The translations under genes and the position numbers were made by a program. From an uncultured Spirochaetota bacterium (GTDB lineage: Bacteria; Spirochaetota; Spirochaetia; SZUA-6; CAVTHK01): a stretch of 64,000 nt of DNA. Shown here in pieces: positions 1 to 64,000 of the stretch. Position 1 is the first letter of the stretch. Every line of letters starts with the position of its first letter. The stretch spans positions 256,001-320,000 of the forward strand of contig CAVTHK010000016.1 of the NCBI GenBank assembly GCA_963734495.1, in the 5' to 3' direction. The notes beneath the pieces are model-generated. The model searched no databases and was not told where the DNA came from. It worked only from the letters and a program-made list of their open reading frames with translations.

Positions 1-2
1 CC

Positions 3-1196
3 CTTCTGCTGGCCTTCTCGTTTTTTTTCTCCGCCACTGAAACCGCCACCTTCTCGTTGAACCAGCTCGAAAAAGAACGCCTTCGCCGCGGGAAGCCCAG
101 CCGCTTCCTCCTCGGCGCCCTCCAGCAGCCCGAGGAGATCCTGGCGACGATCCTGCTCGGCAACATGATCGTGAACCTGATGTTCGCGTCGCTGATGGGT
201 ACGGTCATGGAGCGCGTCTTCGGTGCGAGGGCCTGGCTCGTCTCCGTCTTGGCGGGCGCCGCGGCGCTGCTGCTCTTCGGCGAGATGACGCCCAAGAACG
301 TGGCCATCCGTCACCCCGCGTCGTTCTTCGCCTTCAGCATGCCCCTGCTTTCCAACGTCCACGTCCTGCTGTCGCCCGTCCGGCGCGTCCTCGACCTCGT
401 CCGGCGGGCGGTCGTCGCCTTCCTCTCGGGGAGGCTGCGCGTCGACCCCGAAGACCGCAGGACGCTGATCACTTCGACGCTGCAGGTCGGCGTGACCAAG
501 GGGCTCCTGCACCCGTCGGAGCTCGCGGCCACCGAGTCGTTCCTCGAGTTCCGGGGCAAGACCGCCGCGGACATCATGATCCCCCGCACGCGCCTCTCGG
601 GAGTCGAGGCGGCCGCGGGCCTGGAGGCCGTCATCGAGCGGCTGCGGCGGGACGGTGGCCGCGGCCCGGTGCTCATCTACGACCGCGACATCGACCACCT
701 CAAGGGCTACATGGTCGCACGGGACCTTCTCGCCTTCCGCTACGGCGTCGAGACCGCCGACAGCGGCGCGGAGCTGCTGCGGCCCTTCTACCCGGTGCCG
801 GAGACCAAGGCGCTCTTCGACCTGATGCAGGAGATGATCGCCCAGAACACGGAGATGGCCCTCGTGCTCGACGAGTACGGCGGCACCTCCGGCGTGATTC
901 CCTTCCAGCTCCTCGTGGGCGACTTCCTTCAATTTTTCTATCCGGGCGAAGAGAGGGTGCGCCAGACGTCGGAGGGAGTGTATCGGCTGCCCGGCGAGTT
1001 CCCGCTCGAAGCGCTCGAGAGCCTGCTCGGAGTGACCTGGGAGTCGGAGAGCCGCACGGTGGGCGGCCTGATCATCGAGCGGCTGGGGGAGATCCCGGCG
1101 GCGGGCGCAACGGTGCTGCTGGCCGGGCACGAGCTCGTCGTGCGGCGGGTGTCGCAGAAGCGCATCCTCGAGGTCGAGGTGAGGAAGCCCCAGTGA
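3..1196 (+). CDS. CNNM/DUF21-CBS-CorC (hemolysin/TlyC family) membrane protein, 5' end outside window
   Basis: Frame open from base 3 (LLAFSFFFSATETATFSL); motifs ILLGNMIVN, FGEMTPK, IMIPRT, ALVLDEYGGTSG; C-terminal CorC domain (TVGGLIIERLGEIP). Confidence 0.9.
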   Translation, partial: LLLAFSFFFSATETATFSLNQLEKERLRRGKPSRFLLGALQQPEEILATILLGNMIVNLMFASLMGTVMERVFGARAWLVSVLAGAAALLLFGEMTPKNVAIRHPASFFAFSMPLLSNVHVLLSPVRRVLDLVRRAVVAFLSGRLRVDPEDRRTLITSTLQVGVTKGLLHPSELAATESFLEFRGKTAADIMIPRTRLSGVEAAAGLEAVIERLRRDGGRGPVLIYDRDIDHLKGYMVARDLLAFRYGVETADSGAELLRPFYPVPETKALFDLMQEMIAQNTEMALVLDEYGGTSGVIPFQLLVGDFLQFFYPGEERVRQTSEGVYRLPGEFPLEALESLLGVTWESESRTVGGLIIERLGEIPAAGATVLLAGHELVVRRVSQKRILEVEVRKPQ

Positions 1197-2416
1197 CGAG
1201 GATCCTGCTCGAGCTCCTCACGTGCCTCCTCGCGTCCGGGTTCTTCGCCGGCCTGGAGACCGGCCTGCTGGCGGCCAACCGCATGGTGCTGCAGGAAAAA
1301 CAGCTCCGCGGCGTGCTCTACGCCCGCGCGGCCGAATACCTGCTGCGCCGCCCGGCCCGGCTGCTGGGCGTGACGCTGATCGGCACCAACCTGGCCAACG
1401 TCGCGGCGGCGGTGATCCTCACCGACTGGTTCGACCAGATCGGGCACCCGCAGCTCGCCTGGGCCGGCGTGCTCGCGCTGACCTTGGTCTTTGTCGTCTT
1501 CGCGGACCTGATCCCCAAGTCGTTCTTCCGCGGCAACGCCGACGGCCTGACCGTGCGCCTGACCCCGCTGCTGGTGGCCTTCTACTTCGTCCTGATCCCG
1601 CTCTACGCCGTGCTCAACGCGATCGTGCAGGCGATCATGCTGCTGAGCGGCCAGAACCGCGGAGGCCGCGAGGAAGTGCGGTCGCGGCGCGACCTGCGCT
1701 TCCTCGTGCACCTCGCGGGACAGGAGGTGGGGCTCTCGCGCGACGACCAGCGCATCATCGAGGACATCCTGGACTTCCGCGAGCAGAGCGCCCGGGAGGT
1801 GATGACGCCCTTCCACAAGGTCCCCGTCGTGACCCACGCTCAGAGCCTCGACGAAGTCGCCCGCGTGGCCGTCGACACCGGCTCGCGCTTCCTCCCGGTG
1901 GCGCGCGGCCGCACCGACAACCTCGTCGGCTACATCGACGCGGCGGAGCTGCTGTGGCGATCGGACGCGCGGCTGGAGTCGCTGCTGCACGAGAGCGTCT
2001 TCTACCCCGAGACAACGCCGCTCGCCGACCTGCTCCTCACGATGAACCGCAGCCACGTCGAGGTGGCCTTTCTCGTCGATGAGTTCGGCGGCGTCGCGGG
2101 CACACTCACCCCGAGCCAGATCATCGGCGACATCGTGCACTTCACGCCGGAGAGAGGGCCGCAGGCGTCGCGGATCGAGCGCGTGGCATCCGGGCACTAC
2201 CGCGTCTCCGGCGACGCCGGCGTCGAGGACCTCGGCCACGAGATCGGCCTCGTGCTCCGGCGCAGCTACAACCGCACGATCGGCGGGTACATCAGCGAGC
2301 GGCTCGGCGCCATCCCGCCGCGCGACGCGACGTACTCCGAAGGCGGCTTCCTCTTCCGGGTGACCGACCGCGACGCGCGCCACATCAAGGAAGTGGAGAT
2401 CAAGAGAGAAGGTTGA
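1193..2416 (+). CDS. CNNM/DUF21-CBS-CorC family protein, second tandem paralog
   Basis: SGFFAGLETG, LIGTNLANV, DLIPKS, AREVMTP, VDEFGGVAG, TIGGYISERLG; GTGA overlap with upstream stop. Confidence 0.9.
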   Translation: MTRILLELLTCLLASGFFAGLETGLLAANRMVLQEKQLRGVLYARAAEYLLRRPARLLGVTLIGTNLANVAAAVILTDWFDQIGHPQLAWAGVLALTLVFVVFADLIPKSFFRGNADGLTVRLTPLLVAFYFVLIPLYAVLNAIVQAIMLLSGQNRGGREEVRSRRDLRFLVHLAGQEVGLSRDDQRIIEDILDFREQSAREVMTPFHKVPVVTHAQSLDEVARVAVDTGSRFLPVARGRTDNLVGYIDAAELLWRSDARLESLLHESVFYPETTPLADLLLTMNRSHVEVAFLVDEFGGVAGTLTPSQIIGDIVHFTPERGPQASRIERVASGHYRVSGDAGVEDLGHEIGLVLRRSYNRTIGGYISERLGAIPPRDATYSEGGFLFRVTDRDARHIKEVEIKREG

Positions 2417-2476
2417 AGGCAGGCATCGGGGCGCGGCGACGCATCCGGGCACGGCGCGCGCAGGCGCCCCGGCGGT

Positions 2477-5400
2477 CTACGCCCCGCCGCCGAGAGGGCG
2501 CACGACGCGCTCGCCCTGCCTGAGGTACTTGATCCCTTCGACCGCTGCCCATGCCGCGGAGGTCGTGGTCGTGTACGGCACCTTGTGCCGGACGGCCGCG
2601 ATGCGGATCATCTCGTCGGTCTCCTGCGACGCCTTCCCGAGCGGCGTGTTGATGAGCAGGGCGATGCGGCCGCTCTTGCAGGTGGTCGACGACGTTGGGC
2701 CTGCCCTCGTGCATCTTGAGGACGACATCGGGGAAGAGCCCGTTCTCGAAGAGGAACTGCGCCGTGCCCCGCGTGGCCGCGAGCTCGAAGCCCATCGAGG
2801 CGAGCGCTCTCACGGTCGGGAGGATCGTGACGCGGTCGTTGCGGTTGACGGAGACGAACACGCGTCCCGAGGTCGGAAGCGGGCTGCCGGCGGAAGCCTG
2901 CGCCTTGGCGAAGGCTTCGCCGAACGAGTCGCCGGTGCCGATCACCTCGCCGGTGGATTTCATCTCGGGCCCGAGCATCGGGTCGCTGTCCGGAAGCCGC
3001 CCGAACGAGAACACGGCCTCCTTGACGGCCCATCCCGTCTTGCACGTGCCGGTGCCGCGGAGGCCGAGATCCTCGAGCCGGGCCCCTTCCCAGACGCGCA
3101 CCGCGGCCTCCACCAGGTTCACACCCGACGCTTTCGAGATGAACGGGATCGTCCGCGACGCGCGCGGGTTGACCTCCAGCACGTACAGCACGCCGTCCTT
3201 GGCCGCGTACTGCACGTTGATGAGCCCCTTGATCCCCGCCTCCAGCGCCATGCGGCGCGTCTGCTCCTGCAGCTCGACCAGGATGGCGGGGTCCGTCTTG
3301 AACGGCGGAAAGACGCACGCGGAGTCGCCGGAGTGGATGCCGGCCGCCTCGATGTGCTCCATCACGCCGGCGATGTAGACGCTCGCCCCGTCCGCAGATC
3401 GCGTCGACGTCGTACTCGAAGGCGTCCTCGAGGAAACGGTCGATGATCACCGGCCTGGCGGTCGTCACCCGGGGCGCCCGCTCGAGGAGGGCGTCGAGCT
3501 CGCCGCGGCTGTAGGCGATGAACATGCTGCGCCCGCCGATCACGAACGAAGGCCGCACGAGCACCGGGAACCCGATGATCTCCGCGTAGTCCAGCGCCTG
3601 CTCGCGCGAGGCGGCGGTCCGGTGAGGCGGGTAGGTGAGCCCGAGCCTGTCGGCAAAGGCGGCGAAGAGCTCGCGGTCCTCGGTGTCGAGGATCGCCCGC
3701 AGCGGCGTGCCGACGATGCGGGCGCCGGCCCTCTCCAGCTCCTCGGCCATGTTCAGCGGGGTCTGGCCTCCGAGCTGCAGGATCACGTCCTTCACGCGCT
3801 CCTTGCGCATCACTTCCTTGACCGTCTCGGGGACCAGCGGCTCCATGTAGAGCCGGTCCGACGTGTTGAAGTCCGTGGACACCGTCTCCGGGTTGGAGTT
3901 CACGATGATCGTCCTGACTCCCTGGCTCGCGGTAGGCGAAAGAGGCGAGGGTGCAGCAGGTGTCGAACTCCAGGCCCTGACCGATGCGGTTGGGCCCGCT
4001 CGCGAGGATCATCACCGCGCGCTCGCTGAAGGGCTCGCCTTCGTCGATCTCGCCCCATGTCGAGTAGAAGTAGGGCGTGCGCGCCTCGAACTCGCCCGCG
4101 CACGTGTCGACGAAGTGGAAGGCGGCCTCGATCCCGAGCTCCTGTCTCCGCCGCTCGACCTCGGCCTCATCCGTGCCGCGCAGCCGGGCGATCCGGCGGT
4201 CGGAGAGCCCGGCGCGCTTGGCCTCCAGGAGCAGGGGACGCTCGAGCCCGTCGGCGGCGATGCGCCGCTCGAGGGCGATCTGCGCCGAGATCTCGTGCAG
4301 GAACCAGGGGTCGTAGCCCGTGACCGCGGAAAGCTCGCCGATCGCGGCCTCACCGCGCTCCTTGAGCGCCTGGTAGAGCGCGAAGATGCGCAGCGGGTGG
4401 AGCGTCTCGATCATCGTCTTCAGGCGCTCGGGGGTGACGCCGGGCACCTCCTCGAGCCCCTCGTAACCGATCTCCGCGGCGCGGATCGCCTTGTTCAGCG
4501 CTTCGACAAAGGTGCGCCCGATCGCGAGGGATTCGCCCACGCTCTTCATCTGCGTGCCGAGCGTTTCGTAGCCGCGCGGGAACTTTTCCAGCTCGAAGCG
4601 GGGGACCTTGACCACCACGTAGTCCAGGCTCGGCTCGAACGCGGACACCGTGCGCCCGGTGATCTCGTTGACGATCTCGTCGAGGGTAAAGCCGACCGCC
4701 AGCCGCGCGGCGCAGCGGGCGATCGGGAAGCCGGTCGCCTTGCTCGCCAGCGCCGAGGAGCGGGAGACGCGCGGGTTCATCTCGATGATGCACATGCGCG
4801 CCGTCCCCGGCTGGATCGCGAACTGCACGTTGGAGCCGCCGCAGTCGATGCCCACGGCGCGCAGCACCTCCAGCGCCGCGGTGCGCATGCGCTGGTACTC
4901 GCGGTCGGAGAGCGTCTGCACCGGTGCCACCGTGATGCTGTCGCCGGTGTGCACGCCCATGGGGTCGAGGTTCTCGATCGAGCAGACGACCATCGCGTTG
5001 TCGTGGCGGTCGCGCATGACCTCGAGCTCGAACTCCTTCCAGCGCAGCAGCGCCTCCTCGATCAGCGCCTCGTGCGCCGGGGACTCCGACAACGCGCGCT
5101 CGGCGGACAGGCGCAGCTCCGCCTCCGTGAGCGCTATGCTTCCCCCCTGGCCTCCCAGGGTGAAGCTCGGGCGGATCACCAGAGGGAGCCCGATCTCCCG
5201 GCCGACCCGCAGCGCCTCGTCGACCTCGTGCACCACGGCCGAGCGCGGGACGTCGAGGCCGATGCTCTGCGCCATCGCCTTGAACTGGCCGCGGTCTTCG
5301 GCCTTGCGGATCGCCTCGACCGTGGCGCCGATCATCTCCACGCCGTGGCGCTCGAGGATGCCTTCGTCGTGCAGCGCGAGGGAGAGGTTGAGCCCGGTCT

Positions 5401-5677
5401 GCCCGCCCATCGTCGGGAGGATCGCGTCGGGCTTCTCCTTCCGGATCACCTGGTCCACGTATTCGCAGGAGAGCGGCTCCATGTAGACGGCGTCCGCGAG
5501 CCCGGGCGTGGTCATCACCGTCGCCGGGTTGGGGTTCACCAGCACGACGCGGTAGCCTTCTTCCTTTAGCGTTCGCACGGCCTGAGTGCCCGAGTAGTCG
5601 AACTCGCACGCCTGGCCGATGACGATCGGTCCCGAGCCGATGATCAGGATCTTCTTGAGGTCTTTGCGGGCGGGCAC
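2477..5677 (-). CDS. carB: carbamoyl-phosphate synthase large subunit, split by about 3 indels (near 3920, 3395, 2690)
   Basis: [30 protein letters not shown]; second ATP-grasp half ([24 protein letters not shown]); MGS tail ([23 protein letters not shown]) across ORFs 3362..5677, 2608..3903, 2400..3365, 2477..2728. Confidence 0.95.
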
Positions 5678-5698
5678 GTCTCCCTCACTTCGCGCGTG

Positions 5699-6883
5699 CT
5701 AGAGCGTCTCGAGGAACTTGCGGAAGATCCAGAGCGAATCGCGGGGACCGGGCGCCGCTTCAGGGTGGAACTGGACCGCCATCAGCCGCTGCGCGGGCGC
5801 GCTGATGCCTTCGTTGCTGCGGTCGTTGGCGTTGCGGAACCAGACCTCCGCCCCCCGCGGCAGCGTCGTCTCGTCGACGGCGAAGCCGTGGTTCTGCGAC
5901 GTGATGAGGATCGCGCCCGTCGTCTCGTCGCGGACGGGGTTGTTCACCCCGTGATGACCGAACTTCATTTTGAAGGTCTTCGCCCCGATGGCCAGCGCCA
6001 GGAGCTGGTGGCCCAGGCAGATCCCCCAGACCGGCCGCTTGCCGAGAAGCGCCTTGGCCTGGCGGATCAGGTGGTCGAGCACGGCGGGATCGCCGGGGCC
6101 GTTGGAGTAGAGCACCGCGTCGGGTTTGGCTGCGAGCACGTCGTCCGCGGACGCCTCGTTCGGGACCAGCGACACGCGGCAGCCGATCGCGTCGAGCTCG
6201 CGCACGATCCCCGCCTTGACGCCGCAGTCGACGAGCGCCACGTGCGGGCCGCCGGCCTTGTCGGTGTTGACGCCGACGATGCGCCCCAGGCTCAGCTCCG
6301 ACACGAGGTTGCGGCCCTCCATCTCGGGGAAGGCGCGCAGGAATCGTACCGCCTCCGCCGCGGCAGCTTCGGACAGCGGGCCGCCGTCGTCCGAGCGCAC
6401 GATGACGCCGCGCGGGCTCCCGCCGCTGCGGATGCGCAGCGTGAGCGCGCGCGTGTCCACGCCGGTGAGCCCGGTGGTCCGGTAGCGGGCGAGGAACTCC
6501 GGGAGGCTGGCGCGGCCCGCGGGCACCGGGCCCTCGTAGAGCGAGCGTACGACCAGGCCGGACGCGCGGAGCCTTCCCATGACCTCGTCCCCGCCGGAGC
6601 CGTACTCGGTCCAGTCCTCGTCGGTGCCGTAGTTGCCGATGTGGGGGTAGGTCATCACCACGATCTGGCCGTAGTAGGATGGGTCGGTCAGCATCTCGTG
6701 GTAGCCCGACATGCCCGTGTTGAAGACGACCTCGCCGGCCGCGAGCTTGCCCTCACCGCTGCGAGGGGCGGCCTGGCCGGCCGCGCCGCCGCGCGGAAGA
6801 GCCCCGACCGCCGCGGGCGCGGCGCCAAACCACCGTCCCGCGAAGGACGTTCCGTCGTCGAGCACCAGAGAGGCGTGATTCAT
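5699..6883 (-). CDS. carA: carbamoyl-phosphate synthase small subunit
   Basis: GEVVFNTGMSGY, TYPHIGNYG, SNGPGDP, GICLGHQ, QFHPE; ATG at 6883 (MNHASLVL). Confidence 0.95.
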   Translation of the reverse strand: MNHASLVLDDGTSFAGRWFGAAPAAVGALPRGGAAGQAAPRSGEGKLAAGEVVFNTGMSGYHEMLTDPSYYGQIVVMTYPHIGNYGTDEDWTEYGSGGDEVMGRLRASGLVVRSLYEGPVPAGRASLPEFLARYRTTGLTGVDTRALTLRIRSGGSPRGVIVRSDDGGPLSEAAAAEAVRFLRAFPEMEGRNLVSELSLGRIVGVNTDKAGGPHVALVDCGVKAGIVRELDAIGCRVSLVPNEASADDVLAAKPDAVLYSNGPGDPAVLDHLIRQAKALLGKRPVWGICLGHQLLALAIGAKTFKMKFGHHGVNNPVRDETTGAILITSQNHGFAVDETTLPRGAEVWFRNANDRSNEGISAPAQRLMAVQFHPEAAPGPRDSLWIFRKFLETL

Positions 6884-7093
6884 CGCTACCCCGACCATGC
6901 GGCGACAGGCTCGCGGTCGCCGCCGCATACAGAAAGAGCCGGCTTGAAGCCGGCTCTCCTCGGGCGTGCCGCCAGCCTAGTGTGCCATACTCCTTGGCTG
7001 CTGAAGCCTTGTCAACGCCCTTGTTTCAGGCCTTTTTGACGACCGGCGCTCGCGCGCAAACGTGCCGGGGTCAGTGCCCTGAGGTGTTCCCTG

Positions 7094-7471
7094 CTATCCC
7101 GACTTCGCCAACGCGGTGTTGACCGCGCTGTACAACTCCAGCACCCGGACTGGCTTCGGGATGAAGCGCACAATTCCCACGGCGTCGAGAGCCGCCATGG
7201 TGGCGGTGGATTCCGGCGAGACGTACCCGGACATCGCGATCATGGGCAGCGCCTCGTACCGTTCGCGCACGGTCCTGGCGAGCTCGATGCCGGAGACGCC
7301 CGGCAGAACCAGGTCGATGATGGCAAGGTCGAAGCTCGTGGATCCCCCCAGCACCTCGAGGGCCTGGTTGGCGTTCGCCGCGCGCCACACCTTGTGGCCG
7401 AACTTCTCCAGCATCCACGTCATGACGTGGAGCACTACCATCTCGTCATCCACGACCAGCACGTTCGCCAT
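7094..7471 (-). CDS. single-domain response regulator (CheY-like receiver)
   Basis: VLVVDDE, DLAIIDLVLPGVSG, MSG, FIPKP motifs. Confidence 0.85.
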   Translation of the reverse strand: MANVLVVDDEMVVLHVMTWMLEKFGHKVWRAANANQALEVLGGSTSFDLAIIDLVLPGVSGIELARTVRERYEALPMIAMSGYVSPESTATMAALDAVGIVRFIPKPVRVLELYSAVNTALAKSG

Positions 7472-7967
7472 CGACTTTGGATTCTCCGCTGCCGAAGCCG
7501 CAGACACTGCGGCGCAAATCCGTCGCGGAATCCTACTTCACTTTCCCGGGAAACTCAAACAAAAAAACCTCAGAAGGATCTCTGGGAAGGATCAGCAGGA
7601 TTCTCGAGGGCTGCGGCAAAGGCCACAGCGAGGAACACGACTGCAGCGCTCACGCGCGCGAAGGCGGGCGACTTGAAAGGCGCTTCCGCTCCCGTGACGA
7701 GCGCGTCGCGGAAAGGAGGAGTACCGCAAGGACCTTCAGGAGGAGCTCAAGGGCGTCGAGGAACGTATCGCGGAGATCCGATCGGTCAGCAATCAAGGGG
7801 GTCGGGGCCCCATACCCTGGTTGACCCGGCCGCCGGCGCAGTTGCGTGGCGTGGCCCGGCGCTGGCCTGACATTCTATCCGTTGCGTGTGGTTCGCATCT
7901 TTGACAGCCGGACTACGGGCGCTGATCGGGGGCGGCCGGAGACGAGGAGCGCACGTACTCCGCAAGA

Positions 7968-7993
7968 AACAAAAAGGCGGCATCCCTGCCGCC
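7968..7993 (-). terminator. intrinsic terminator after tRNA-Glu
   Basis: GGCGGCA/TGCCGCC stem followed by a T-run on the minus strand, just past the tRNA 3' end. Confidence 0.7.
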
Positions 7994-7996
7994 CGA

Positions 7997-8068
7997 TAGC
8001 CCCTAGGGGAATCGAACCCCTCTTTGAAGACTGAGAATCTCCCGTCCTAGCCGATAGACGAAGGGGCC
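7997..8068 (-). tRNA. tRNA-Glu (anticodon CTC), CCA not encoded
   Basis: Reverse complement GGCCCCTTCGTCTATCGGCTAGGACGGGAGATTCTCAGTCTTCAAAGAGGGGTTCGATTCCCCTAGGGGCTA folds as a cloverleaf with GTTCGATTC T-arm and TT-CTC-AG anticodon loop. Confidence 0.95.
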
Positions 8069-8110
8069 TCCGCTTTCGCGCTGCTTCACGCGTTCGCGTT
8101 TTCTGTCGCA

Positions 8111-8140
8111 TTTATACTGCGCACCGGCAGTTAGGGTCAA
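8111..8140 (-). promoter_or_regulatory. sigma70-like promoter of tRNA-Glu
   Basis: TTGACC-N18-TATAAA on the minus strand about 40 nt upstream of the tRNA. Confidence 0.55.
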
Positions 8141-8236
8141 GCACATTGGAGAGCGCTCTGGAATTCGCTTTCGCGTTCATTCTTGGCCTTTCCGACTATT
8201 CCGGCTACACTGGCGGCTACACGGAGGAGGCCCATC

Positions 8237-8755
8237 ATGGCTTTCTCGGAATCCCTGAGGCTCGACGTGAAGCGGCGAGCAGCCTTTCAGTGCTACCGAT
8301 GTCGGAGCATCAGTGTCCAGGTCCACCATATAGTCCCACAGGCCGAGGGGGGAGACGACACGCTCGACAACGCTGCACCGCTGTGCCCCAGCTGCCACGC
8401 CCTCGTCGGAAACGATCGGCTCAAGCGGAAGGAGATTCGCCAGATGAGGGACTGGTGGTACGAGAAGTGTGCGCCGCAATATGGATCTCAACCGCAACTT
8501 TTGGGATACCTCGAGAAGCTCAACGAAACCGTATCGTCTCTGGCCGATCGCCAGAAACGTCAGCACGAAGCGATCGGTGAGCTGAAGCGGGAGCTCATTG
8601 TGCTGATTGACAGCCAGGCTACTCGCGATCGGCATGTGGCGAAGGAGGCCGCTCGGCTCCGACATAAGACGAACGCGATCACCGTCCGCGACGCCATTGC
8701 GGTGGCGAGCGACGTGGTGTCCACAAGCACCGGCACATTTGGCGGGAGGGGATGA
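8237..8755 (+). CDS. HNH endonuclease domain protein with C-terminal helical/coiled-coil extension
   Basis: GGAGG RBS before ATG 8237; CxxC...VHHIVPQAEGGDDTLDNAAPLCPSCH zinc-bound HNH signature. Confidence 0.85.
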   Translation: MAFSESLRLDVKRRAAFQCYRCRSISVQVHHIVPQAEGGDDTLDNAAPLCPSCHALVGNDRLKRKEIRQMRDWWYEKCAPQYGSQPQLLGYLEKLNETVSSLADRQKRQHEAIGELKRELIVLIDSQATRDRHVAKEAARLRHKTNAITVRDAIAVASDVVSTSTGTFGGRG

Positions 8756-8758
8756 GGA

Positions 8759-9736
8759 ATGGCAGACTTGTCTTTCCCTCAGCGATTTGGCCTTCATGAA
8801 GGTCGTCCCATCGATGACGAGTTCCCGCAGGCCTCTCGAACTGGCCTCATGTATGTACTGCAACAGTTTGTAGAGGATGGCCTGATTAAGCGGGACGAGG
8901 ACGGGTATGCCTGGCGCTTCGTGATGATCGAGATGCTCAGGTCAAGCAAGATTCCGTTTCGCACGGTGGACCAGGCGAACCCGAAAGCCTGTAACGAGCT
9001 GCTCGCGTCGATGGAATGGCCTGACGTCTATGTGTTCTGCGAACGCGTTTTCAGCTCGCTGCTGACAGAGAAAACGCAGTACCACGATGGCGATACCCTG
9101 ATCGTTGTTTCGCTGGACCAGGTCAGACAGCGTTTTGTTTCAGAGGTAAACACTTTGCTAAGCGAGAGCAACCTCGCCTATGTCTTCAGGAGCGGACGCT
9201 TCGAAAGACCGGGCCGTCCACAGACTCAGCGCAACGTGGCAAGGGCTCAGGCTGTTCTGGCCGATCCAGCTCTCCATGCTGCTCGAGAGCACTACGCCAA
9301 GGCCCACCGTTTCTTCGGCGAACGCGCCCCTGATTTCGAGAATTCCGTCAAGGAGGCGATCTGCGCGCTTGAAGCAGCACTTGAGGTCAAGAGCGGGAAG
9401 CGGGTTTCGGCGGACTTCGAGAGAGAAGTTGCGAAGCTTTCCGGGCCGGAACCTGACAAGATACCTCCTCCGATAGCCCAAGCCATGGTTAAGATCCATG
9501 CGTACCGCGGCGGCGGAAAGGGAGTGTCTCATGGCAACACTGGAGGCCTCAAGGTCACTAGACACGAGGCCGAGCTAGTCCTCAGCGCAGCCGCGGCGTT
9601 CGTCACCTACGTGGTCGACTTCTACGAAAGCCAGGAGTCCGAGGCGCCATTCTCAGCAAGGAACCCCCGCCGTGGACGGGCTCGCCCTCGTCCCGCTGGA
9701 CTCGGCACCTTAATTGCCGATGGACACACTGGATGA
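8759..9736 (+). CDS. AbiJ-NTD4-like N-terminal domain plus Abi_C/HEPN-like C-terminal domain protein (putative abortive infection)
   Basis: FxxRFG start, WxDVYxFCE, EVNTLL..LAY, AREHYAKA..DFENSVKEAICALE, KIHAYR...GVSHG, EAELVL pattern recalled for this family. Confidence 0.6.
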   Translation: MADLSFPQRFGLHEGRPIDDEFPQASRTGLMYVLQQFVEDGLIKRDEDGYAWRFVMIEMLRSSKIPFRTVDQANPKACNELLASMEWPDVYVFCERVFSSLLTEKTQYHDGDTLIVVSLDQVRQRFVSEVNTLLSESNLAYVFRSGRFERPGRPQTQRNVARAQAVLADPALHAAREHYAKAHRFFGERAPDFENSVKEAICALEAALEVKSGKRVSADFEREVAKLSGPEPDKIPPPIAQAMVKIHAYRGGGKGVSHGNTGGLKVTRHEAELVLSAAAAFVTYVVDFYESQESEAPFSARNPRRGRARPRPAGLGTLIADGHTG

Positions 9737-9912
9737 ACGAAGAAAGCAAGGCGAGAGATCGAGGAGGGCAGCCAGCTCCTTTCGAACGATTTGAGCAGCC
9801 GCGGAATAGCCTTCCTACTCGCGAACGTTGCTGCAATGGCGGGTGCGGGATAGATCTCTAGTCCGAGAGGACTACTCCGAGGGGTCTCCGACACCGTCGG
9901 CGGAGCGTTGAT

Positions 9913-10980
9913 GTGGCCGATACCGTCACCTATCGGCAGGCCGTCACCACGATGATCACATACATCGGGATGGACCCTGCGATCTACTGGCGCGCACGCG
10001 AAGGCACGTTAGGCGAGCGAATAGGCTTGGGCCCTAGGCTGAGGGTCGACCGGCGCCAAGCTGCACGTCTTGTCGAGGTACTCCGGCAATATGTCTCTGA
10101 CGTTGAGTCGGGGCGGCTGGCCGTTGCGGGGGGAGCCCACCTGCTGGAGAAATACGTCTTCCTCGGAGAGTACGAGAAAGCGCTGGGGTTGGCCAGAGAC
10201 GATCGTGTTTTCGACATCCGGATGGCGATGAAACGACCGCTGGGCTTGGACATAGAGGGCCACGAATGCGCGACCATGTTCAGAGCGCATTCTGGCGCGT
10301 GGCAAGTGGATCTGAACGACGACGATTTCCAAGCGTTTATTGACATACAGGTGGCCTCATGGCGTGAGTTGGCCGGCGGGAACTTCATAGCTTTCGAAGA
10401 GAAGTGGCTCTACAGGACTATCGATTCCAGGCCAAAGCAAGTAGCTGAATACGTGACCCTCGTCCCGCCGATCGAGGGGTTGGTCGGCAGGAGAGGAAAC
10501 ACGATGGTTCTCCGATACTACGACCACATGGAACAGTGCTTGTCCGAGCTCGGCGTTTCGCGACTGGCGGAGACTGTCCGACAGTTTGCGAACGCGCAGC
10601 GGACAAGAAAGGGTCTCCCGCGGATAGGCGAAGGCTGGGTGTCGGAGACCGCACTCTATCAGTCCATCAAAGCGAGATTCCCGGCTCTGAAGATCGTGCA
10701 GCACGCTCGGCCTATGTGGCTTGAACCGCAGCACATAGATGTGTTCTTGCCCGAGATAGAGTTGGCGGTCGAGTATCAGGGCAAGCAGCAGCACGATCAA
10801 CCTCTGAAGTACTTTGGCGGCAAGAAAGCACATGCAGCGCAGCGGAAGCGAGATGCCCGCAAGAAATCTCTTTGTCAAGAACACGGCGTCCTACTGCTCG
10901 AAGTTGTTCCCTACTACGACTTCGAACAAGTAGCCGCGCAAATCGCGGACAGAATCCGTACGCACGGAATCGTCAAGTAG
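9913..10980 (+). CDS. hypothetical protein with C-terminal PD-(D/E)XK/DUF559-like nuclease domain
   Basis: WVSETALY...QHIDVFLPEIELAVEYQGKQQH...RDARKKSLCQEHGVLLLEV (D...ExxG.xH, RDxxK motifs). Confidence 0.65.
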   Translation: MADTVTYRQAVTTMITYIGMDPAIYWRAREGTLGERIGLGPRLRVDRRQAARLVEVLRQYVSDVESGRLAVAGGAHLLEKYVFLGEYEKALGLARDDRVFDIRMAMKRPLGLDIEGHECATMFRAHSGAWQVDLNDDDFQAFIDIQVASWRELAGGNFIAFEEKWLYRTIDSRPKQVAEYVTLVPPIEGLVGRRGNTMVLRYYDHMEQCLSELGVSRLAETVRQFANAQRTRKGLPRIGEGWVSETALYQSIKARFPALKIVQHARPMWLEPQHIDVFLPEIELAVEYQGKQQHDQPLKYFGGKKAHAAQRKRDARKKSLCQEHGVLLLEVVPYYDFEQVAAQIADRIRTHGIVK

Positions 10981-11099
10981 GCTCACAACCCCTCTTCATT
11001 CTTGCGTTTCAGTCGAGACCATCATCGTCCTGCCCTAGACGCGTTTGCTGGTGATCCACACGATGGCTTAGAATGGGCGCGAGAGAGGTGGAGATAACA

Positions 11100-12881
11100 A
11101 TGAGGCGAAGACTGGCAGCCCTCACGCTACTTCTGGTGGCCAGCGCTCTCTCTGGCGGGCCCGTGGAGGACGCCCAAGCCGCCTACGACCTGGGCGACTA
11201 CGCTGCCGCGATGCAGTTGTGCCTCCCACTCGCCGAGAAAGGCAACGCTGAAGCTCAGTACAACGTCGGCCGTATGTACTTCAAAGGCGAGGGCGTGGCC
11301 CAAGAGTACGCCGAGGCGAAGAAGTGGTGGCTCCAGGCTGCCACCCAGGGGCTCCCGATTGCCCAGTACTGCCTGGGCTTGATGTACGCTGACGGTCAAG
11401 GCGTGGCCCAAGACTACCTCACGGCTGCGTTTTGGTTTCGCGGTGCAGCCAATCAAGGTAACGTGCACGCGCAGGCGGCACTTGGCTATCTCTACTACAA
11501 CGGGTTGGGTCTCGCTTGCGACTATGTCGAGGCCGCGAAATGGTACCGCAAAGCTGCAGAACAGGGCGTTGCGACAGCGCAGAGCGACCTCGGGCTTATG
11601 TACGAACTCGGACGGGGTGTGTCTCAGGACTACACCGAGGCGGTCAAATGGTACCGCAAGGCGGCCGAACAGGGAGAAGCATTTGGGCAACTACGGCTCG
11701 GCCTGATGTACTACGAGGGCCGGGGCGGCGTGCCTCGCCTCTACACTGAAGCCGCAAGGTTGTACAAACTCTCCGCCGAGCAGGGCAATCCATTTGCCCA
11801 ACTTAACCTCGCGTGGAGCTACCTTGACGGCAAGGGCGTACCCCAGAACCGGTCCGAAGGAATAAGGTCGTACGAGTTGGCGACCCAGCAAGACTGGCTA
11901 TTGGCTTCTTTCGCCCAAACGAGCCTTGGCAATATCTACGCCAAGGCGAGTGATTATGCCAACGCGATAAGGTGTTACAACCTGGCCGCTGATCGAGGCT
12001 GGGGGGAGGCCCAACTCAATCTGGGTGATATCTACGCCGAAGGCAGAGGCGTTCCGCAGGACCTTGCTGAAGCCCACAAATGGTACAACTTGGCGGCGGC
12101 TTCAAATTACTTTGGGGCGGCTGCGCGCCGAGATGGCATTGCCGCAAAGATGACTCAGGAACAACTGGCTGAGGCCGAGAAACGCGCACTGGTGTGGAAG
12201 CCGTGGACGCATACGGTCAATATCACGGTCGCCACCGATGCGACGTGGCCGCCGATGGAATTCGTCAACGGCGCTAAGGAGATCGTCGGCTTCGACATCG
12301 ACCTGATGAAGGCCGCGGCCAAGGCGGGCGGCTTCCAGGTGGAGTTCAAGAACACGGCGTGGGACGGCATCTTTGCCGGTCTCGCCAACGGCGAGTACGA
12401 CGCGGTGATCTCTTCGGTGACCATCACCGAAGAGCGTAAGCAGACGATGGACTTCTCGGTTCCGTACATCAACGCGGGGCAGGTGCTCGTGGTGCGCTCG
12501 GACTCCAGAGCGGCGAAGCTCGCCAACCTCACCGGTAAGAACGTCGGCGCCCAAATCGGCACCACCGGGGCCGTCGAGGTCGAGAAGGTCAAGGGCGTGA
12601 CGCTCAAGACCTATGACGAGCTCGGGCTGGCCATCGAGGACCTCTCGACCGCGCGCATCGACGCCGTGGTCTGCGACAGCCCGATCGCGGCGAACTACGT
12701 CCTTCAGAACCCGACCTACAGGGGCAGGCTCAAAATCGTCGGTCAGCCGTTCACGCAGGAGCTCTACGGTGTTGCGGTCAGGAAGGGAAACACCAAGGCG
12801 CTCGAGGAGATCAATGCTGGCCTGAGGAAGGTGCTCGAGTCTCCCGAGTATCAGCGGATCAAGACAAAGTGGCTCCCGTGA
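11100..12881 (+). CDS. exported Sel1-repeat protein fused in frame to a basic amino acid ABC substrate-binding domain
   Basis: Signal peptide MRRRLAALTLLLVASALS; repeated AQxxLGxMYxxGxGVxQD..EAxKWYRKAAEQG; then VATDATWPPMEF, GFDIDL, WDGIFAGL, VGAQIGTTG. Confidence 0.85.
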   Translation: MRRRLAALTLLLVASALSGGPVEDAQAAYDLGDYAAAMQLCLPLAEKGNAEAQYNVGRMYFKGEGVAQEYAEAKKWWLQAATQGLPIAQYCLGLMYADGQGVAQDYLTAAFWFRGAANQGNVHAQAALGYLYYNGLGLACDYVEAAKWYRKAAEQGVATAQSDLGLMYELGRGVSQDYTEAVKWYRKAAEQGEAFGQLRLGLMYYEGRGGVPRLYTEAARLYKLSAEQGNPFAQLNLAWSYLDGKGVPQNRSEGIRSYELATQQDWLLASFAQTSLGNIYAKASDYANAIRCYNLAADRGWGEAQLNLGDIYAEGRGVPQDLAEAHKWYNLAAASNYFGAAARRDGIAAKMTQEQLAEAEKRALVWKPWTHTVNITVATDATWPPMEFVNGAKEIVGFDIDLMKAAAKAGGFQVEFKNTAWDGIFAGLANGEYDAVISSVTITEERKQTMDFSVPYINAGQVLVVRSDSRAAKLANLTGKNVGAQIGTTGAVEVEKVKGVTLKTYDELGLAIEDLSTARIDAVVCDSPIAANYVLQNPTYRGRLKIVGQPFTQELYGVAVRKGNTKALEEINAGLRKVLESPEYQRIKTKWLP

Positions 12882-13012
12882 AGGCCGGACCCGTCCTCGC
12901 CGGGACCGGAAGCCTGTTCGATGTGCTGCGCCCGTGTCGCTATGCCGCAGGCGGGGCAGTTTTCTCCGATTTGTGGGGGAATCTGATGCCTCCGCCTCCG
13001 CGCCGTGTGTCT

Positions 13013-13303
13013 TCACGGCTGCGGCCCTGACCGCCTGAATTCGCCGGGCCTGCTCCTCGGTCCGAGGGCCGCCCGTTGGGCCGCAGCTCCATGCTCTTTC
13101 GGTGTCAGCGCCCCGTAGCGAAGCCCGAGCGCGAGCTCCGTGTAGCGAGCGGCGACGGCCAGACGCTTGGCCCTCGACAGCCGGCACCGGCGCTCTGGAT
13201 CGTCGGGATGGGCCTCGAGCGGCTCCTGGTAGCCCGGGTGCAGCGGGCAGTTGTTGACCGCGCAAGTCTTGAACCGCGGGCAGGCTTCGGATAGTTGAGT
13301 CAC
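13013..13303 (-). CDS. small Cys-containing hypothetical protein (MGE-like)
   Basis: GAGG RBS and GTG start overlapping the upstream stop (GTGA); CPRFKTCAVNNCPLHP...C motif. Confidence 0.5.
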   Translation of the reverse strand: MTQLSEACPRFKTCAVNNCPLHPGYQEPLEAHPDDPERRCRLSRAKRLAVAARYTELALGLRYGALTPKEHGAAAQRAALGPRSRPGEFRRSGPQP

Positions 13304-13460
13304 TCGTTAACCTCTGTCTTCTCGAGCAGGCCGGTCACGGCGCAGCGGAGGGACACGCCCTGCTCGGCGCAGGCTCGCTCGAGCGCCTCGCCGAGTTCGG
13401 GCGGGAGGTTGAGGTTCACGATGGGATCCGTCCTTGCGCTTTCCGCCAAGGGAACGTCGA
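13300..13460 (-). CDS. small ribbon-helix-helix/CopG-like DNA-binding protein (start uncertain)
   Basis: IVNLNLPPELGEALERACAEQGVSLRCAVTGLL matches the RHH beta-helix-helix pattern; coupled to the downstream ORF. Confidence 0.45.
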
Positions 13461-13537
13461 CCAGGTCGCCGGCGGCCTCCACGGCTCGGCGAACGGCACC
13501 CGGCGTCAAGAGATTTGAGCATCCGAGCCGAATTGTC

Positions 13538-13567
13538 CGCTGTTGTGCGCTGTTGCGCGCTGTTGCG
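13538..13567 (+). repeat. three tandem 10-bp direct repeats CGCTGTTG(T/C)G
   Basis: cgctgttgtg-cgctgttgcg-cgctgttgcg read directly. Confidence 0.8.
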
Positions 13568-13914
13568 CCGTGGGTTCGCTCGTACGATGATGCCCGCACA
13601 GCGGTGTCGTTCCCCTGAAACTGCGCGGCTCCTGTTGCGGCGGGGCTGCGGTCGGGCCAGCGAAGGGTCGCCTGGGGCCCTTCCTCGTGCCGACCCCAGC
13701 GAGGACGACTCAGGGCAAAAGGGAGGCCCATGGCAGGCGCACTCGCTTGCCACGGTACACAGCGATGGGCAGGTGGAGTGCTGCCCGACGCTCCCCGCAC
13801 CCGAGCTGATTATATGAAGACGCTGCGCCCCTGAAGACTGAGAGCAGCTTGCCGGTCACGCTGGTGAACCGCGATAATCTTCCGTGACTCCGCAGCAACT
13901 CTCGGGGGACAACC

Positions 13915-14277
13915 ATGGCAACGTTGGTGGAACGCGCAACAGTCATCCTGGCGGCCGGCAACATGCCGAAGAGGATCGAGGAGCTCGTCGGGCGCGTCAA
14001 CACTGGGACAGGCGACCTTAGCATCGCGCACATGCGCAGCCCGTCCGGATGGGTCGAGCCGGGACAGACGCCCGAGTTCGCGGAATACTCGGTCGTGCTT
14101 GCGGGCACCCTGCGGGTGACGACGCGCCAAGGTGTCGTCGACGTCCGCGAAGGGCAGGCGGTGATGGTGTCGGCGGGAGAGTGGGTTCAGTACAGCACTC
14201 CGTTTCCTTCCGGAGCTGACTACCTGTCTGTCTGCATCCCCGCGTTCTCGCCGGAATCGGTGCACCGGGACGCGTGA
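13915..14277 (+). CDS. cupin domain protein
   Basis: PGQTPEFAEYSVVLAGTLRV, GEWVQYSTP, YLSVCIPAFSP. Confidence 0.85.
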   Translation: MATLVERATVILAAGNMPKRIEELVGRVNTGTGDLSIAHMRSPSGWVEPGQTPEFAEYSVVLAGTLRVTTRQGVVDVREGQAVMVSAGEWVQYSTPFPSGADYLSVCIPAFSPESVHRDA

Positions 14278-14409
14278 GGCATGCGGTCACCGCCTGCCGC
14301 CCGCAACGCCCGCGCCCGCTGCGTTCCCCGCAAGAAGGTCGAATCGCGCTGGCCCAAGTAGTGGCCCGAAAACATCAGGGCCGGGCGGCTCAATCGAGGA
14401 GGCAGTCGC

Positions 14410-15495
14410 ATGGAAGCCGATGTCTACCGTGATCTGGCCGAGCACCTCGATCGCCTTGGAGGCCTGCCTCCGAGCGAGACCGGGGCGGAGATCCCGATGC
14501 TCCGGGCCTTGTTCACGCCCGAGGAGGCCGCCCTGGCGATCAGGCTGACGCCGAGGCCGGAAACGGCGGCCGCCATCGCGGGCAGGACCGGGATCGACGC
14601 CGCGGCGGTCGAAACGAGCCTGGAGGCCATGGCGCAGAAGGGACTCGTCTTCGACGTTCGTCCGGCAGCGGGGGCGCCCCTGTACCAGGCCGTGCCGTGG
14701 GTCGTCGGCGTATGGGAGTTCCAAGTCGATAACCTGAGCAAGCGGCTGGTCGACCTGGTCGCAGAGTACAACAGGACCAGGCCGAAGGGCGCCCGGCCGC
14801 CAACAGCCGGCCAGATGCGGGTGATCCCTTCGGTAGCCAGCGTCGAGATCCGGCCCGTCGCGCTCCCTTACGAGATGGCGGACAAACTGGTGGAAGCGCA
14901 CACCCGATTCGCCGTGGCGCCCTGCATATGCCGCCGCAGGGCCAGGCTGCAGGGGCAGGGCTGCGACGTTCCGGACGAGTCGTGCCTGCTCTTCGGCGAG
15001 TTTGCCGATTTCTATGTCCGCACCGGCCGAGCGAGACCGCAAACCCGCGAACAGATCATGGAGCGCCTGAGGCGGGCAGACGAGTCGAACCTCGTTCTCT
15101 CGCCGAGCAACTCGAAACGCATCTCGTTCATCTGCTGCTGCTGCGGGTGCTGCTGCGGAGTGCTGCGCAGCCTCCGCCTTCGGCCTGATCCCGGCGACCT
15201 CATCGGCAGCCCGTTCATTGCCGCGCTCTCGGTCGACGACTGCACCGGATGCCTGACCTGTGTCGACCGGTGTCAGATGAAGGCTCTCGCCGCGGAAGCC
15301 GACAAAGTCAGGCTCGACCGCCGGCGATGCATCGGCTGCGGGCTCTGCGCGTCGACCTGTCCCGCGGACGCCCTGCATCTGGAGCGTCGCCGGCTGTCGA
15401 CGCCTGCGGAAATGCCGGCCGACCTCGCTGAGACATGGCTGCAAGCCGCGCAGGCACACGGCTGGAAGGCGCAGGCCCGACAGGAGACGCCATGA
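14410..15495 (+). CDS. 4Fe-4S dicluster-binding protein with N-terminal winged helix
   Basis: CICR, ICCCCGCCCG, CTGCLTCVDRC, CIGCGLCASTCP; GGAGG RBS. Confidence 0.85.
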   Translation: MEADVYRDLAEHLDRLGGLPPSETGAEIPMLRALFTPEEAALAIRLTPRPETAAAIAGRTGIDAAAVETSLEAMAQKGLVFDVRPAAGAPLYQAVPWVVGVWEFQVDNLSKRLVDLVAEYNRTRPKGARPPTAGQMRVIPSVASVEIRPVALPYEMADKLVEAHTRFAVAPCICRRRARLQGQGCDVPDESCLLFGEFADFYVRTGRARPQTREQIMERLRRADESNLVLSPSNSKRISFICCCCGCCCGVLRSLRLRPDPGDLIGSPFIAALSVDDCTGCLTCVDRCQMKALAAEADKVRLDRRRCIGCGLCASTCPADALHLERRRLSTPAEMPADLAETWLQAAQAHGWKAQARQETP

Positions 15496-16262
15496 GGTAC
15501 ATCGATCCGCTCGTCATCATGCGCGCTCGGGCGCAGGGCGCGGCGCTCCCATCCTGGCAGGCCGCCGTGATCGTGTTCCACGGCCGGGCACGGTCGCGGG
15601 CCATCGTGGAGCGACTCGGCGGACGCCCAATGACCCACACTGTCTTCGCCGGCCTGGAGCCCTCCGAGGTGCTGAGCACGACTTGCGGCGGCCGACCCGT
15701 GGGAATCCTTTGCAGTGTCGGCCGCCAGGCGGGCGGCGGGCCTCTCGCGGCGGCGCTCGTCGAGGAGCTCTCGTCTATCGGAGTCCGATGGATCCTGGGG
15801 CTGGGATGCGCCGGTTCGATCGACCCGTCCGTTCACCGCGGGTCTCAGTTCGTCATAGCGACGGCCCTCGCAACGGACGGCACGAGCCGAAGCTACCTCG
15901 GTACGGCCGCCGCAGCGACGCCGGACGAGACCATGCTGCAGGCCGCGGCCGCGATCGAGAAGCGGCGCGGCCGCCCGATACCGAGGCTCACTGCCGCGAC
16001 GGTCGACGCAATCTACCGCGAGACTCCGGAAGCCGTAGCCCGCTGGCGCGGAGCCGGCGCGCACATCATCAATATGGAGGCCGCGCCGCTCTATGCGGCC
16101 GCACAGGTCTGCGGTGCGCGTGCCCTCTACGTCGGGCATGTGAGCGACGAGCTGCACGGGCCCGAATGGAACGCCTGGTTCGGCGGCGACCGGGGCCCGA
16201 TGGCCGCGGAGAGCGCGGACATCGCCGCCGGCATCCTCGCGGAGGTGCTGGCCGGCGGATAG
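15492..16262 (+). CDS. nucleoside phosphorylase (PNP/UDP family)
   Basis: LVEEL..IG, LGCAGSI, DGTSRSY, TVDAIYRET, INMEAAPLY, VSD; ATGA overlap with upstream gene. Confidence 0.8.
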   Translation: MRYIDPLVIMRARAQGAALPSWQAAVIVFHGRARSRAIVERLGGRPMTHTVFAGLEPSEVLSTTCGGRPVGILCSVGRQAGGGPLAAALVEELSSIGVRWILGLGCAGSIDPSVHRGSQFVIATALATDGTSRSYLGTAAAATPDETMLQAAAAIEKRRGRPIPRLTAATVDAIYRETPEAVARWRGAGAHIINMEAAPLYAAAQVCGARALYVGHVSDELHGPEWNAWFGGDRGPMAAESADIAAGILAEVLAGG

Positions 16263-16388
16263 CTGCTTGCCGTCGTCCCGCCGCAGGGTCATACTTTCCG
16301 CGTGATCGCGGCGAGACAGGGGGGCCATGACGGGTGAGTCGCTGCGCCGGCCGAGGGTCGTGGCGGCCCCGCGGCAAGGAGATGACGC

Positions 16389-16784
16389 ATGATGCTCGAG
16401 AAGACCGCGCACACGTTCGAGGTGCTGGATCTGCGATGCAGCAGGTGCGGGAAGAGCTTCCGGCACTACAGGCCGGAAGCGGAGATGGAGCACTGCGACT
16501 CGACGGTGTGCATATGCACCGGGTGCGGCAGGCTGTACTGCCTCAGCCTGTGGGAAGACGGCCCAACGCACCAGGTACTCAGGTCGATCCGCCGCGATTG
16601 CGGCGGCCGCCTCGAAGCGGAAGCCTCCATGATCGCGAAGCTGCTCCCTCGCTGCGGCTGCGGGGCTCCGATCGCGGTCTATGGCGAGCTGTGTCCTTCG
16701 TGCGGATCGCACAACCACGTGACCATGGGGGTGACCATGGAAACGCACGACGTCTCGCCCCTCAGCCTCGCCGGGGGCGCGTGA
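16389..16784 (+). CDS. Cys-rich zinc-ribbon hypothetical protein
   Basis: CSRC, CICTGC, CGCG, CPSC pairs; AAGGAG RBS. Confidence 0.6.
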   Translation: MMLEKTAHTFEVLDLRCSRCGKSFRHYRPEAEMEHCDSTVCICTGCGRLYCLSLWEDGPTHQVLRSIRRDCGGRLEAEASMIAKLLPRCGCGAPIAVYGELCPSCGSHNHVTMGVTMETHDVSPLSLAGGA

Positions 16785-17302
16785 CGCGGGCATCCATGCG
16801 CACGATCCGCTCTCGCGTCGCCCTGGTCATCCTGGTGGCCGCTGCGACGTTTGCCTCCGACCAGGCTGCCAAGCATCTTGCCCGCGCATACCTGCGCGGG
16901 GCGGGGACGGTGAGGGTCGTCGGCGACCTGCTCATCATGACGTACGCCGAGAACGACGGAGCGTTCCTCAGCCTGGGGCACGGCTGGCCGCAGCCCCTCA
17001 AGCTCGTCGTCTTCTCGGGCCTCTCGGCGATCGTGGTGACGGCCGCTTTCGCGTGGGCCGCGGCAAACCAGCGCCTGGATCCCCTTCAGGTCTTTGCGTT
17101 GTCCCTGATCGCCGGAGGCGGGCTTGGCAACCTGGTGGACCGGGTAACACACGGCGGCCGCGTCACGGACTTCCTGAATGTCGGAGTGGGGATATTGCGA
17201 TCGGGGGTGTTCAACCTCGCGGACATGTACCTGCTCGCGGGAATGGTCCTCATTCTCCTTGCGAGCGGAAAGTCGCGAGGGTCAATCAGGCGAGGATGTT
17301 GA
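16781..17302 (+). CDS. lspA: signal peptidase II (lipoprotein signal peptidase)
   Basis: DQAAK, ENDGAFLS, GGGLGNLVDR, VTDFL, VFNLAD motifs; start GTG 16781 or ATG 16796. Confidence 0.9.
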   Translation: MTRASMRTIRSRVALVILVAAATFASDQAAKHLARAYLRGAGTVRVVGDLLIMTYAENDGAFLSLGHGWPQPLKLVVFSGLSAIVVTAAFAWAAANQRLDPLQVFALSLIAGGGLGNLVDRVTHGGRVTDFLNVGVGILRSGVFNLADMYLLAGMVLILLASGKSRGSIRRGC

Positions 17303-17480
17303 CAATCGTGCCCATCTCGGGCGGGAACGCACCCTGCTGTTGCTGCTGCTGCCAGGCCCAGAGGGCCCCGGTCTGCGTGTTGTTGCCCTGGCCGTTGACC
17401 GGCTCGGAATCCCGGAACGTCTGCAGCGGGGTCGGGTTCAGGACGTACCGGCTCGCCATGCTGTTGGTGTCGATCGTCAT
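17286..17480 (-). CDS. small hypothetical protein with poly-Gln and YjfB-like C-terminus
   Basis: 64 aa ORF ending PPEMGTIVNILA; host-like codon usage. Confidence 0.4.
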   Translation of the reverse strand: MTIDTNSMASRYVLNPTPLQTFRDSEPVNGQGNNTQTGALWAWQQQQQQGAFPPEMGTIVNILA

Positions 17481-17574
17481 GGGAACAATGTACCCATCGG
17501 GCCGTTCGGCGGCAAGGCGGCCTATCGCACGCTAGGGCGCACGAACAGGCGCCCGGGGAAGGCAGACGGGCCTT

Positions 17575-18141
17575 TCAGCCCAGGGTCACGAGAGCCCGAG
17601 GAAGATTGTTGAATATGAAGTCGACCGTCTCCGCCTCCGTCAAGCCCGAGCTGTCTACCCAGAGACCGACATGGGGGGTCTCCGTCCGGAGGACGCGGTC
17701 GAAGCTCGCGATCGCGTCGGGGCTGCCATAGCCCTTCTTGTTCCGAGCCCCTTCCCGCGAGGCGATCGACTCGGCGGACGGGCACAGCACCACAACGTGC
17801 GGGCGCCGGCCCTCGTAGAGCGCGAGCACCTCGCTGAGCCCGCTGCCTATGATGATGTCCTGGTAGACGACGGAAAAGCCCGCGTCGAGGTAGAGCCCCG
17901 CGACCGTCGCGGCCGCCCGGTAGCGAAGGCGCAGCTGCGCGACCGCTTCGTCGGAGAGCTCGAACCCCATCTCCGCCCTGCCGCGGACGATCATCCTCCG
18001 GAAGACGTCGCCTCGCAGGTGCACGCTTCGCGGGATACGCTCTGCGACCAGTTGGGCAACCGTGGACTTGCCCGCTGCCATGATTCCCGTGATCAGGATC
18101 AGCTTCGGCGCCCCGGCCTCCGGGGCGCCTTTTGTTTCCAT
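17575..18141 (-). CDS. AAA/P-loop kinase (phosphotransferase-like)
   Basis: ILITGIMAAGKST Walker A, HLRGDVFRR; ATG 18141. Confidence 0.8.
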   Translation of the reverse strand: METKGAPEAGAPKLILITGIMAAGKSTVAQLVAERIPRSVHLRGDVFRRMIVRGRAEMGFELSDEAVAQLRLRYRAAATVAGLYLDAGFSVVYQDIIIGSGLSEVLALYEGRRPHVVVLCPSAESIASREGARNKKGYGSPDAIASFDRVLRTETPHVGLWVDSSGLTEAETVDFIFNNLPRALVTLG

Positions 18142-18251
18142 GGCCGCCATCTTAGGCGAGGCGGCCGTCGCGCGCAATCGCGGGCAGCGTTTCGGAATGT
18201 GTCGGGATGCCCGCGATTGACACGGACGGCTCCCGCGGGTACGCCGTTCGC

Positions 18252-18710
18252 ATGCGCAGGACCGAAAAGATGATCGGCGACCCCGCCCGCGTCGAGCGCC
18301 TGCTCGAGCAGGCCGGCGTTTGCCGGATCGCCTGGAACGGGAGGCCGTTCCCCTATGTCGTGCCCGTCAACTTCGCCTGCAGGGGCCGCACGCTCTACTT
18401 CCATTCGGCGCTGGAGGGCGAGAAGCTCGATCGCCTGCGCGAGGACCCGCACGTCTGCGTCGAGGTCGACGAGCAGCTCTCCATCCGGCCGGGCGACGCA
18501 CCGTGCTCCTGGAGCGCGCGCTACCGCAGCGTGATCGCCCGCGGGACGGCATCGCTCGTGCGCGACCCCGCCGAAAAGGCAGCCGCGCTCGAGCTGCTGC
18601 TGCACAAGTACTCCGGCCGGCCCGGCTGGTCCGTTCCGGCCGCCTCGCTGGACACGGTTGCCGTCGTGGCCATCGACCTGGGCGAGCTCACGGGCAAGGA
18701 ATCGCTGTAG
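18252..18710 (+). CDS. pyridoxamine 5'-phosphate oxidase family flavin-binding protein (NimA-like)
   Basis: MRRTEK start, PYVVPVNF, YFHSALEGEK, YRSVIARG, LTGK. Confidence 0.85.
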   Translation: MRRTEKMIGDPARVERLLEQAGVCRIAWNGRPFPYVVPVNFACRGRTLYFHSALEGEKLDRLREDPHVCVEVDEQLSIRPGDAPCSWSARYRSVIARGTASLVRDPAEKAAALELLLHKYSGRPGWSVPAASLDTVAVVAIDLGELTGKESL

Positions 18711-18772
18711 AGCGGGGCTTGCGAGACGCGCGCTTGTCGAGTCGATCGCGGGCGTGATAATCTCGCCTCACC

Positions 18773-19655
18773 ATGGCAAAGACAAAGACGAGCACAACGC
18801 ACAGAATCACGGGGCTTTCGCACGTGGCGCTCTTTACGAGCGATCTGCCGAAGACGATGAAGTTCTACGGGGACTTCCTCGGTTACCAGGAGCAGTTCCG
18901 GCTGACTGAGCCGGACGGACGGCTCGCCCTCACTTTCGTAAAGATCAACGACAAGCAGTGCATCGAGCTCTTCCCCGAGCGCGAGCCGAAGACCGACCGC
19001 CTGTACCAGGTCGCCTTGATCGTGGAAAACATCGAAGCGCTGCGGCAGCACCTCAAGTCGCACGGGATCGCCGTCCCCGATGTCGTCAAGAAGGGCCGCA
19101 TCGGCAACTCCAACTTCTCCGTGAAGGACCCGGACGGCCACATCGTCGAGTTCGTGCAGTACGAGCCCGACGGATGGACTGTCCGCGACAATGGCAAGCA
19201 CATGAGCGGCGATCGGATCTCCGCCTACATCCGCCACGTGGGCGTCACCGTGCGGTCCCTCGACAAGTCGCTCGCCTTCTACCGGGACATCCTGGGGTGC
19301 TCCGAGACCTGGCGCGGCAGCTCCGACGGAAAGATCCTCTCGTGGGTCAACATGAAGCTCCCGCACAGCGACGACTACGTCGAGCTGATGCTCTACAGCG
19401 ACCCGCCGTCGCTCGAGCGCCTCGGCGTCATGAACCACCTCTGCCTCGAGGTCAAGGACGTCCCCGCCTCGGCGGAGGCGCTCAAGGCGCGTGTCGCCCG
19501 CTCCGGCTACGACCGCCCCGTCGAGCACAAAGTCGGCATCAACCGACAGGCGCCTGATGAACCTGTTCGACCCCGACGGCACGCGCTCCGAGCTGATGGA
19601 GCCCGGGACGGTCGACGGCGTCCCGCCCGCCAACTCGACCGCGCCCGCGCCCTGA
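18773..19655 (+). CDS. two-domain VOC/glyoxalase family protein (indel near 19550)
   Basis: LSHVAL, KDPDGHIVEF, IRHVGV, NHLCL; tail MNLFDPDGTRSELMEP in another frame ending at TGA 19655. Confidence 0.85.
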
Positions 19656-19680
19656 AAGGGCAGGACCGGAGAGGTCAATA

Positions 19681-20502
19681 ATGAAGAAGGCCGCCGCGGC
19701 GGCCGTAGGCTCCATGGACGAAGTCGCGCGCTACAACCGCGAGCGCTGGAACGAGCTCGCGTCCCGGGGGATTCTCTACAGCCGGCCATGGCTCGATCTC
19801 ACGCCGGAGATCGCGCGCGAGCGCGTGGATGCCGAGGGCGTGCTGCGCGGCGAGGCGCTGGCCGGCCGGGACGTGCTCTGCCTCGCGGGGGGCGGGGGAC
19901 AGCAGTCCGTCGCCTTCGCCCTGTTAGGCGCGCGCGTGACCGTCCTCGACCTCTCCGACGCCCAGCTCGCGACCGATCGGGCCGCGGCCGCGCATTACCG
20001 CGTGGACGTGCGCACGCTGCAGGGCGACATGAGAGACCTCGGCGCTTTCGCGGCGGCTGCCTTTGACGTCGTCTGGCACGCGCACTCCCTGAACTTCGTG
20101 CCGGATCCGCGGCCGGTCTTCTCCGAGGTGTCGCGCGTTCTTCGCCCGGGGGGCTTCTACCGCCTGAGCTACTCCAACCCGTTCTGCCACGGCATGGACC
20201 GGGAGCACGTCGAGAACGGCTGCTACCGGTTGTGCCTCCCGTATGCCGACGGCGCTGAGATCATTTGCCCAGACCCGGCGTGGACGTTTACCGACGGCTC
20301 GGGGCAGCACCAGTCGGTCGTCGGCCCGCGCGAGTTCCGGCACACCCTCGGCACGGTCATCAACCACCCGGGTTCCCTGGGAATGCGGCTGATCGGCCTG
20401 TGGGAGGACACCGGGCCCGAGGGCGAAGTGGAGGCGGGGAGCTGGGAGGCCTCGCTCAGGGTCGCCCCCCAGTTCCTCAGCCTCTGGTACAGACGCGCCT
20501 GA
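19681..20502 (+). CDS. class I SAM-dependent methyltransferase
   Basis: VLCLAGGGGQQ, VTVLDLS, QGDMRDL, RVLRPGG. Confidence 0.9.
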   Translation: MKKAAAAAVGSMDEVARYNRERWNELASRGILYSRPWLDLTPEIARERVDAEGVLRGEALAGRDVLCLAGGGGQQSVAFALLGARVTVLDLSDAQLATDRAAAAHYRVDVRTLQGDMRDLGAFAAAAFDVVWHAHSLNFVPDPRPVFSEVSRVLRPGGFYRLSYSNPFCHGMDREHVENGCYRLCLPYADGAEIICPDPAWTFTDGSGQHQSVVGPREFRHTLGTVINHPGSLGMRLIGLWEDTGPEGEVEAGSWEASLRVAPQFLSLWYRRA

Positions 20503-20514
20503 GCGCGCTGTCGC

Positions 20515-21102
20515 TCACGCAACGGGCGCGCGCTCCAGCCGCCAATACTCGCCGCCGCCGCCCTCGCGGCCCATGAAGCCGTACTCGACGAGGTGACGGC
20601 GCAGCCGCGCCGTGTCCTCGCTGAAGCGCTTCAGTATCCGGTTGACCTGCTTCTCGCTGTAGCGCCTGCCCGTCTCGAATGCCTCGACGACACGGCGGAG
20701 GAGGACTTCTTCTTTCTTGCGCTGGACGGGGAAGGCCTCGATCCTGCCGTCCGGCGTCATGTACGTGTTGAGCACCTTCCGGTCGTACGCGTCGACATCG
20801 ACGTCCGCGGCTACCGCGGGGAGCGTCTCGGCCACGAGGAGTCGCTGCGACATCTCCATGAGCCAGGTTACCTCGAGGCGGTAGACGCTGTAGTAGCCTT
20901 CGGCCCGTGCGCTCACGAGGCCGGCCCGCGAGAGCAGCGAGAGGTGATGCGACACAGTCGAGGAGCTCAGCCCGAGCATTTCGGCAAGCTGCTCCACCGA
21001 CAGCGCTTCTTTCGCGAGAAGCGCGACGATCTTGAGCCGGTTCGGGTCGGACAGCGCCTTGAAAAAAGAAAGCAGCTCCTGGAACGACTTCTCATTCATC
21101 AT
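20515..21102 (-). CDS. ArsR/SmtB family regulator with C-terminal DUF2087 domain
   Basis: FKALSDPNRLKI, STVSHHLSLL..AGLV; YSEKQVN..D.ARLRRHLVEYG. Confidence 0.9.
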   Translation of the reverse strand: MMNEKSFQELLSFFKALSDPNRLKIVALLAKEALSVEQLAEMLGLSSSTVSHHLSLLSRAGLVSARAEGYYSVYRLEVTWLMEMSQRLLVAETLPAVAADVDVDAYDRKVLNTYMTPDGRIEAFPVQRKKEEVLLRRVVEAFETGRRYSEKQVNRILKRFSEDTARLRRHLVEYGFMGREGGGGEYWRLERAPVA

Positions 21103-21111
21103 GGCAGCCTC

Positions 21112-21169
21112 ATCAAATTGATTTGATATATATCGATCTAATTATACATACATCGAATCAGGGCGTCAA
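21112..21169 (-). promoter_or_regulatory. sigma70 promoter with downstream inverted-repeat operator (likely ArsR autoregulation)
   Basis: TTGACG(21169-21164)-N17-TATAAT(21146-21141); inverted repeat ATCAAAT-tg-ATTTGAT at 21112-21127. Confidence 0.75.
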
Positions 21170-21228
21170 GCGCTGGCGGGCACGGGAGCCGGTGGACACT
21201 GCTGTCGGCCAGCGGCTACGGTGGCGCC

Positions 21229-21729
21229 ATGCAGACGATGCAGAAGGACCAGCTCAGGCTCCGCATGGCCCGGCCGGAGGACGTGACGACGATCCTCCGC
21301 TTCGTTCGCGAGCTCGCCGGCTTCGAGCGCCTGCTCGACCGCGTGACCGCCACGGAGGAGGACCTGCGGGCGAGCCTCTTTGGCGCCCGCCCGTACGCCG
21401 AAGTGATCCTTGCGGAAACGGATCGGCCCGTGGGGTTCGCGCTCTTCTTCCACAACTACTCAACCTTCCTCGGCCGGCCGGGGATCTACCTTGAGGACAT
21501 CTATGTCGAGCCGGAGGCAAGGGGGCACGGCGTGGGAAGCGCCCTGATACGGTACGTGGCGAAGCTCGCTGTGGAGCGGCGCTGCGGCCGTCTGGAGTGG
21601 GCCGTGCTGGACTGGAACCGCAACGCGATCGCCTTCTACCGCTCGTTGGGGGCCGAGGCCATGGACGAGTGGACGGTCTATCGCGTGACGGGCAAGTCGC
21701 TCGAGCGTCTGGGGGCGGCAGCCGGGTGA
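21229..21729 (+). CDS. GNAT acetyltransferase (diamine/spermidine acetyltransferase-like)
   Basis: GFALFFHNYSTF, IYLEDIYV, RGHGVG, EWAVLDWN..AIAFY. Confidence 0.9.
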   Translation: MQTMQKDQLRLRMARPEDVTTILRFVRELAGFERLLDRVTATEEDLRASLFGARPYAEVILAETDRPVGFALFFHNYSTFLGRPGIYLEDIYVEPEARGHGVGSALIRYVAKLAVERRCGRLEWAVLDWNRNAIAFYRSLGAEAMDEWTVYRVTGKSLERLGAAAG

Positions 21730-22593
21730 GCGCGGATCGACCGACGGAGCTGTTCGTCGCCGACCTCGACGGCACGCTGCTCGGCCCGGACGCCCGGCTG
21801 TCCGCGTTCGCGAGGGAGGCGCTCGGGCGCATCTTCGAGGCGGGGGCGCTCTTCACCGTGGCGAGCGCGCGCAGCGTCCAGTCGATGCGGCCGATCCTCG
21901 GCGACCTGCCCTTGAGGCTGCCCGTGGTCACGCTGAACGGGGCGATCGTGTCGGATTTCCGCACGGCCAGGCACGAGCGAGTGGTCTCCATCGCGGCGGG
22001 GGCGCTGCGCGTCGTCCTGGAGACGGCCGCGGCCCTCGGCCTGAAACCCTTCATCACATCGTTCGATGGCGCGAGGGACAATCTCTACATTCCGCCGCCC
22101 GCCAACGACGGCGCCGCCTGGTACCTTGCCAATCGCCGTGAAGCGCGCGACCCGCGCCTGCGCGATGGGTACGAGCCGGACGTCTGGCTCGCAGAGCAGA
22201 TCGTGACCCTCACGTTCATAGACACGCAGGGCGCGGCTGGAACCGCTCGTCGCCGCGGTTGACGGGAGCCGGCTCCCGCTCGCCCTCGCGTTCACCCCGC
22301 ACATCTACACGTCGGGGTGGTACTGGCTCACGGTCCACAGCGGCGACGCGAGGAAGGATGCGGCGATCCGGGATCTGCAGCGGCGCCACGGGCTCGAACG
22401 CTGCCCGGTCGTGGCCTTCGGCGACCAGGCCAACGACGTGCCGCTGCTGCGCGCCGCTGACCACGGCGTCGCCGTCGCGAATGCCGACGCCGACGCGAAG
22501 GCGGCCGCGCGCGAAATCATCGGCCCCAACTCGGAGGACTCAGTGCCGCGGTACATCCTCAGACGGCTGGGGCTGGGGTCACAGGCGGGGTAA
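21726..22593 (+). CDS. Cof-type HAD hydrolase (indel near 22230)
   Basis: DLDGTLL, TVASAR, NGA; C-terminal AFGDQAND..AVANA in ORF 22411..22593. Confidence 0.85.
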
Positions 22594-22780
22594 GGCGAAA
22601 ACAGCGGGGCCCGGCGGCATTGTCGCCTCCCGGGCGCCACATAGACGTATCGGGCCTCCCGGCGTCAAGAGGCGTGAGCGGACCTGACAACCGTGTGGCT
22701 CCCTCCGGCGATTTGACCGTCAGGCGTGCAGAACTGCAGAATATGGCTGTTGGGCAGGCTTCGAGAAGGAGACCGGCTCC

Positions 22781-23782
22781 ATGAACAAAAAGGAGAACTG
22801 GCTAAGGCTGATTCGCGGCGACAACCCTGGCTGGATCGGACCGCCGTGGGAAGCCTTCAAGGGGAACCTCTTCAAGGATATCTTCGTCGGCGACCCGATC
22901 ACGCAGTCGATGTTACCCCGCGAGGTAGTCTATGACGCTCCCCAGAAGGACCGTTGGGGCGTCACCTTTCTATGGCTCTCCGGCACGGTCGCTCGAAACC
23001 CGCATATCACTGCCGAGAACAAGGTCGTTCCCGATGTTCGGCAGTGGAGAGAAAGCGTCGTGTTCCCGCCGCTCGACGGATATGACTGGAACCCCGCCAG
23101 GGAGTTTGTGGCGTCTGTCGACCGCAGCGAATACCTGACTGTCTGCTGGTCGTCCGGTGGCCTGTTCGAGCGCTCCCACTTCCTGATGGGCTTCGAGGAT
23201 GCGCTCTGCAACTACATGCAGATCCCTGGGGCGATGTACGACCTTGCGGGGGCAATAGCCGACTGGAAGATCGGCCACCTCGAGCGCACAATCGACAATC
23301 TCCACCCGGACGTTGTCCTCTATCACGACGACTGGGGATGCAAGAGCTCTCTGTTCATCCCTCCCGATGTGTGGCGCCGGATCATCAAGCCCCATCAGAA
23401 GCGTATTGTCGACGCGGTCAGGTCCCGAGGTGTGATCTTTATGCACCATGCGGACTGTATTTGCGAACCGATCGTCGAAGATATGGCCGACATCGGAGTT
23501 GATGTCTGGCAGGGGGTCATCCCTCAGAACGACATACCAGCCATCCAGCGAAGACTTGCAGGACGAATGGCGCTGATCGGTGGAATCGATGCACAGCTCA
23601 TCGACAAGCCTCAATGCGATGAGCAAGCAATCCGAAAGGAGGTGCGGCGATGCATCGACACCTACTGTCCGGCTGGTCATTTCGTGCCGTGCATCCCGAA
23701 CATCGTGCCCCTCTTCCCGGAGGTTGAACGAGTCTACCATGATGAGCTCAGCGTCTATGGCAGAGACTTCTTTCGACGCTAA
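22781..23782 (+). CDS. uroporphyrinogen decarboxylase/MtaA-CmuA (methylcobamide methyltransferase) family protein
   Basis: DRWGV, GLFERSHFLMGFED, HDDWG, HHADC, LIGGID; AAGGAG RBS. Confidence 0.85.
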   Translation: MNKKENWLRLIRGDNPGWIGPPWEAFKGNLFKDIFVGDPITQSMLPREVVYDAPQKDRWGVTFLWLSGTVARNPHITAENKVVPDVRQWRESVVFPPLDGYDWNPAREFVASVDRSEYLTVCWSSGGLFERSHFLMGFEDALCNYMQIPGAMYDLAGAIADWKIGHLERTIDNLHPDVVLYHDDWGCKSSLFIPPDVWRRIIKPHQKRIVDAVRSRGVIFMHHADCICEPIVEDMADIGVDVWQGVIPQNDIPAIQRRLAGRMALIGGIDAQLIDKPQCDEQAIRKEVRRCIDTYCPAGHFVPCIPNIVPLFPEVERVYHDELSVYGRDFFRR

Positions 23783-23831
23783 TCAGCGAAAGAACACCGG
23801 CATGCGCAACGATGTCGCACGAGGCAAGAAA

Positions 23832-24188
23832 ATGGCTCGTGACATTGGAGTCGTCAATCGGTACTCAGTGCTTCCCGGCAACCAGGATGATGTCAAGAAG
23901 CTGCTGCGTGCACTTGTCGAGAGAGTTCGATCCGAGGATCCAGGCACGCTCAGTTTCGAGTGGTATTTCGGCGACAACGAGAATGAACTGTACCTGGTGG
24001 GGCAGCGGAGGGATTCCGAGGCCCTGATCGCCCACGAGGCCCTGTTCGCCGAAGATCCGCTTGTCCAGCAGTTTCAGGCGAAGGCGCCCGTCAATCGGTC
24101 GGAGCTCTTCGGCAACATGTCGCGCGACCTCGCGGAGTTGCTCCCCAGCATCACGTCGTACAAATCCCGGGACGGGTTCACGCGATAG
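23832..24188 (+). CDS. antibiotic biosynthesis monooxygenase-like (dimeric alpha-beta barrel) protein
   Basis: EDPGTLSFEWY, DSEALIAH, ELFGN, GFTR pattern. Confidence 0.65.
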   Translation: MARDIGVVNRYSVLPGNQDDVKKLLRALVERVRSEDPGTLSFEWYFGDNENELYLVGQRRDSEALIAHEALFAEDPLVQQFQAKAPVNRSELFGNMSRDLAELLPSITSYKSRDGFTR

Positions 24189-24320
24189 GGCTGACGGGGC
24201 GAGCAAACGGCTGCTATGACCCCGTCACCCTCTTGGCGAGGCAGCAGCCGATCTGCTGCTGCGGGCCATGACGCGACGCTCGCTGACAGACTCACGGTGA
24301 TGCGGGTCAGGGCAACTCTA

Positions 24321-24359
24321 TAAAGCAAAAAGGGTTGCGGCTTCTGACCGCAACCCTTC
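24321..24359 (-). terminator. intrinsic terminator after tRNA-Gln
   Basis: AGGGTTGCGG/CCGCAACCCT 10-bp stem followed by TTTTGCTTT on the minus strand. Confidence 0.75.
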
Positions 24360-24365
24360 GAAACC

Positions 24366-24436
24366 CTGCCCGGGAAGGGCTCGAACCTCCACAACAAGAT
24401 CCAGAGTCTTGCGTGCTACCATTACACCACCGGGCA
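24366..24436 (-). tRNA. tRNA-Gln (anticodon CTG), CCA not encoded
   Basis: Reverse complement TGCCCGGTGGTGTAATGGTAGCACGCAAGACTCTGGATCTTGTTGTGGAGGTTCGAGCCCTTCCCGGGCAG; cloverleaf with CAAGA-CT-CTG-GA-TCTTG anticodon arm. Confidence 0.95.
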
Positions 24437-24446
24437 ACTAAAACGA

Positions 24447-24476
24447 AGAATAGCGCGACGGCCGCCCGAATGTCAA
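24447..24476 (-). promoter_or_regulatory. sigma70-like promoter of tRNA-Gln
   Basis: TTGACA-N18-TATTCT about 10 nt upstream of the tRNA 5' end. Confidence 0.6.
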
Positions 24477-24534
24477 CAACGGGGCCTGAAAATGGCCGAA
24501 TTCGGCGCCGCCGGCTGCGTTATACTGATCCCGA

Positions 24535-25614
24535 ATGGAACGGAAACGGCTGATCGAACGGCAGGCGGAGCTGTGCGGCCTCATCGGCTGCCCGGGCTAC
24601 GAGGACGAGGTGGCGGCGTACATCGTGGAGCGTGTCAGGCCGCTCGCGGACGAGACCCGCATCGACGCGCTCGGCAGCGTTCTCGCGGTTCGCCGCGGCA
24701 CGGCCAGGGACGCGCCGCGCATCCTGCTCGACGCCCACATGGACGAGGTGGGGTTCATGGTGAGCGCCGTCGACGAGCGGGGCTTCCTGCGCATCGTCCC
24801 GCTCGGCGGGATCGATCGCGCGCTCATGCCCGGCGCTCAGCTCGTCTTCGCGGCGCAGGGCGCCAGGAGAGTGTACGGGGTCGTCGGCACCCTTCCTCCG
24901 CACGTCACGAAGCCCGAGGAGCGAGGCAAGGCGCCGGAGATCCCCGACCTCTACGTGGACGTCGGCGCCGCGACCGCGGCCGAAGCGGCCGCCCTGGGGC
25001 TCCGGGTCGGCTCCACCGGCACGTTCGACGCACCGTTCCGCAACCTGGGCGACCGCATCCTGATGGGACGGGCCTTCGACGACCGCGCCGCCTGCAACAT
25101 CGTGCTCGCCGTGCTGGAGGAGCTCGCGGCTGCACGGCCGGAAGCCACGGTGCAGGCGTGCTTCAGCTCCCAGGAAGAAGTAGGGGGAAGGGGAGCCACC
25201 GCGGCCGCGTTCGCTCTCGAGCCGGACGTCGCGGTGGCGATCGAGTGCACGACGGCCACGGACACGCCGGGCGTCCCGCCGGAAAAGACAGTGGCGCGAC
25301 TCGGCGCGGGACCGGTGCTCACGATCGCCGACAATTCGCTGCTGGTCCCGGCGCGGCTGCTCGCGCTGCAGGAGGAGGCCGCCGGCGCCGCCGGCGTCCC
25401 GTTCCAGCACAAGCGGCCGATCTACGGCGGAACCGACGGCGGCCGCATCGCGCTCACGCGGGGAGGCGTGCCGACGTGCGTGGTCTCGGTGCCTTGCCGC
25501 TACATCCACGCCCCGGCCGGCATCCTGCTCGTCGACGACCTGGAAAACGCGGTGAAGTTAGTCGTCCAGATGTGCCGGGCGCCCTGGCCCCGCAGGCCGC
25601 TCACGACAGGATAG
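24535..25614 (+). CDS. M42 family metallo-aminopeptidase
   Basis: AHMDEVG, LGGID, AFDDR, QEEVG.RGA, GGTDG, RYIH. Confidence 0.92.
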   Translation: MERKRLIERQAELCGLIGCPGYEDEVAAYIVERVRPLADETRIDALGSVLAVRRGTARDAPRILLDAHMDEVGFMVSAVDERGFLRIVPLGGIDRALMPGAQLVFAAQGARRVYGVVGTLPPHVTKPEERGKAPEIPDLYVDVGAATAAEAAALGLRVGSTGTFDAPFRNLGDRILMGRAFDDRAACNIVLAVLEELAAARPEATVQACFSSQEEVGGRGATAAAFALEPDVAVAIECTTATDTPGVPPEKTVARLGAGPVLTIADNSLLVPARLLALQEEAAGAAGVPFQHKRPIYGGTDGGRIALTRGGVPTCVVSVPCRYIHAPAGILLVDDLENAVKLVVQMCRAPWPRRPLTTG

Positions 25615-28600
25615 CGAGCCGGTCTTTCAGGAACTCCGACTTCTCCTTGAGCCCGACGCTCCCCGTGCGCAGGAACAGGCAGTTCGGCCGCGCTGAGTCG
25701 AGGTACACGGAGCCCTGACTCTCACGGATCAGCCTGAGGACGCGGTCGACCGGGACGCGCGAGACCTGCGCGAACTCGACCGTGGCGAGCCCGCCCCGCT
25801 CGCGCAGGCTCGAGACGAAGAGCTTGCGGCAGATGATGCGGATCTCCGACATCGAGAGGATGCTGAATACCTCGTCGGGCAGAGGGCCGAAGCGGTCCTC
25901 GAGCTCGGCGTATACCGCGTCGTGCTCGTCCTGGGTCGTGATCGAGGCGATGCGCTTGTAGACTTCCATCTTCTCCATCGCGTCCGGGATGTAGGAGTCG
26001 GGGATGAACCCCGAGTACTCGAGCTCGAGGAGCACCTCCGGCGGCGTATCCTCCTCCTCCTGGCGCAGCTCCCGGATCGCCTCGTCGAGGAGGCGGATGT
26101 ACATGTCGTAGCCGACGGCGAGGATGTCGCCGCTCTGCTCGCGCCCGAGGAGGTTTCCGGCGCCGCGGATCTCGAGGTCCTTCATCGCGATCTTGAACCC
26201 GGAGCCGAGCTCGGTGAAGTCCGAGATGATGCGCAGCCTCTTCATGGCGAGCTCGGTCAGCGCGCGCTGGTCCGGGTACAGAAGGTAGGCGTATGCCGCC
26301 GTCTCGGAGCGGCCCACGCGCCCCTTGAGCTGGTAGAGCTGGGCGACCCCGAACATGTCCGCACGGTCGATGATGATCGTGTTGACGTTCGGGATGTCGA
26401 GCCCGTTCTCGATGATGGTCGTCGAGAGCAGCACCTGGAACTCGCCGTGCACGAACCGGCGCATGATGTCCTCGAGCTCGTCGCCGTGCATCTGGCCGTG
26501 CGCCGCCTCCACGGAGACGTCGGGCAGCAGCTCGCTCAGGAACAGGTGCGTCTGCGGCATCGTCTCGACGCGGTTGTGCAGGAAATACACCTGCCCGCCG
26601 CGCGCGATCTCGGCACGCACGGCCCGCGAAACGATCTCGGCGTTGAACTCCATGATGAAGGTCTCTATCGGCTGCCTGTTGGCGGGTGCGGTGTTGAGGA
26701 TCGACATGTCGCGGATGCGCATCAGGGACATGTGCAGCGTGCGCGGGATCGGCGTCGCGGTCAGGGTGAGGCAGTCGACGGAGACCTTGAGCTCCTTGAG
26801 GCGCTCCTTGTCCTTGACGCCGAACCGCTGCTCCTCGTCGACGACGATCAGCCCGAGGTTCTTGAACGCGACGTCCTTCTGCAGGAGCCGGTGCGTGCCG
26901 ATGACCAGGTCGACGGCGCCGGAGGCGATCCCCTTGATGACCGAGTGCTGCTCGCGGCGCGAGAGGAAGCGGGAGAGCATCGCGATGCGGACGGGGAACT
27001 TCTCGAAGCGCTGCCGGAACGTGTCGAAATGCTGCTCGACGAGGATCGTCGTCGGCGCGAGGATTGCGACCTGCTTGCCCGCGCTCACGGCCTTGAAGGC
27101 GGCGCGGAGGGCGATTTCGGTCTTGCCGTAGCCGACATCGCCGCAGACCATGCGGTCCATCGGCTGCGGCTTTTCCATGTCGGCCTTGACATCCTCGATG
27201 CACCGCAGCTGATCTTCAGTTTCCTGGTAGGGGAACCCCGCCTCGAACTCCGCCTGCCAGTCCGTGTCCTCGCGGAAAGCGGAAGCCCTGCTCGTTCTGC
27301 CGGCGTGAATAGAGGCGTATCAGGCGCTCCGCCAGGTCGTTGACCGACTCCTTGACGCGCCGCTTGCGCCCTTCCCACGACTTTCCCCCGATCTTGTCGA
27401 GACGGACCAGCCGGCCGTCCTGGGCGATGTACTTCTGGACGAGGTTGACCTGCTCGATGGGCACGTAGACGGTTTCGCCTTCGGCGTACTCGAGGTGGAT
27501 GTAGTCGCGCTCGCTGCCCAGGGCGGCGAGGCGCACGATCCCCTGGAAACGGCCGATGCCGTGGTTGATGTGCACGACGTAATCGCCGGGATCGAGGTCG
27601 ACAAAGGAGTCGATCGCGCGGCTCGGGGCCTTCTGCACGGAGCGGGGGATCCGGCGCTTGCGGCCGAAGATCTCGCTCTCCTGGATCGCGCAGAGCTTGA
27701 GGTCGGGCAGGACGAAGCCCTGCGAAAGGCTGTCGGGAAGGATCTCGACGGGCAGGTCGCGGAGGATCGCCTTGAGGCGCTCGGCCTGGGCCTCGTAGAC
27801 CGCGAACACCGTGACGCCGTAGCCGGACTTGAGGAGATTCGCGACTTCCTCGCGGAGGTAGGCGAAGTTCCCGAAGAAGGAGCGCGGGGGCTCGCATCGG
27901 AAGTCGATCGCGGCAGAGGGCGCGCCCCCGCGGATCATCGGGAAGGTCACGCGGTGGCCGCCCGCGCGCTCCAGCGCCTCCATCTCGAGCAGGATTTCCC
28001 GGGGGCGGGCGGCCGGGAGCTTGCGCGAGACGGCCTGCCGGTAGAGCTCGAGGTGTTCCTTGCGGATGCCGGCCGCCGCGCTCTCCAGGCGCTCGTCATC
28101 GACGAGGTAGGTGACCGCCCCGCCGGTCATGTAGTCCAGCAGCGACGACGGCTGGTCGTAGAGCAGCGGGTACCAGTGCTCGGCGCCGCCCCGATCGGGC
28201 TCGCGCTCGAGCCGTTCGCCGACCGAGGCCGCGGCATCGGGGGCGGCGCCCGCAGCGGCGAGGGCGGCCGCGAGCCTCTCCAGCCGCCCGGCGCCCAGGT
28301 CCGCCTCACGCATCGGCGCCACCACCACGTGCGGCAGCCGCCCCGTCGACGACTGTGTGGAGGGGTCGAATCGGCGCACCTCGTCGACGCGGTCGAAGTC
28401 CAGCAGCACGCGCACGGCTTCGGGGGCGCCGGCAGGGAAGACGTCGATCACTTCGCCCCTGACCGCGAACTCGCCGTGCACGGAGACCCGCGGCACTCTG
28501 AGGTAGCCGAGCGAGTCGAGGCGTGACTCGAGGTCCGCCGGGTCCAGGCTGCCTCCCTTTTCGATCCTGACGAGCCTCGCGGCGAACTCGGCGGGCGAGG

Positions 28601-29000
28601 GGAGCGGGGTGAGGACGGCCCGCATCGGCGCGACCACGAGGGGGGAGCCGCCGGCCAGGAGCGACGCGAGCACAGCCGCCCGCTCCGCGAACACGGACGC
28701 GGGCGGCGACGCATCGCCGTACGGCAGCGTCCCCCACCACGGGAAAAGCAGCACGGTCGACTCGCAGACCAGGTCCAGGTCCTGGTGCAGCGAAGCGGCT
28801 TCGCGCTCGGTGGGGACCAGCACGAGCGAGGCCCCGGCGGTGCGTTTGTGGAGCGAGGCGATCAGCAGCGGCAGGAACCCGTGCTGCGTGCCTTCGACCC
28901 TGATGGAGCTCTCGCCGCCGCGCAGCCGTGCGACCAGCGCACGGTAGGGGGAAAACGACGATAATTGCTTCTCTAGGCGCTCTCGGAATAAGGTAATCAT
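25601..29000 (-). CDS. mfd: transcription-repair coupling factor (indel near 27270)
   Basis: FAVRGEVIDVFP, CarD-like PGDYVVHINHGIG, CGDVGYGKT, DEEQRFG, TATPIPRT, QLKGRVGR, DLEIRGAGNLLG, TRCF tail. Confidence 0.95.
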
Positions 29001-29036
29001 GCCGGAATCCGACAATGATAGGGGGTGGTGACAGTA

Positions 29037-30001
29037 ATGACAGAACGAGTCCGACCCGCCGCCGCGGCCTTCATTTTTCTCATCATGGCTCTGGCCAGGG
29101 CTGCGGGCGCGTCAGAGCCCGTCGACATCCAGATACGTCTGTTCGACAAGCGGGTCTACTACGTCAACCGCGCCGACGAGATCAGGCTCAAGGTCACGGT
29201 CGTCAACACGAGCGCCGAGCCTTACCGCTTCCGGCTCGCGGACGATCGCGTCTACAACCTCGACTTCGAGGTCAAGACCCTGGCCAACGTCCAGCTTTCG
29301 CACTCGAGGGACTTTACCACCGCGCGCGGCGGCGATCAATACGTGTTCTTCCGCGAGGTCGAGCTGCAGCCGGGCGAGGAGTACGCGTTCGACGTGACCC
29401 TCGACCGCTTCATCCAGGTCGACAAGACGGGAGTCCTCACGGTGCAGGCCTTCTTCTTCCCTCAGCTCTTCCGCGATGCCGAGCTCGCCCAAAGTCGCGT
29501 CCAACGTGGTCCCTGTCAACGTGCGTCCGGCGGTCCTCACGGAAAAGGAGCAGCAGCTCATCGAGCGCGACACTAACGAAGTGCTCACGCGCGAGCCCAT
29601 CTCCGCGGACCAGGTGGTCGAGTTCACGATCCGGGCGCAGGCAGCAGGGGCAGATGCACCGCTTCCTGCTCTACCTCGACGTGCAGAGCTTGATGCTGGC
29701 GAGCCCCGACTGGAAGCGCAAGTTCGACCGGCTCGACGAGCCGGGGCGGCGGGACCTGCTCGCGCAGTACCAGGACATGCTCATGAAGAGCACGGTCGAC
29801 CAGGACATCCAGACCGTGCCTCAGGACTTTACGATCCTCAACACGCAGTACACCCCGTCGCGCGGGACCGTCACGGTCGAAGAGAGGTTCAGGTACCGCG
29901 ACTACACCGAGGTCAAGCAGTACACGTACAACCTCACGAGGCGCGACCGCGTCTGGATGATCACCGGCTACGAGGTCGCGAACGTGCGCACCACGCAGTA
30001 G
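29037..30001 (+). CDS. exported hypothetical protein divergent from mfd (about 2 indels)
   Basis: Signal-like N-terminus; host-like codon usage across ORFs 29025..29576, 29476.. and the tail of 29015..30001 (EVKQYTYNLTRRDRVWMITGYEV). Confidence 0.65.
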
Positions 30002-30109
30002 CGGTCCTTTGGACGCGGCCCGGCCGCGGAGGGCGGCGGGGCCGGCGTGCTCCTCCGTGCTCGCGAGGTTGACCGCGGCCCCGCTGCTATCTATACATTA
30101 GGTCTCGAC

Positions 30110-31027
30110 ATGCAAATCCGCGACGTTTTCCGGACGCACGAGACGACGTTCAGCTTCGAGTTCTTCCCCCCACGCGCGGTCAAGGCGTGGGACGGCCTTT
30201 TCGAGGTCATTCGCCAGCTGGACGCGCTCGCGCCGGACTTTGTGTCCGTGACCTACGGCGCGGGCGGCAGCACGCGGCAGCTCACCCACGACCTGGTGGT
30301 GCGGATCAAGGAGCAGACCCGCCTGCACCCGATCCCGCACCTCACCTGCGTCGCGCACACCGAGCGGGAGATCACCGAGATCCTGCAGCGCTACTGGGAC
30401 CACGGGATCGAGAACATCCTCGCCTTGAGCGGGGACCCGCCTCGCGACATCCCGGGGTACAGCCGCGACCACGACGCATTCAAATACGCCGCGGACCTCG
30501 TGCGCTTTATCGTGAGATTCAACTCGAGGCAGGGAAATGGGGGCCGCGCCGGCTTCGGGATCGGCGTCGCGGGGTTCCCCGAAGGGCATCCGGACACCCC
30601 GAACCGCCTGCAGGAGATCGAGCACCTCAAGGCGAAGGTCGACGAGGGCGCGGACTACATCTGCACCCAGCTCTTCTTCGACAACCACGACTTCTTCGAT
30701 TTCAGGGAGCGCTGCGTCCACGGGGGGATCAGGGTCCCGATCGTCGCCGGGGTCATGCCGGTCGTCTCGCGCTCGAACTTCGAGCGCATCCCGGAGATGG
30801 CGCTCGGCGCCCGTTACCCCGCCGCGCTGCTCAAGCAGCTCACCCGCTACGAGAGCGACGAGGACATCGCCCGCGTGGGAGTCGACTGGACAACGTGGCA
30901 GTGCGAGGAGCTGCTGGCGTTCGGCGTGAGCGGGATTCATTTCTACACCCTCAACCGCTCGCCGGCGACTCTCGAGATCTTCCGCAGGCTGGGCGTTCAG
31001 CAACGCCGAGGATCCAGCAAGAAATGA
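30110..31027 (+). CDS. metF: 5,10-methylenetetrahydrofolate reductase
   Basis: SFEFFPP, VSVTYGAGGST, PHLTC, LSGDPP, AGFPEGH, TQLFFD, HFYTLN. Confidence 0.95.
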   Translation: MQIRDVFRTHETTFSFEFFPPRAVKAWDGLFEVIRQLDALAPDFVSVTYGAGGSTRQLTHDLVVRIKEQTRLHPIPHLTCVAHTEREITEILQRYWDHGIENILALSGDPPRDIPGYSRDHDAFKYAADLVRFIVRFNSRQGNGGRAGFGIGVAGFPEGHPDTPNRLQEIEHLKAKVDEGADYICTQLFFDNHDFFDFRERCVHGGIRVPIVAGVMPVVSRSNFERIPEMALGARYPAALLKQLTRYESDEDIARVGVDWTTWQCEELLAFGVSGIHFYTLNRSPATLEIFRRLGVQQRRGSSKK

Positions 31028-31401
31028 CCGAGCGCGGGGCGCCGGGATGGCGCGGCGCCCTCAGGCAGGCCGTCGTCCTCCCGATCCGCCTGTACCGACT
31101 GGTGATTTCGCCGATACTTCCGGGAGCCTGCATCTACACGCCAACCTGCTCCCAGTACGCCATGGACGCCATCGTCCGCCACGGTGTGCTCCGCGGGCTT
31201 GCCGCCGCGATCGCGAGGGTCCTGCGCTGCGCGGGCGGGCTCTACGAAGGCGGGGACGACCCGGTCCCCGAGCGCATCACCTGGCGCGCGCTCGCGGACG
31301 GCTACCGCAGATTCTGGCGCCACCGGCGCCACTTGCAGCCCCGGCGCCCATGGCGCTCCCGGCGCTCCCGGCGGTCCAAGCGCACAACGAAGCCCGCCTG
31401 A
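31024..31401 (+). CDS. yidD: membrane protein insertion efficiency factor
   Basis: PIRLYRLVISP..GACIYTPTCSQYAMDAI.RHG..RVLRC..GGDDPVP; ATGA overlap with metF. Confidence 0.9.
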   Translation: MTERGAPGWRGALRQAVVLPIRLYRLVISPILPGACIYTPTCSQYAMDAIVRHGVLRGLAAAIARVLRCAGGLYEGGDDPVPERITWRALADGYRRFWRHRRHLQPRRPWRSRRSRRSKRTTKPA

Positions 31402-31554
31402 GCGTGGCCGACCGGGCACACGAAGAGCGTGCCGGGCAGGCGGCGCGGCGGGTGTCTGAGCAGTTGCGGGTGCGAGAGGGCGATAGAAGTGGTGGACCGG
31501 TGCCCTGACCGGTCCTGCGTCGGGCCGAAGGCGAGGCGGGTTGCTATCCCGTGG

Positions 31555-31725
31555 CTATACCTTGCCGGATTCCTTGTACATCACGTGCTTGCGGACAAAG
31601 GGGTCGTACTTCTTGACCTCCATCTTGCCCTGCGCGTTCCGGCGGTTCTTGGTGGTGTAGTAGCAGTGATTGCTTTCGGAGCTCTTCAGCCGCACCTTGA
31701 CGACGGTGTCCTTGGCCTTGGCCAT
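31555..31725 (-). CDS. rpmG: 50S ribosomal protein L33 (lacks CxxC pairs, zinc-independent type)
   Basis: [30 protein letters not shown]...[24 protein letters not shown]. Confidence 0.92.
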
Positions 31726-31775
31726 TGCATCCCTCCCGGAGGGCAAGCCCCGGCGCGCGGCCGGGGCTCAAACCT

Positions 31776-31946
31776 CTACATCAGGTCGCGAGGCTTCCGT
31801 GCCTTGTTACCGGTCTTTTCACAGACCGCGTAGTGGCGCAGCTTGCCCTTTTCGAAGACCGACTTCATGACGATCTTGCCGCCCCACCGGCTGGTCAGGA
31901 CCTGGGTGCCTTCGCGGCGGGCATTCTTTGAGATATCACCGGCCAA
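31776..31946 (-). CDS. 56-aa basic protein absent from the ORF track; resembles spirochaete ribosomal protein bL38
   Basis: AGGAGG RBS, TTG start; MAGDISKNARREGTQVLTSRWGGKIVMKSVFEKGKLRHYAVCEKTGNKARKPRDLM; directly upstream of and co-oriented with rpmG. Confidence 0.7.
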   Translation of the reverse strand: MAGDISKNARREGTQVLTSRWGGKIVMKSVFEKGKLRHYAVCEKTGNKARKPRDLM

Positions 31947-31979
31947 GAGTCACCTCCTAGTGCTTGACGGGAACGAGCT

Positions 31980-32008
31980 TATATACTCACTTCCACGAAT
32001 CAGGTCAA
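31980..32008 (-). promoter_or_regulatory. sigma70-like promoter for the small ORF-rpmG unit
   Basis: TTGACC-N17-TATATA on the minus strand. Confidence 0.55.
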
Positions 32009-32121
32009 GAGGGTGAGCCGAGGTGCCCGCCGTGCGGTCCGCCGGACTCGAGCGCGCCGTGGCAAAGCGGGCCTGCGGTTCTTGACAGCGGCGGACCGCG
32101 CTCCATAGACTCCCAGGAGCC

Positions 32122-32874
32122 ATGAAAGTGGTCTCGTGGAACGTGAACGGCCTTCGCGCGCTCCTGCAGAAGGATGGTTTGCGCGCGCTGGAGGCCGAGG
32201 ACCCCGACGTCATCTGCCTGCAGGAGACCAAGGCGACCTCGGAGCAGGTCGAGGGGATCCCGGACGGCTACGCCCACCAGTTCTGGAGCTCGGCCGAGCA
32301 GAAGGGCTACTCCGGAACCGCGGTCCTCTCCCGGCTCGCACCGCTGTCGGTCCGCATGGGAATGGGCTCCAGGGAGCACGACAGCGAGGGACGCCTGATC
32401 AGCCTGGAGCTCCCCGATTTCTGGCTCGTGACGGTCTACACCCCGAACGCCGGGCGCGGCCTCGTCCGCCTGGACTACCGGCTCGAGTGGGACAAGGCGT
32501 TCCTGCGTTACCTCCGCCGCCTCGAGAAGAGCAAGCCGGTCGTCTTCTGCGGCGACCTCAACGTCGCGCACAGGGAAATCGATATCGCCAACCCAAAGGC
32601 AAACCGAAGGAACGCGGGGTTCACGGACGAGGAGCGTGAGAACTTTTCCCGGGTCCTGGACTCCGGCTTCGCCGACACGTTTCGCGAGCTGCACCCGGAG
32701 CCGGGGCAGTACACCTGGTGGACCTACATGTACAACGCCAGGGCCAAGAACATAGGCTGGCGGATCGACTACGTGTGCCTGTCCCGGGCGCTGCTGCCGC
32801 GCCTGCGCAGCGCCTCCATCCTCTCGGGCATCACGGGGTCTGATCACTGCCCCGTAGCGGCGGAGATCGCGTGA
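32122..32874 (+). CDS. xth: exodeoxyribonuclease III / AP endonuclease
   Basis: SWNVNGLRA, CLQETK, KGYSG, GDLNVAH, GWRIDY, GSDHCPV; upstream TTGACA-N18-TAGACT. Confidence 0.95.
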   Translation: MKVVSWNVNGLRALLQKDGLRALEAEDPDVICLQETKATSEQVEGIPDGYAHQFWSSAEQKGYSGTAVLSRLAPLSVRMGMGSREHDSEGRLISLELPDFWLVTVYTPNAGRGLVRLDYRLEWDKAFLRYLRRLEKSKPVVFCGDLNVAHREIDIANPKANRRNAGFTDEERENFSRVLDSGFADTFRELHPEPGQYTWWTYMYNARAKNIGWRIDYVCLSRALLPRLRSASILSGITGSDHCPVAAEIA

Positions 32875-33725
32875 GCTCGATGGTGGTCTCGGACCTGGAC
32901 GGCACGCTGCTGCGGTCGGACAGGACCTTCGATCCCCGGGACCTGGACACCCTCGCCGAGCTCGGGCGCCGCGGGGACTTGCGCTGCATCGCCACCGGCC
33001 GCAACCTGTACTCCGCGCGGCAGGTCCTGCCGGCTTCGATGCCCATCGACTACCTCATCTTTTCCTCGGGGGCGGGGACGGTTGACTGGCGCAGCGGCAC
33101 GCTGCTCGAGCGGCACCTGATGAGCGCCGCGGAGGTCGCCCGAGCCTTCCGGGTTCTCGAGGCGCGGGGGCTCGACTTCATGGTCCACGAGCCCGTGCCG
33201 GAGAACCACCGCTTCACCTGGTTCGCCGTTGACGGCGGGGGGGACGACTTCAGGCGCCGAATCGAGCGCTACAGCGAGTTCGCGCGGCCAGGCGACCGTT
33301 CGGGTTTCCGGCCGCAGGGCGGCACGCAGCTTCTGGCCGTCGTCGCCGCGGGCGACGCGGGCGAGCGCGAATACCGGGAGGTGCGCGCCGAGCTGAACGG
33401 CCTGTCGGTCGTTCGTTCGACGTCGCCACTCGACGGGCTCTCGACGTGGGTCGAGGTGTTCAGCGCCGACGTATCCAAGGGCCTGGCTGCCGCCCGGATC
33501 GCCGCGAGGCACGGGGTCGCGCGCGAGCGCACGCTTGCGGTCGGCAACGACTACAACGACGAGGATCTGCTTTCGTGGGCGGGCCTGGGGGTGGTCGTGG
33601 CAGGCGCGCCGGAGCCGCTGCGTTTCCGTTTCCGTCAGGTCGCCTCCCACGACTCGGCCGGATTCACCCAGGCGGTGCAGGAATGGGGCGGTCTGCGGGG
33701 ACGCCGAGCTGACGCCGGTCCGTAA
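32871..33725 (+). CDS. Cof-type HAD hydrolase
   Basis: SDLDGTLL, ATGR, VSKG, AVGNDYND. Confidence 0.9.
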   Translation: MSSMVVSDLDGTLLRSDRTFDPRDLDTLAELGRRGDLRCIATGRNLYSARQVLPASMPIDYLIFSSGAGTVDWRSGTLLERHLMSAAEVARAFRVLEARGLDFMVHEPVPENHRFTWFAVDGGGDDFRRRIERYSEFARPGDRSGFRPQGGTQLLAVVAAGDAGEREYREVRAELNGLSVVRSTSPLDGLSTWVEVFSADVSKGLAAARIAARHGVARERTLAVGNDYNDEDLLSWAGLGVVVAGAPEPLRFRFRQVASHDSAGFTQAVQEWGGLRGRRADAGP

Positions 33726-33741
33726 CGGAAAGGAGTCTTGA

Positions 33742-34302
33742 TTGCAGACGAAGAAGGGAAGGGAGCGGCGCTACGATATCGCCGGGCTCGAAGGGTTCCG
33801 CGACCAGGCGGTTGCCTACCTCGCGGCCGAGCTCGACGAGCTTCGCGAGCGCGTGTACGACCAGGTGCTCCATCTCCCGCAGGAGGCGCTGGACTACGTG
33901 GCCGGGGCGACGCAATTGTCCGTCGGCCGCCTGCTCCTGCACCTGGGCTGGGCGGAGATGAGCTGGATCAGACGTCTGTCAGGGAACGACGGGCCGCAGG
34001 ACCTGCGCGCCGCCTTGTCCGCCGGAGCGCTCGAGTCGTTCCAGAAGGATCCGCCGCGAGCAGGACCGGCAGCGGCGCTCGTGGCGCTCTGCCGCAGGGT
34101 GCGCGACGAGGTCAGCGTGCCCTGGCTGCGCGCGGTCCCCGACGCCGACGCGAAGCTGATGGAGGACGGGTCGAGCACGCGAGGCGTTCTCATGCACCTC
34201 TGCTGGCACTGGGTCTATCACTCCGGCCACATCGGGCTGCTCAGCTTCGAGGCCGGATACGACTACGAATGGACGGTGCGAAAGCCCCTGGCGCGCCCGT
34301 GA
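33742..34302 (+). CDS. DinB/DUF664 family metal-binding protein
   Basis: LLLHLGWAE.W, VLMHLCWHWVYHSGHI His motifs. Confidence 0.8.
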   Translation: MQTKKGRERRYDIAGLEGFRDQAVAYLAAELDELRERVYDQVLHLPQEALDYVAGATQLSVGRLLLHLGWAEMSWIRRLSGNDGPQDLRAALSAGALESFQKDPPRAGPAAALVALCRRVRDEVSVPWLRAVPDADAKLMEDGSSTRGVLMHLCWHWVYHSGHIGLLSFEAGYDYEWTVRKPLARP

Positions 34303-34304
34303 GA

Positions 34305-34370
34305 GAATCGTGGGCGAATCGTGAGCGACCCGTGATTTGGCTTGACGGGGCGGGAGGATCGCACTACTGT
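34305..34370 (+). promoter_or_regulatory. sigma70 promoter preceded by three 11-bp-period direct repeats
   Basis: GAATCGTG (34305), GAATCGTG (34316), GACCCGTG (34327); TTGACG(34342)-N17-TACTGT(34365). Confidence 0.55.
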
Positions 34371-34437
34371 GCACGCGCGGGCGCAACCCGCGTTGATCGC
34401 GGGGCGTCGATGCGGCGATCAGCAGAGAGGAGACCTG

Positions 34438-34812
34438 GTGCCCACCAAGATCACCATCGAAATCGGCAAGCTGAGCCTCAAGGCGGAGCTCAACGACAGC
34501 GCCTCCGCGAAGACCCTGCTGGACGCCCTGCCCAAGCAGGTCAGCCTGTCGCGTTGGGGCGACGAGTACTACGGCAACTGCGGGATCAAAGTCCAGCAGG
34601 CCGATGACGCCCGCGAGGAGATGAGCGTCGGCGAGCTGGCCCTGTGGCCGCCGGGAAACGCGCTGTGCATCTTCTTCGGCCCCACGCCGGCGAGCAGCGG
34701 GCGCGAGCCTCGCGCGGCTTCCCCCGTCAACCCTGTCGGCCGGCTCCTCGATGATGCGGCGCCTCTCAAGGGGCTGGGTCCGTCGATCCGGGCAAAGGTC
34801 GCCAAGGCATAG
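34438..34812 (+). CDS. cyclophilin-like fold protein (DUF369-like)
   Basis: RWGDEYY, VGELALWPPGNALCIFFGPTP, ASPVNPVG; GAGGAG RBS before GTG 34438. Confidence 0.85.
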   Translation: MPTKITIEIGKLSLKAELNDSASAKTLLDALPKQVSLSRWGDEYYGNCGIKVQQADDAREEMSVGELALWPPGNALCIFFGPTPASSGREPRAASPVNPVGRLLDDAAPLKGLGPSIRAKVAKA

Positions 34813-34891
34813 GGTCGCCAGGGCATAAGGTCGCTGAGGCCCATAGGGCCGCGGGGCGTCCCGCGGCCGTGGCCCGGATTCCCGCAAAGCT

Positions 34892-36211
34892 CTACTGATT
34901 GAGCTTGGTGGCGCGGAACGCGATCACCAGCCCCATTACGAGGAGCGGGACCAGCGCCAGGATCAGAAGGGTCGTAAGCCCCTGTGCCTGGGGCACGATG
35001 CGGATCTGTCTCCGGCTGCCTGGAAGAGGCGCACCCGTGCTGTCGCGCGTATCGAGGCGCACCACGCCCCTGTCCCGGCCGATGCTCACCTTGTAAGCGT
35101 ACAGGTCGGCCTGTGTCTGGTCGGGCTTCGGCTCGAAGGGCAGGATCTTGTAACCGAGCGCGGACCCCGGGAGCTGCTCGACCCTGTACGGCTTCTCGGT
35201 CGTCTTCTCGAGCTGGCCTCCGCGCATGACCTCGATCGTCGCCTTGGGCACCTGCTGCATCTTGACCCACTTCGTGAGGTTGGGGTTGCCGCGGCCGTCG
35301 TTGCGGATGAGCTTCTCGTAGTCCAGGTCGGTGAATTCGTCCTGATAGAACGGTCTGAGGTAGATGTCCGTCATCCCGTTGACGTAGAGCACGGAGCCGG
35401 GCTGGCTGGATTCCTCCGGCCGCGTCCACTTGTCGGCGGGGATCACGTCGTAGCCGGCGGTCCCGCTGCGCCTCTTCTGGAACAGGACCAGCCTGCGCTC
35501 GGACCCCTCCATGACGCGGCCGTCGGGTGCCACCAGCCGTATGCGGTAGACGCCGACAGGCAGGTTGATGTTGTACGCCAGCTCAGGCTCGCGGGGCGGA
35601 ACCACGAACTCGTCCGACGGCTTGGGCTCCTCGGGCGCCTTGAGCGACTGCAGCTCCTTGACCAGCGCCGTGGGGTCGAGCCCCCTCTTGCGCATGTCGA
35701 GGATGCGCTCGGTGAGCTCGGTCGTGCGCTTCTCGTGGGCGAGCTGGGCATCCGTGAACGCGTCGCGCGCCTTCCAGTCGGCGTCGCGCTGCTTCGTGTA
35801 GTACGCGTAGATGCGCGCTGCCTCGTCGCCCTTGGCCGCGCGCCAGTTCAGCTCGTATTCGCCCTTGACGTTGTAGTAAGTGTAGCTCGCCTTGGCCAGC
35901 TCCTGCCGCGGCAGCCCCGGCCCCTCGATCTCGACCTTCCCCTGGACCTCTTCGTTCAGGACGCTGGTGTCGATCTTCCATTCCTGGGTGAGCGGCCACC
36001 AGTAGACAAAGGCCTTGCGGGCAGTCAGGAAGTTGTCGACGCCGGCGACCAGGTAGATTGCGTCCGATCCCTGGCGGGCAAAGGTTCCCGAGTAGTCCTT
36101 GCCGTTAAAGGCCACGATGCTGTAGATGAGCTCCTCGTTGCGGACCGGCGCCTGGCCCGAGACGGGCAGCGCGAGCGCAAGGAGCGAGAGCAGGATCACC
36201 GGCAGCTTCAT
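34892..36211 (-). CDS. exported protein with C-terminal membrane anchor, function unknown
   Basis: Signal peptide MKLPVILLSLLALALPVSG; C-terminal TM LLILALVPLLVMGLVIAF; coupled to the ABC permease. Confidence 0.75.
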   Translation of the reverse strand: MKLPVILLSLLALALPVSGQAPVRNEELIYSIVAFNGKDYSGTFARQGSDAIYLVAGVDNFLTARKAFVYWWPLTQEWKIDTSVLNEEVQGKVEIEGPGLPRQELAKASYTYYNVKGEYELNWRAAKGDEAARIYAYYTKQRDADWKARDAFTDAQLAHEKRTTELTERILDMRKRGLDPTALVKELQSLKAPEEPKPSDEFVVPPREPELAYNINLPVGVYRIRLVAPDGRVMEGSERRLVLFQKRRSGTAGYDVIPADKWTRPEESSQPGSVLYVNGMTDIYLRPFYQDEFTDLDYEKLIRNDGRGNPNLTKWVKMQQVPKATIEVMRGGQLEKTTEKPYRVEQLPGSALGYKILPFEPKPDQTQADLYAYKVSIGRDRGVVRLDTRDSTGAPLPGSRRQIRIVPQAQGLTTLLILALVPLLVMGLVIAFRATKLNQ

Positions 36212-37086
36212 GCGCGGACCCCCCTCGCGTTGAGAATCCTGCTGCTGGCGGCGAGCAATACGACCGCCAGCACCAGCAGCAGCAGCAAGCTCAGCAGAAA
36301 AAGGCCGACATTCCCGAATCCGACCGAGCTCAGCCCCAGACCCCAGTAGAACAGGGGCGACGCCCACTGCAGGATCCAGCCGAGCACGTTGGCGAGGTTG
36401 CGCGCATAGCCTTCGACGATCATGAAGCGGCCGGCCAGCAGGAGCAGGAACAGAATCCAGACCGCGGCGAACAGCGTGATCGAGGCCGCCGCGTTGTCCG
36501 TCAGAACGGCCGCGACGACGGCATACGCGAGCCCCGCGGCCGCGAGCGGCACGATGATCGCAAGCGACTGGAACAGCATGGGTCCCATGTAGAGGTTGTT
36601 GGCTGCGGCGGCCAGGACGATGAACAGCATCAGGACCGCGACCCCGGCGGTGCCCAGGACAAGGTCCTTGAGATAGCTGGCCAGGAAGTAGGAGGTGCCG
36701 TCCGCGGGGCCGTAGACCACCAGCTCCATCGCGCCCACGCTGCGCTCCACGGTGAAGCGGAAGATCGTGCTCAGGGCGAGATAGAGAAAGACCGGGACGA
36801 CGCCGACGTAGAGCGCCGCCACCAGCGGCCCCTCCGCGAAAAGCCGGTCCAGGAACGGCGCCCCGAAGCCGCCCTCGAGGGTGCGGCCGATCATGTCGTA
36901 GATCGGGGTCAGGTGATAGTCGAAGCCGCTCGTGTCGATGCTGCGGGCGAAACCGGTCACGAGGAGGGCGGCCAGCGCCATCCCGACCGATACCGCAATG
37001 TAGTATCCCGGGCTGATGACGGTCTCGTAGAGGCGCCGCGAAGCGATCACGGAGACCGCGTGGACCTTCTCATTCATGACGTTCAT
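36208..37086 (-). CDS. ABC-2 type exporter permease
   Basis: About 6 hydrophobic helices; ERSVGAMELVVYGP motif; follows an ABC ATPase. Confidence 0.75.
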   Translation of the reverse strand: MNVMNEKVHAVSVIASRRLYETVISPGYYIAVSVGMALAALLVTGFARSIDTSGFDYHLTPIYDMIGRTLEGGFGAPFLDRLFAEGPLVAALYVGVVPVFLYLALSTIFRFTVERSVGAMELVVYGPADGTSYFLASYLKDLVLGTAGVAVLMLFIVLAAAANNLYMGPMLFQSLAIIVPLAAAGLAYAVVAAVLTDNAAASITLFAAVWILFLLLLAGRFMIVEGYARNLANVLGWILQWASPLFYWGLGLSSVGFGNVGLFLLSLLLLLVLAVVLLAASSRILNARGVRA

Positions 37087-38036
37087 GTCTTGGCCCCCAC
37101 GTCGGTGAACAGGGAGAGGTTCTCGCGCGTGATGGTCACGAAGGCCTCCTCGAGCGAGACGGCCTTCTCCTCGAGCCCCAGGGGGACCAGGTTGCGCGCG
37201 ATCAGGAACGCGGACACGTCCTTGCGGTAGTCGCGATCGCGGGCGACCTGCACCACGAGCGTCTTGCCCGTGAGCTGCGCCTCGCGCACGAAGGGCAGGC
37301 CCTTGATGTCGGCGGCCAGGGACTCGGGAGGATTCTCGAGCTCGACGCGCAGCTCGCGGGACTCGGAGAACCGGTCGAGGATGTTGCTCATCGTGTCTTC
37401 GGCCAGGAGCCTGCCCTGGAAGATGATCGCCACCCGGTCGCAGATCCGCTCCACCTCGGAGAGGAGGTGGGACGAGACGAAGATGGTCCTCCCCTCGCGG
37501 TTCTCGGCCACGATCAGGTCGCGCACCTGCTTCATCCCGAACGGGTCGAGCCCGGAGTGCGGCTCGTCGAGGAACAGGATGTCGGGATCGTGCAGCAGGG
37601 CGCGCACGATGCTCAGCTTCTGGAGCATGCCGCGGGAAAAGCCGGCGATCTTTCGCCTGGCCACGTCGGCCAGCCCTACGTTTTCGAGGAGGGTATCGAT
37701 CCTGGCCCCGGCATTGTCCACCGAGAAGAGATCCGCGAAGTACTCGAGGTACTCGCGGGCCGTCATCCAGCTCCAGACCCCGCGCGGGTGCCGCTCGGGC
37801 ACGACGCCGATGCGGCGGCGCAGGTCCAGGCGATCCGGGGAGTAGCGCTCCCCGAAAAGGTGGATCTCGCCGGCGGTAGGCTCGGTGATGCCGAGCAGCA
37901 TCATGATCGTCGTCGTCTTGCCGGCGCCGTTGGGCCCGAGGAACCCGTAGATCTGGCCGGCCGGTATGTTGAGGTTCACGTCGCGCACGGCCTCGACGCG
38001 GCCGAAGGACTTGGTCAACCCGACGGTGCGGATCAT
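37083..38036 (-). CDS. ABC-2/multidrug-type ATP-binding protein
   Basis: [44 protein letters not shown]. Confidence 0.92.
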
Positions 38037-38890
38037 CAGGCGCCTCCCTTCACGTTCCACGAGGTCGGAGGCAGGTAGTACGTGAAGCGGTCTTTGTACT
38101 GATCGAGGTAGGCGGAGATCTCCTTGGGGTCGCGGAACTGGAAGACTTTGCCCATGATCGCGTCGAGCTCCTGCCGCGTGATGGCCCCCGGTTTCGGGAC
38201 GGCCACAAGGGTGTCGATGACCCAGTACTGCGCGGGGCTGCTGCGCAGCTTGTCCAGCGGCACGGGCACCGTGTACCGGAAAGAGGTCTCAGGCGTGCCG
38301 TCCCAGGTCCAGTCGAGCTTGCCGGCAAACAGCGGCTCTCCGCGTTCGGAGCCCGTGTCCTCGGCCTTCTCGGTGTACTTGCCGCCCTTGACCTGCGCCG
38401 AGATGAGCGACCCGATCCAGATGTCCAGACACGGGTGATTGAGCACCGCCTTGCCGTCGGTGCCCACGGGCCTCACCTCGAGGTAGAGCTGCCCCTGGTC
38501 GCGCTTGTCGACGATGATAAAGTGGTCGAGCGTCGGGATCTCCAGGCCCTTCATCCGGACAGGCCCCGGCAGCGTGTTCCGGCCGCGCTTGAGGCGAACA
38601 GGGATCTTCTGCGGCTCGTAGGCGGGCGCCACGATCTCCAGCGTCGCGTTCCCCGGTTTCAGGTGGGTGAACTCGAGGTCCGCCGCGCCGTGGTCGGCCT
38701 GGTAGAACTCGTGCATCTCCCTGTCCTGCAGCGTGAGCGTCGCGTTCCAGACCCAGCCGCCGCTCACGGAATCCACCACGCGGAAACGCAGAGTCGTCTC
38801 CAGCGCCCCGCCGGCCAGGTAGACGGCGAGCGCGACGGCGCCGAAGAAAGCGACGACGCCGCCCAGGATCAGCCACGTCCTCTTTTTCAT
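38036..38890 (-). CDS. N-terminally anchored protein with carboxypeptidase-regulatory-like beta-sandwich
   Basis: N-terminal TM; FRVVDSVSG..NATL..FTHLKPG.ATLEIVAPAYEP pattern. Confidence 0.65.
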   Translation of the reverse strand: MKKRTWLILGGVVAFFGAVALAVYLAGGALETTLRFRVVDSVSGGWVWNATLTLQDREMHEFYQADHGAADLEFTHLKPGNATLEIVAPAYEPQKIPVRLKRGRNTLPGPVRMKGLEIPTLDHFIIVDKRDQGQLYLEVRPVGTDGKAVLNHPCLDIWIGSLISAQVKGGKYTEKAEDTGSERGEPLFAGKLDWTWDGTPETSFRYTVPVPLDKLRSSPAQYWVIDTLVAVPKPGAITRQELDAIMGKVFQFRDPKEISAYLDQYKDRFTYYLPPTSWNVKGGA

Positions 38891-38965
38891 GCTTTGCTCA
38901 GACTATTAACGAAAGAGCCGTGGTGTCAACTGCATCCCCCATCTCTCGAGCTCCGCCGCGCGGGT

Positions 38966-41083
38966 TCAGCGCTTGCGGGCCGGCGCGCCCGACTCCAGCA
39001 GGATCGAGCAGAACTCGTCCAGCCGCTCAATCTCGACGACCGTTCCTTTGCGATCGCTGCGGACCGTCACGGCGCCTTCGGCCTTGAGCACGCGGTGGCG
39101 GGCCGGACCGACCCGCAGCTCTACGCGCAGGTCGCGCACAGGGACGAGCGCACGCAAGGGCCGTGCGGGCGCCGAGGTGTGGTTCACCAGCGACAGGACC
39201 AGCGGGGCGGCGGCGCCCCCGTCGTGCCGCCTCGTCAGGCCGATGTGCACGCTCTCGGGCGCGTTGGTCCGCAGCACGAGATCGTCGCCGAGGAGCAGCC
39301 GCGCCGCGTTCGCCAGCGTGAGCCGGAAGTCGGGGTGCCCGTGGAGCAGGCTCATGCGGTCCGGCTGGTTTGCGAAGTAGACGACGTTGCCCTTGCCGAA
39401 GGGGTGAACGCAGATGGTCGGCTCGTCGCCGGGGATCGTCTCGCGCCAGGCGCGCTCGGGCGGCTGGTTGACGATGATCGGGACGAAGCGGCAGACGATC
39501 TGCGCGCCGTCGACGCGGGTCATGGCCGTGCTGCCCGCGTTGATGAGCATCTCGGTGTCCCTGATGCCCGCCAGGACCGGGTGGCCTGCGATCTCGATGT
39601 ACTGGTAGCAGTCCTTGTGGGTGTCCAGGGTCGATCCCGCGTAGCGGCAGCCGAAAAGGTCCGCGAGGCCGAAGTCCGCGCGGCGCGTCCCCTCCAGGTC
39701 GTAGAGCGAGGACTCGAAGGTGGCGAGCAGCTTCCCGCCCTGCCGGACCCATTCGCGGATCCAGCCGCACTGCTGGTCGCTCAGGCAGGCCGCGTTGGGC
39801 ATGGCCAGCACCTTGATCGAGGCGAGCGACTCGGGCGACAGCTCGGCGTCCGAGAGGAACCCATACGGGATGTGCTCGTCGACGAGCACGGTCTCCAGGC
39901 CCTGGACCGCGGTCGTGTAGGCGTCTTTGCGCGCATCGTCCGAGCCGAAGCGGTCCTTGGTCGGCTTCGAGTAGAAGACGGCCAGGTCCCGCACCGGCAC
40001 CTGCGAGTCGAGAGCCTCCTCGTTGTCCGCCATGAAGCCGTAGACGTCGCGCGCGATCATCGCGTTGCGGCGGTCGTGGGTCGCGCCGGGATGGTCTCCG
40101 TTGAATACGCAGTTCCAGAAGCCGCTCCCGTTGGCCACGCCTTCCCACAGCCACACGCGGGTGTCGATCGGCGGGTCCATGACGTATCGGTGCGAGGTCC
40201 CGTTGCCGCCGAAGAGGATGACCGGCTCCTTGGCCGGGTCGAGCGATCGGAGGAACCGCGCGATGCTTCCCGCGTAGCGCAGGTCGAACCAGGCCGGGTA
40301 GTCCGTGTTCCTGGTGAGGAAGGCGACACTGACTAGAAAATCGAAGGTATCCCGCGCGTCGTACAGATCGATGCCGGTTTCCTTGGGCATCCCGACGTCG
40401 AACATGCTGAAGACTTCGGCGCAGTAGACCTTGTCGTCGCCGTAGGACTTGCAGACGGCGCGCAGCCTCTCCAGGTTGCGCCGCGCGCTGCGCGCTTTGA
40501 ACGCCCAGTAGGGCTCGAAGTCCCCGCCGGTGCGCGGAATGGGGCCGCCCACCTCGCGCGCGTAGAGCTCGCGGCAGCGGTCGCAGTAGCAGACATCGTG
40601 GCAGAGCACGGCGTTGTGCCAGATCCCGTCGATCCCGTAGCTCTCGAAGAGGTGTCGCATGAACGCTTCCGCGTGCTCGTTGCGGTAGTAGCTCTCGTAG
40701 CACGGCCTGTAGAGGGGAAGGCTCGTGTCCTGCCTGACGAGCGGCCCGCCGTCCTCGCCCTTCGCGAACCAGTCGGGATGCTGCTCCCAGTGGTGCTTCT
40801 GCACGCCGCGGAAGTCCACGCGGGTGATGACCTTGATGCCTTCGGCCCGGCACGCCTTGGAGATCTCGGCCACGATGTCGCGCTTCTCGAGAAACGGAAC
40901 CGGCGACGCGAAGGGGAGCGGGCTCTGGAAGAAGTCGAAGATGCCGCCCGCATTGACGACGAGGCAGTTGCTGCGAGAGTCCTTGAGATAGCGCACGACG
41001 CCTTCGACGTCGTAGCCGATCGCGTCGATTTCGCGGAGCACCGTCTGCGTGATCCGCAGCGGCCGCGTGTACCACTGGTTCAT
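38966..41083 (-). CDS. GHL6/alpha-amylase-like TIM-barrel glycoside hydrolase with beta-galactosidase trimerisation (GATase-like) domain
   Basis: VVNAGGI, RDIVAE..ACRAEGIKV..RVD, HPDW, YGIDGIW.N; LAMPNAACLSD..WVRQGGKLLATFESSLYD. Confidence 0.75.
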   Translation of the reverse strand: MNQWYTRPLRITQTVLREIDAIGYDVEGVVRYLKDSRSNCLVVNAGGIFDFFQSPLPFASPVPFLEKRDIVAEISKACRAEGIKVITRVDFRGVQKHHWEQHPDWFAKGEDGGPLVRQDTSLPLYRPCYESYYRNEHAEAFMRHLFESYGIDGIWHNAVLCHDVCYCDRCRELYAREVGGPIPRTGGDFEPYWAFKARSARRNLERLRAVCKSYGDDKVYCAEVFSMFDVGMPKETGIDLYDARDTFDFLVSVAFLTRNTDYPAWFDLRYAGSIARFLRSLDPAKEPVILFGGNGTSHRYVMDPPIDTRVWLWEGVANGSGFWNCVFNGDHPGATHDRRNAMIARDVYGFMADNEEALDSQVPVRDLAVFYSKPTKDRFGSDDARKDAYTTAVQGLETVLVDEHIPYGFLSDAELSPESLASIKVLAMPNAACLSDQQCGWIREWVRQGGKLLATFESSLYDLEGTRRADFGLADLFGCRYAGSTLDTHKDCYQYIEIAGHPVLAGIRDTEMLINAGSTAMTRVDGAQIVCRFVPIIVNQPPERAWRETIPGDEPTICVHPFGKGNVVYFANQPDRMSLLHGHPDFRLTLANAARLLLGDDLVLRTNAPESVHIGLTRRHDGGAAAPLVLSLVNHTSAPARPLRALVPVRDLRVELRVGPARHRVLKAEGAVTVRSDRKGTVVEIERLDEFCSILLESGAPARKR

Positions 41084-43283
41084 TTCGCCGTCCCTTCGAC
41101 CACGATCACCTCATGGTCCTCTATGCTGTCGAGCTTGATCTCCGCCCAGCCCTCCCGGAGCGCGACCTTCGGCGCGCCGCCGGCCGCGAGCAGCTTTGCC
41201 GAGGGGGCGGCGCCGCCGGGCCACCGCAGCCCGACGGAGACGGGCCCCACCGGGATCAGCTCGTGCAGCGGCTTGGACTCGGTCGCGGTGAGGTTCACGA
41301 TGTGCAGCACCATCCGCGACGGCCCCTGGCTGTAGAGGTGGCAGTCGAGCAGGCCGCGCCCCTCCACGCGCAGGGGGATGCCGTCGCCGGCCGCCCACCG
41401 GATCGCGTTGGCGAGCAGCCGCGCGTGGTCGGGCAGATTGTCGCGGCCGAAGCAGCGATCGACGTCCGCGGCGAAGTACGCGATCCTTCCGCCTCGCGGA
41501 TGCTCCCTGACCACGACCGCGGGCAGGGTCCCGCCCGGGTTGCGCATCCAGGACATCTCGGGAGGGAATACGGGGAAGGGCGGCACGTAGACCGCCGGCG
41601 CCTGCGTCCCCTCGGCCGCGCGGACCGCCTCGAGCCTCCCGCCGAACGGGAGAAGGTCGGTCTCGTCGAACCCTGACAGCAGCGGATGGCGGGTTCCGGC
41701 CGCCGGCGGTTCCGTTCCCGCGCGCGGCCCGTAGACGCCGGCCCGCAGCTCCGGGCTGAGGCGCAGGTAGGTGTGCTGCACCCAGTCGTCCCAGCTCGTC
41801 TGCAGGCGGTGATGGTGCCCGTGGAACGCGCCGAGGTGGCTGACGCCGAGGATGTCGGAAAGCGCGAAGTCCGCCCGGCGCTCGCCCCACTCGTCGCAGA
41901 GGCTGGTCTCGCCGGTGGCCACGAGCGAGCCGCCCGCCTCGACGAAGCGCCGGATAGCAGCGCACTGCGCGTCGGAGAGGGCGGCGAGGTTCGGGAGGAC
42001 CAGCACTCGGAGGCCGCCGGCGTCGCGGCCGATGTGGTCGGCGTGCACCGGCAGGTACGGGATGCGCGCGCGGATCATGGCGCGCGTCACGCCCATCCAC
42101 GGGTGCCGCCAGAACGTCTGCGCGTCGTCGCGGCCGTAGAAGTCGATGTTGTCCTGGCTCCAGACCACGCCGACGCTCGCCACGGGGCGTCGATCCACGA
42201 GGTACTGCTCGTTGGCCTCGTGCCAGCGGAACAGAGGCTCGGCCGTCTTGTATTGCCGCCGGTCCTCGTGGTAGGCGCCGATGTGGTGCCACCACGGCAT
42301 GATGCCGCCGGCGAACCCCTCGAGCGCCCACATGCGCGCCTCGGGCTCGGCCTTGCTCGCAATGCGGAACGGCAGGTGCGAGTGCTCGTACATGGCCATG
42401 CTTTCGGGCACCAGGCGTTCCCAGCCCAGCATGCCGTGAATCGTCTTTCCGAACTCGCCGTTCTGGGCAAACCCTCCGGCATGCTGCCTCGACTGGGAGT
42501 CGAGCAGGATCATGGGCGTGCGCTCGCAGATGCCCTTGTAGTCGCGGAACCGGGCGCCTTCGTTTCCCATATCCCCGCCCGTCATGCCGACCCAGATGCA
42601 GTCCTTGCCGCCCGCCTCCCGGGTCGCCCGGTTGTTGATGTCCCAGACCTCCAGGCGGCGCGCGTAGCTCCACTTGATCCACTTGCGGTAGGCCTGGTCG
42701 TTCCAGTCGGGCTTGCGCGGGAGGTCCAGGCCGGTGGCCTCGCGAAACCGCCGCCGCGAATGCGGGCTGTAGGAGATGTGACCGCGGTCGAGCCCGGTCC
42801 AGCTGTTGTCGCGCGAAGCCGTCGGGGTGGTAGCGGCTCGCGATCTCGCGGAGCACCCCGGGCAGGTACTCCTCGTAGTAGGGGCTGTCGATGCAGGTGA
42901 CGTAGAGGCCTCCGACCATGTACGGCTTGCCGTTCGCGTCGACCGCCATCCAGTCCGGATGGTCGACGAAGAAGGGCTCGTGCACGCGGTTGGAATCCAT
43001 CCGCGCGAACACGGCCAGGCCTTCGGCGCGCGCGGCTTCGACGAGCTCGCCGAACAGGTCGCGGCCGCCCAGGTGCTCGGCGTAGTACGTGAGCGGGTAC
43101 CGGCTCGGGCGGTAGTAGGCGACGATGCCGCCTGCGTTGATGATGACGCCCTGCACCCGTGTCCGGCGCCAGTGCTCGCGCCAGAAGGCGTATGTCGTAA
43201 CGCACGGGATCGATCTCGGTGATGTTGGTCTGCCCCCACCGCCTGACGCGGCCGTACCACGGCCCCGAGGTGCTCTTGCCCAC
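41080..43283 (-). CDS. second GHL6-like glycoside hydrolase paralog (indels near 43190, 43110, 42815)
   Basis: RRWGQTNITEIDP, QGVIINAGGIVAYY, RDLFGELV, RYHPDGF-DNSW, VLVLPNLAALSD..FVEAGG. Confidence 0.75.
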
Positions 43284-43342
43284 GCCTGCCTCCGTTTGAA
43301 CCGCGGCGCGAGGGATCGATCTCGCCCGGCGCCGGGAGCCGC

Positions 43343-43444
43343 ATGCTATCTTTCGCCCCGTGCCTTGTCAAACCGGCGGGGGTCCAGGCGGGGGTCCAGG
43401 CAGGGTGTCCAGTGATTGATGCGGGCCGGAGGTTCGTGTACACT
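43343..43444. promoter_or_regulatory. back-to-back divergent sigma70 promoters separated by a 12-13 bp tandem repeat
   Basis: Minus TTGACA(43371-66)-N17-TAGCAT; plus TTGATG(43416)-N17-TACACT; GGCGGGGGTCCA twice plus GGCAGGGTGTCCA in between. Confidence 0.65.
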
Positions 43445-43467
43445 GCGGCTCTCCAGGAGGTAAAGGG

Positions 43468-44381
43468 ATGCAGGACTCTTTCCGCAGCTACATGCGCGTC
43501 GGGATCATCCACTTCATGGCGTATCCCGCGACCATGAAGGGCGAAGGCCCGATCGTCGAGACCGTGAAGAAGATCGCTCATGACGACTACTTCGACGTGA
43601 TCGAGATCACCTGGATCAAGGACCCGGCCGTCCGCAAGGAGGTCAAGGGGATCCTGGAGACCGCTCACATGACGGTCGCCTACGGCGGCCAGCCGCGGCT
43701 GCTCACCACGGGGCTGAACATCAACGACCTCGACGACGGCAAGCGCCGGCAGGCGATCGCCACCCTCAAGGAGGGGATCGACGAGGCCTACGAGATGGGC
43801 GCCGTCGGCTTCGCCTTCCTCAGCGGGCCGTACCAGGAAAACCGCAAGGAGGCCGCGTTCGACGCGCTCGCTGGATTCGACCAAGGAGCTCTGCGCGTAC
43901 GCCAAGTCCAAGGGCAGCATGAAGGTCGTCCTGGAGGTCTTCGACTACGACATCGACAAGAAGAGCCTGATCGGTCCGGCCGCTCTGGCCAAACGCTTCG
44001 CGGAGACCATCCGCAAGGAGTACCCGAGCTTCGGCCTCATGCCTGACCTCAGCCACATGCCGCTGCTGCGCGAGAGCCCGACCGAGTCGCTCGTCCCGAT
44101 CAAGGACTACATCGTGCACGCGCACATGGGCAACGCCGTGGTGCAAGGACAAGGCGCTCACCGCGTACGGCGACCAGCACCCGCGCTTCGGGTTCCCCGG
44201 CAGCGAGAACGACGTCGACCAGCTGGTCGAGTACCTGCGGGTCCTGCTGAAGATCGGCTACCTCAACAAGAAGAACCCGCCGATACTCAGCTTCGAGGTC
44301 AAGCCCGTCGGCAGCGAAGACCCGGAGGCGGTCATCGCGAACGCCAAGAGGACGCTGAACCAGGCCTGGGCAAAGCTGTAG
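43468..44381 (+). CDS. sugar phosphate isomerase/epimerase (xylose isomerase-like TIM barrel), about 2 indels
   Basis: GIIHFMAYP, VVLEVFDYDIDKK, DLSHMP, HAHMGN, GDQHPRFG, SFEVKP; GGAGG RBS. Confidence 0.8.
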
Positions 44382-44482
44382 CAGGACTGCGCCGGACCGG
44401 CCGGGGCCAGCGGCTCGCGCGCTCGTCCCGGCCGGGAACGGTGCGACGCACAGCCAGCGCGCCAGGCCTCGCGAGTACCTGC

Positions 44483-45818
44483 ATGAGAGCCCTCAGATCC
44501 ATCCCGATCTTCTTCGGCGCGCTGCTGCTGTTGTCCTCCTGCGTGCGCCGCGGCGGCGCCGAAGACGACCTCCTCGCCGCGAACGCCGGCTCGGCGGCCC
44601 GCAAGGAGGAGGAGCCCCGCTACAAGGTCGCCCGGGGCGAAGTCATCAAGAAGGTGCAGTTCCTCAGCAGCGTCGCGCCCATCGAGGAGCACCAGCTGTT
44701 CTTCCGCGCCGACGGCCGGGTGCGCACCATCAACGTCGTCGAGACCGAGAACGTCGCGTTCAGGCCAGGTCCTGGCCGAGCTGGAGATGACCGATCTCCT
44801 CAACCGCGTCGCCCAGGCCCGGGTGAACCTGGACAAGGCCCGCATGATGCTGGCCGAGATCGAGGCGAACCGCATCGCGATCGCAAAGGCGGAGGCCGAG
44901 CTCGCGGAAAAGCAGATCGAGCGCAGCCGCTTCGCCAACGAAGACCCGGAGCAGGCGATCATCATCGCCAAGGCGAGCCTCGACAAAGCGTCGCTCGCCG
45001 TGGAGGCGGCTCGCGCGGCGGATGCCGCCCACGGCCGCACCCAGCCTTCGCTCGAGCTGCGGCAGACGGAGCTCGAGCAGACCGTCGCGCGGGCCAACTA
45101 CGAGCTGTCGCAGCGCGGCCGCGCCGACCACGCGATGCGGCTCGCGATGCTCGACCAGGAGGTCGAGCTCGCGAAGCTCAAGCTCGAGGAGATCAAGACG
45201 CAGAAGAACCCGCAGGCGATCAGCGACGTGCGGATCGCCGAGCTCGGGCTCAAGCAGCTCGAGGACCAGGCCGCCATGATGCGGATCGTCTCTCCCATCG
45301 CCGGCCGCGTCATGAGCGTAAACCTGCTTTCGGGGGGCGAGGTCAAGGCGTACCAGCCCGCGATCGTCGTCGCGGACCCGTCCACATTCGAGATCCGGGC
45401 CGACCTGCTGCGCGAGGAGGTGCTTCAGCTCCACATCGGCCAGCAGGCGCAGATCGAGCTGGTGGCGCAGCCGGGGCGGGTGATCCCGGGAGTGGTTCGC
45501 CGCCTGCCGTACGCCGGCCTGACGGGCTCCGACTACCTCGAGAGCCTCGACCGCTCGACCCGCATCCGCTTCGACCCCCCCAAAGACATCCCGCTGGAGG
45601 TCGGCGACCTCGCGCGGGCGACGGTCGTGCTGGAGAGGCGCGAGAACGTCCTGTTCCTGCCCAAGGAGGCGGTGCGGACCTACCAGGGACGGCGCTTCGT
45701 CGTGATCGAGGAGCCGGACCGCCGGCGGCGCGCCGACGTCAAGGTCGGGCTGCTGGGCGACGACCGCGTCGAGCTCGAAGAAGGCGTCAAGGATGGCGAG
45801 ACCGTCGTAGGCCAGTGA
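44483..45818 (+). CDS. RND/MacA-like periplasmic adaptor (HlyD family), lipoprotein (indel near 44760)
   Basis: Lipobox LSSC, YKVARGEV, long coiled coil, IVSPIAGRV, LPKEAV, VKVGL..GVKDGETVV. Confidence 0.85.
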
Positions 45819-48711
45819 AAGCGCTCCGCGTCGGCCGGCTTCTGTCCATATTCCCCGTCGTCACCAAGCGCCTGGTGAGCAGCCCGGCGCTGACCCTCAG
45901 CGTGATCGTCGGCCTCGCGACCGCGGTTGCCCTCTCCGCCGCGATTCCCATGTACTCGGACGCGGTCCACACGCGCATGCTCAGGCGCGAGCTCGGCGGC
46001 GGCGCCGCCGCGTACTCGGTCATGTACTGGTACCTCGGGTCCAACTACAAGGCGCTCGACCTCGAGGACATCGCGGACGTGGACCGGTACATCGTCGAGC
46101 GCGCGCCCAGGCTGGTCGGGCTGCCCCTGCGTCTGAGCGTGCGGCACATGGGGACCGACAACATGCGGCTCTTCTCGGCCCCGGGGGGAAGATACGAGGA
46201 CAAGGGCGACGGGCTCGAATGGCCCGCCCTCGGGTTCATCACCGGGCTCGCCGATCACGTGGACGTCATCGAGGGCGCGTTCCCCAAGGCCACCCCCGCA
46301 CCGGAGCCCATCGAAGTGCTGGCGCTGCGCGAGTTCGCCGAGCAGCTGGGCCTGCAGGTCGGGGAGCGCTACGCCCTCGTCGGAGAGACCGTGCTCGAGG
46401 GGCGAAAGCAGAAGGTGGAGTTCCCGGTCAGGATCGCCGGCATCTGGAAGGCGAAGGACGAGGCGGACACGTTCTGGTTCTACCGTCCCTCGTCGTTCGA
46501 CAAGATGCTGCTGGTCCCCGAGGACGTGTTTGTGAACCGCGTCGCGAGCGTCTACGAGGAGGAGGTGCTCCGCGCGGTCTGGTACCAGGTCTACGACGGC
46601 ACCAGCGTCAACATAGAGCGCGTGCCGCAGCTGCAGTCGGCGTTCCGCGTGATCAGGACGCAGGTGGAGTCGCGCCTGCCCGGGGCGTCCATCGCCCAGA
46701 GCCCCGAGGAGGCGATGGACCGCTACCGGCTCGAAGCCTACCACCTGATGATCCTGCTCTACGTCTTCAGCCTCCCCGTCATCAGCCTCGTGCTGCTGTT
46801 TGTCGGCCTGGTCTCGCAGATGGTCGTCGACAGGCAGAAGAACGAGATCGCGCTGCTGCGCAGCCGCGGCACGTCGCGGATGCAGGTCTTCGGCATCTAT
46901 GCCTTCGAAGGGGTCCTCACCGGGGTGGCCGCCGCCCTGATCGGGCTGCTGACGGGACACGCCGTCGCCGCGGCCATCGGCCGGACGGAGTCCTTTCTGG
47001 TGTTCCGCGCCGGGCCCTCTCTCTTCGTGCGCGTGACGCAGCTCAGCCTCGCGCTCGCGGTCGGCGCCCTCGTGCTGGCGCTCGCCGCCAGCCTGGCTCC
47101 GGCGCTCGCGGCCAGCCGCCACACGATCGTCACCTACCGCCGGCAGACGGCACGCTTCGCGGGCAAGCCGCTGTGGCAGCGGCTCTTCCTGGACTATGCG
47201 CTGCTCGTGCCGGTTGCGTACGGCTACTACATGCTCAGCCGCCGCGGCACGATCGGCCTCGCCAAGAGCGGCGAGACCGTCGGGGATCCCTTCCAGAACC
47301 CGCTGCTGTTCCTGGTGCCTACGCTCGCGCTCGTCGCGGCCGCGCTCATCTTCCTGCGGCTGTTCCCGTGGCTCATGGAGAACTCTCGCGCGCGCGAGCG
47401 AGCGCCTGAAGGGGGCGTCGCTGCTGCTCGCATTGCGCTCCCTCGCCCGGTCCTCGCGCCACTACACGGGACCTCTCCTCCTGCTGATGCTCACGATCGG
47501 CCTGGCAGCCTTCACCGTGACCATGGCTCGCGCCCTCGACCGCCACCTCGTCGACAGCTCGTACTACAAGACGGGCGGCGACTTCCTGCTGCGCGAGACG
47601 GGAGAGCTCGTGGCCGCGGATACGACCGAGGGCGAGGCAGGCGGTGGCTCCGCCAAGGGTTCCGAGCCGCCCCCGCCCGTCGATCCGAACGAGGAGGAGC
47701 CCCACTGGGTGTTCATGCCCGTCTTCGACTACAAGAGCGTGCCGGGAGTCGAGGCGGTCACCCGGGTCGGGGTGTACAAGGTGCAGGCCCGCTGGAGCGC
47801 CCGGGGCGAGAACGGACAGATCGCCGGGATCGACAGGGACACGCTGCTCGAGGTGACGCGCCTCCGCCGCGACTTCGCCCCGCAGGCCGGACTCACGGCT
47901 CATCGACGCGTTGGGGGCCGACCCGTCCGCGATCCTCGTCGAACAGCGCTTCTTCCGGGAGAACAAGCTCAAGGTTGGCGACAGGATCGCCCTCACGGTG
48001 CAGATCCTCGGCAAGTGGGTCGAGATGCCGATGATCGTCGCCGGAGTCATCGACTACTTCCCGACGCTCTACCTGGAGGACGGGCCTTTCTTTATCGCGA
48101 ACCTGGACTACCTGTTCTCCCAGGCGGGAGGGCTCTACCACTACGACATCTGGGTCAAGGCGAAGTCGGACCTGACGGCCCGCAAGCTTTCCGACGGGAT
48201 GTGGGATCTCAAGCTGCCCGCTTCGATCCAGGGCGACGCGGGCGCCGAGATCCGCGCGGAGCAGGCGAGACCGGAGCGCCAGGGATTCTACGGGATCCTT
48301 TCCGTCGGGTTCATCGCCGCGGCCCTCGTGACCGCCCTCGGCTTTCTCATCTACTCCCTGGTCTCGTTTCAGCGCCGCGCCATAGAGCTGGGGACGCTCC
48401 GCGCGATCGGGCTTTCGACCGCGCAGATGATCGCCTACGTCGCCGGGGAGCAGCTCGCCCTGGTGGCGATGGGCACCATGACCGGCGCTCTGCTCGGCAT
48501 CGCGACGGGAGCGCTGTTCGTCCCGTTCCTCCAGGTGGGCTCCGCCAAGTACACGCAGACGCCGCCGTTCATCGTGCGCGCGCCGGTCGGCGACGTCGCC
48601 CTGATCCTCGCGGGCTTCGCCGCTGTCCTGGTGACCGTGGTCGCGATCACGCTCTGGCTGCTGCGGCGGATGCGCATCTTCGAGGCCGTCAAGATGGAGG
48701 ACGTCGGATGA
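45815..48711 (+). CDS. large double FtsX/MacB-like permease (indels near 47385 and 47890)
   Basis: RQKNEIALLRSRGTS and RRAIELGTLRAIGLS FtsX signatures, large periplasmic loops, KPLWQRLFLD. Confidence 0.85.
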
Positions 48712-49793
48712 GCGGTCCGGAGGCTCCGGCCGGCGCGGCTCCCATGGCGCAGGATGACGCGTCGAAGCGCGACGGGCCCTTCATCACTTGCGAGAACCTC
48801 GTCAAGATCTACCGGATCGGCGACGCGGAGGTCCTTGCGCTCCAGGGGCTCGACATGACGGTCTCCGACGGCGAGCTCATGGCCATTGTCGGGACCAGCG
48901 GCAGCGGCAAGTCCACGCTGATGAACATCCTCGGCGGGCTGGACCTCCCGACTGCCGGAAAGATCGTCGTGGACGGCCTGAACCTCCTGCGCCTGCCGGC
49001 CGCGGAGCTCAACGACTACCGGCGCAACAGGGTGGGATTCGTCTGGCAGCAGACCTCGCGCAACCTGATCCCGTACCTGAGCGCGACCGAGAACGTCGAG
49101 CTGCCCATGGTGCTCAAGGGCATCCGAGCGGCCGAGATGAAGGCGTGGGCGCGGGAGCTGCTCGCGCAGGTCGGCTTGGAGAACCGGGCGGCGCACCGCC
49201 CGCCGCAGCTTTCCGGAGGCGAGCAGCAGCGGGTCGCCATCGCGGTGGCGCTGGCGAACCGGCCGCGGCTGCTCCTTGCGGACGAGCCCACCGGCGAGCT
49301 CGATACCCTGACGGCGCGGACCGTGCTGGAGACCTTCCGCAGGCTCAACGAGGCCCTTGGAATCACGACCGTGATCGTCAGCCACGACCGCGACATCGCG
49401 CGGTTCGTCGATCGCGTCGTGGCGATCCGGGATGGGAAGACCAGCACCGAGCGCGTCCGACGCGCCGCGGTCGCGCCGGCGGGCGACGCACAGCCCGGCG
49501 AAGCGCACGCCACGGGAGCGACCGGCGGCGGTTCCACCGGTGCCGAGTCCGAGTACCACGAGTACGTCGTCCTCGACTCGGCCGGCAGGCTGCAGATTCC
49601 AGCGGAATACCGCGAGAAGCTCGACATCGGCGACCGCGTGACCCTCGACATGATGGACGAAGGGCTGCTCATACGGCCGGTCTCCGGCAGGGGCCTGGTT
49701 CAGAAGGAAGAGGCCGCAGAGGGAGAACACCCCGCCCGGACGCGGACGCGCAGGCGCGGATGGCTGTTCGGCCTGAGGAGGAAGCGCCGGTGA
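48708..49793 (+). CDS. MacB/LolD-like ABC ATPase with C-terminal AbrB/SpoVT-like domain
   Basis: GTSGSGKST, LSGGEQQR, LADEPTGELD; tail VVLDSAGRLQIPAEYREKLDIGDRV. Confidence 0.9.
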   Translation: MSGPEAPAGAAPMAQDDASKRDGPFITCENLVKIYRIGDAEVLALQGLDMTVSDGELMAIVGTSGSGKSTLMNILGGLDLPTAGKIVVDGLNLLRLPAAELNDYRRNRVGFVWQQTSRNLIPYLSATENVELPMVLKGIRAAEMKAWARELLAQVGLENRAAHRPPQLSGGEQQRVAIAVALANRPRLLLADEPTGELDTLTARTVLETFRRLNEALGITTVIVSHDRDIARFVDRVVAIRDGKTSTERVRRAAVAPAGDAQPGEAHATGATGGGSTGAESEYHEYVVLDSAGRLQIPAEYREKLDIGDRVTLDMMDEGLLIRPVSGRGLVQKEEAAEGEHPARTRTRRRGWLFGLRRKRR

Positions 49794-50496
49794 GCGAGAC
49801 GACCCGCGAGGTCATTCGCGCCCAGGGGGTCAGGCGCTCCTTCCGCGTCGGCCCCGTCGAAGTCCACGCCGTGGACGGCGTCGACCTCGCGATCGAGCGG
49901 GGCGAATTCGCGGTCCTCAGGGGCCGCTCCGGCTCCGGCAAGACCACGCTGCTGAACCTGCTCGGCGGGCTGGACCGGGCGACCGCGGGCGAGGTCTACC
50001 TCAACGGCCGCGCCCTTTCGGGCTTGAGCGACGACGAGATGACGGAAGTGCGCAGGCGCGACATCGGGTTCGTGTTCCAGTCCTTCGCGCTGCTTCCGAC
50101 CTTTTCGGCCTACGAGAATGTCGAGCTCCCCCTTCGCATCGCGCGCGTCGACGCGTCCGAGCGGGCGGACGCGGGCGCGCCGGTGCCTCGAGCTCGTCGG
50201 CCTCGCGCAACCGCGCCGACCACCGGCCCGACGAGATGAGCGGCGGCCAGCAGCAGAGGGTGGCGATCGCGCGCGCCCTCGTCAGCTCGCCGACGCTGAT
50301 CCTCGCCGACGAGCCGACCGGCGAGCTGGACAGCCGCAGCGGGGAGCAGGTCCTGGAGCTGTTCCGCCGCATCGCCCGCGACGACGGCGTCACGGTGGTG
50401 ATGGCATCCCACGACCCGATCGTCGACGAGTACGCCGGCGTCGTCTTCGAGATGCGCGACGGGCGGATCACCGCCACGAAACGCAACGGCGCTTGA
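49790..50496 (+). CDS. second MacB/LolD-like ABC ATPase (indels near 50165-50210)
   Basis: GRSGSGKTT, GFVFQSFAL, MSGGQQQR, LADEPTGELD. Confidence 0.88.
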
Positions 50497-50581
50497 TGCC
50501 CAGGGACGCGCGGGCGCCGCGAGGGCGCCCAGCGGGGCGCATTGACGCGAGCTCGATGCCGCCGATACATTCGGACCGTCC

Positions 50582-51539
50582 ATGACGAGAGTCGTTGCCC
50601 TGTTGATGGCGATCGGCGTTTCGGCTTGTGCGGCTGCTCAGGAAGCGCAGACCGCGCCGCCCGGCACGTCGTGGTGGCGCGCCGACGCGACCTTCTTTTT
50701 CGCCAACAACATCTTCGACGATGGCGGGGATCGCAGGGCTTCCGATGCCCCTTCGCGCGACGTTTCGCTCGGCTTCGCGGTCGAGCTCGGCCTCACCGAC
50801 CGGGTCTCCCTCGAGCTCGACTGGCTGCCGGGCTACGACGTGTGGTCCACGCTGGACGGCGCCGGAAAGACCGACTTCCCGGACGGCCAGGCGACCCGCG
50901 ACGGCCCTCGCGACCTTTGGGCCGCCGCGAGGTTCCAGATCATCGGAGATTCCGGCCTCGCGGCTGCAGAGCGAGCAGCTGCGGCTCGTCGCGGCGCCGG
51001 GGCTGGTCGTGCCGCTCCCCGAGCCCGACTGGCAGACGCAGAACGCGAGGGCGCTCGACGGCAAGCGGTACGTCCTCGAGAACCCGGACCGGCATGCGCT
51101 CGGGGCCGGGGTCCGCGTCGCGGGCGAGTACGTGTTTGCCGAGTCTTTCAGCCTCCTCGCCCGCGCCTCCTACGTCCAGTTCGCCGCCAGGCGAACCGCG
51201 ACGGCCCAGAGCCCGGCCACGGAGCAGAAAACCGATTACGGGTACCAGCTGACCCTCGCCGTGGAGCCGCAGGGCTCCGTCGACCTCGGCCGGGTGGCTC
51301 TCCGCGCGGGTCTCGAGCTCAAGGACGTGCTGGTGCCGGACACGATCGTCGACGGGACGGTCGCGGTGAACGAGGGTTTCCTCGCGACCGCCGAGCCGTG
51401 GTTCGGGGTGGTGCTCGCCGCGCGCGCGAACCCGCTGCTCTTCTCGCTGGGCTACATCGTGCCCGTGGCGGGCCGCAACAACGAGGCGCAGAACGGCATC
51501 CGCATCTCGGTCGAGTCCGCCGCGGCTCGGGGCCGGTAG
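50582..51539 (+). CDS. exported, probably outer-membrane beta-barrel protein (indel near 50965)
   Basis: Signal peptide; alternating hydrophobic beta-strands (VELGLTDRVSLELDW, GAGVRVAGEYVF, FSLGYIVPVAGRN). Confidence 0.55.
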
Positions 51540-51637
51540 GCACGCGGCCCTCCCGCGGCCGAGCCGCGCTCTTGACTCACGGGCGCCCTGCGGTCATTCT
51601 CGCGTTGGCACACGAGTTCTGACACGGAGGCGGGGGA

Positions 51638-51901
51638 ATGACTACCTGGACGACGATCTACCTGATCCTTGCCGTGCTCGCCGGCGGCCTCGGCATCTGG
51701 AACCTCGCGAGGGGCCGCAACCCGTACCTGAGCGTGGCGGGCCTGCTGTGGTTCGTGGCGGTGCTGCTGCGCTTTTTCGTTCCGCAACTCGCGGACGTCG
51801 TGATCGTCAGCGGCATCCCGGAGCTGGGGGCGCTGGTGCTGTACGCGGCCGTCCCCCTCTTCATGATTCTCGCCTTCTTCAACGTGGGGAGCCGGAGATA
51901 G
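51638..51901 (+). CDS. small integral membrane protein (3 TM)
   Basis: 87 aa hydrophobic ORF with purine-rich RBS. Confidence 0.65.
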   Translation: MTTWTTIYLILAVLAGGLGIWNLARGRNPYLSVAGLLWFVAVLLRFFVPQLADVVIVSGIPELGALVLYAAVPLFMILAFFNVGSRR

Positions 51902-51917
51902 AACGGGCGCGAGCGCG

Positions 51918-53125
51918 ATGAACGACGTCGCCACCGCCGGGCGCCGGCGGCGCGCGAGCGGGCCAGGCGCTCCCGCCGCGGTGCGGGAGACGATCGAGGG
52001 CTACCTCTTCGTCCTGCCTGCCGCCCTCGTGATCCTCGTCTTCGGAATCTGTCCCGGTCTTCTTCACGGTGATCGTCAGCCTCAACCGCTGGCGGATCAA
52101 GCCGGGACGCGTTGATCGGCCTCGAGAACTATCCTGGAGGTTTTCGGCGGGCCGGCCGCTTCTGATCTGCGTCGCGGCGGCCGCGGCGCTGCTCGCGGTC
52201 GCCGGCTGGCTGAGGCGCGGCGGCAGGCGCCGGGCGGCGGCTCGCCGGCGCGTCTCGCGATCGCGTTCGCAGCTGCGCGATCGCTGCTCGTGGCGCTGCC
52301 GCGTGGTCCGGGCTTCCGGCGACGCGGAGATGCTCGACTCGCTGCGGGTCACGGTCTGGTACTCGCTCGGCACCGTGCCCGTGCAGCTCGGCCTCGGGCT
52401 GCTGCTGGCCCTTCTGCTGGACGCGAAGTTCCGCGGCAAGCAGGCCTTCCGCGTCATCTTCCTGCTGCCCTACGTCGTGCCGGCCGTCGCGTCGGCCACG
52501 GTGTTCGAGCGGCTCTTCTCGCTGCGGCCGGAGTCGTTCGCGAACCAGGTGCTCGCCCTGTTTCAGGCTCCGCCCGCAGCAGTGGCTGCGGGAGACGCGC
52601 GGCGTGCTCGAGATGGCCTTCGGCTGGGGGCGCGGGAGCGCGGCCGACGCCGCCTCGGCCGCGGCCTACTGGCTGGGGTGGGCGCAGGGGCCCGAGCCTC
52701 GCCCTCGTCGTCGATCATGTTCTACAACTACTGGGTGTTCATCGGTTACTACGCGCTGATCTACGCCAACGGGCTCGCGAACATCCCCCGCGAGCTCTAC
52801 GAGGCCGCCGAGGTCGACGGCGCCAGGCGCTCGACCGTCTTTTTCAAGATCGTGGTGCCGCTGCTGTCGCCCACGACGTTCTTCCTCTCCACGCTCGGCG
52901 TCATCGGGACGTTCAAGGCCTTCAACCACATCTACGTGCTGCGCAACCCCGACGCCCAGGGGGCGGCAGACCCTGTCAGCGTGTATATCTTCTTCACCTT
53001 CTTCAGCAAGTCGCGCTTCGGGTACGCGGCGGCGATGGCGCTGGTGCTGTTCGTGATCGTCATGGGCCTTACGTACCTCCAGCGTCGCGTCATGAGCAAG
53101 CAGGGTCTTCTATGGCGACGATTGA
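51918..53125 (+). CDS. carbohydrate ABC importer permease (MalF/UgpA-like), several indels
   Basis: GYLFVLPA, FRVIFLLPYV, IPRELYEAAEVDGA EAA loop, FGYAAAMA. Confidence 0.85.
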
Positions 53126-53992
53126 GGCTCGCGCGCGGCTCCTCAGCCGCAGCCGAGGCCTCGCTGAACAGTGCGCGCTACGCCGTGCTGCGCGCGGGCG
53201 CGTTCGTCGCGTTGTTGCCTTTTCTGTACATGGTGGCGACGTCTCTCAAGAGCTACGGCGAGACGGTGACCGGGTGAGCGCCATCCCGTTTCACCCGGAC
53301 TTCTGGCCGACGAAGCCGATGTGGGAGAACTACGTCACCGCCTGGCGGGAGGTCAACCTCGGCCGCTACTTCCTCAACAGCGTCGTGATCGGGATCGTCA
53401 CCGTGGCCGGGGCCTGCACGACCGCCGCGCTCGCGGCGTACGCGTTCGCCAAGATGCGTTTCTACGGGCGCAATTGCGATCTTCTCCGCGATCCTCGCGA
53501 CGCTGATCATCCCCGAGACCGTGCTGCTCATCCCGAACTTCATCGTGGTTTCCGCCCTCGGGTGGGTCGACACGCTCGCCGCTCTGACCGTGCCCTTCCT
53601 GGCGAACGCCTTCGACATCTTTCTCCTCAGGCAGTTCTTCAACCAGGTGCCGAACGCCCTGCTGGAGACCGCGCGGATGGACGGCGCCAGTCACCTCAGG
53701 CGTCCTCGTGCAACGTCGTGGTGCCGCTTTCGCCAGGGACCCCTCTCGACCGTGGCCTTCCTCGATTTCCTCGGGCTCCTGGAATGCCCTCCAGTGGCCC
53801 CTGGTCGTGACCCAGACGCCGCGGTGGCGGCCGATCTCCGTCGGCCTCACGCGCTTCATCGCCGAGTCGGGACCGGAGACCCAGCTGCGGCTGGCGGGCG
53901 CGACGATCGCGCTCGTCCCGGTCGTGTTCGTGTATATTCTGGCCCAGAGGCAGATCACCGAAGCGATCTCCCGCACGGGCATCAAGGGGTAG
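53112..53992 (+). CDS. carbohydrate ABC importer permease (MalG/UgpE-like), several indels
   Basis: WENYVTAW, YFLNS, AAYAFAK, FLLRQFF..LLETARMDGA, SWNALQWPL. Confidence 0.85.
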
Positions 53993-54045
53993 GAAGTCGG
54001 GAGAGGACGCCTCCGGGCGTCCGCAGAGTCAGAGGAGGTAAGAGG

Positions 54046-55383
54046 ATGAGATTCGATCAGACTGGCACTCGCAGCCGGTCTCGCGGCGGCGCTGGCGGCC
54101 CCGCTGGCCTTCGCGGAGCGGCGGCGCGAGGCGCGCGGCCAAGTCGGCGCTCGCAGACGTCGACCCCACGGGCGCGACGGTCGTCTACTGGCATCAGCAT
54201 TCGCCGGCAGCGCGAAGACGCGCTGAACAAGATGATCGCCGAGTTCAACAGCACGAACCCGTACAAGATCACGGTCAAGGGCGAGTATGCGGGCGGCTAC
54301 AACGACATCTACAACAAGATGGTCGCGGCCATCGCCGGCGGCGCCAAGCCCAGACCTCGTCGTCGCCTACCAGAACCAGGCGGCAGCCTACCAGGTCAGC
54401 GACGCGCTCGTCGACCTGAACCCCTACGTCTAGCGACAAGAAATGGGGCCTCGGCGACGACATCAAGGACTTCTTCGAGGGCTTCATCAACCAGGACGTG
54501 AACGCCCAGTTCGGGGGCCAGCGCCTCGGGTTCCCGCCGAACCGGTCGATGGAGGTCGTGTACTACAACAAGACCTGGATGCAGCAGAGCGGCACCGCCG
54601 AGCCGCCGGCCACCTGGGATGCGTTCTTCGAGGCGTGCCGCAAGGCCACCGACCGGCCAAGGGCACCTACGGCTACGCGATCAGCACCGACGCGTCGAAC
54701 ATCTTTGCGCAGGTCATCAGCCGCGGCGGCGACATCGCGAAGAAGGACGGCACGGGCTACACTTTCAACACGCCCGAGATGAAGGCGTCCATGCAGTTCG
54801 ATGAAGAAGCTCTACGACGCGGGCTACAGCCGCAAGATCGCCGAGAAGTACGGCGACCAGACGGACTTCGGCAACGCGAAGGTCATGTTCACCATGAGCT
54901 CCACCTCTGGGCTCCCGTTCTACGATCAGGCGGTCGCGGCGGGGAAGGCCGGCAAGTTCGACTGGAGCGTGGCGGCGATCCCGCACACCACCCCCAAGGC
55001 GGTGCAGAACATCTACGGCGCGTCGCTGAGCGTCCCCAAGTCGACGCCGCAGAAGCAGCTCGCGGCGTGGCTGTTCATCAAGTGGATGTCGGAGCCCAAG
55101 CAGCAGGCCACAGTGGGTCGAGGTGTCGGGATACTTCCCGGTGCGGAACTCGAGCCTCGCGAGCCTCGGGGACTACACGGTCAAGAACCCGAAGTTCGGC
55201 GACGCCTTCAAGCTGCTGCAGACGTCGACGCTCAAGGCCGAGCCGCCGTTCGCCGGCTACGACGTCGTGCGCGACGCGATGAGCTCCGCGCTCAACGCGA
55301 TCCTCGACGGCGCCGACATCGACAAGACCCTCGCCGATCTCGATGCCAAGGCGAACAAGATTCACAAGGAGTCCAAGCCGTAA
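54046..55383 (+). CDS. ABC substrate-binding protein (UgpB-like family 1), several indels
   Basis: [53 protein letters not shown]. Confidence 0.8.
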
Positions 55384-55406
55384 CCCGGGCTCGGTCCGAG
55401 ACGAGC

Positions 55407-55437
55407 AGGGCGGGGGCAGGCTCCAGCCCTTTTTTTG
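55407..55437 (+). terminator. intrinsic terminator after the sugar ABC operon
   Basis: Imperfect GC stem AGGGC...GCCCT followed by a T-run, between convergent genes. Confidence 0.55.
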
Positions 55438-55501
55438 GGCCCGCGGGGCGGGCGGAGGGGCGTCGAGCGGCCGGTCAGCGCGGTCAGTCGCGGTCTGGCG
55501 G

Positions 55502-57007
55502 TCAGTAGCTCCGGGCGAAGACGACACGCCCCTTGCTCGGCTCGCCCGTGAAGGGGCAGCGGCCGGGCCCGCTGCTCTTCGTAGTCCGAGCGGGATGCAG
55601 CGAATCGTCACGGAAAGCTCCTGCCTTGATGCGCTCCTCGACCTGCGGGCTGCCGTTCCAGTGGGCCAGGGCGAACCCGCCGCCGTCCTCCGCGAAGTAC
55701 TCGCGGAACTGCTTTTCCGTGTCGATCTCGCGCGTGTTGGCCTTGAGGAACTCGCGCGCCCGCTCGAGCAGTCCTCGCTGGATGTCCTCGAGCGTCTGCG
55801 GAATCGTCTCGACGAACTGCTCCCTCGGCAGGCTCGTCTTTTCGGTCTTGTCGCGGCGGGCAAAGAAGACCCCGCCCTTCTCGATGTCGCGCGGCCCGAT
55901 CTCCGCGCGGACGGGAATGCCCTTCTTGACCCAGTCCCAGCTGCGCTCGCCCGCGTTCGACTCGCGGCGGTCGACGATGACCTCGACGGGCTTGCCGTCG
56001 TACACGCGGCCGCGCAGCTGCGCGGCGATCCGGTCGCAGTAGCCGAGGACGGGCGCCTTGTCGGCTTCGCTGCGGATGATCGGCAGCAGCGCCACGTGGG
56101 CGGGCGCGATCCGCGGGCGGCATGACGACGCCGTTGTCGTCGCCGTGCACCATGACGAGGCCGCCGATCAGGCGCGTGGACACGCCCCAGCTCGTGGTCC
56201 AGGCGTGCTCCTCCTTGCCTTCGCGCGACTGGAAGCGGATCCCCGAGGCCTTCGCGAAGTTCTGTCCCGAGGAAGTGGCTGGTGCCCGCCTGCAGCGCCT
56301 TGCGGTCCTGCATCAGGGCCTCGATGCAGTAGGTCGCGACGGCGCCCGGGAAACCGCTCCGCCGCGGTCTTCTCTCCGGTGAGGACCGGGCATGGCCATG
56401 TAGCTCCTCGGCGAACGTCGCGGTAGATCTCGAGGATGCGCATCGTCTCCTCGCGCGCCTCCGCCTCGGTCTCGTGGGCGGTGTGCCCTTCCTGCCAGAG
56501 GAACTCCGTCGGTCCGCAGGAACAGGCGCGGTGCGCATCTCCCAGCGGACGACGTTGGCCCACTGGTTGATGAGCAGGGGCAGGTCGCGATAGCTCTGCA
56601 CCCATCGGGCGAAGGTCTCGCCGATGATGGTCTCGCTGGTCGGCCGCACGACGAGGGGCTCGTCCAGTGGCGAGGCCGGCACGAGCTTGCCGTCGGGGCC
56701 CGGCTCCAGCCGGTGGTGCGTGACGACCGCGCACTCCTTGGCGAACCCCTTGACGTGCTCGGCTTCCTTCTGGAAGTAGGAGAGGGGAATGAAGAGCGGG
56801 AAGTAGGCGTTCGACGTGCCCTGTGGCCTTGAACATCCGGTCGAGGGCCGCGCGCATGTTCTCCCAGAGCTGGTAGCCCCAGGGCTTGATCACCATGCAG
56901 CCGCGCACGGCGCTGTTCTCGGCCAGATCGGCCGCTCGCACGACCTGCTGGTACCACTCGGAATAGTCCTGCTCACGCGTGGGCGTGATGGCGGTCCTGG
57001 CTGCCAC
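55502..57007 (-). CDS. proS: prolyl-tRNA synthetase, archaeal/eukaryote-like type, many indels
   Basis: [65 protein letters not shown]-terminal FARSY. Confidence 0.93.
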
Positions 57008-57034
57008 GTCATCCTCCGGATGCGGCCTTCGCGG

Positions 57035-58821
57035 TCACTCTGGGCGATGTCGAGAAGGTCGCGATCGTTGTCTGGGATTTTCTTCGAACTCGTTGAACAG
57101 CTTGATCCTGCTTGAAGGTCTCGTGTGTGCTTGAGGAAGCGCGTCGACGATATCGGGGTCGAAGTGAGTTCCGCGCTCCCTGCCGATGATGCGCGACGGC
57201 CTCGTCGTGGGAAAAGGCCCTCTTGTAGGGGCGCTCGGTCGTGAGCGCGTCGTAGACGTCGGCCAGGGCGACGATCCGCGCCGAAAGCGGTATCTGGTCG
57301 CCGCTTGCGGCCTTCGGGGTACCCGGAGCCGTCCCACCACTCGTGATGGTGGTAGGCGATCTCCTTGCCGAGCGTCAGGAACGACTCCTGCTTGATCTCG
57401 CTGTCGACGGCGCTCAGCGCGTCGCCCCCGATCCGCGCGTGCTCCTTCATCCGTCGAATATTCGTCCGTCGTCAGCTTGCCGGGCTTGATGATGATGCTG
57501 TTCTCCACGCCCACCTTGCCGACGTCGTGGAGGATCGCCGACAGGCACAGGTCCTCGATGTAGTCGTCGGTGATGTAGCTGGTGTAGCGGGGGTTCTCAC
57601 GGAGGTGCGAAGCGAGGACGCGAGTGTAGTCCTGGATCCGGTGCAGGTGCCGGCCCGTGTCCTTGTCGCGGTATTCGGTGAGCCACGCAAACCCGCGGAT
57701 CGTGGCCGACTGCGTCTCCTTGATCCGGTCGAAGCTCTCCTTGAGCTTCTGCTCGAGGCGCACGCTTTCCGTGCGGTCCTGCTCCATGATCGAGTAGCCC
57801 AGAAGCTCGCTCAGCGAGTTCCGCAGCTCGCCGTACGACGCGTAGACGAACCGCCGGGCGCCGCCCTTGCAGACCCGCGGGACACCGGTCTCGACGAGCC
57901 GGCCGCCGTTGTCGGCGACCATGGCCATGATCGCCGGCATGGGGGGGCGTTCGGCGGGCAGGCCGACGATCTCGTCGAACTCGCGGCCGACGACCTCCTC
58001 CCAGCCGTAGCCGTACATCTCCTCGGCGCCGTCGTTCCAGTTCAGGATCGACGCCTTCGGGGTCGACGATCACGATCGAAGAGAGGGAACGTGTCGAACA
58101 GCATGATGTAGTTCCGCTCGGCGATCCCGAGACGCTGTTCGAGGTTTCTCAGGTACGTGACGTCGCGCATCTGGCAGGTGTAGCCGGTGATCGCGCCGTT
58201 CTCGTCGCGGGTGACCCATGAGGTATCGAGCACTCGCTTGAGCTGGCCGTCGGCGGTGCGGATGTGGGTCTCGGAGTTGTACAGCGACCCGGCCTCGAGC
58301 AGGCGCGTCGCCCTCGTCTTCGAATTCCCTGCGGCTGGCAAAGAGCTCCGGCGAACGTCCGGGGCGCCCTGTCGCGCGCCGCGCCGATCATCCGGTAGTA
58401 CGAGGGATTGGCAGCCAGGATGCGGCCGGTAAGGTCGACGGAAACCAGAGCATCGCCCGCGTTGTTGAAGAGGAGGTCGTAATCGCTGCGGCGCGTGCCC
58501 TGTCTCCCTGACCCGAACCATGCGGAAGCGTTTCGCGGTCGCTGTCGACCGCGAAGCAGGAGACCCGGAAGACATCTGCAGTCCGCGCGATGTGAGGATC
58601 TCGCTGGGTCTCTCGCCGGACTCGCCCCGCGCGCACCACTCCGCGCCCCTCAGGATGTCGGCCTGCCGGGCGCGCAGCTCGGAGCTGTTCCATCCGGTCA
58701 GCTTGAGGAAGACATCGTTGAAAAACACGACTTCGCCGTGGCCATCGACGATCAGGAAACCGTCGGTGAACTCCTCGATGATCCTGAGAATCACGTTGGG
58801 GAAGGGCCCCGGTTGCGTCAT
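57035..58821 (-). CDS. multi-PAS HD-GYP phosphodiesterase (several indels)
   Basis: PAS segments; EYRDKDTGRHLHRI, LHDVGKVG, HHEWWDGSGYP, ALADVYDALT..RPYK, GTHFDP. Confidence 0.85.
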
Positions 58822-59164
58822 TGCCGTCTTTTTTCTACTGCCTGCGGGGTAACCATATAGGGCGCCGGGCGGGCCGTCAAGCCGTGTCGGCCGGAAAGAC
58901 GGCGATCATGCTCGCCCTGCGCCTGACACGTCTCGCGGCGCGCTTCCAGCCCCGGCACTCGCGCCATCTGCGGCGAGTATCCGGCGAGTACGCCGGACCA
59001 GGGCGCGCCGGACCAGCCCGTGGCCTGCGGCCACGGGCAAGGGCGCTTGGCTGTGCCGGGCAACCCAACCCCGCTTCGCGCGCTTCGCGGGCTTGGGTTG
59101 ACCGGCGGGAGGTTTTTCCATATCGTGACTGCGCGTGCCCGCGCTTCGGCAGGGCGGAGGACCC

Positions 59165-60918
59165 GTGGACGAGGATCTGTTGTACAGGATTCGGCACTCG
59201 GCGTCGCACGTGATGGCGCAGGCCGTGCTGGAGCGCTTTCCCGAAGCGAAGCTCGCGATCGGACCGCCGATCGACAACGGCTTCTACTACGATTTCGACC
59301 TCCCGCGCCCGCTGCGCGACGAAGACCTCGCCGCGATCGAGGCGCGCATGAAGGAGATCGTGCGCGGGAAGCATCCCTTCCATCGAGAGGTCCTGTCTCG
59401 CGAACAAGCGCGGCGGCGCTTCAAGGATCAGCCCTACAAGCTCGAGCTGATCGACGACCTGCCCGAAGGCGAGGAGATCTCCCTCTTTACGCGACGACAA
59501 GTTCACCGACCTCTGCCGCGGGCCCCACGTCGCCGACACCTCCGAGATCGACCCGGACGCCTTGAAGCTGCTGTCCGTGGCGGGCGCCTACTGGCGCGGC
59601 GACGAGAAGCGGCCCATGCTGCAGCGCATCTACGGCACGGCGTGGGCCACGGCCGCGGACCTCAAGGCGCACCTCGCGCATCTCGAGGAGATCGAGAAGC
59701 GCGACCACCGCAGGCTCGGCAGGGAGCTCGACCTCTTCTCGACCCACGAGGAAGCGGGCGCCGGCCTCATCTACTGGCACCCCAAGGGCGGGCGCATCCG
59801 CAACGTCATCGAGGATTTCTGGAAGAGCCAGCACTTCAAGAACGGCTACGAGCTGCTCTACACGCCGCACATGGGTCGGGCGTGGCTCTGGGAGACCTCG
59901 GGGCACCTGGGCTTCTACAAGGAGAACATGTACGCCCCGATGACCATCGACGAGATGGACTACTTCATCAAGCCGATGAACTGCCCCTTCCACATCCTGA
60001 TCTACAAGTCGCGCACGCGCTCGTACCGCGACCTCCCGCTGCGGTGGGCCGAGCTCGGGACCGTCTACCGCTACGAGCGCTCCGGCGTGCTGCACGGGCT
60101 GCTGCGCGTCCGCGGCTTCACGCAGGACGACGCCCACATCTTCTGCACCCCGGAACAGATGGAGAGCGAGGTGCTCGAGGTCCTTCGCTTCTCGCTTTCC
60201 ATATGGAAGGCCTTTGGCTTTACCGAGATCAAGGCGTACCTCGCCACGCGGCCCGAGCACAGCGTCGGAGACGAGGAGCGCTGGAACCAGGCGACCGCGT
60301 CCTTGAAGAAGGCGATCGAAACCGAGGGGATGCCCTACGAGATGGACGAGGGGGGCGGCGCCTTCTACGGTCCCAAGATCGACCTCAAGATCAAGGACGC
60401 GCTCGGCCGCGAGTGGCAGATGACCACGATCCAGTTCGACTTCAACGAGCCCGACCGCTTCGAGATGACTTTCGTCGACAGCGACGGCAAGGAGAAGCGG
60501 CCCTACATGGTGCACAGGGCGCTTCTCGGGTCGATCGAGCGGTTCTTCGGCGTCCTGATCGAGCAGTACTCCGGCGCCTTCCCGGTCTGGCTCGCGCCGG
60601 TGCAGGCGGTGGTGATCCCCGTCGCTCCGGCGTTTGCCGGCTACGCGAAGGAAGTGGCGGACGAGCTCGTCCGCGAAGGCTTCCGCGCGGAAGTCGACTC
60701 AAGCGACAATCGGATGAACGCGAAGATACGCAACGCCCAGGCGCTCAAGATCCCGTACATGCTGGTGGTGGGGGAGAAGGAACAGGCGGCGAAGGCGGTT
60801 TCGGTGCGGCTGCGCACCGGCGAGCAGGCCAACGGGGTGCCGCAGGCGGCGATTCGTCGAAACCCTGGCTGCCAAGGTGGCGGACCGGACCGCGGACCTC
60901 GCTATTTCTCCTGCATGA
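59165..60918 (+). CDS. thrS: threonyl-tRNA synthetase, lacking N-terminal TGS domain (indels near 59490 and 60850)
   Basis: [68 protein letters not shown]. Confidence 0.95.
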
Positions 60919-62566
60919 TCTCGACGCCGCCCCAGTCCGCGGGGGGCGGCTCGACCTGGTAGCGCTCGCAGCGCTCGGCCAGCACCTGCGAAGCGTAGTC
61001 GCCGGGGAGGAACTGCTGCACCTCCTTGAACAGGACGGCGGCTCGATCGAAGCGCCGCTTGTAGTAGGCGTCCATGGCCGCGTGGTGGATGCCCCACGCC
61101 TTCTGCTCGGCCTCCGAAGCCGCGACCTGGGCGCGAATATCTTGACGCCCTGCTCCTTGCCCTTGACGGCGACGCTGTCGATGAGCCGGCAGGGCACCTT
61201 GTCCTTGACGCTCCTGTGGACGCTCGCGGAGATCAGCACCGGCTCGTGGTACTTCTTGGTGAGACCCTCGAGCCGGGAGGCGAGGTTCACCATGTCGCCG
61301 ATGACCGTGTAGTTCATCTTCTGCTCGGTGCCCATGTTGCCGACCGTGACGACGCCGTAGTTGATGCCGACGCCGATCTGCCACTCCTTCTTGCCGGCCG
61401 CGCGCAGCTTTGCGTTGAACGGCTCGAGCCCACTCGATCATCTCGAACGCCGGCCATCACGGACTGCAGGGCGTCGTCCGCCCCTTTGACCGGCGTGCCC
61501 CAGAACGCCATGATCGCGTCGCCGATGTACTTGTCCACGATGCCGTTGCGCTTCATGATCGCGTCGACCATCGGCTCGAAGTAGCGGTTGAGCCATTCGA
61601 CGAGCTCGTCGGAGCTCAGGCCCTCGGAGATCGTCGTGAAGCCGCGGATGTCCGAGAACAGCAGCGCGAGGATCCGGTCCTCGCCGACGCAGGGCCTGCT
61701 CCGGGTTCTTGATGACCGAGTCGATCACGTGCTGCGGCACGTACGTCTGGAAGATGCTGCGGATCTTCTGCTCGCGCTTGCGGGCCACGACCGCGTCGAA
61801 GGCGAAGGTCTTGATCTTGTTGTACGCCTTCTCGAGCTCGCCCACCATGATGTTGAAGGTGTGCGCCAGCTCGCCCGTCTCGTCGCGGTATTCCACCGGC
61901 GACGCGCTCCGTGAGGTCGTTGTAGGTGATGATGTCGCGCATCGTCACCACGACCCGGGTCAGAGGGCTCGTGAGGTAGCGGGCGAAGACGACGAGCATG
62001 ACGATCGCGAGGATCGAGGAGGCCCCCAGGATGATCCCGGTCTGGTAGGTGATCCGGTTGACGTCGCTGTAGAACGTGTCGCGCTCGTCCGTGATCATCA
62101 CGTACCAGCCGAAAGGCTCGAAGAAGAAGCCCTTGGCCACGCGGCCCTCGCCGTCGAGCCGTAGGTCGGTCTGCAGATCGGTCGTCCGCGATGCGACCAG
62201 GCGCTTCACGCCGTCGAGCTCGTCCGGCCTCACGGTGAGGTCCGCGGTCTGCATGACCAGGTTCCCGTCCGCGTCAAAGGCGGCGGTCACCTCCGTGGCG
62301 CTGCGTGAAACGCTCCGCGCGTAGGCTGCTACCGCCTGCTTGGTCGCCGCAACGTACTCCGGCCGCCCGGCGAAGCCGTTCTCGACGAGCAGCTGCCACT
62401 GCCCTTCGGCGTACTTGCGGAGCTCGGTGGCCTTGAAGTCGAGGAACTCGCGGGCGAGCCGGGTGATGCCGTTGGCGGCCGAGGCATACGACGATATGCC
62501 GGCGAGCAGCAGGGTGGTGATGATCAGAGGCAGCACCACCAGCACGATCTTGGCGCGGATTCTCAT
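60902..62566 (-). CDS. membrane HAMP-domain class III adenylate/guanylate cyclase (several indels)
   Basis: Two TMs around a periplasmic domain, HAMP ([11 protein letters not shown]), [44 protein letters not shown] tail. Confidence 0.88.
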
Positions 62567-62730
62567 CGGGGACTCACTTCCATTCTCGGACCTCGCGAGG
62601 GGCAGGTTTACGGGGCGCGCGGGGCAGAATCGGGCGGAGCTTCCGCGCGCTGCGGGCACCGCCCGCGGGCCGCGCCAAGCCGGCATTTTCTGCTTGGCGT
62701 CACAGGGCGATCAGGATATCATCCGCTGCG

Positions 62731-64000
62731 ATGGCGGGCCAGCAGGCAAGAGGGGCGAAAGCGCTCGATCGACTCAGGGAGATCCAGCGGGAGACTCAGA
62801 ACATCGCGTACGCGGCCGCAGTGCTTGGGTGGGACCAGGAGACGTACATGCCCCCGGCTGCGGTCGAAGGCCGCGCGGAGCAGCTTGCCGTCCTCGAGGG
62901 GCTCGTCCACGAGCGCACGGCGGCGCCCGAGGTCGGCGACCTGCTCGCCTCACTCGGATCGACGGACGCCCGGCCGGAAGGCAAGACCGGCCTCTCGGAG
63001 ATCGATGCGGCGCTTGTTCGCGAGACGCACCGCTCCCACCGGCGGGCCACGCGCCTCCCCGGCCGCCTCGTGACGGCGCTGGCCAGGCAGGCCAGCCTTT
63101 CGCAGGCCCGCTGGGCCGAGGCGCGGAAGCAGTCGAGGTTCGATCTCTTCAGCGACTCGCTCGAGGAGATCCTGAAGCTGACGATCGAGAAGGCTGAGTG
63201 CCTCGGGTATTCGGGCCACCGCTACGACCCGCTTCTCGACGAGTTCGAGCCATGGACGACGACACGGGACGTGGCGGACGTCTTCGGCAAGCTGCAGCCG
63301 GCGCTCACCGAGCTCACGCGCAGGATCGTTGCCTCGACGCGGCAGCCGGCCCGGATCGAGGGGTATTTCCCGGTCGCGAGGCAGCGCGAGCTGAGCGACC
63401 GGCTCCTCCGCGACATGGGGTTCGATCTGCGACGGGGTCGCCTGGACCTGTCGGCTCATCCTTTCTCGACGGCGCTCGGCCACGCGGACACGCGGCTCAC
63501 CACTAGATTCGATGAGGCGAGCGTGACCAGCGGCCTCTTCGGGACGATCCACGAGTGCGGGCACGGTCTCTACGAGCAGGGCTTTGATGACCGCCTCGCC
63601 GGGACGATCCTGGCCGGCGGAGCTTCGCTCGGCATCCACGAATCGCAGTCGCGGTTCTGGGAGAACATGGTCGGCAGGAGCGCCGCTTTCTGGCACCGGT
63701 ACTACCCGGTCCTGCGCGACATGTTCCCGGACGCGCTTCTCTCGTCCGGCGCGGACGACTTTGTCCGCTCGGTCAACAGGGTGGAGCCGTCCCTGATCCG
63801 CGTCGAAGCGGACGAGGTCACCTACGGCCTGCACATCATCCTCAGGTTCAACATCGAAACCAGGCTCGTCGCCGGCGAGCTGCGGGTCGCCGATCTGCCC
63901 GGAGGCGTGGGCTTCGCAGTCTCGGAGCCTGCTCGGGATAGCGCCGCAGTAACGACGCCGAGGGCGTGCTGCAGGACATCCACTGGTCGATGGCCTCCAT
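62731..64000 (+). CDS. M32 carboxypeptidase (Taq-like), runs off the window
   Basis: LGWDQETYMP, YDPLLDEFEP, GRLDLSAHPF, HECGH zinc motif, IHESQSRFWEN, IRVEADEVTY, LQDIHW; not in the ORF track. Confidence 0.92.
   Translation, partial: MAGQQARGAKALDRLREIQRETQNIAYAAAVLGWDQETYMPPAAVEGRAEQLAVLEGLVHERTAAPEVGDLLASLGSTDARPEGKTGLSEIDAALVRETHRSHRRATRLPGRLVTALARQASLSQARWAEARKQSRFDLFSDSLEEILKLTIEKAECLGYSGHRYDPLLDEFEPWTTTRDVADVFGKLQPALTELTRRIVASTRQPARIEGYFPVARQRELSDRLLRDMGFDLRRGRLDLSAHPFSTALGHADTRLTTRFDEASVTSGLFGTIHECGHGLYEQGFDDRLAGTILAGGASLGIHESQSRFWENMVGRSAAFWHRYYPVLRDMFPDALLSSGADDFVRSVNRVEPSLIRVEADEVTYGLHIILRFNIETRLVAGELRVADLPGGVGFAVSEPARDSAAVTTPRACCRTSTGRWPP

Follow-up and report, generated by a model that had tools for sequence, protein, structure and literature searches.

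Three probably solo nuclease-type genes between tRNA-Gln and tRNA-Glu in an uncultured Spirochaetota bacterium

Three co-oriented genes for nuclease-like proteins lie next to a tRNA-Glu gene in the 64-kb window, i.e., the whole stretch of Spirochaetota DNA that was analyzed, which raises the question of whether they form an anti-phage system or merely share an address. Our preferred reading, which we consider likely, is that three unrelated, separately mobile solo genes have gathered at a tRNA-Gln/tRNA-Glu hotspot, each most likely acting alone as a sensor-plus-nuclease defence. The observations behind this reading are the domains, the predicted folds of ORF2 and ORF3, the conserved catalytic-type residues, a codon use of foreign type and the absence of conserved linkage. 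The locus itself is then ordinary, a tRNA hotspot at which solo genes of defence type have accumulated. It points to three single-gene candidates for testing, and the remaining interest lies in the two unnamed families of ORF1 and ORF3.

The region between tRNA-Gln and tRNA-Glu

ORF1 (8237..8755, 172 aa) has an ATG start preceded by GGAGGAGG, ORF2 (8759..9736, 325 aa) begins 3 nt past its end, and ORF3 (9913..10980, 355 aa, GTG start) follows after a spacer of 176 nt (9737..9912). All three are real, intact-looking reading frames on the + strand, as the preliminary description had stated, and its remark that no methyltransferase, ATPase or cas gene is adjacent held for ORF1 to ORF3 and the next gene. 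In the spacer, 38 codons are open but lack a start codon (9737-9850), a stretch that has no Pfam match and is possibly a gene remnant. A promoter scan returned one site compared to 1.5 expected, and none ahead of ORF1.

The variable region is the gap between tRNA-Gln(CTG) (24365..24437, - strand), whose 3' end forms the right border, and tRNA-Glu(CTC) (7997..8068, - strand), which forms the left border and is directly followed by a terminator-like hairpin (7994-7975). This gap is 16.3 kb in our genome compared to <100 nt in all seven relatives fetched, which confirms that the region is variable and tRNA-linked; in a congener it is 6.5 kb and does not contain the three genes. Since tRNA-Glu is on the minus strand, ORF1 to ORF3 are located next to its 5' end and are oriented away from it. 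The genes do adjoin tRNA-Glu as first described, but it is tRNA-Gln whose 3' end borders the region. Elsewhere in the 64-kb window, neither tRNA has a copy of more than 12 nt, and an island integrated at tRNA-Glu was rejected because of the 5' position of the genes and the missing att copy. A tyrosine-integrase query (one sequence, from locus L020) matched contigs C1 and C11 only and not the locus. Thus, of the features that characterize a tRNA-integrated mobile element, neither a tyrosine integrase nor a duplicated tRNA end was detected.

The GC3 values of ORF1, ORF2 and ORF3 are 0.72, 0.66 and 0.69, compared to 0.80-0.95 in ten host-type genes of the window, in line with the earlier observation of more A/T-ending codons than in the host. 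Judged by this codon use, the three genes represent foreign DNA that was recently acquired. The low-GC3 stretch extends to about position 12200, through the first part of a chimeric gene (11073..12881, + strand) in which Sel1 repeats (GC3 0.69) are fused to an amino-acid-binding SBP_bac_3 part (GC3 0.88). The SBP_bac_3 part has 88% nucleotide identity to a copy on contig C10.

Linkage among the three families

None of the 80 ORF1-family loci carries a relative of ORF2 or ORF3, none of the 80 ORF2-family loci carries a relative of ORF1 or ORF3, and the same applies to ORF1 or ORF2 relatives in 27 ORF3-family loci from other genomes. As 72/80 HNH loci and 44/80 ORF2 loci had room to show a partner, the 95% upper bounds for pairing are 4% and 7%. 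Among 400 genomes of the phylum, the families of ORF1, ORF2 and ORF3 were found in 14, 7 and 1, and no genome except the source genome had two of the three. A conserved two- or three-gene defence system was therefore rejected on linkage, as the partners do not recur side by side in any of these loci.

The preliminary description had suggested that ORF1 and ORF2 might constitute an HNH+HEPN two-gene system. Such a system could be, for example, a DNase and RNase pair or a pair where one protein restrains the other. The arrangement behind this suggestion is correct, as both domains and coordinates place an HNH protein with a helical tail 3 nt ahead of an AbiJ-NTD/HEPN-like protein. The two genes are on the same strand with similar GC3, an RBS-like GGGAGGGG is located within the end of ORF1 ahead of ORF2, and ORF1 lacks the zinc-ribbon tail that is usual in its family and could thus lean on a partner. 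Additionally, HEPN genes of other families adjoin the HNH family in 3/80 loci (L011, L033 and L076), and a different HNH gene lies directly past an ORF2 relative in L088. However, equally short gaps (5-21 nt) separate HNH-family genes from unrelated neighbours in L001, L010, L011 and L012, PDC-S32, which ORF2 resembles, is catalogued as a single gene, and the preset linkage test went against the pairing, with 0/80 and 0/80 loci and no shared genome among the 400. We consider a two-gene system very unlikely. The 3-nt gap permits co-translation of ORF1 and ORF2 without making them partners, and such spacing between defence-type genes should not be taken to imply a system.

ORF2, an AbiJ-NTD4-like protein with a predicted HEPN fold

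By profile comparison, ORF2 is PDC-S32-like and thereby matches a catalogued single-gene candidate, so the earlier statement that no named system could be recognized does not apply to this gene. Of two PDC-S32 PADLOC profiles, one matches with E 1.4e-25 (aa 5-289 on profile positions 9-281 of 285) and the other with E 4.7e-17, each over >90% of the profile, an assignment made by profile E value and coverage. The match recurs at E<=1e-15 in 9/10 ORF2 relatives scanned, the sole miss being a 200-aa fragment. PDC systems are described as unvalidated candidates (10.1101/2025.01.08.631726). A literature search on PDC-S32 gave no paper, and a search on AbiJ-NTD4/CBY_0614/STM4504 found no test of such a protein in the material within its reach; both left most subscription papers out of range.

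ORF2 belongs to a divergent subfamily compared to the catalogued PDC-S32/AbiJ-NTD4 proteins, scoring 12.6 against a cut-off of 150 with the NCBIfam model STM4504/CBY_0614. The Pfam matches to AbiJ_NTD4 (E 9e-7, profile 17-149 of 152, 29.9 bits) and Abi_C (E 0.003, 18.2 bits) are under their cut-offs of 34 and 24, while precomputed PF18863 annotation is present on 19/21 ORF2 matches, ORF2 included. An architecture of AbiJ-NTD4 followed by a C-terminal HEPN domain, which that of ORF2 resembles, is described in PMC3710099. Proteins of this PDC-S32/AbiJ-NTD4 plus HEPN type are solo in other genomes.

The C-terminal part of ORF2 has a predicted HEPN fold. In the predicted structure, aa 168-293 give Z 11.5 (rmsd 2.8-3.6 over 112-115 aa), a score that helical bundles can also reach by chance, and 9 of the top 10 fold matches are HEPN or HEPN-containing, with the best clearly unrelated protein at Z 6.6. 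Among these fold matches are Roquin and AbiA, which are HEPN or HEPN-containing proteins. Foldseek gave no match at E<=0.001. The putative catalytic residues R250-x7-H258 are part of a loop that is modelled with low confidence, and the R-x7-H motif is kept in 77/80 ORF2-family loci, which were not chosen by motif. The described HEPN motif is R-x(4-6)-H, which places the x7 spacing at or past its long end. Compared to PDC-S32/AbiJ-NTD4 proteins, ORF2 differs in having R-x7-H with Gly after Arg and 27 extra C-terminal residues. Among the catalogued PDC-S32-like candidates, the subfamily of ORF2 stands out by an unusually spaced HEPN motif.

Like ORF2, lactococcal AbiJ and staphylococcal SadR, which are Abi_C HEPN RNases, are single-gene proteins with an N-terminal domain and HEPN. 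ORF2 is not AbiJ in the strict sense, as the PADLOC AbiJ model matches with E 0.0055 over 36 aa and Abi_C stays under its cut-off. SadR is an RNA-cutting protein whose defence depends on its R and H, and its R-x6-H motif, in which Asn follows Arg, is one residue shorter than that of ORF2 (PMC13590631). Our working model for ORF2 builds on this likeness to AbiJ and SadR. The N-terminal AbiJ-NTD4 domain would sense a phage component and restrain HEPN; two HEPN domains would then build an RNase site from R250/H258, and RNA cutting at this site would abort the infection. We consider it probable that the family acts in this manner. ORF2 relatives adjoin Pycsar PycC, PD-T7-1, retron RT-Toprim, Type ISP, HsdR_N and Abi_2 genes.

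The copy in our genome deviates at its end. The conserved part stops at F298 (nt 9652), and ORF2 continues for 27 residues beyond the ..PF-stop where 17/17 aligned homologues end, with codons of non-coding-like composition. The missing stop codon is possibly an assembly error, but if the read-through tail is real, this copy of ORF2 may be impaired.

The HNH and Vsr-like families

ORF1 matches HNH (PF01844) with E 3.5e-10 and 40.3 bits compared to a cut-off of 21.4. The zinc-binding HNH head contains C19, C22, H30, H31, N45, C50, C53 and H54, and the HNH residues (His-His, Asn, His and the zinc cysteines) are invariant across 38 aligned sequences. The tail past this head is helical/coiled-coil. 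ORF1 lacks the C-terminal zinc ribbon present in 27/80 relatives, and its tail resembles no other in a family where one constant HNH head is combined with at least eight kinds of exchanged tail. Nature thus provides one nuclease in combination with many tails, and with this family one could ask directly whether the tails set the trigger.

Among solved structures, the family profile is closest to the HNH domains of IscB (E 3.6e-9) and EcoKMcrA (E 1.6e-8), and the likeness comprises the zinc-binding HNH domain only (31-64 residues). Unlike the Type IV enzyme EcoKMcrA, ORF1 has its HNH at the N-terminus (from about residue 19) with no modification-reading domain ahead, and the mREase_IV match spans 31 aa only, which does not support an McrA-like Type IV restriction enzyme. 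ORF1 also differs from IscB in having no RuvC, and the IscB model gives 29 bits compared to a cut-off of 175. None of five family members scanned matches any PADLOC model at E<=1e-15, ORF1 has no match among plasmids, and a literature search that left most subscription papers out of reach found no paper on the family. Judged by sequence, the family is unnamed in the libraries searched.

The domains of the locus are of defence type as first described, and relatives of both ORF1 and ORF2 adjoin known defence genes. A restriction-modification gene is the nearest neighbour in 8/80 HNH-family loci. The HNH-family gene is placed between Type III mod and res in L001, with gaps of 5 and 7 nt; in L012, L024 and L036 it has a BsaWI-type REase on one side and a methylase on the other. 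Raw PADLOC matches are not significantly enriched by the HNH genes (23/199 near compared to 12/150 distal genes, p 0.29). Only when generic kinase, ATPase, TatD and methyltransferase matches are dropped by judgement does the enrichment reach significance, with 16 or 12/199 near compared to 1-2/150 distal genes (p 0.002-0.009). A credible defence neighbour within two genes is absent in 38/50 well-flanked HNH loci and 13/16 ORF2 loci. We suggest, with slightly less than even confidence, that ORF1 is a zinc HNH DNase which would oligomerize via its helical tail and cut the DNA of an invader or of the host, often as a second line of defence next to restriction-modification.

The C-terminus of ORF3 was described as PD-(D/E)XK-like, and both the predicted fold and the conserved residues agree with this. 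In the model, aa 239-354 form a nuclease domain of the Vsr/DUF559 type (pLDDT mostly >90) with E245, D276, E287, Q289 and H294, i.e., the fold together with E, D and E-x-Q-G-x-x-H. The fold matches include 3hrl (Z 10.9, rmsd 2.4 over 90 aa) and Vsr 1cw0 (Z 10.1, rmsd 2.8 over 107 aa), and the DUF2726 match is under its cut-off (E 1.7e-4). In contrast to Vsr, no dcm methylase adjoins ORF3. Of six ORF3 plasmid loci viewed, only two have neighbours of defence type. The family is large, with >1,000 divergent representatives, but ORF3 has no match to PADLOC or NCBIfam at E<=1 and its nearest Atlas clusters are unnamed, so at profile level the family appears unnamed in the libraries searched.

The N-terminal region of ORF3 is helical, and TerB_N matches 7/30 family members scanned. 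A TerB_N domain also occurs in Shango SngA. Shango consists of TerB-like SngA, ATPase SngB and helicase SngC, whereas ORF3 has no TerB or TerB_C domain and the adjacent ORFs supply no ATPase or helicase, and it is not a Shango system. Searches for TerB with DUF559 and anti-phage, or for TerB_N, returned nothing relevant from literature of which most subscription papers were out of reach. A sensor domain common to ORF2 and ORF3 was rejected (profile comparison probability 0.3%). ORF3 lacks the first ~60 positions of the family profile, starting at position 61-68, and phmmer with the first 120 residues against the ORF3 family gave no rows. A frameshifted upstream part was rejected, as 41 relatives gave no significant tblastn match upstream of 10135. 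Our tentative suggestion, held a little less firmly than that for ORF1, is that ORF3 would be a nicking DNase of the Vsr-like type coupled to a helical sensor.

The HNH and Vsr-like genes might instead be selfish or neutral passengers, i.e., homing-type nucleases or cargo behind any promoter, leaving only ORF2, if any, to defend. Housekeeping or unknown genes neighbour most HNH-family loci, and the raw enrichment is not significant. Homing endonucleases are among the best viral fold matches of ORF3 (I-Bth0305I, Z 9.6), and HNH or homing endonucleases, which share the nuclease domain only, account for many of the PHROG matches. However, a constant head with at least eight tails would be expected of sensor-effector proteins, the HNH family is embedded in restriction-modification operons, and no conserved flanking target gene is seen, the largest recurring neighbour cluster covering 4/80 HNH loci. 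We consider passengers unlikely, though a serious alternative. If ORF1 and ORF3 do act as solo defences, they might represent two widespread single-gene anti-phage families named by no library searched, which we propose tentatively. One would consist of an HNH head (~80 residues) with at least eight exchangeable C-terminal, putatively sensory, tails, placed in restriction-modification operons and behind tRNA genes, and the other of a TerB_N/TPR-like helical sensor and a Vsr-type nickase.

Less probable than passengers is a formerly larger island in decay, of which the segment would be a remnant with non-working copies. The lost stop of ORF2, the unusual ribbonless tail of ORF1, the late profile start of ORF3, the orphan stretch in the spacer and the lack of an integrase or att repeat are all consistent with decay. 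Nevertheless, every catalytic-type residue is kept, and there are also ORF1 relatives with short tails and ORF3 relatives with short heads. Frame changes also break host genes, including carB, a HAD hydrolase and the binding-protein gene on C10, which indicates that base errors are common in the assembly.

Site and composition of the gene row

The three ORFs lie on the plus strand at 8237–8755 (ORF1, an HNH protein of 172 aa), 8759–9736 (ORF2, a protein of 325 aa with an AbiJ-NTD4-like domain and a HEPN fold) and 9913–10980 (ORF3, a helical N-terminal part with a Vsr/DUF559-type nuclease, 355 aa), as the preliminary description had placed them. The reported codon use unlike that of the host is borne out by the GC content at third codon positions (GC3), which is 0.72, 0.66 and 0.69 in ORF1, ORF2 and ORF3, respectively, versus 0.80–0.95 in ten host-type genes within the window. 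The claimed adjacency to tRNA-Glu also stands, but this tRNA gene has the opposite orientation (minus strand), which puts the ORFs at its 5' side.

The tRNA-Gln(CTG) gene is less than 100 nt from tRNA-Glu(CTC) in all seven relatives from other families whose region was fetched, and this gap measures 6.5 kb in the congener genome G001 and 16.3 kb here. Therefore, 8069–24364 is a gap that gathered genes behind tRNA-Gln. Three genes of the gap are common to G001 and this genome, and ORF1–3 are absent from the G001 gap. No att copy was found, nor a tyrosine integrase on contig C16, which belongs to an assembly of 5.4 Mb and 83% completeness. In 4 of 80 loci an ORF1 relative has a tRNA gene no more than 150 nt away, and in two of these it immediately follows tRNA-Gln. 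At L011 (5011–7570), the ORF1-family gene comes third behind tRNA-Gln, after a 303-aa gene and a DUF4145 HEPN gene, with gaps of 27 and 21 nt; this row is similar to ORF1–3 but has different partners.

The low-GC3 stretch extends past ORF3 into the next gene (11073–12881, plus strand), where it covers the Sel1 half (GC3 0.69) and stops at the switch to a host-like binding-protein domain (GC3 0.88). The first part of this gene, a signal-peptide-like start with Sel1 repeats, has foreign codon use and is joined in frame to an amino-acid-binding SBP_bac_3 part with 88% DNA identity to a copy on contig C10 of the same assembly; the whole has the look of foreign DNA recently fused to a duplicated host gene. 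Short minus-strand ORFs at 12900–13850, one with a weak ribbon-helix-helix match (E 0.03), are possibly the remnant of a mobile element. A second low-GC patch (22781–24188, plus strand) beside the 3' end of tRNA-Gln has no DNA match in the congener locus; we take its 333-aa ORF to be uroporphyrinogen-decarboxylase-like and its small ORF monooxygenase-like. Between tRNA-Glu and carA (window 7071–7990) there is a lone response-regulator gene (7094–7507, minus strand) and about 480 nt with no recognised gene, and this distance is much smaller in several relatives.

Pairing of the three families

We consider it likely that three solo genes of defence type, ORF1–3, share a hotspot. The preliminary description had instead proposed that the HNH and HEPN genes, 3 nt apart, might form a two-gene system. 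When the three family profiles were run against all six frames of 221 loci, including 80 ORF1-family (HNH) loci (the best 80 of 100), 80 ORF2 loci (the best 80 of 120), 27 ORF3 loci and 9 more, no locus outside this genome held two of the families. Many of the metagenome loci are short, and room for a partner was present in 44/80 ORF2 loci (at least 600 nt upstream) and 72/80 HNH loci (at least 1 kb downstream), giving 95% upper bounds on pairing of 7% and 4%, respectively. A set of 400 genomes from the phylum has the ORF3 family in 14, ORF2 in 7 and ORF1 in 1, with no two together. Pfam, run on 150 of the 153 nearest neighbours of HNH genes, detected neither AbiJ_NTD nor Abi_C, and no neighbour family recurs beyond four HNH loci. 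In 3/80 loci the HNH gene does have a gene of another HEPN family upstream (L011, DUF4145 at 21 nt; L033, HepT; L076), and in L088 an ORF2 relative is followed by an HNH gene of another build; in our view, such mixing is usual in defence regions. A two-gene system is very improbable.

Domains of the three proteins

ORF1 matches the Pfam HNH domain above cut-off with all expected residues present. A search found 302 relatives; the family is strongly conserved over the first ~75 residues and variable beyond. Across the 80 genomic loci, the tails of the 77 proteins above 130 aa form eight groups (31, 12, 10, 6, 3, 2, 2 and 2 members) and 9 singletons, and that of ORF1 joins none of the groups. 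A zinc ribbon, absent from ORF1, ends 27 of the best 80 proteins. Library matches of the family are limited to the HNH domain, Atlas clusters carry generic HNH names only, and Pfam on 27 tails gave one TPR match, three weak zinc-ribbon matches and nothing for the others. Recurring C-terminal domains of ~200 aa (L029, L038, L048, L056, L057, L059, L066, L070, L079, L080) and ~150 aa (L031, L032, L052, L060, L061, L069, L071–L075, L078) are fused to the HNH head; Pfam found no match in scanned members of either type. ORF1 is probably mis-annotated in databases, as its public gene call (P0022) has only 103 aa and no HNH label and fits a start at Met70.

In line with its assignment as AbiJ-NTD/HEPN-like, ORF2 has matches to AbiJ_NTD4 (E 9e-7) and Abi_C (E 0.003), each below its cut-off, and a HEPN fold in the structure model (18 input sequences, mean pLDDT 83). 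Residues 168–293 of the model resemble HEPN proteins (Z 11.5), which fill the top rows (2hsb, rmsd 3.6 over 115 aa; 1ufb, 2.8 over 112 aa); Foldseek returned the same proteins, but only with E about 0.5. The R250-x7-H258 motif is found in 77/80 metagenome loci. The PADLOC AbiJ model matches over 36 aa only, and the single-gene defence candidate PDC-S32 over aa 5–289 (E 1.4e-25). PDC systems are predictions based on genes embedded within BREX, DISARM and Type I R-M loci (10.1101/2024.01.29.577857) and are described as unvalidated (10.1101/2025.01.08.631726). AbiJ-NTD4 is described as fused to AbiJ-family HEPN domains, with a sensor and a suicide RNase proposed (PMC3710099). The Abi_C protein SadR is reported to have RNase activity and motif-dependent defence (PMC13590631). 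For AbiJ itself, the mechanism is given as not known (PMC13064643).

Decay of these copies is an alternative that we regard as unlikely. All 17 aligned ORF2 homologues and 72/80 loci end in Pro-Phe-stop; ORF2 itself has a Ser codon at that point, followed by 27 more residues of non-coding-like composition. Frame changes also break up carB (2400–5677, minus strand), a HAD hydrolase gene (21597–22593, plus strand) and a binding-protein paralogue (C10 41529–42217), each spread across several frames. This pattern is suggestive of assembly indels and makes an assembly error plausible for the ORF2 tail.

The PD-(D/E)XK-like C-terminus noted for ORF3 is confirmed by its model (82 sequences, pLDDT 81), in which aa 239–354 form a Vsr/DUF559-type domain (Z 10.9 to 3hrl, 10.1 to Vsr, 9.6 to I-Bth0305I) with E245, Q293 and H294 invariant and D276 and E287 near-invariant. 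The N-terminal part is modelled as helical, with weak TPR-like matches (Z about 6). Most close relatives match the C-terminal third only; with a threshold of E ≤ 1e-30, the family profile retrieved 1,473 representatives, of which the best 150 mostly span it in full, and ORF3 aligns from position 61 of 378. TerB_N matched in 7 of 30 members scanned, and some carry HEAT, LRR or TPR extensions. Searches with PADLOC and NCBIfam models gave no match for ORF3.

Going by these domains, ORF2 would be a sensor-gated HEPN RNase leading to abortive infection, ORF1 an HNH DNase that often serves as a back-up to R-M, and ORF3 a sensor-gated Vsr-like nickase. The value of the locus rests on the two unnamed families, those of ORF1 and ORF3.

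Defence genes as neighbours

The three families are moderately defence-associated. Among 50 HNH loci flanked by 3 kb or more on each side, raw PADLOC matches (E ≤ 1e-15) fell on 23/199 near genes versus 12/150 distal genes (p 0.29), the latter drawn randomly from 153. After matches to generic kinases, ATPases, TatD, oxidoreductase and non-DNA methyltransferases were removed by judgement, 16 near matches (strictly 12, in 12 loci) remained versus 1–2 distal (p 0.002–0.009); gene calls came from a simple ORF finder, with near genes cut at 450 aa and distal genes at 400 aa. In 8/80 HNH loci the closest gene belongs to R-M; three of these loci share one arrangement, with a BsaWI-type REase on one side of the ORF1-family gene and an N4/N6 methylase on the other (L012, 1689–3579; also L024 and L036). 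In L001 (1619–6197), Type III mod and res flank the ORF1-family gene, with gaps of 5 and 7 nt. Both arrangements are good candidates for a first test. That ORF1 and ORF3 are passengers, a reading which overlaps with decay, is a less probable alternative with some weight.

A credible defence neighbour was present in 3/16 well-flanked ORF2 loci (PycC at 40 nt, PD-T7-1, and RT-Toprim with PDC-S35). In L147 (5125–7505), the ORF2-family gene lies 40 nt after the Pycsar cyclase gene pycC and 9 nt before a 215-aa gene, and is possibly embedded in, or the effector of, the Pycsar locus. Another ORF2-family gene sits between carA and carB of a pyrimidine operon (L158, 2118–6162). Of 44 plasmid loci with ORF3 relatives, 6 were viewed, all solo and in mobile settings; one of these is near a methylase and HipA, and another faces a patatin-ThiF-JAB operon, CBASS-like by its gene names.
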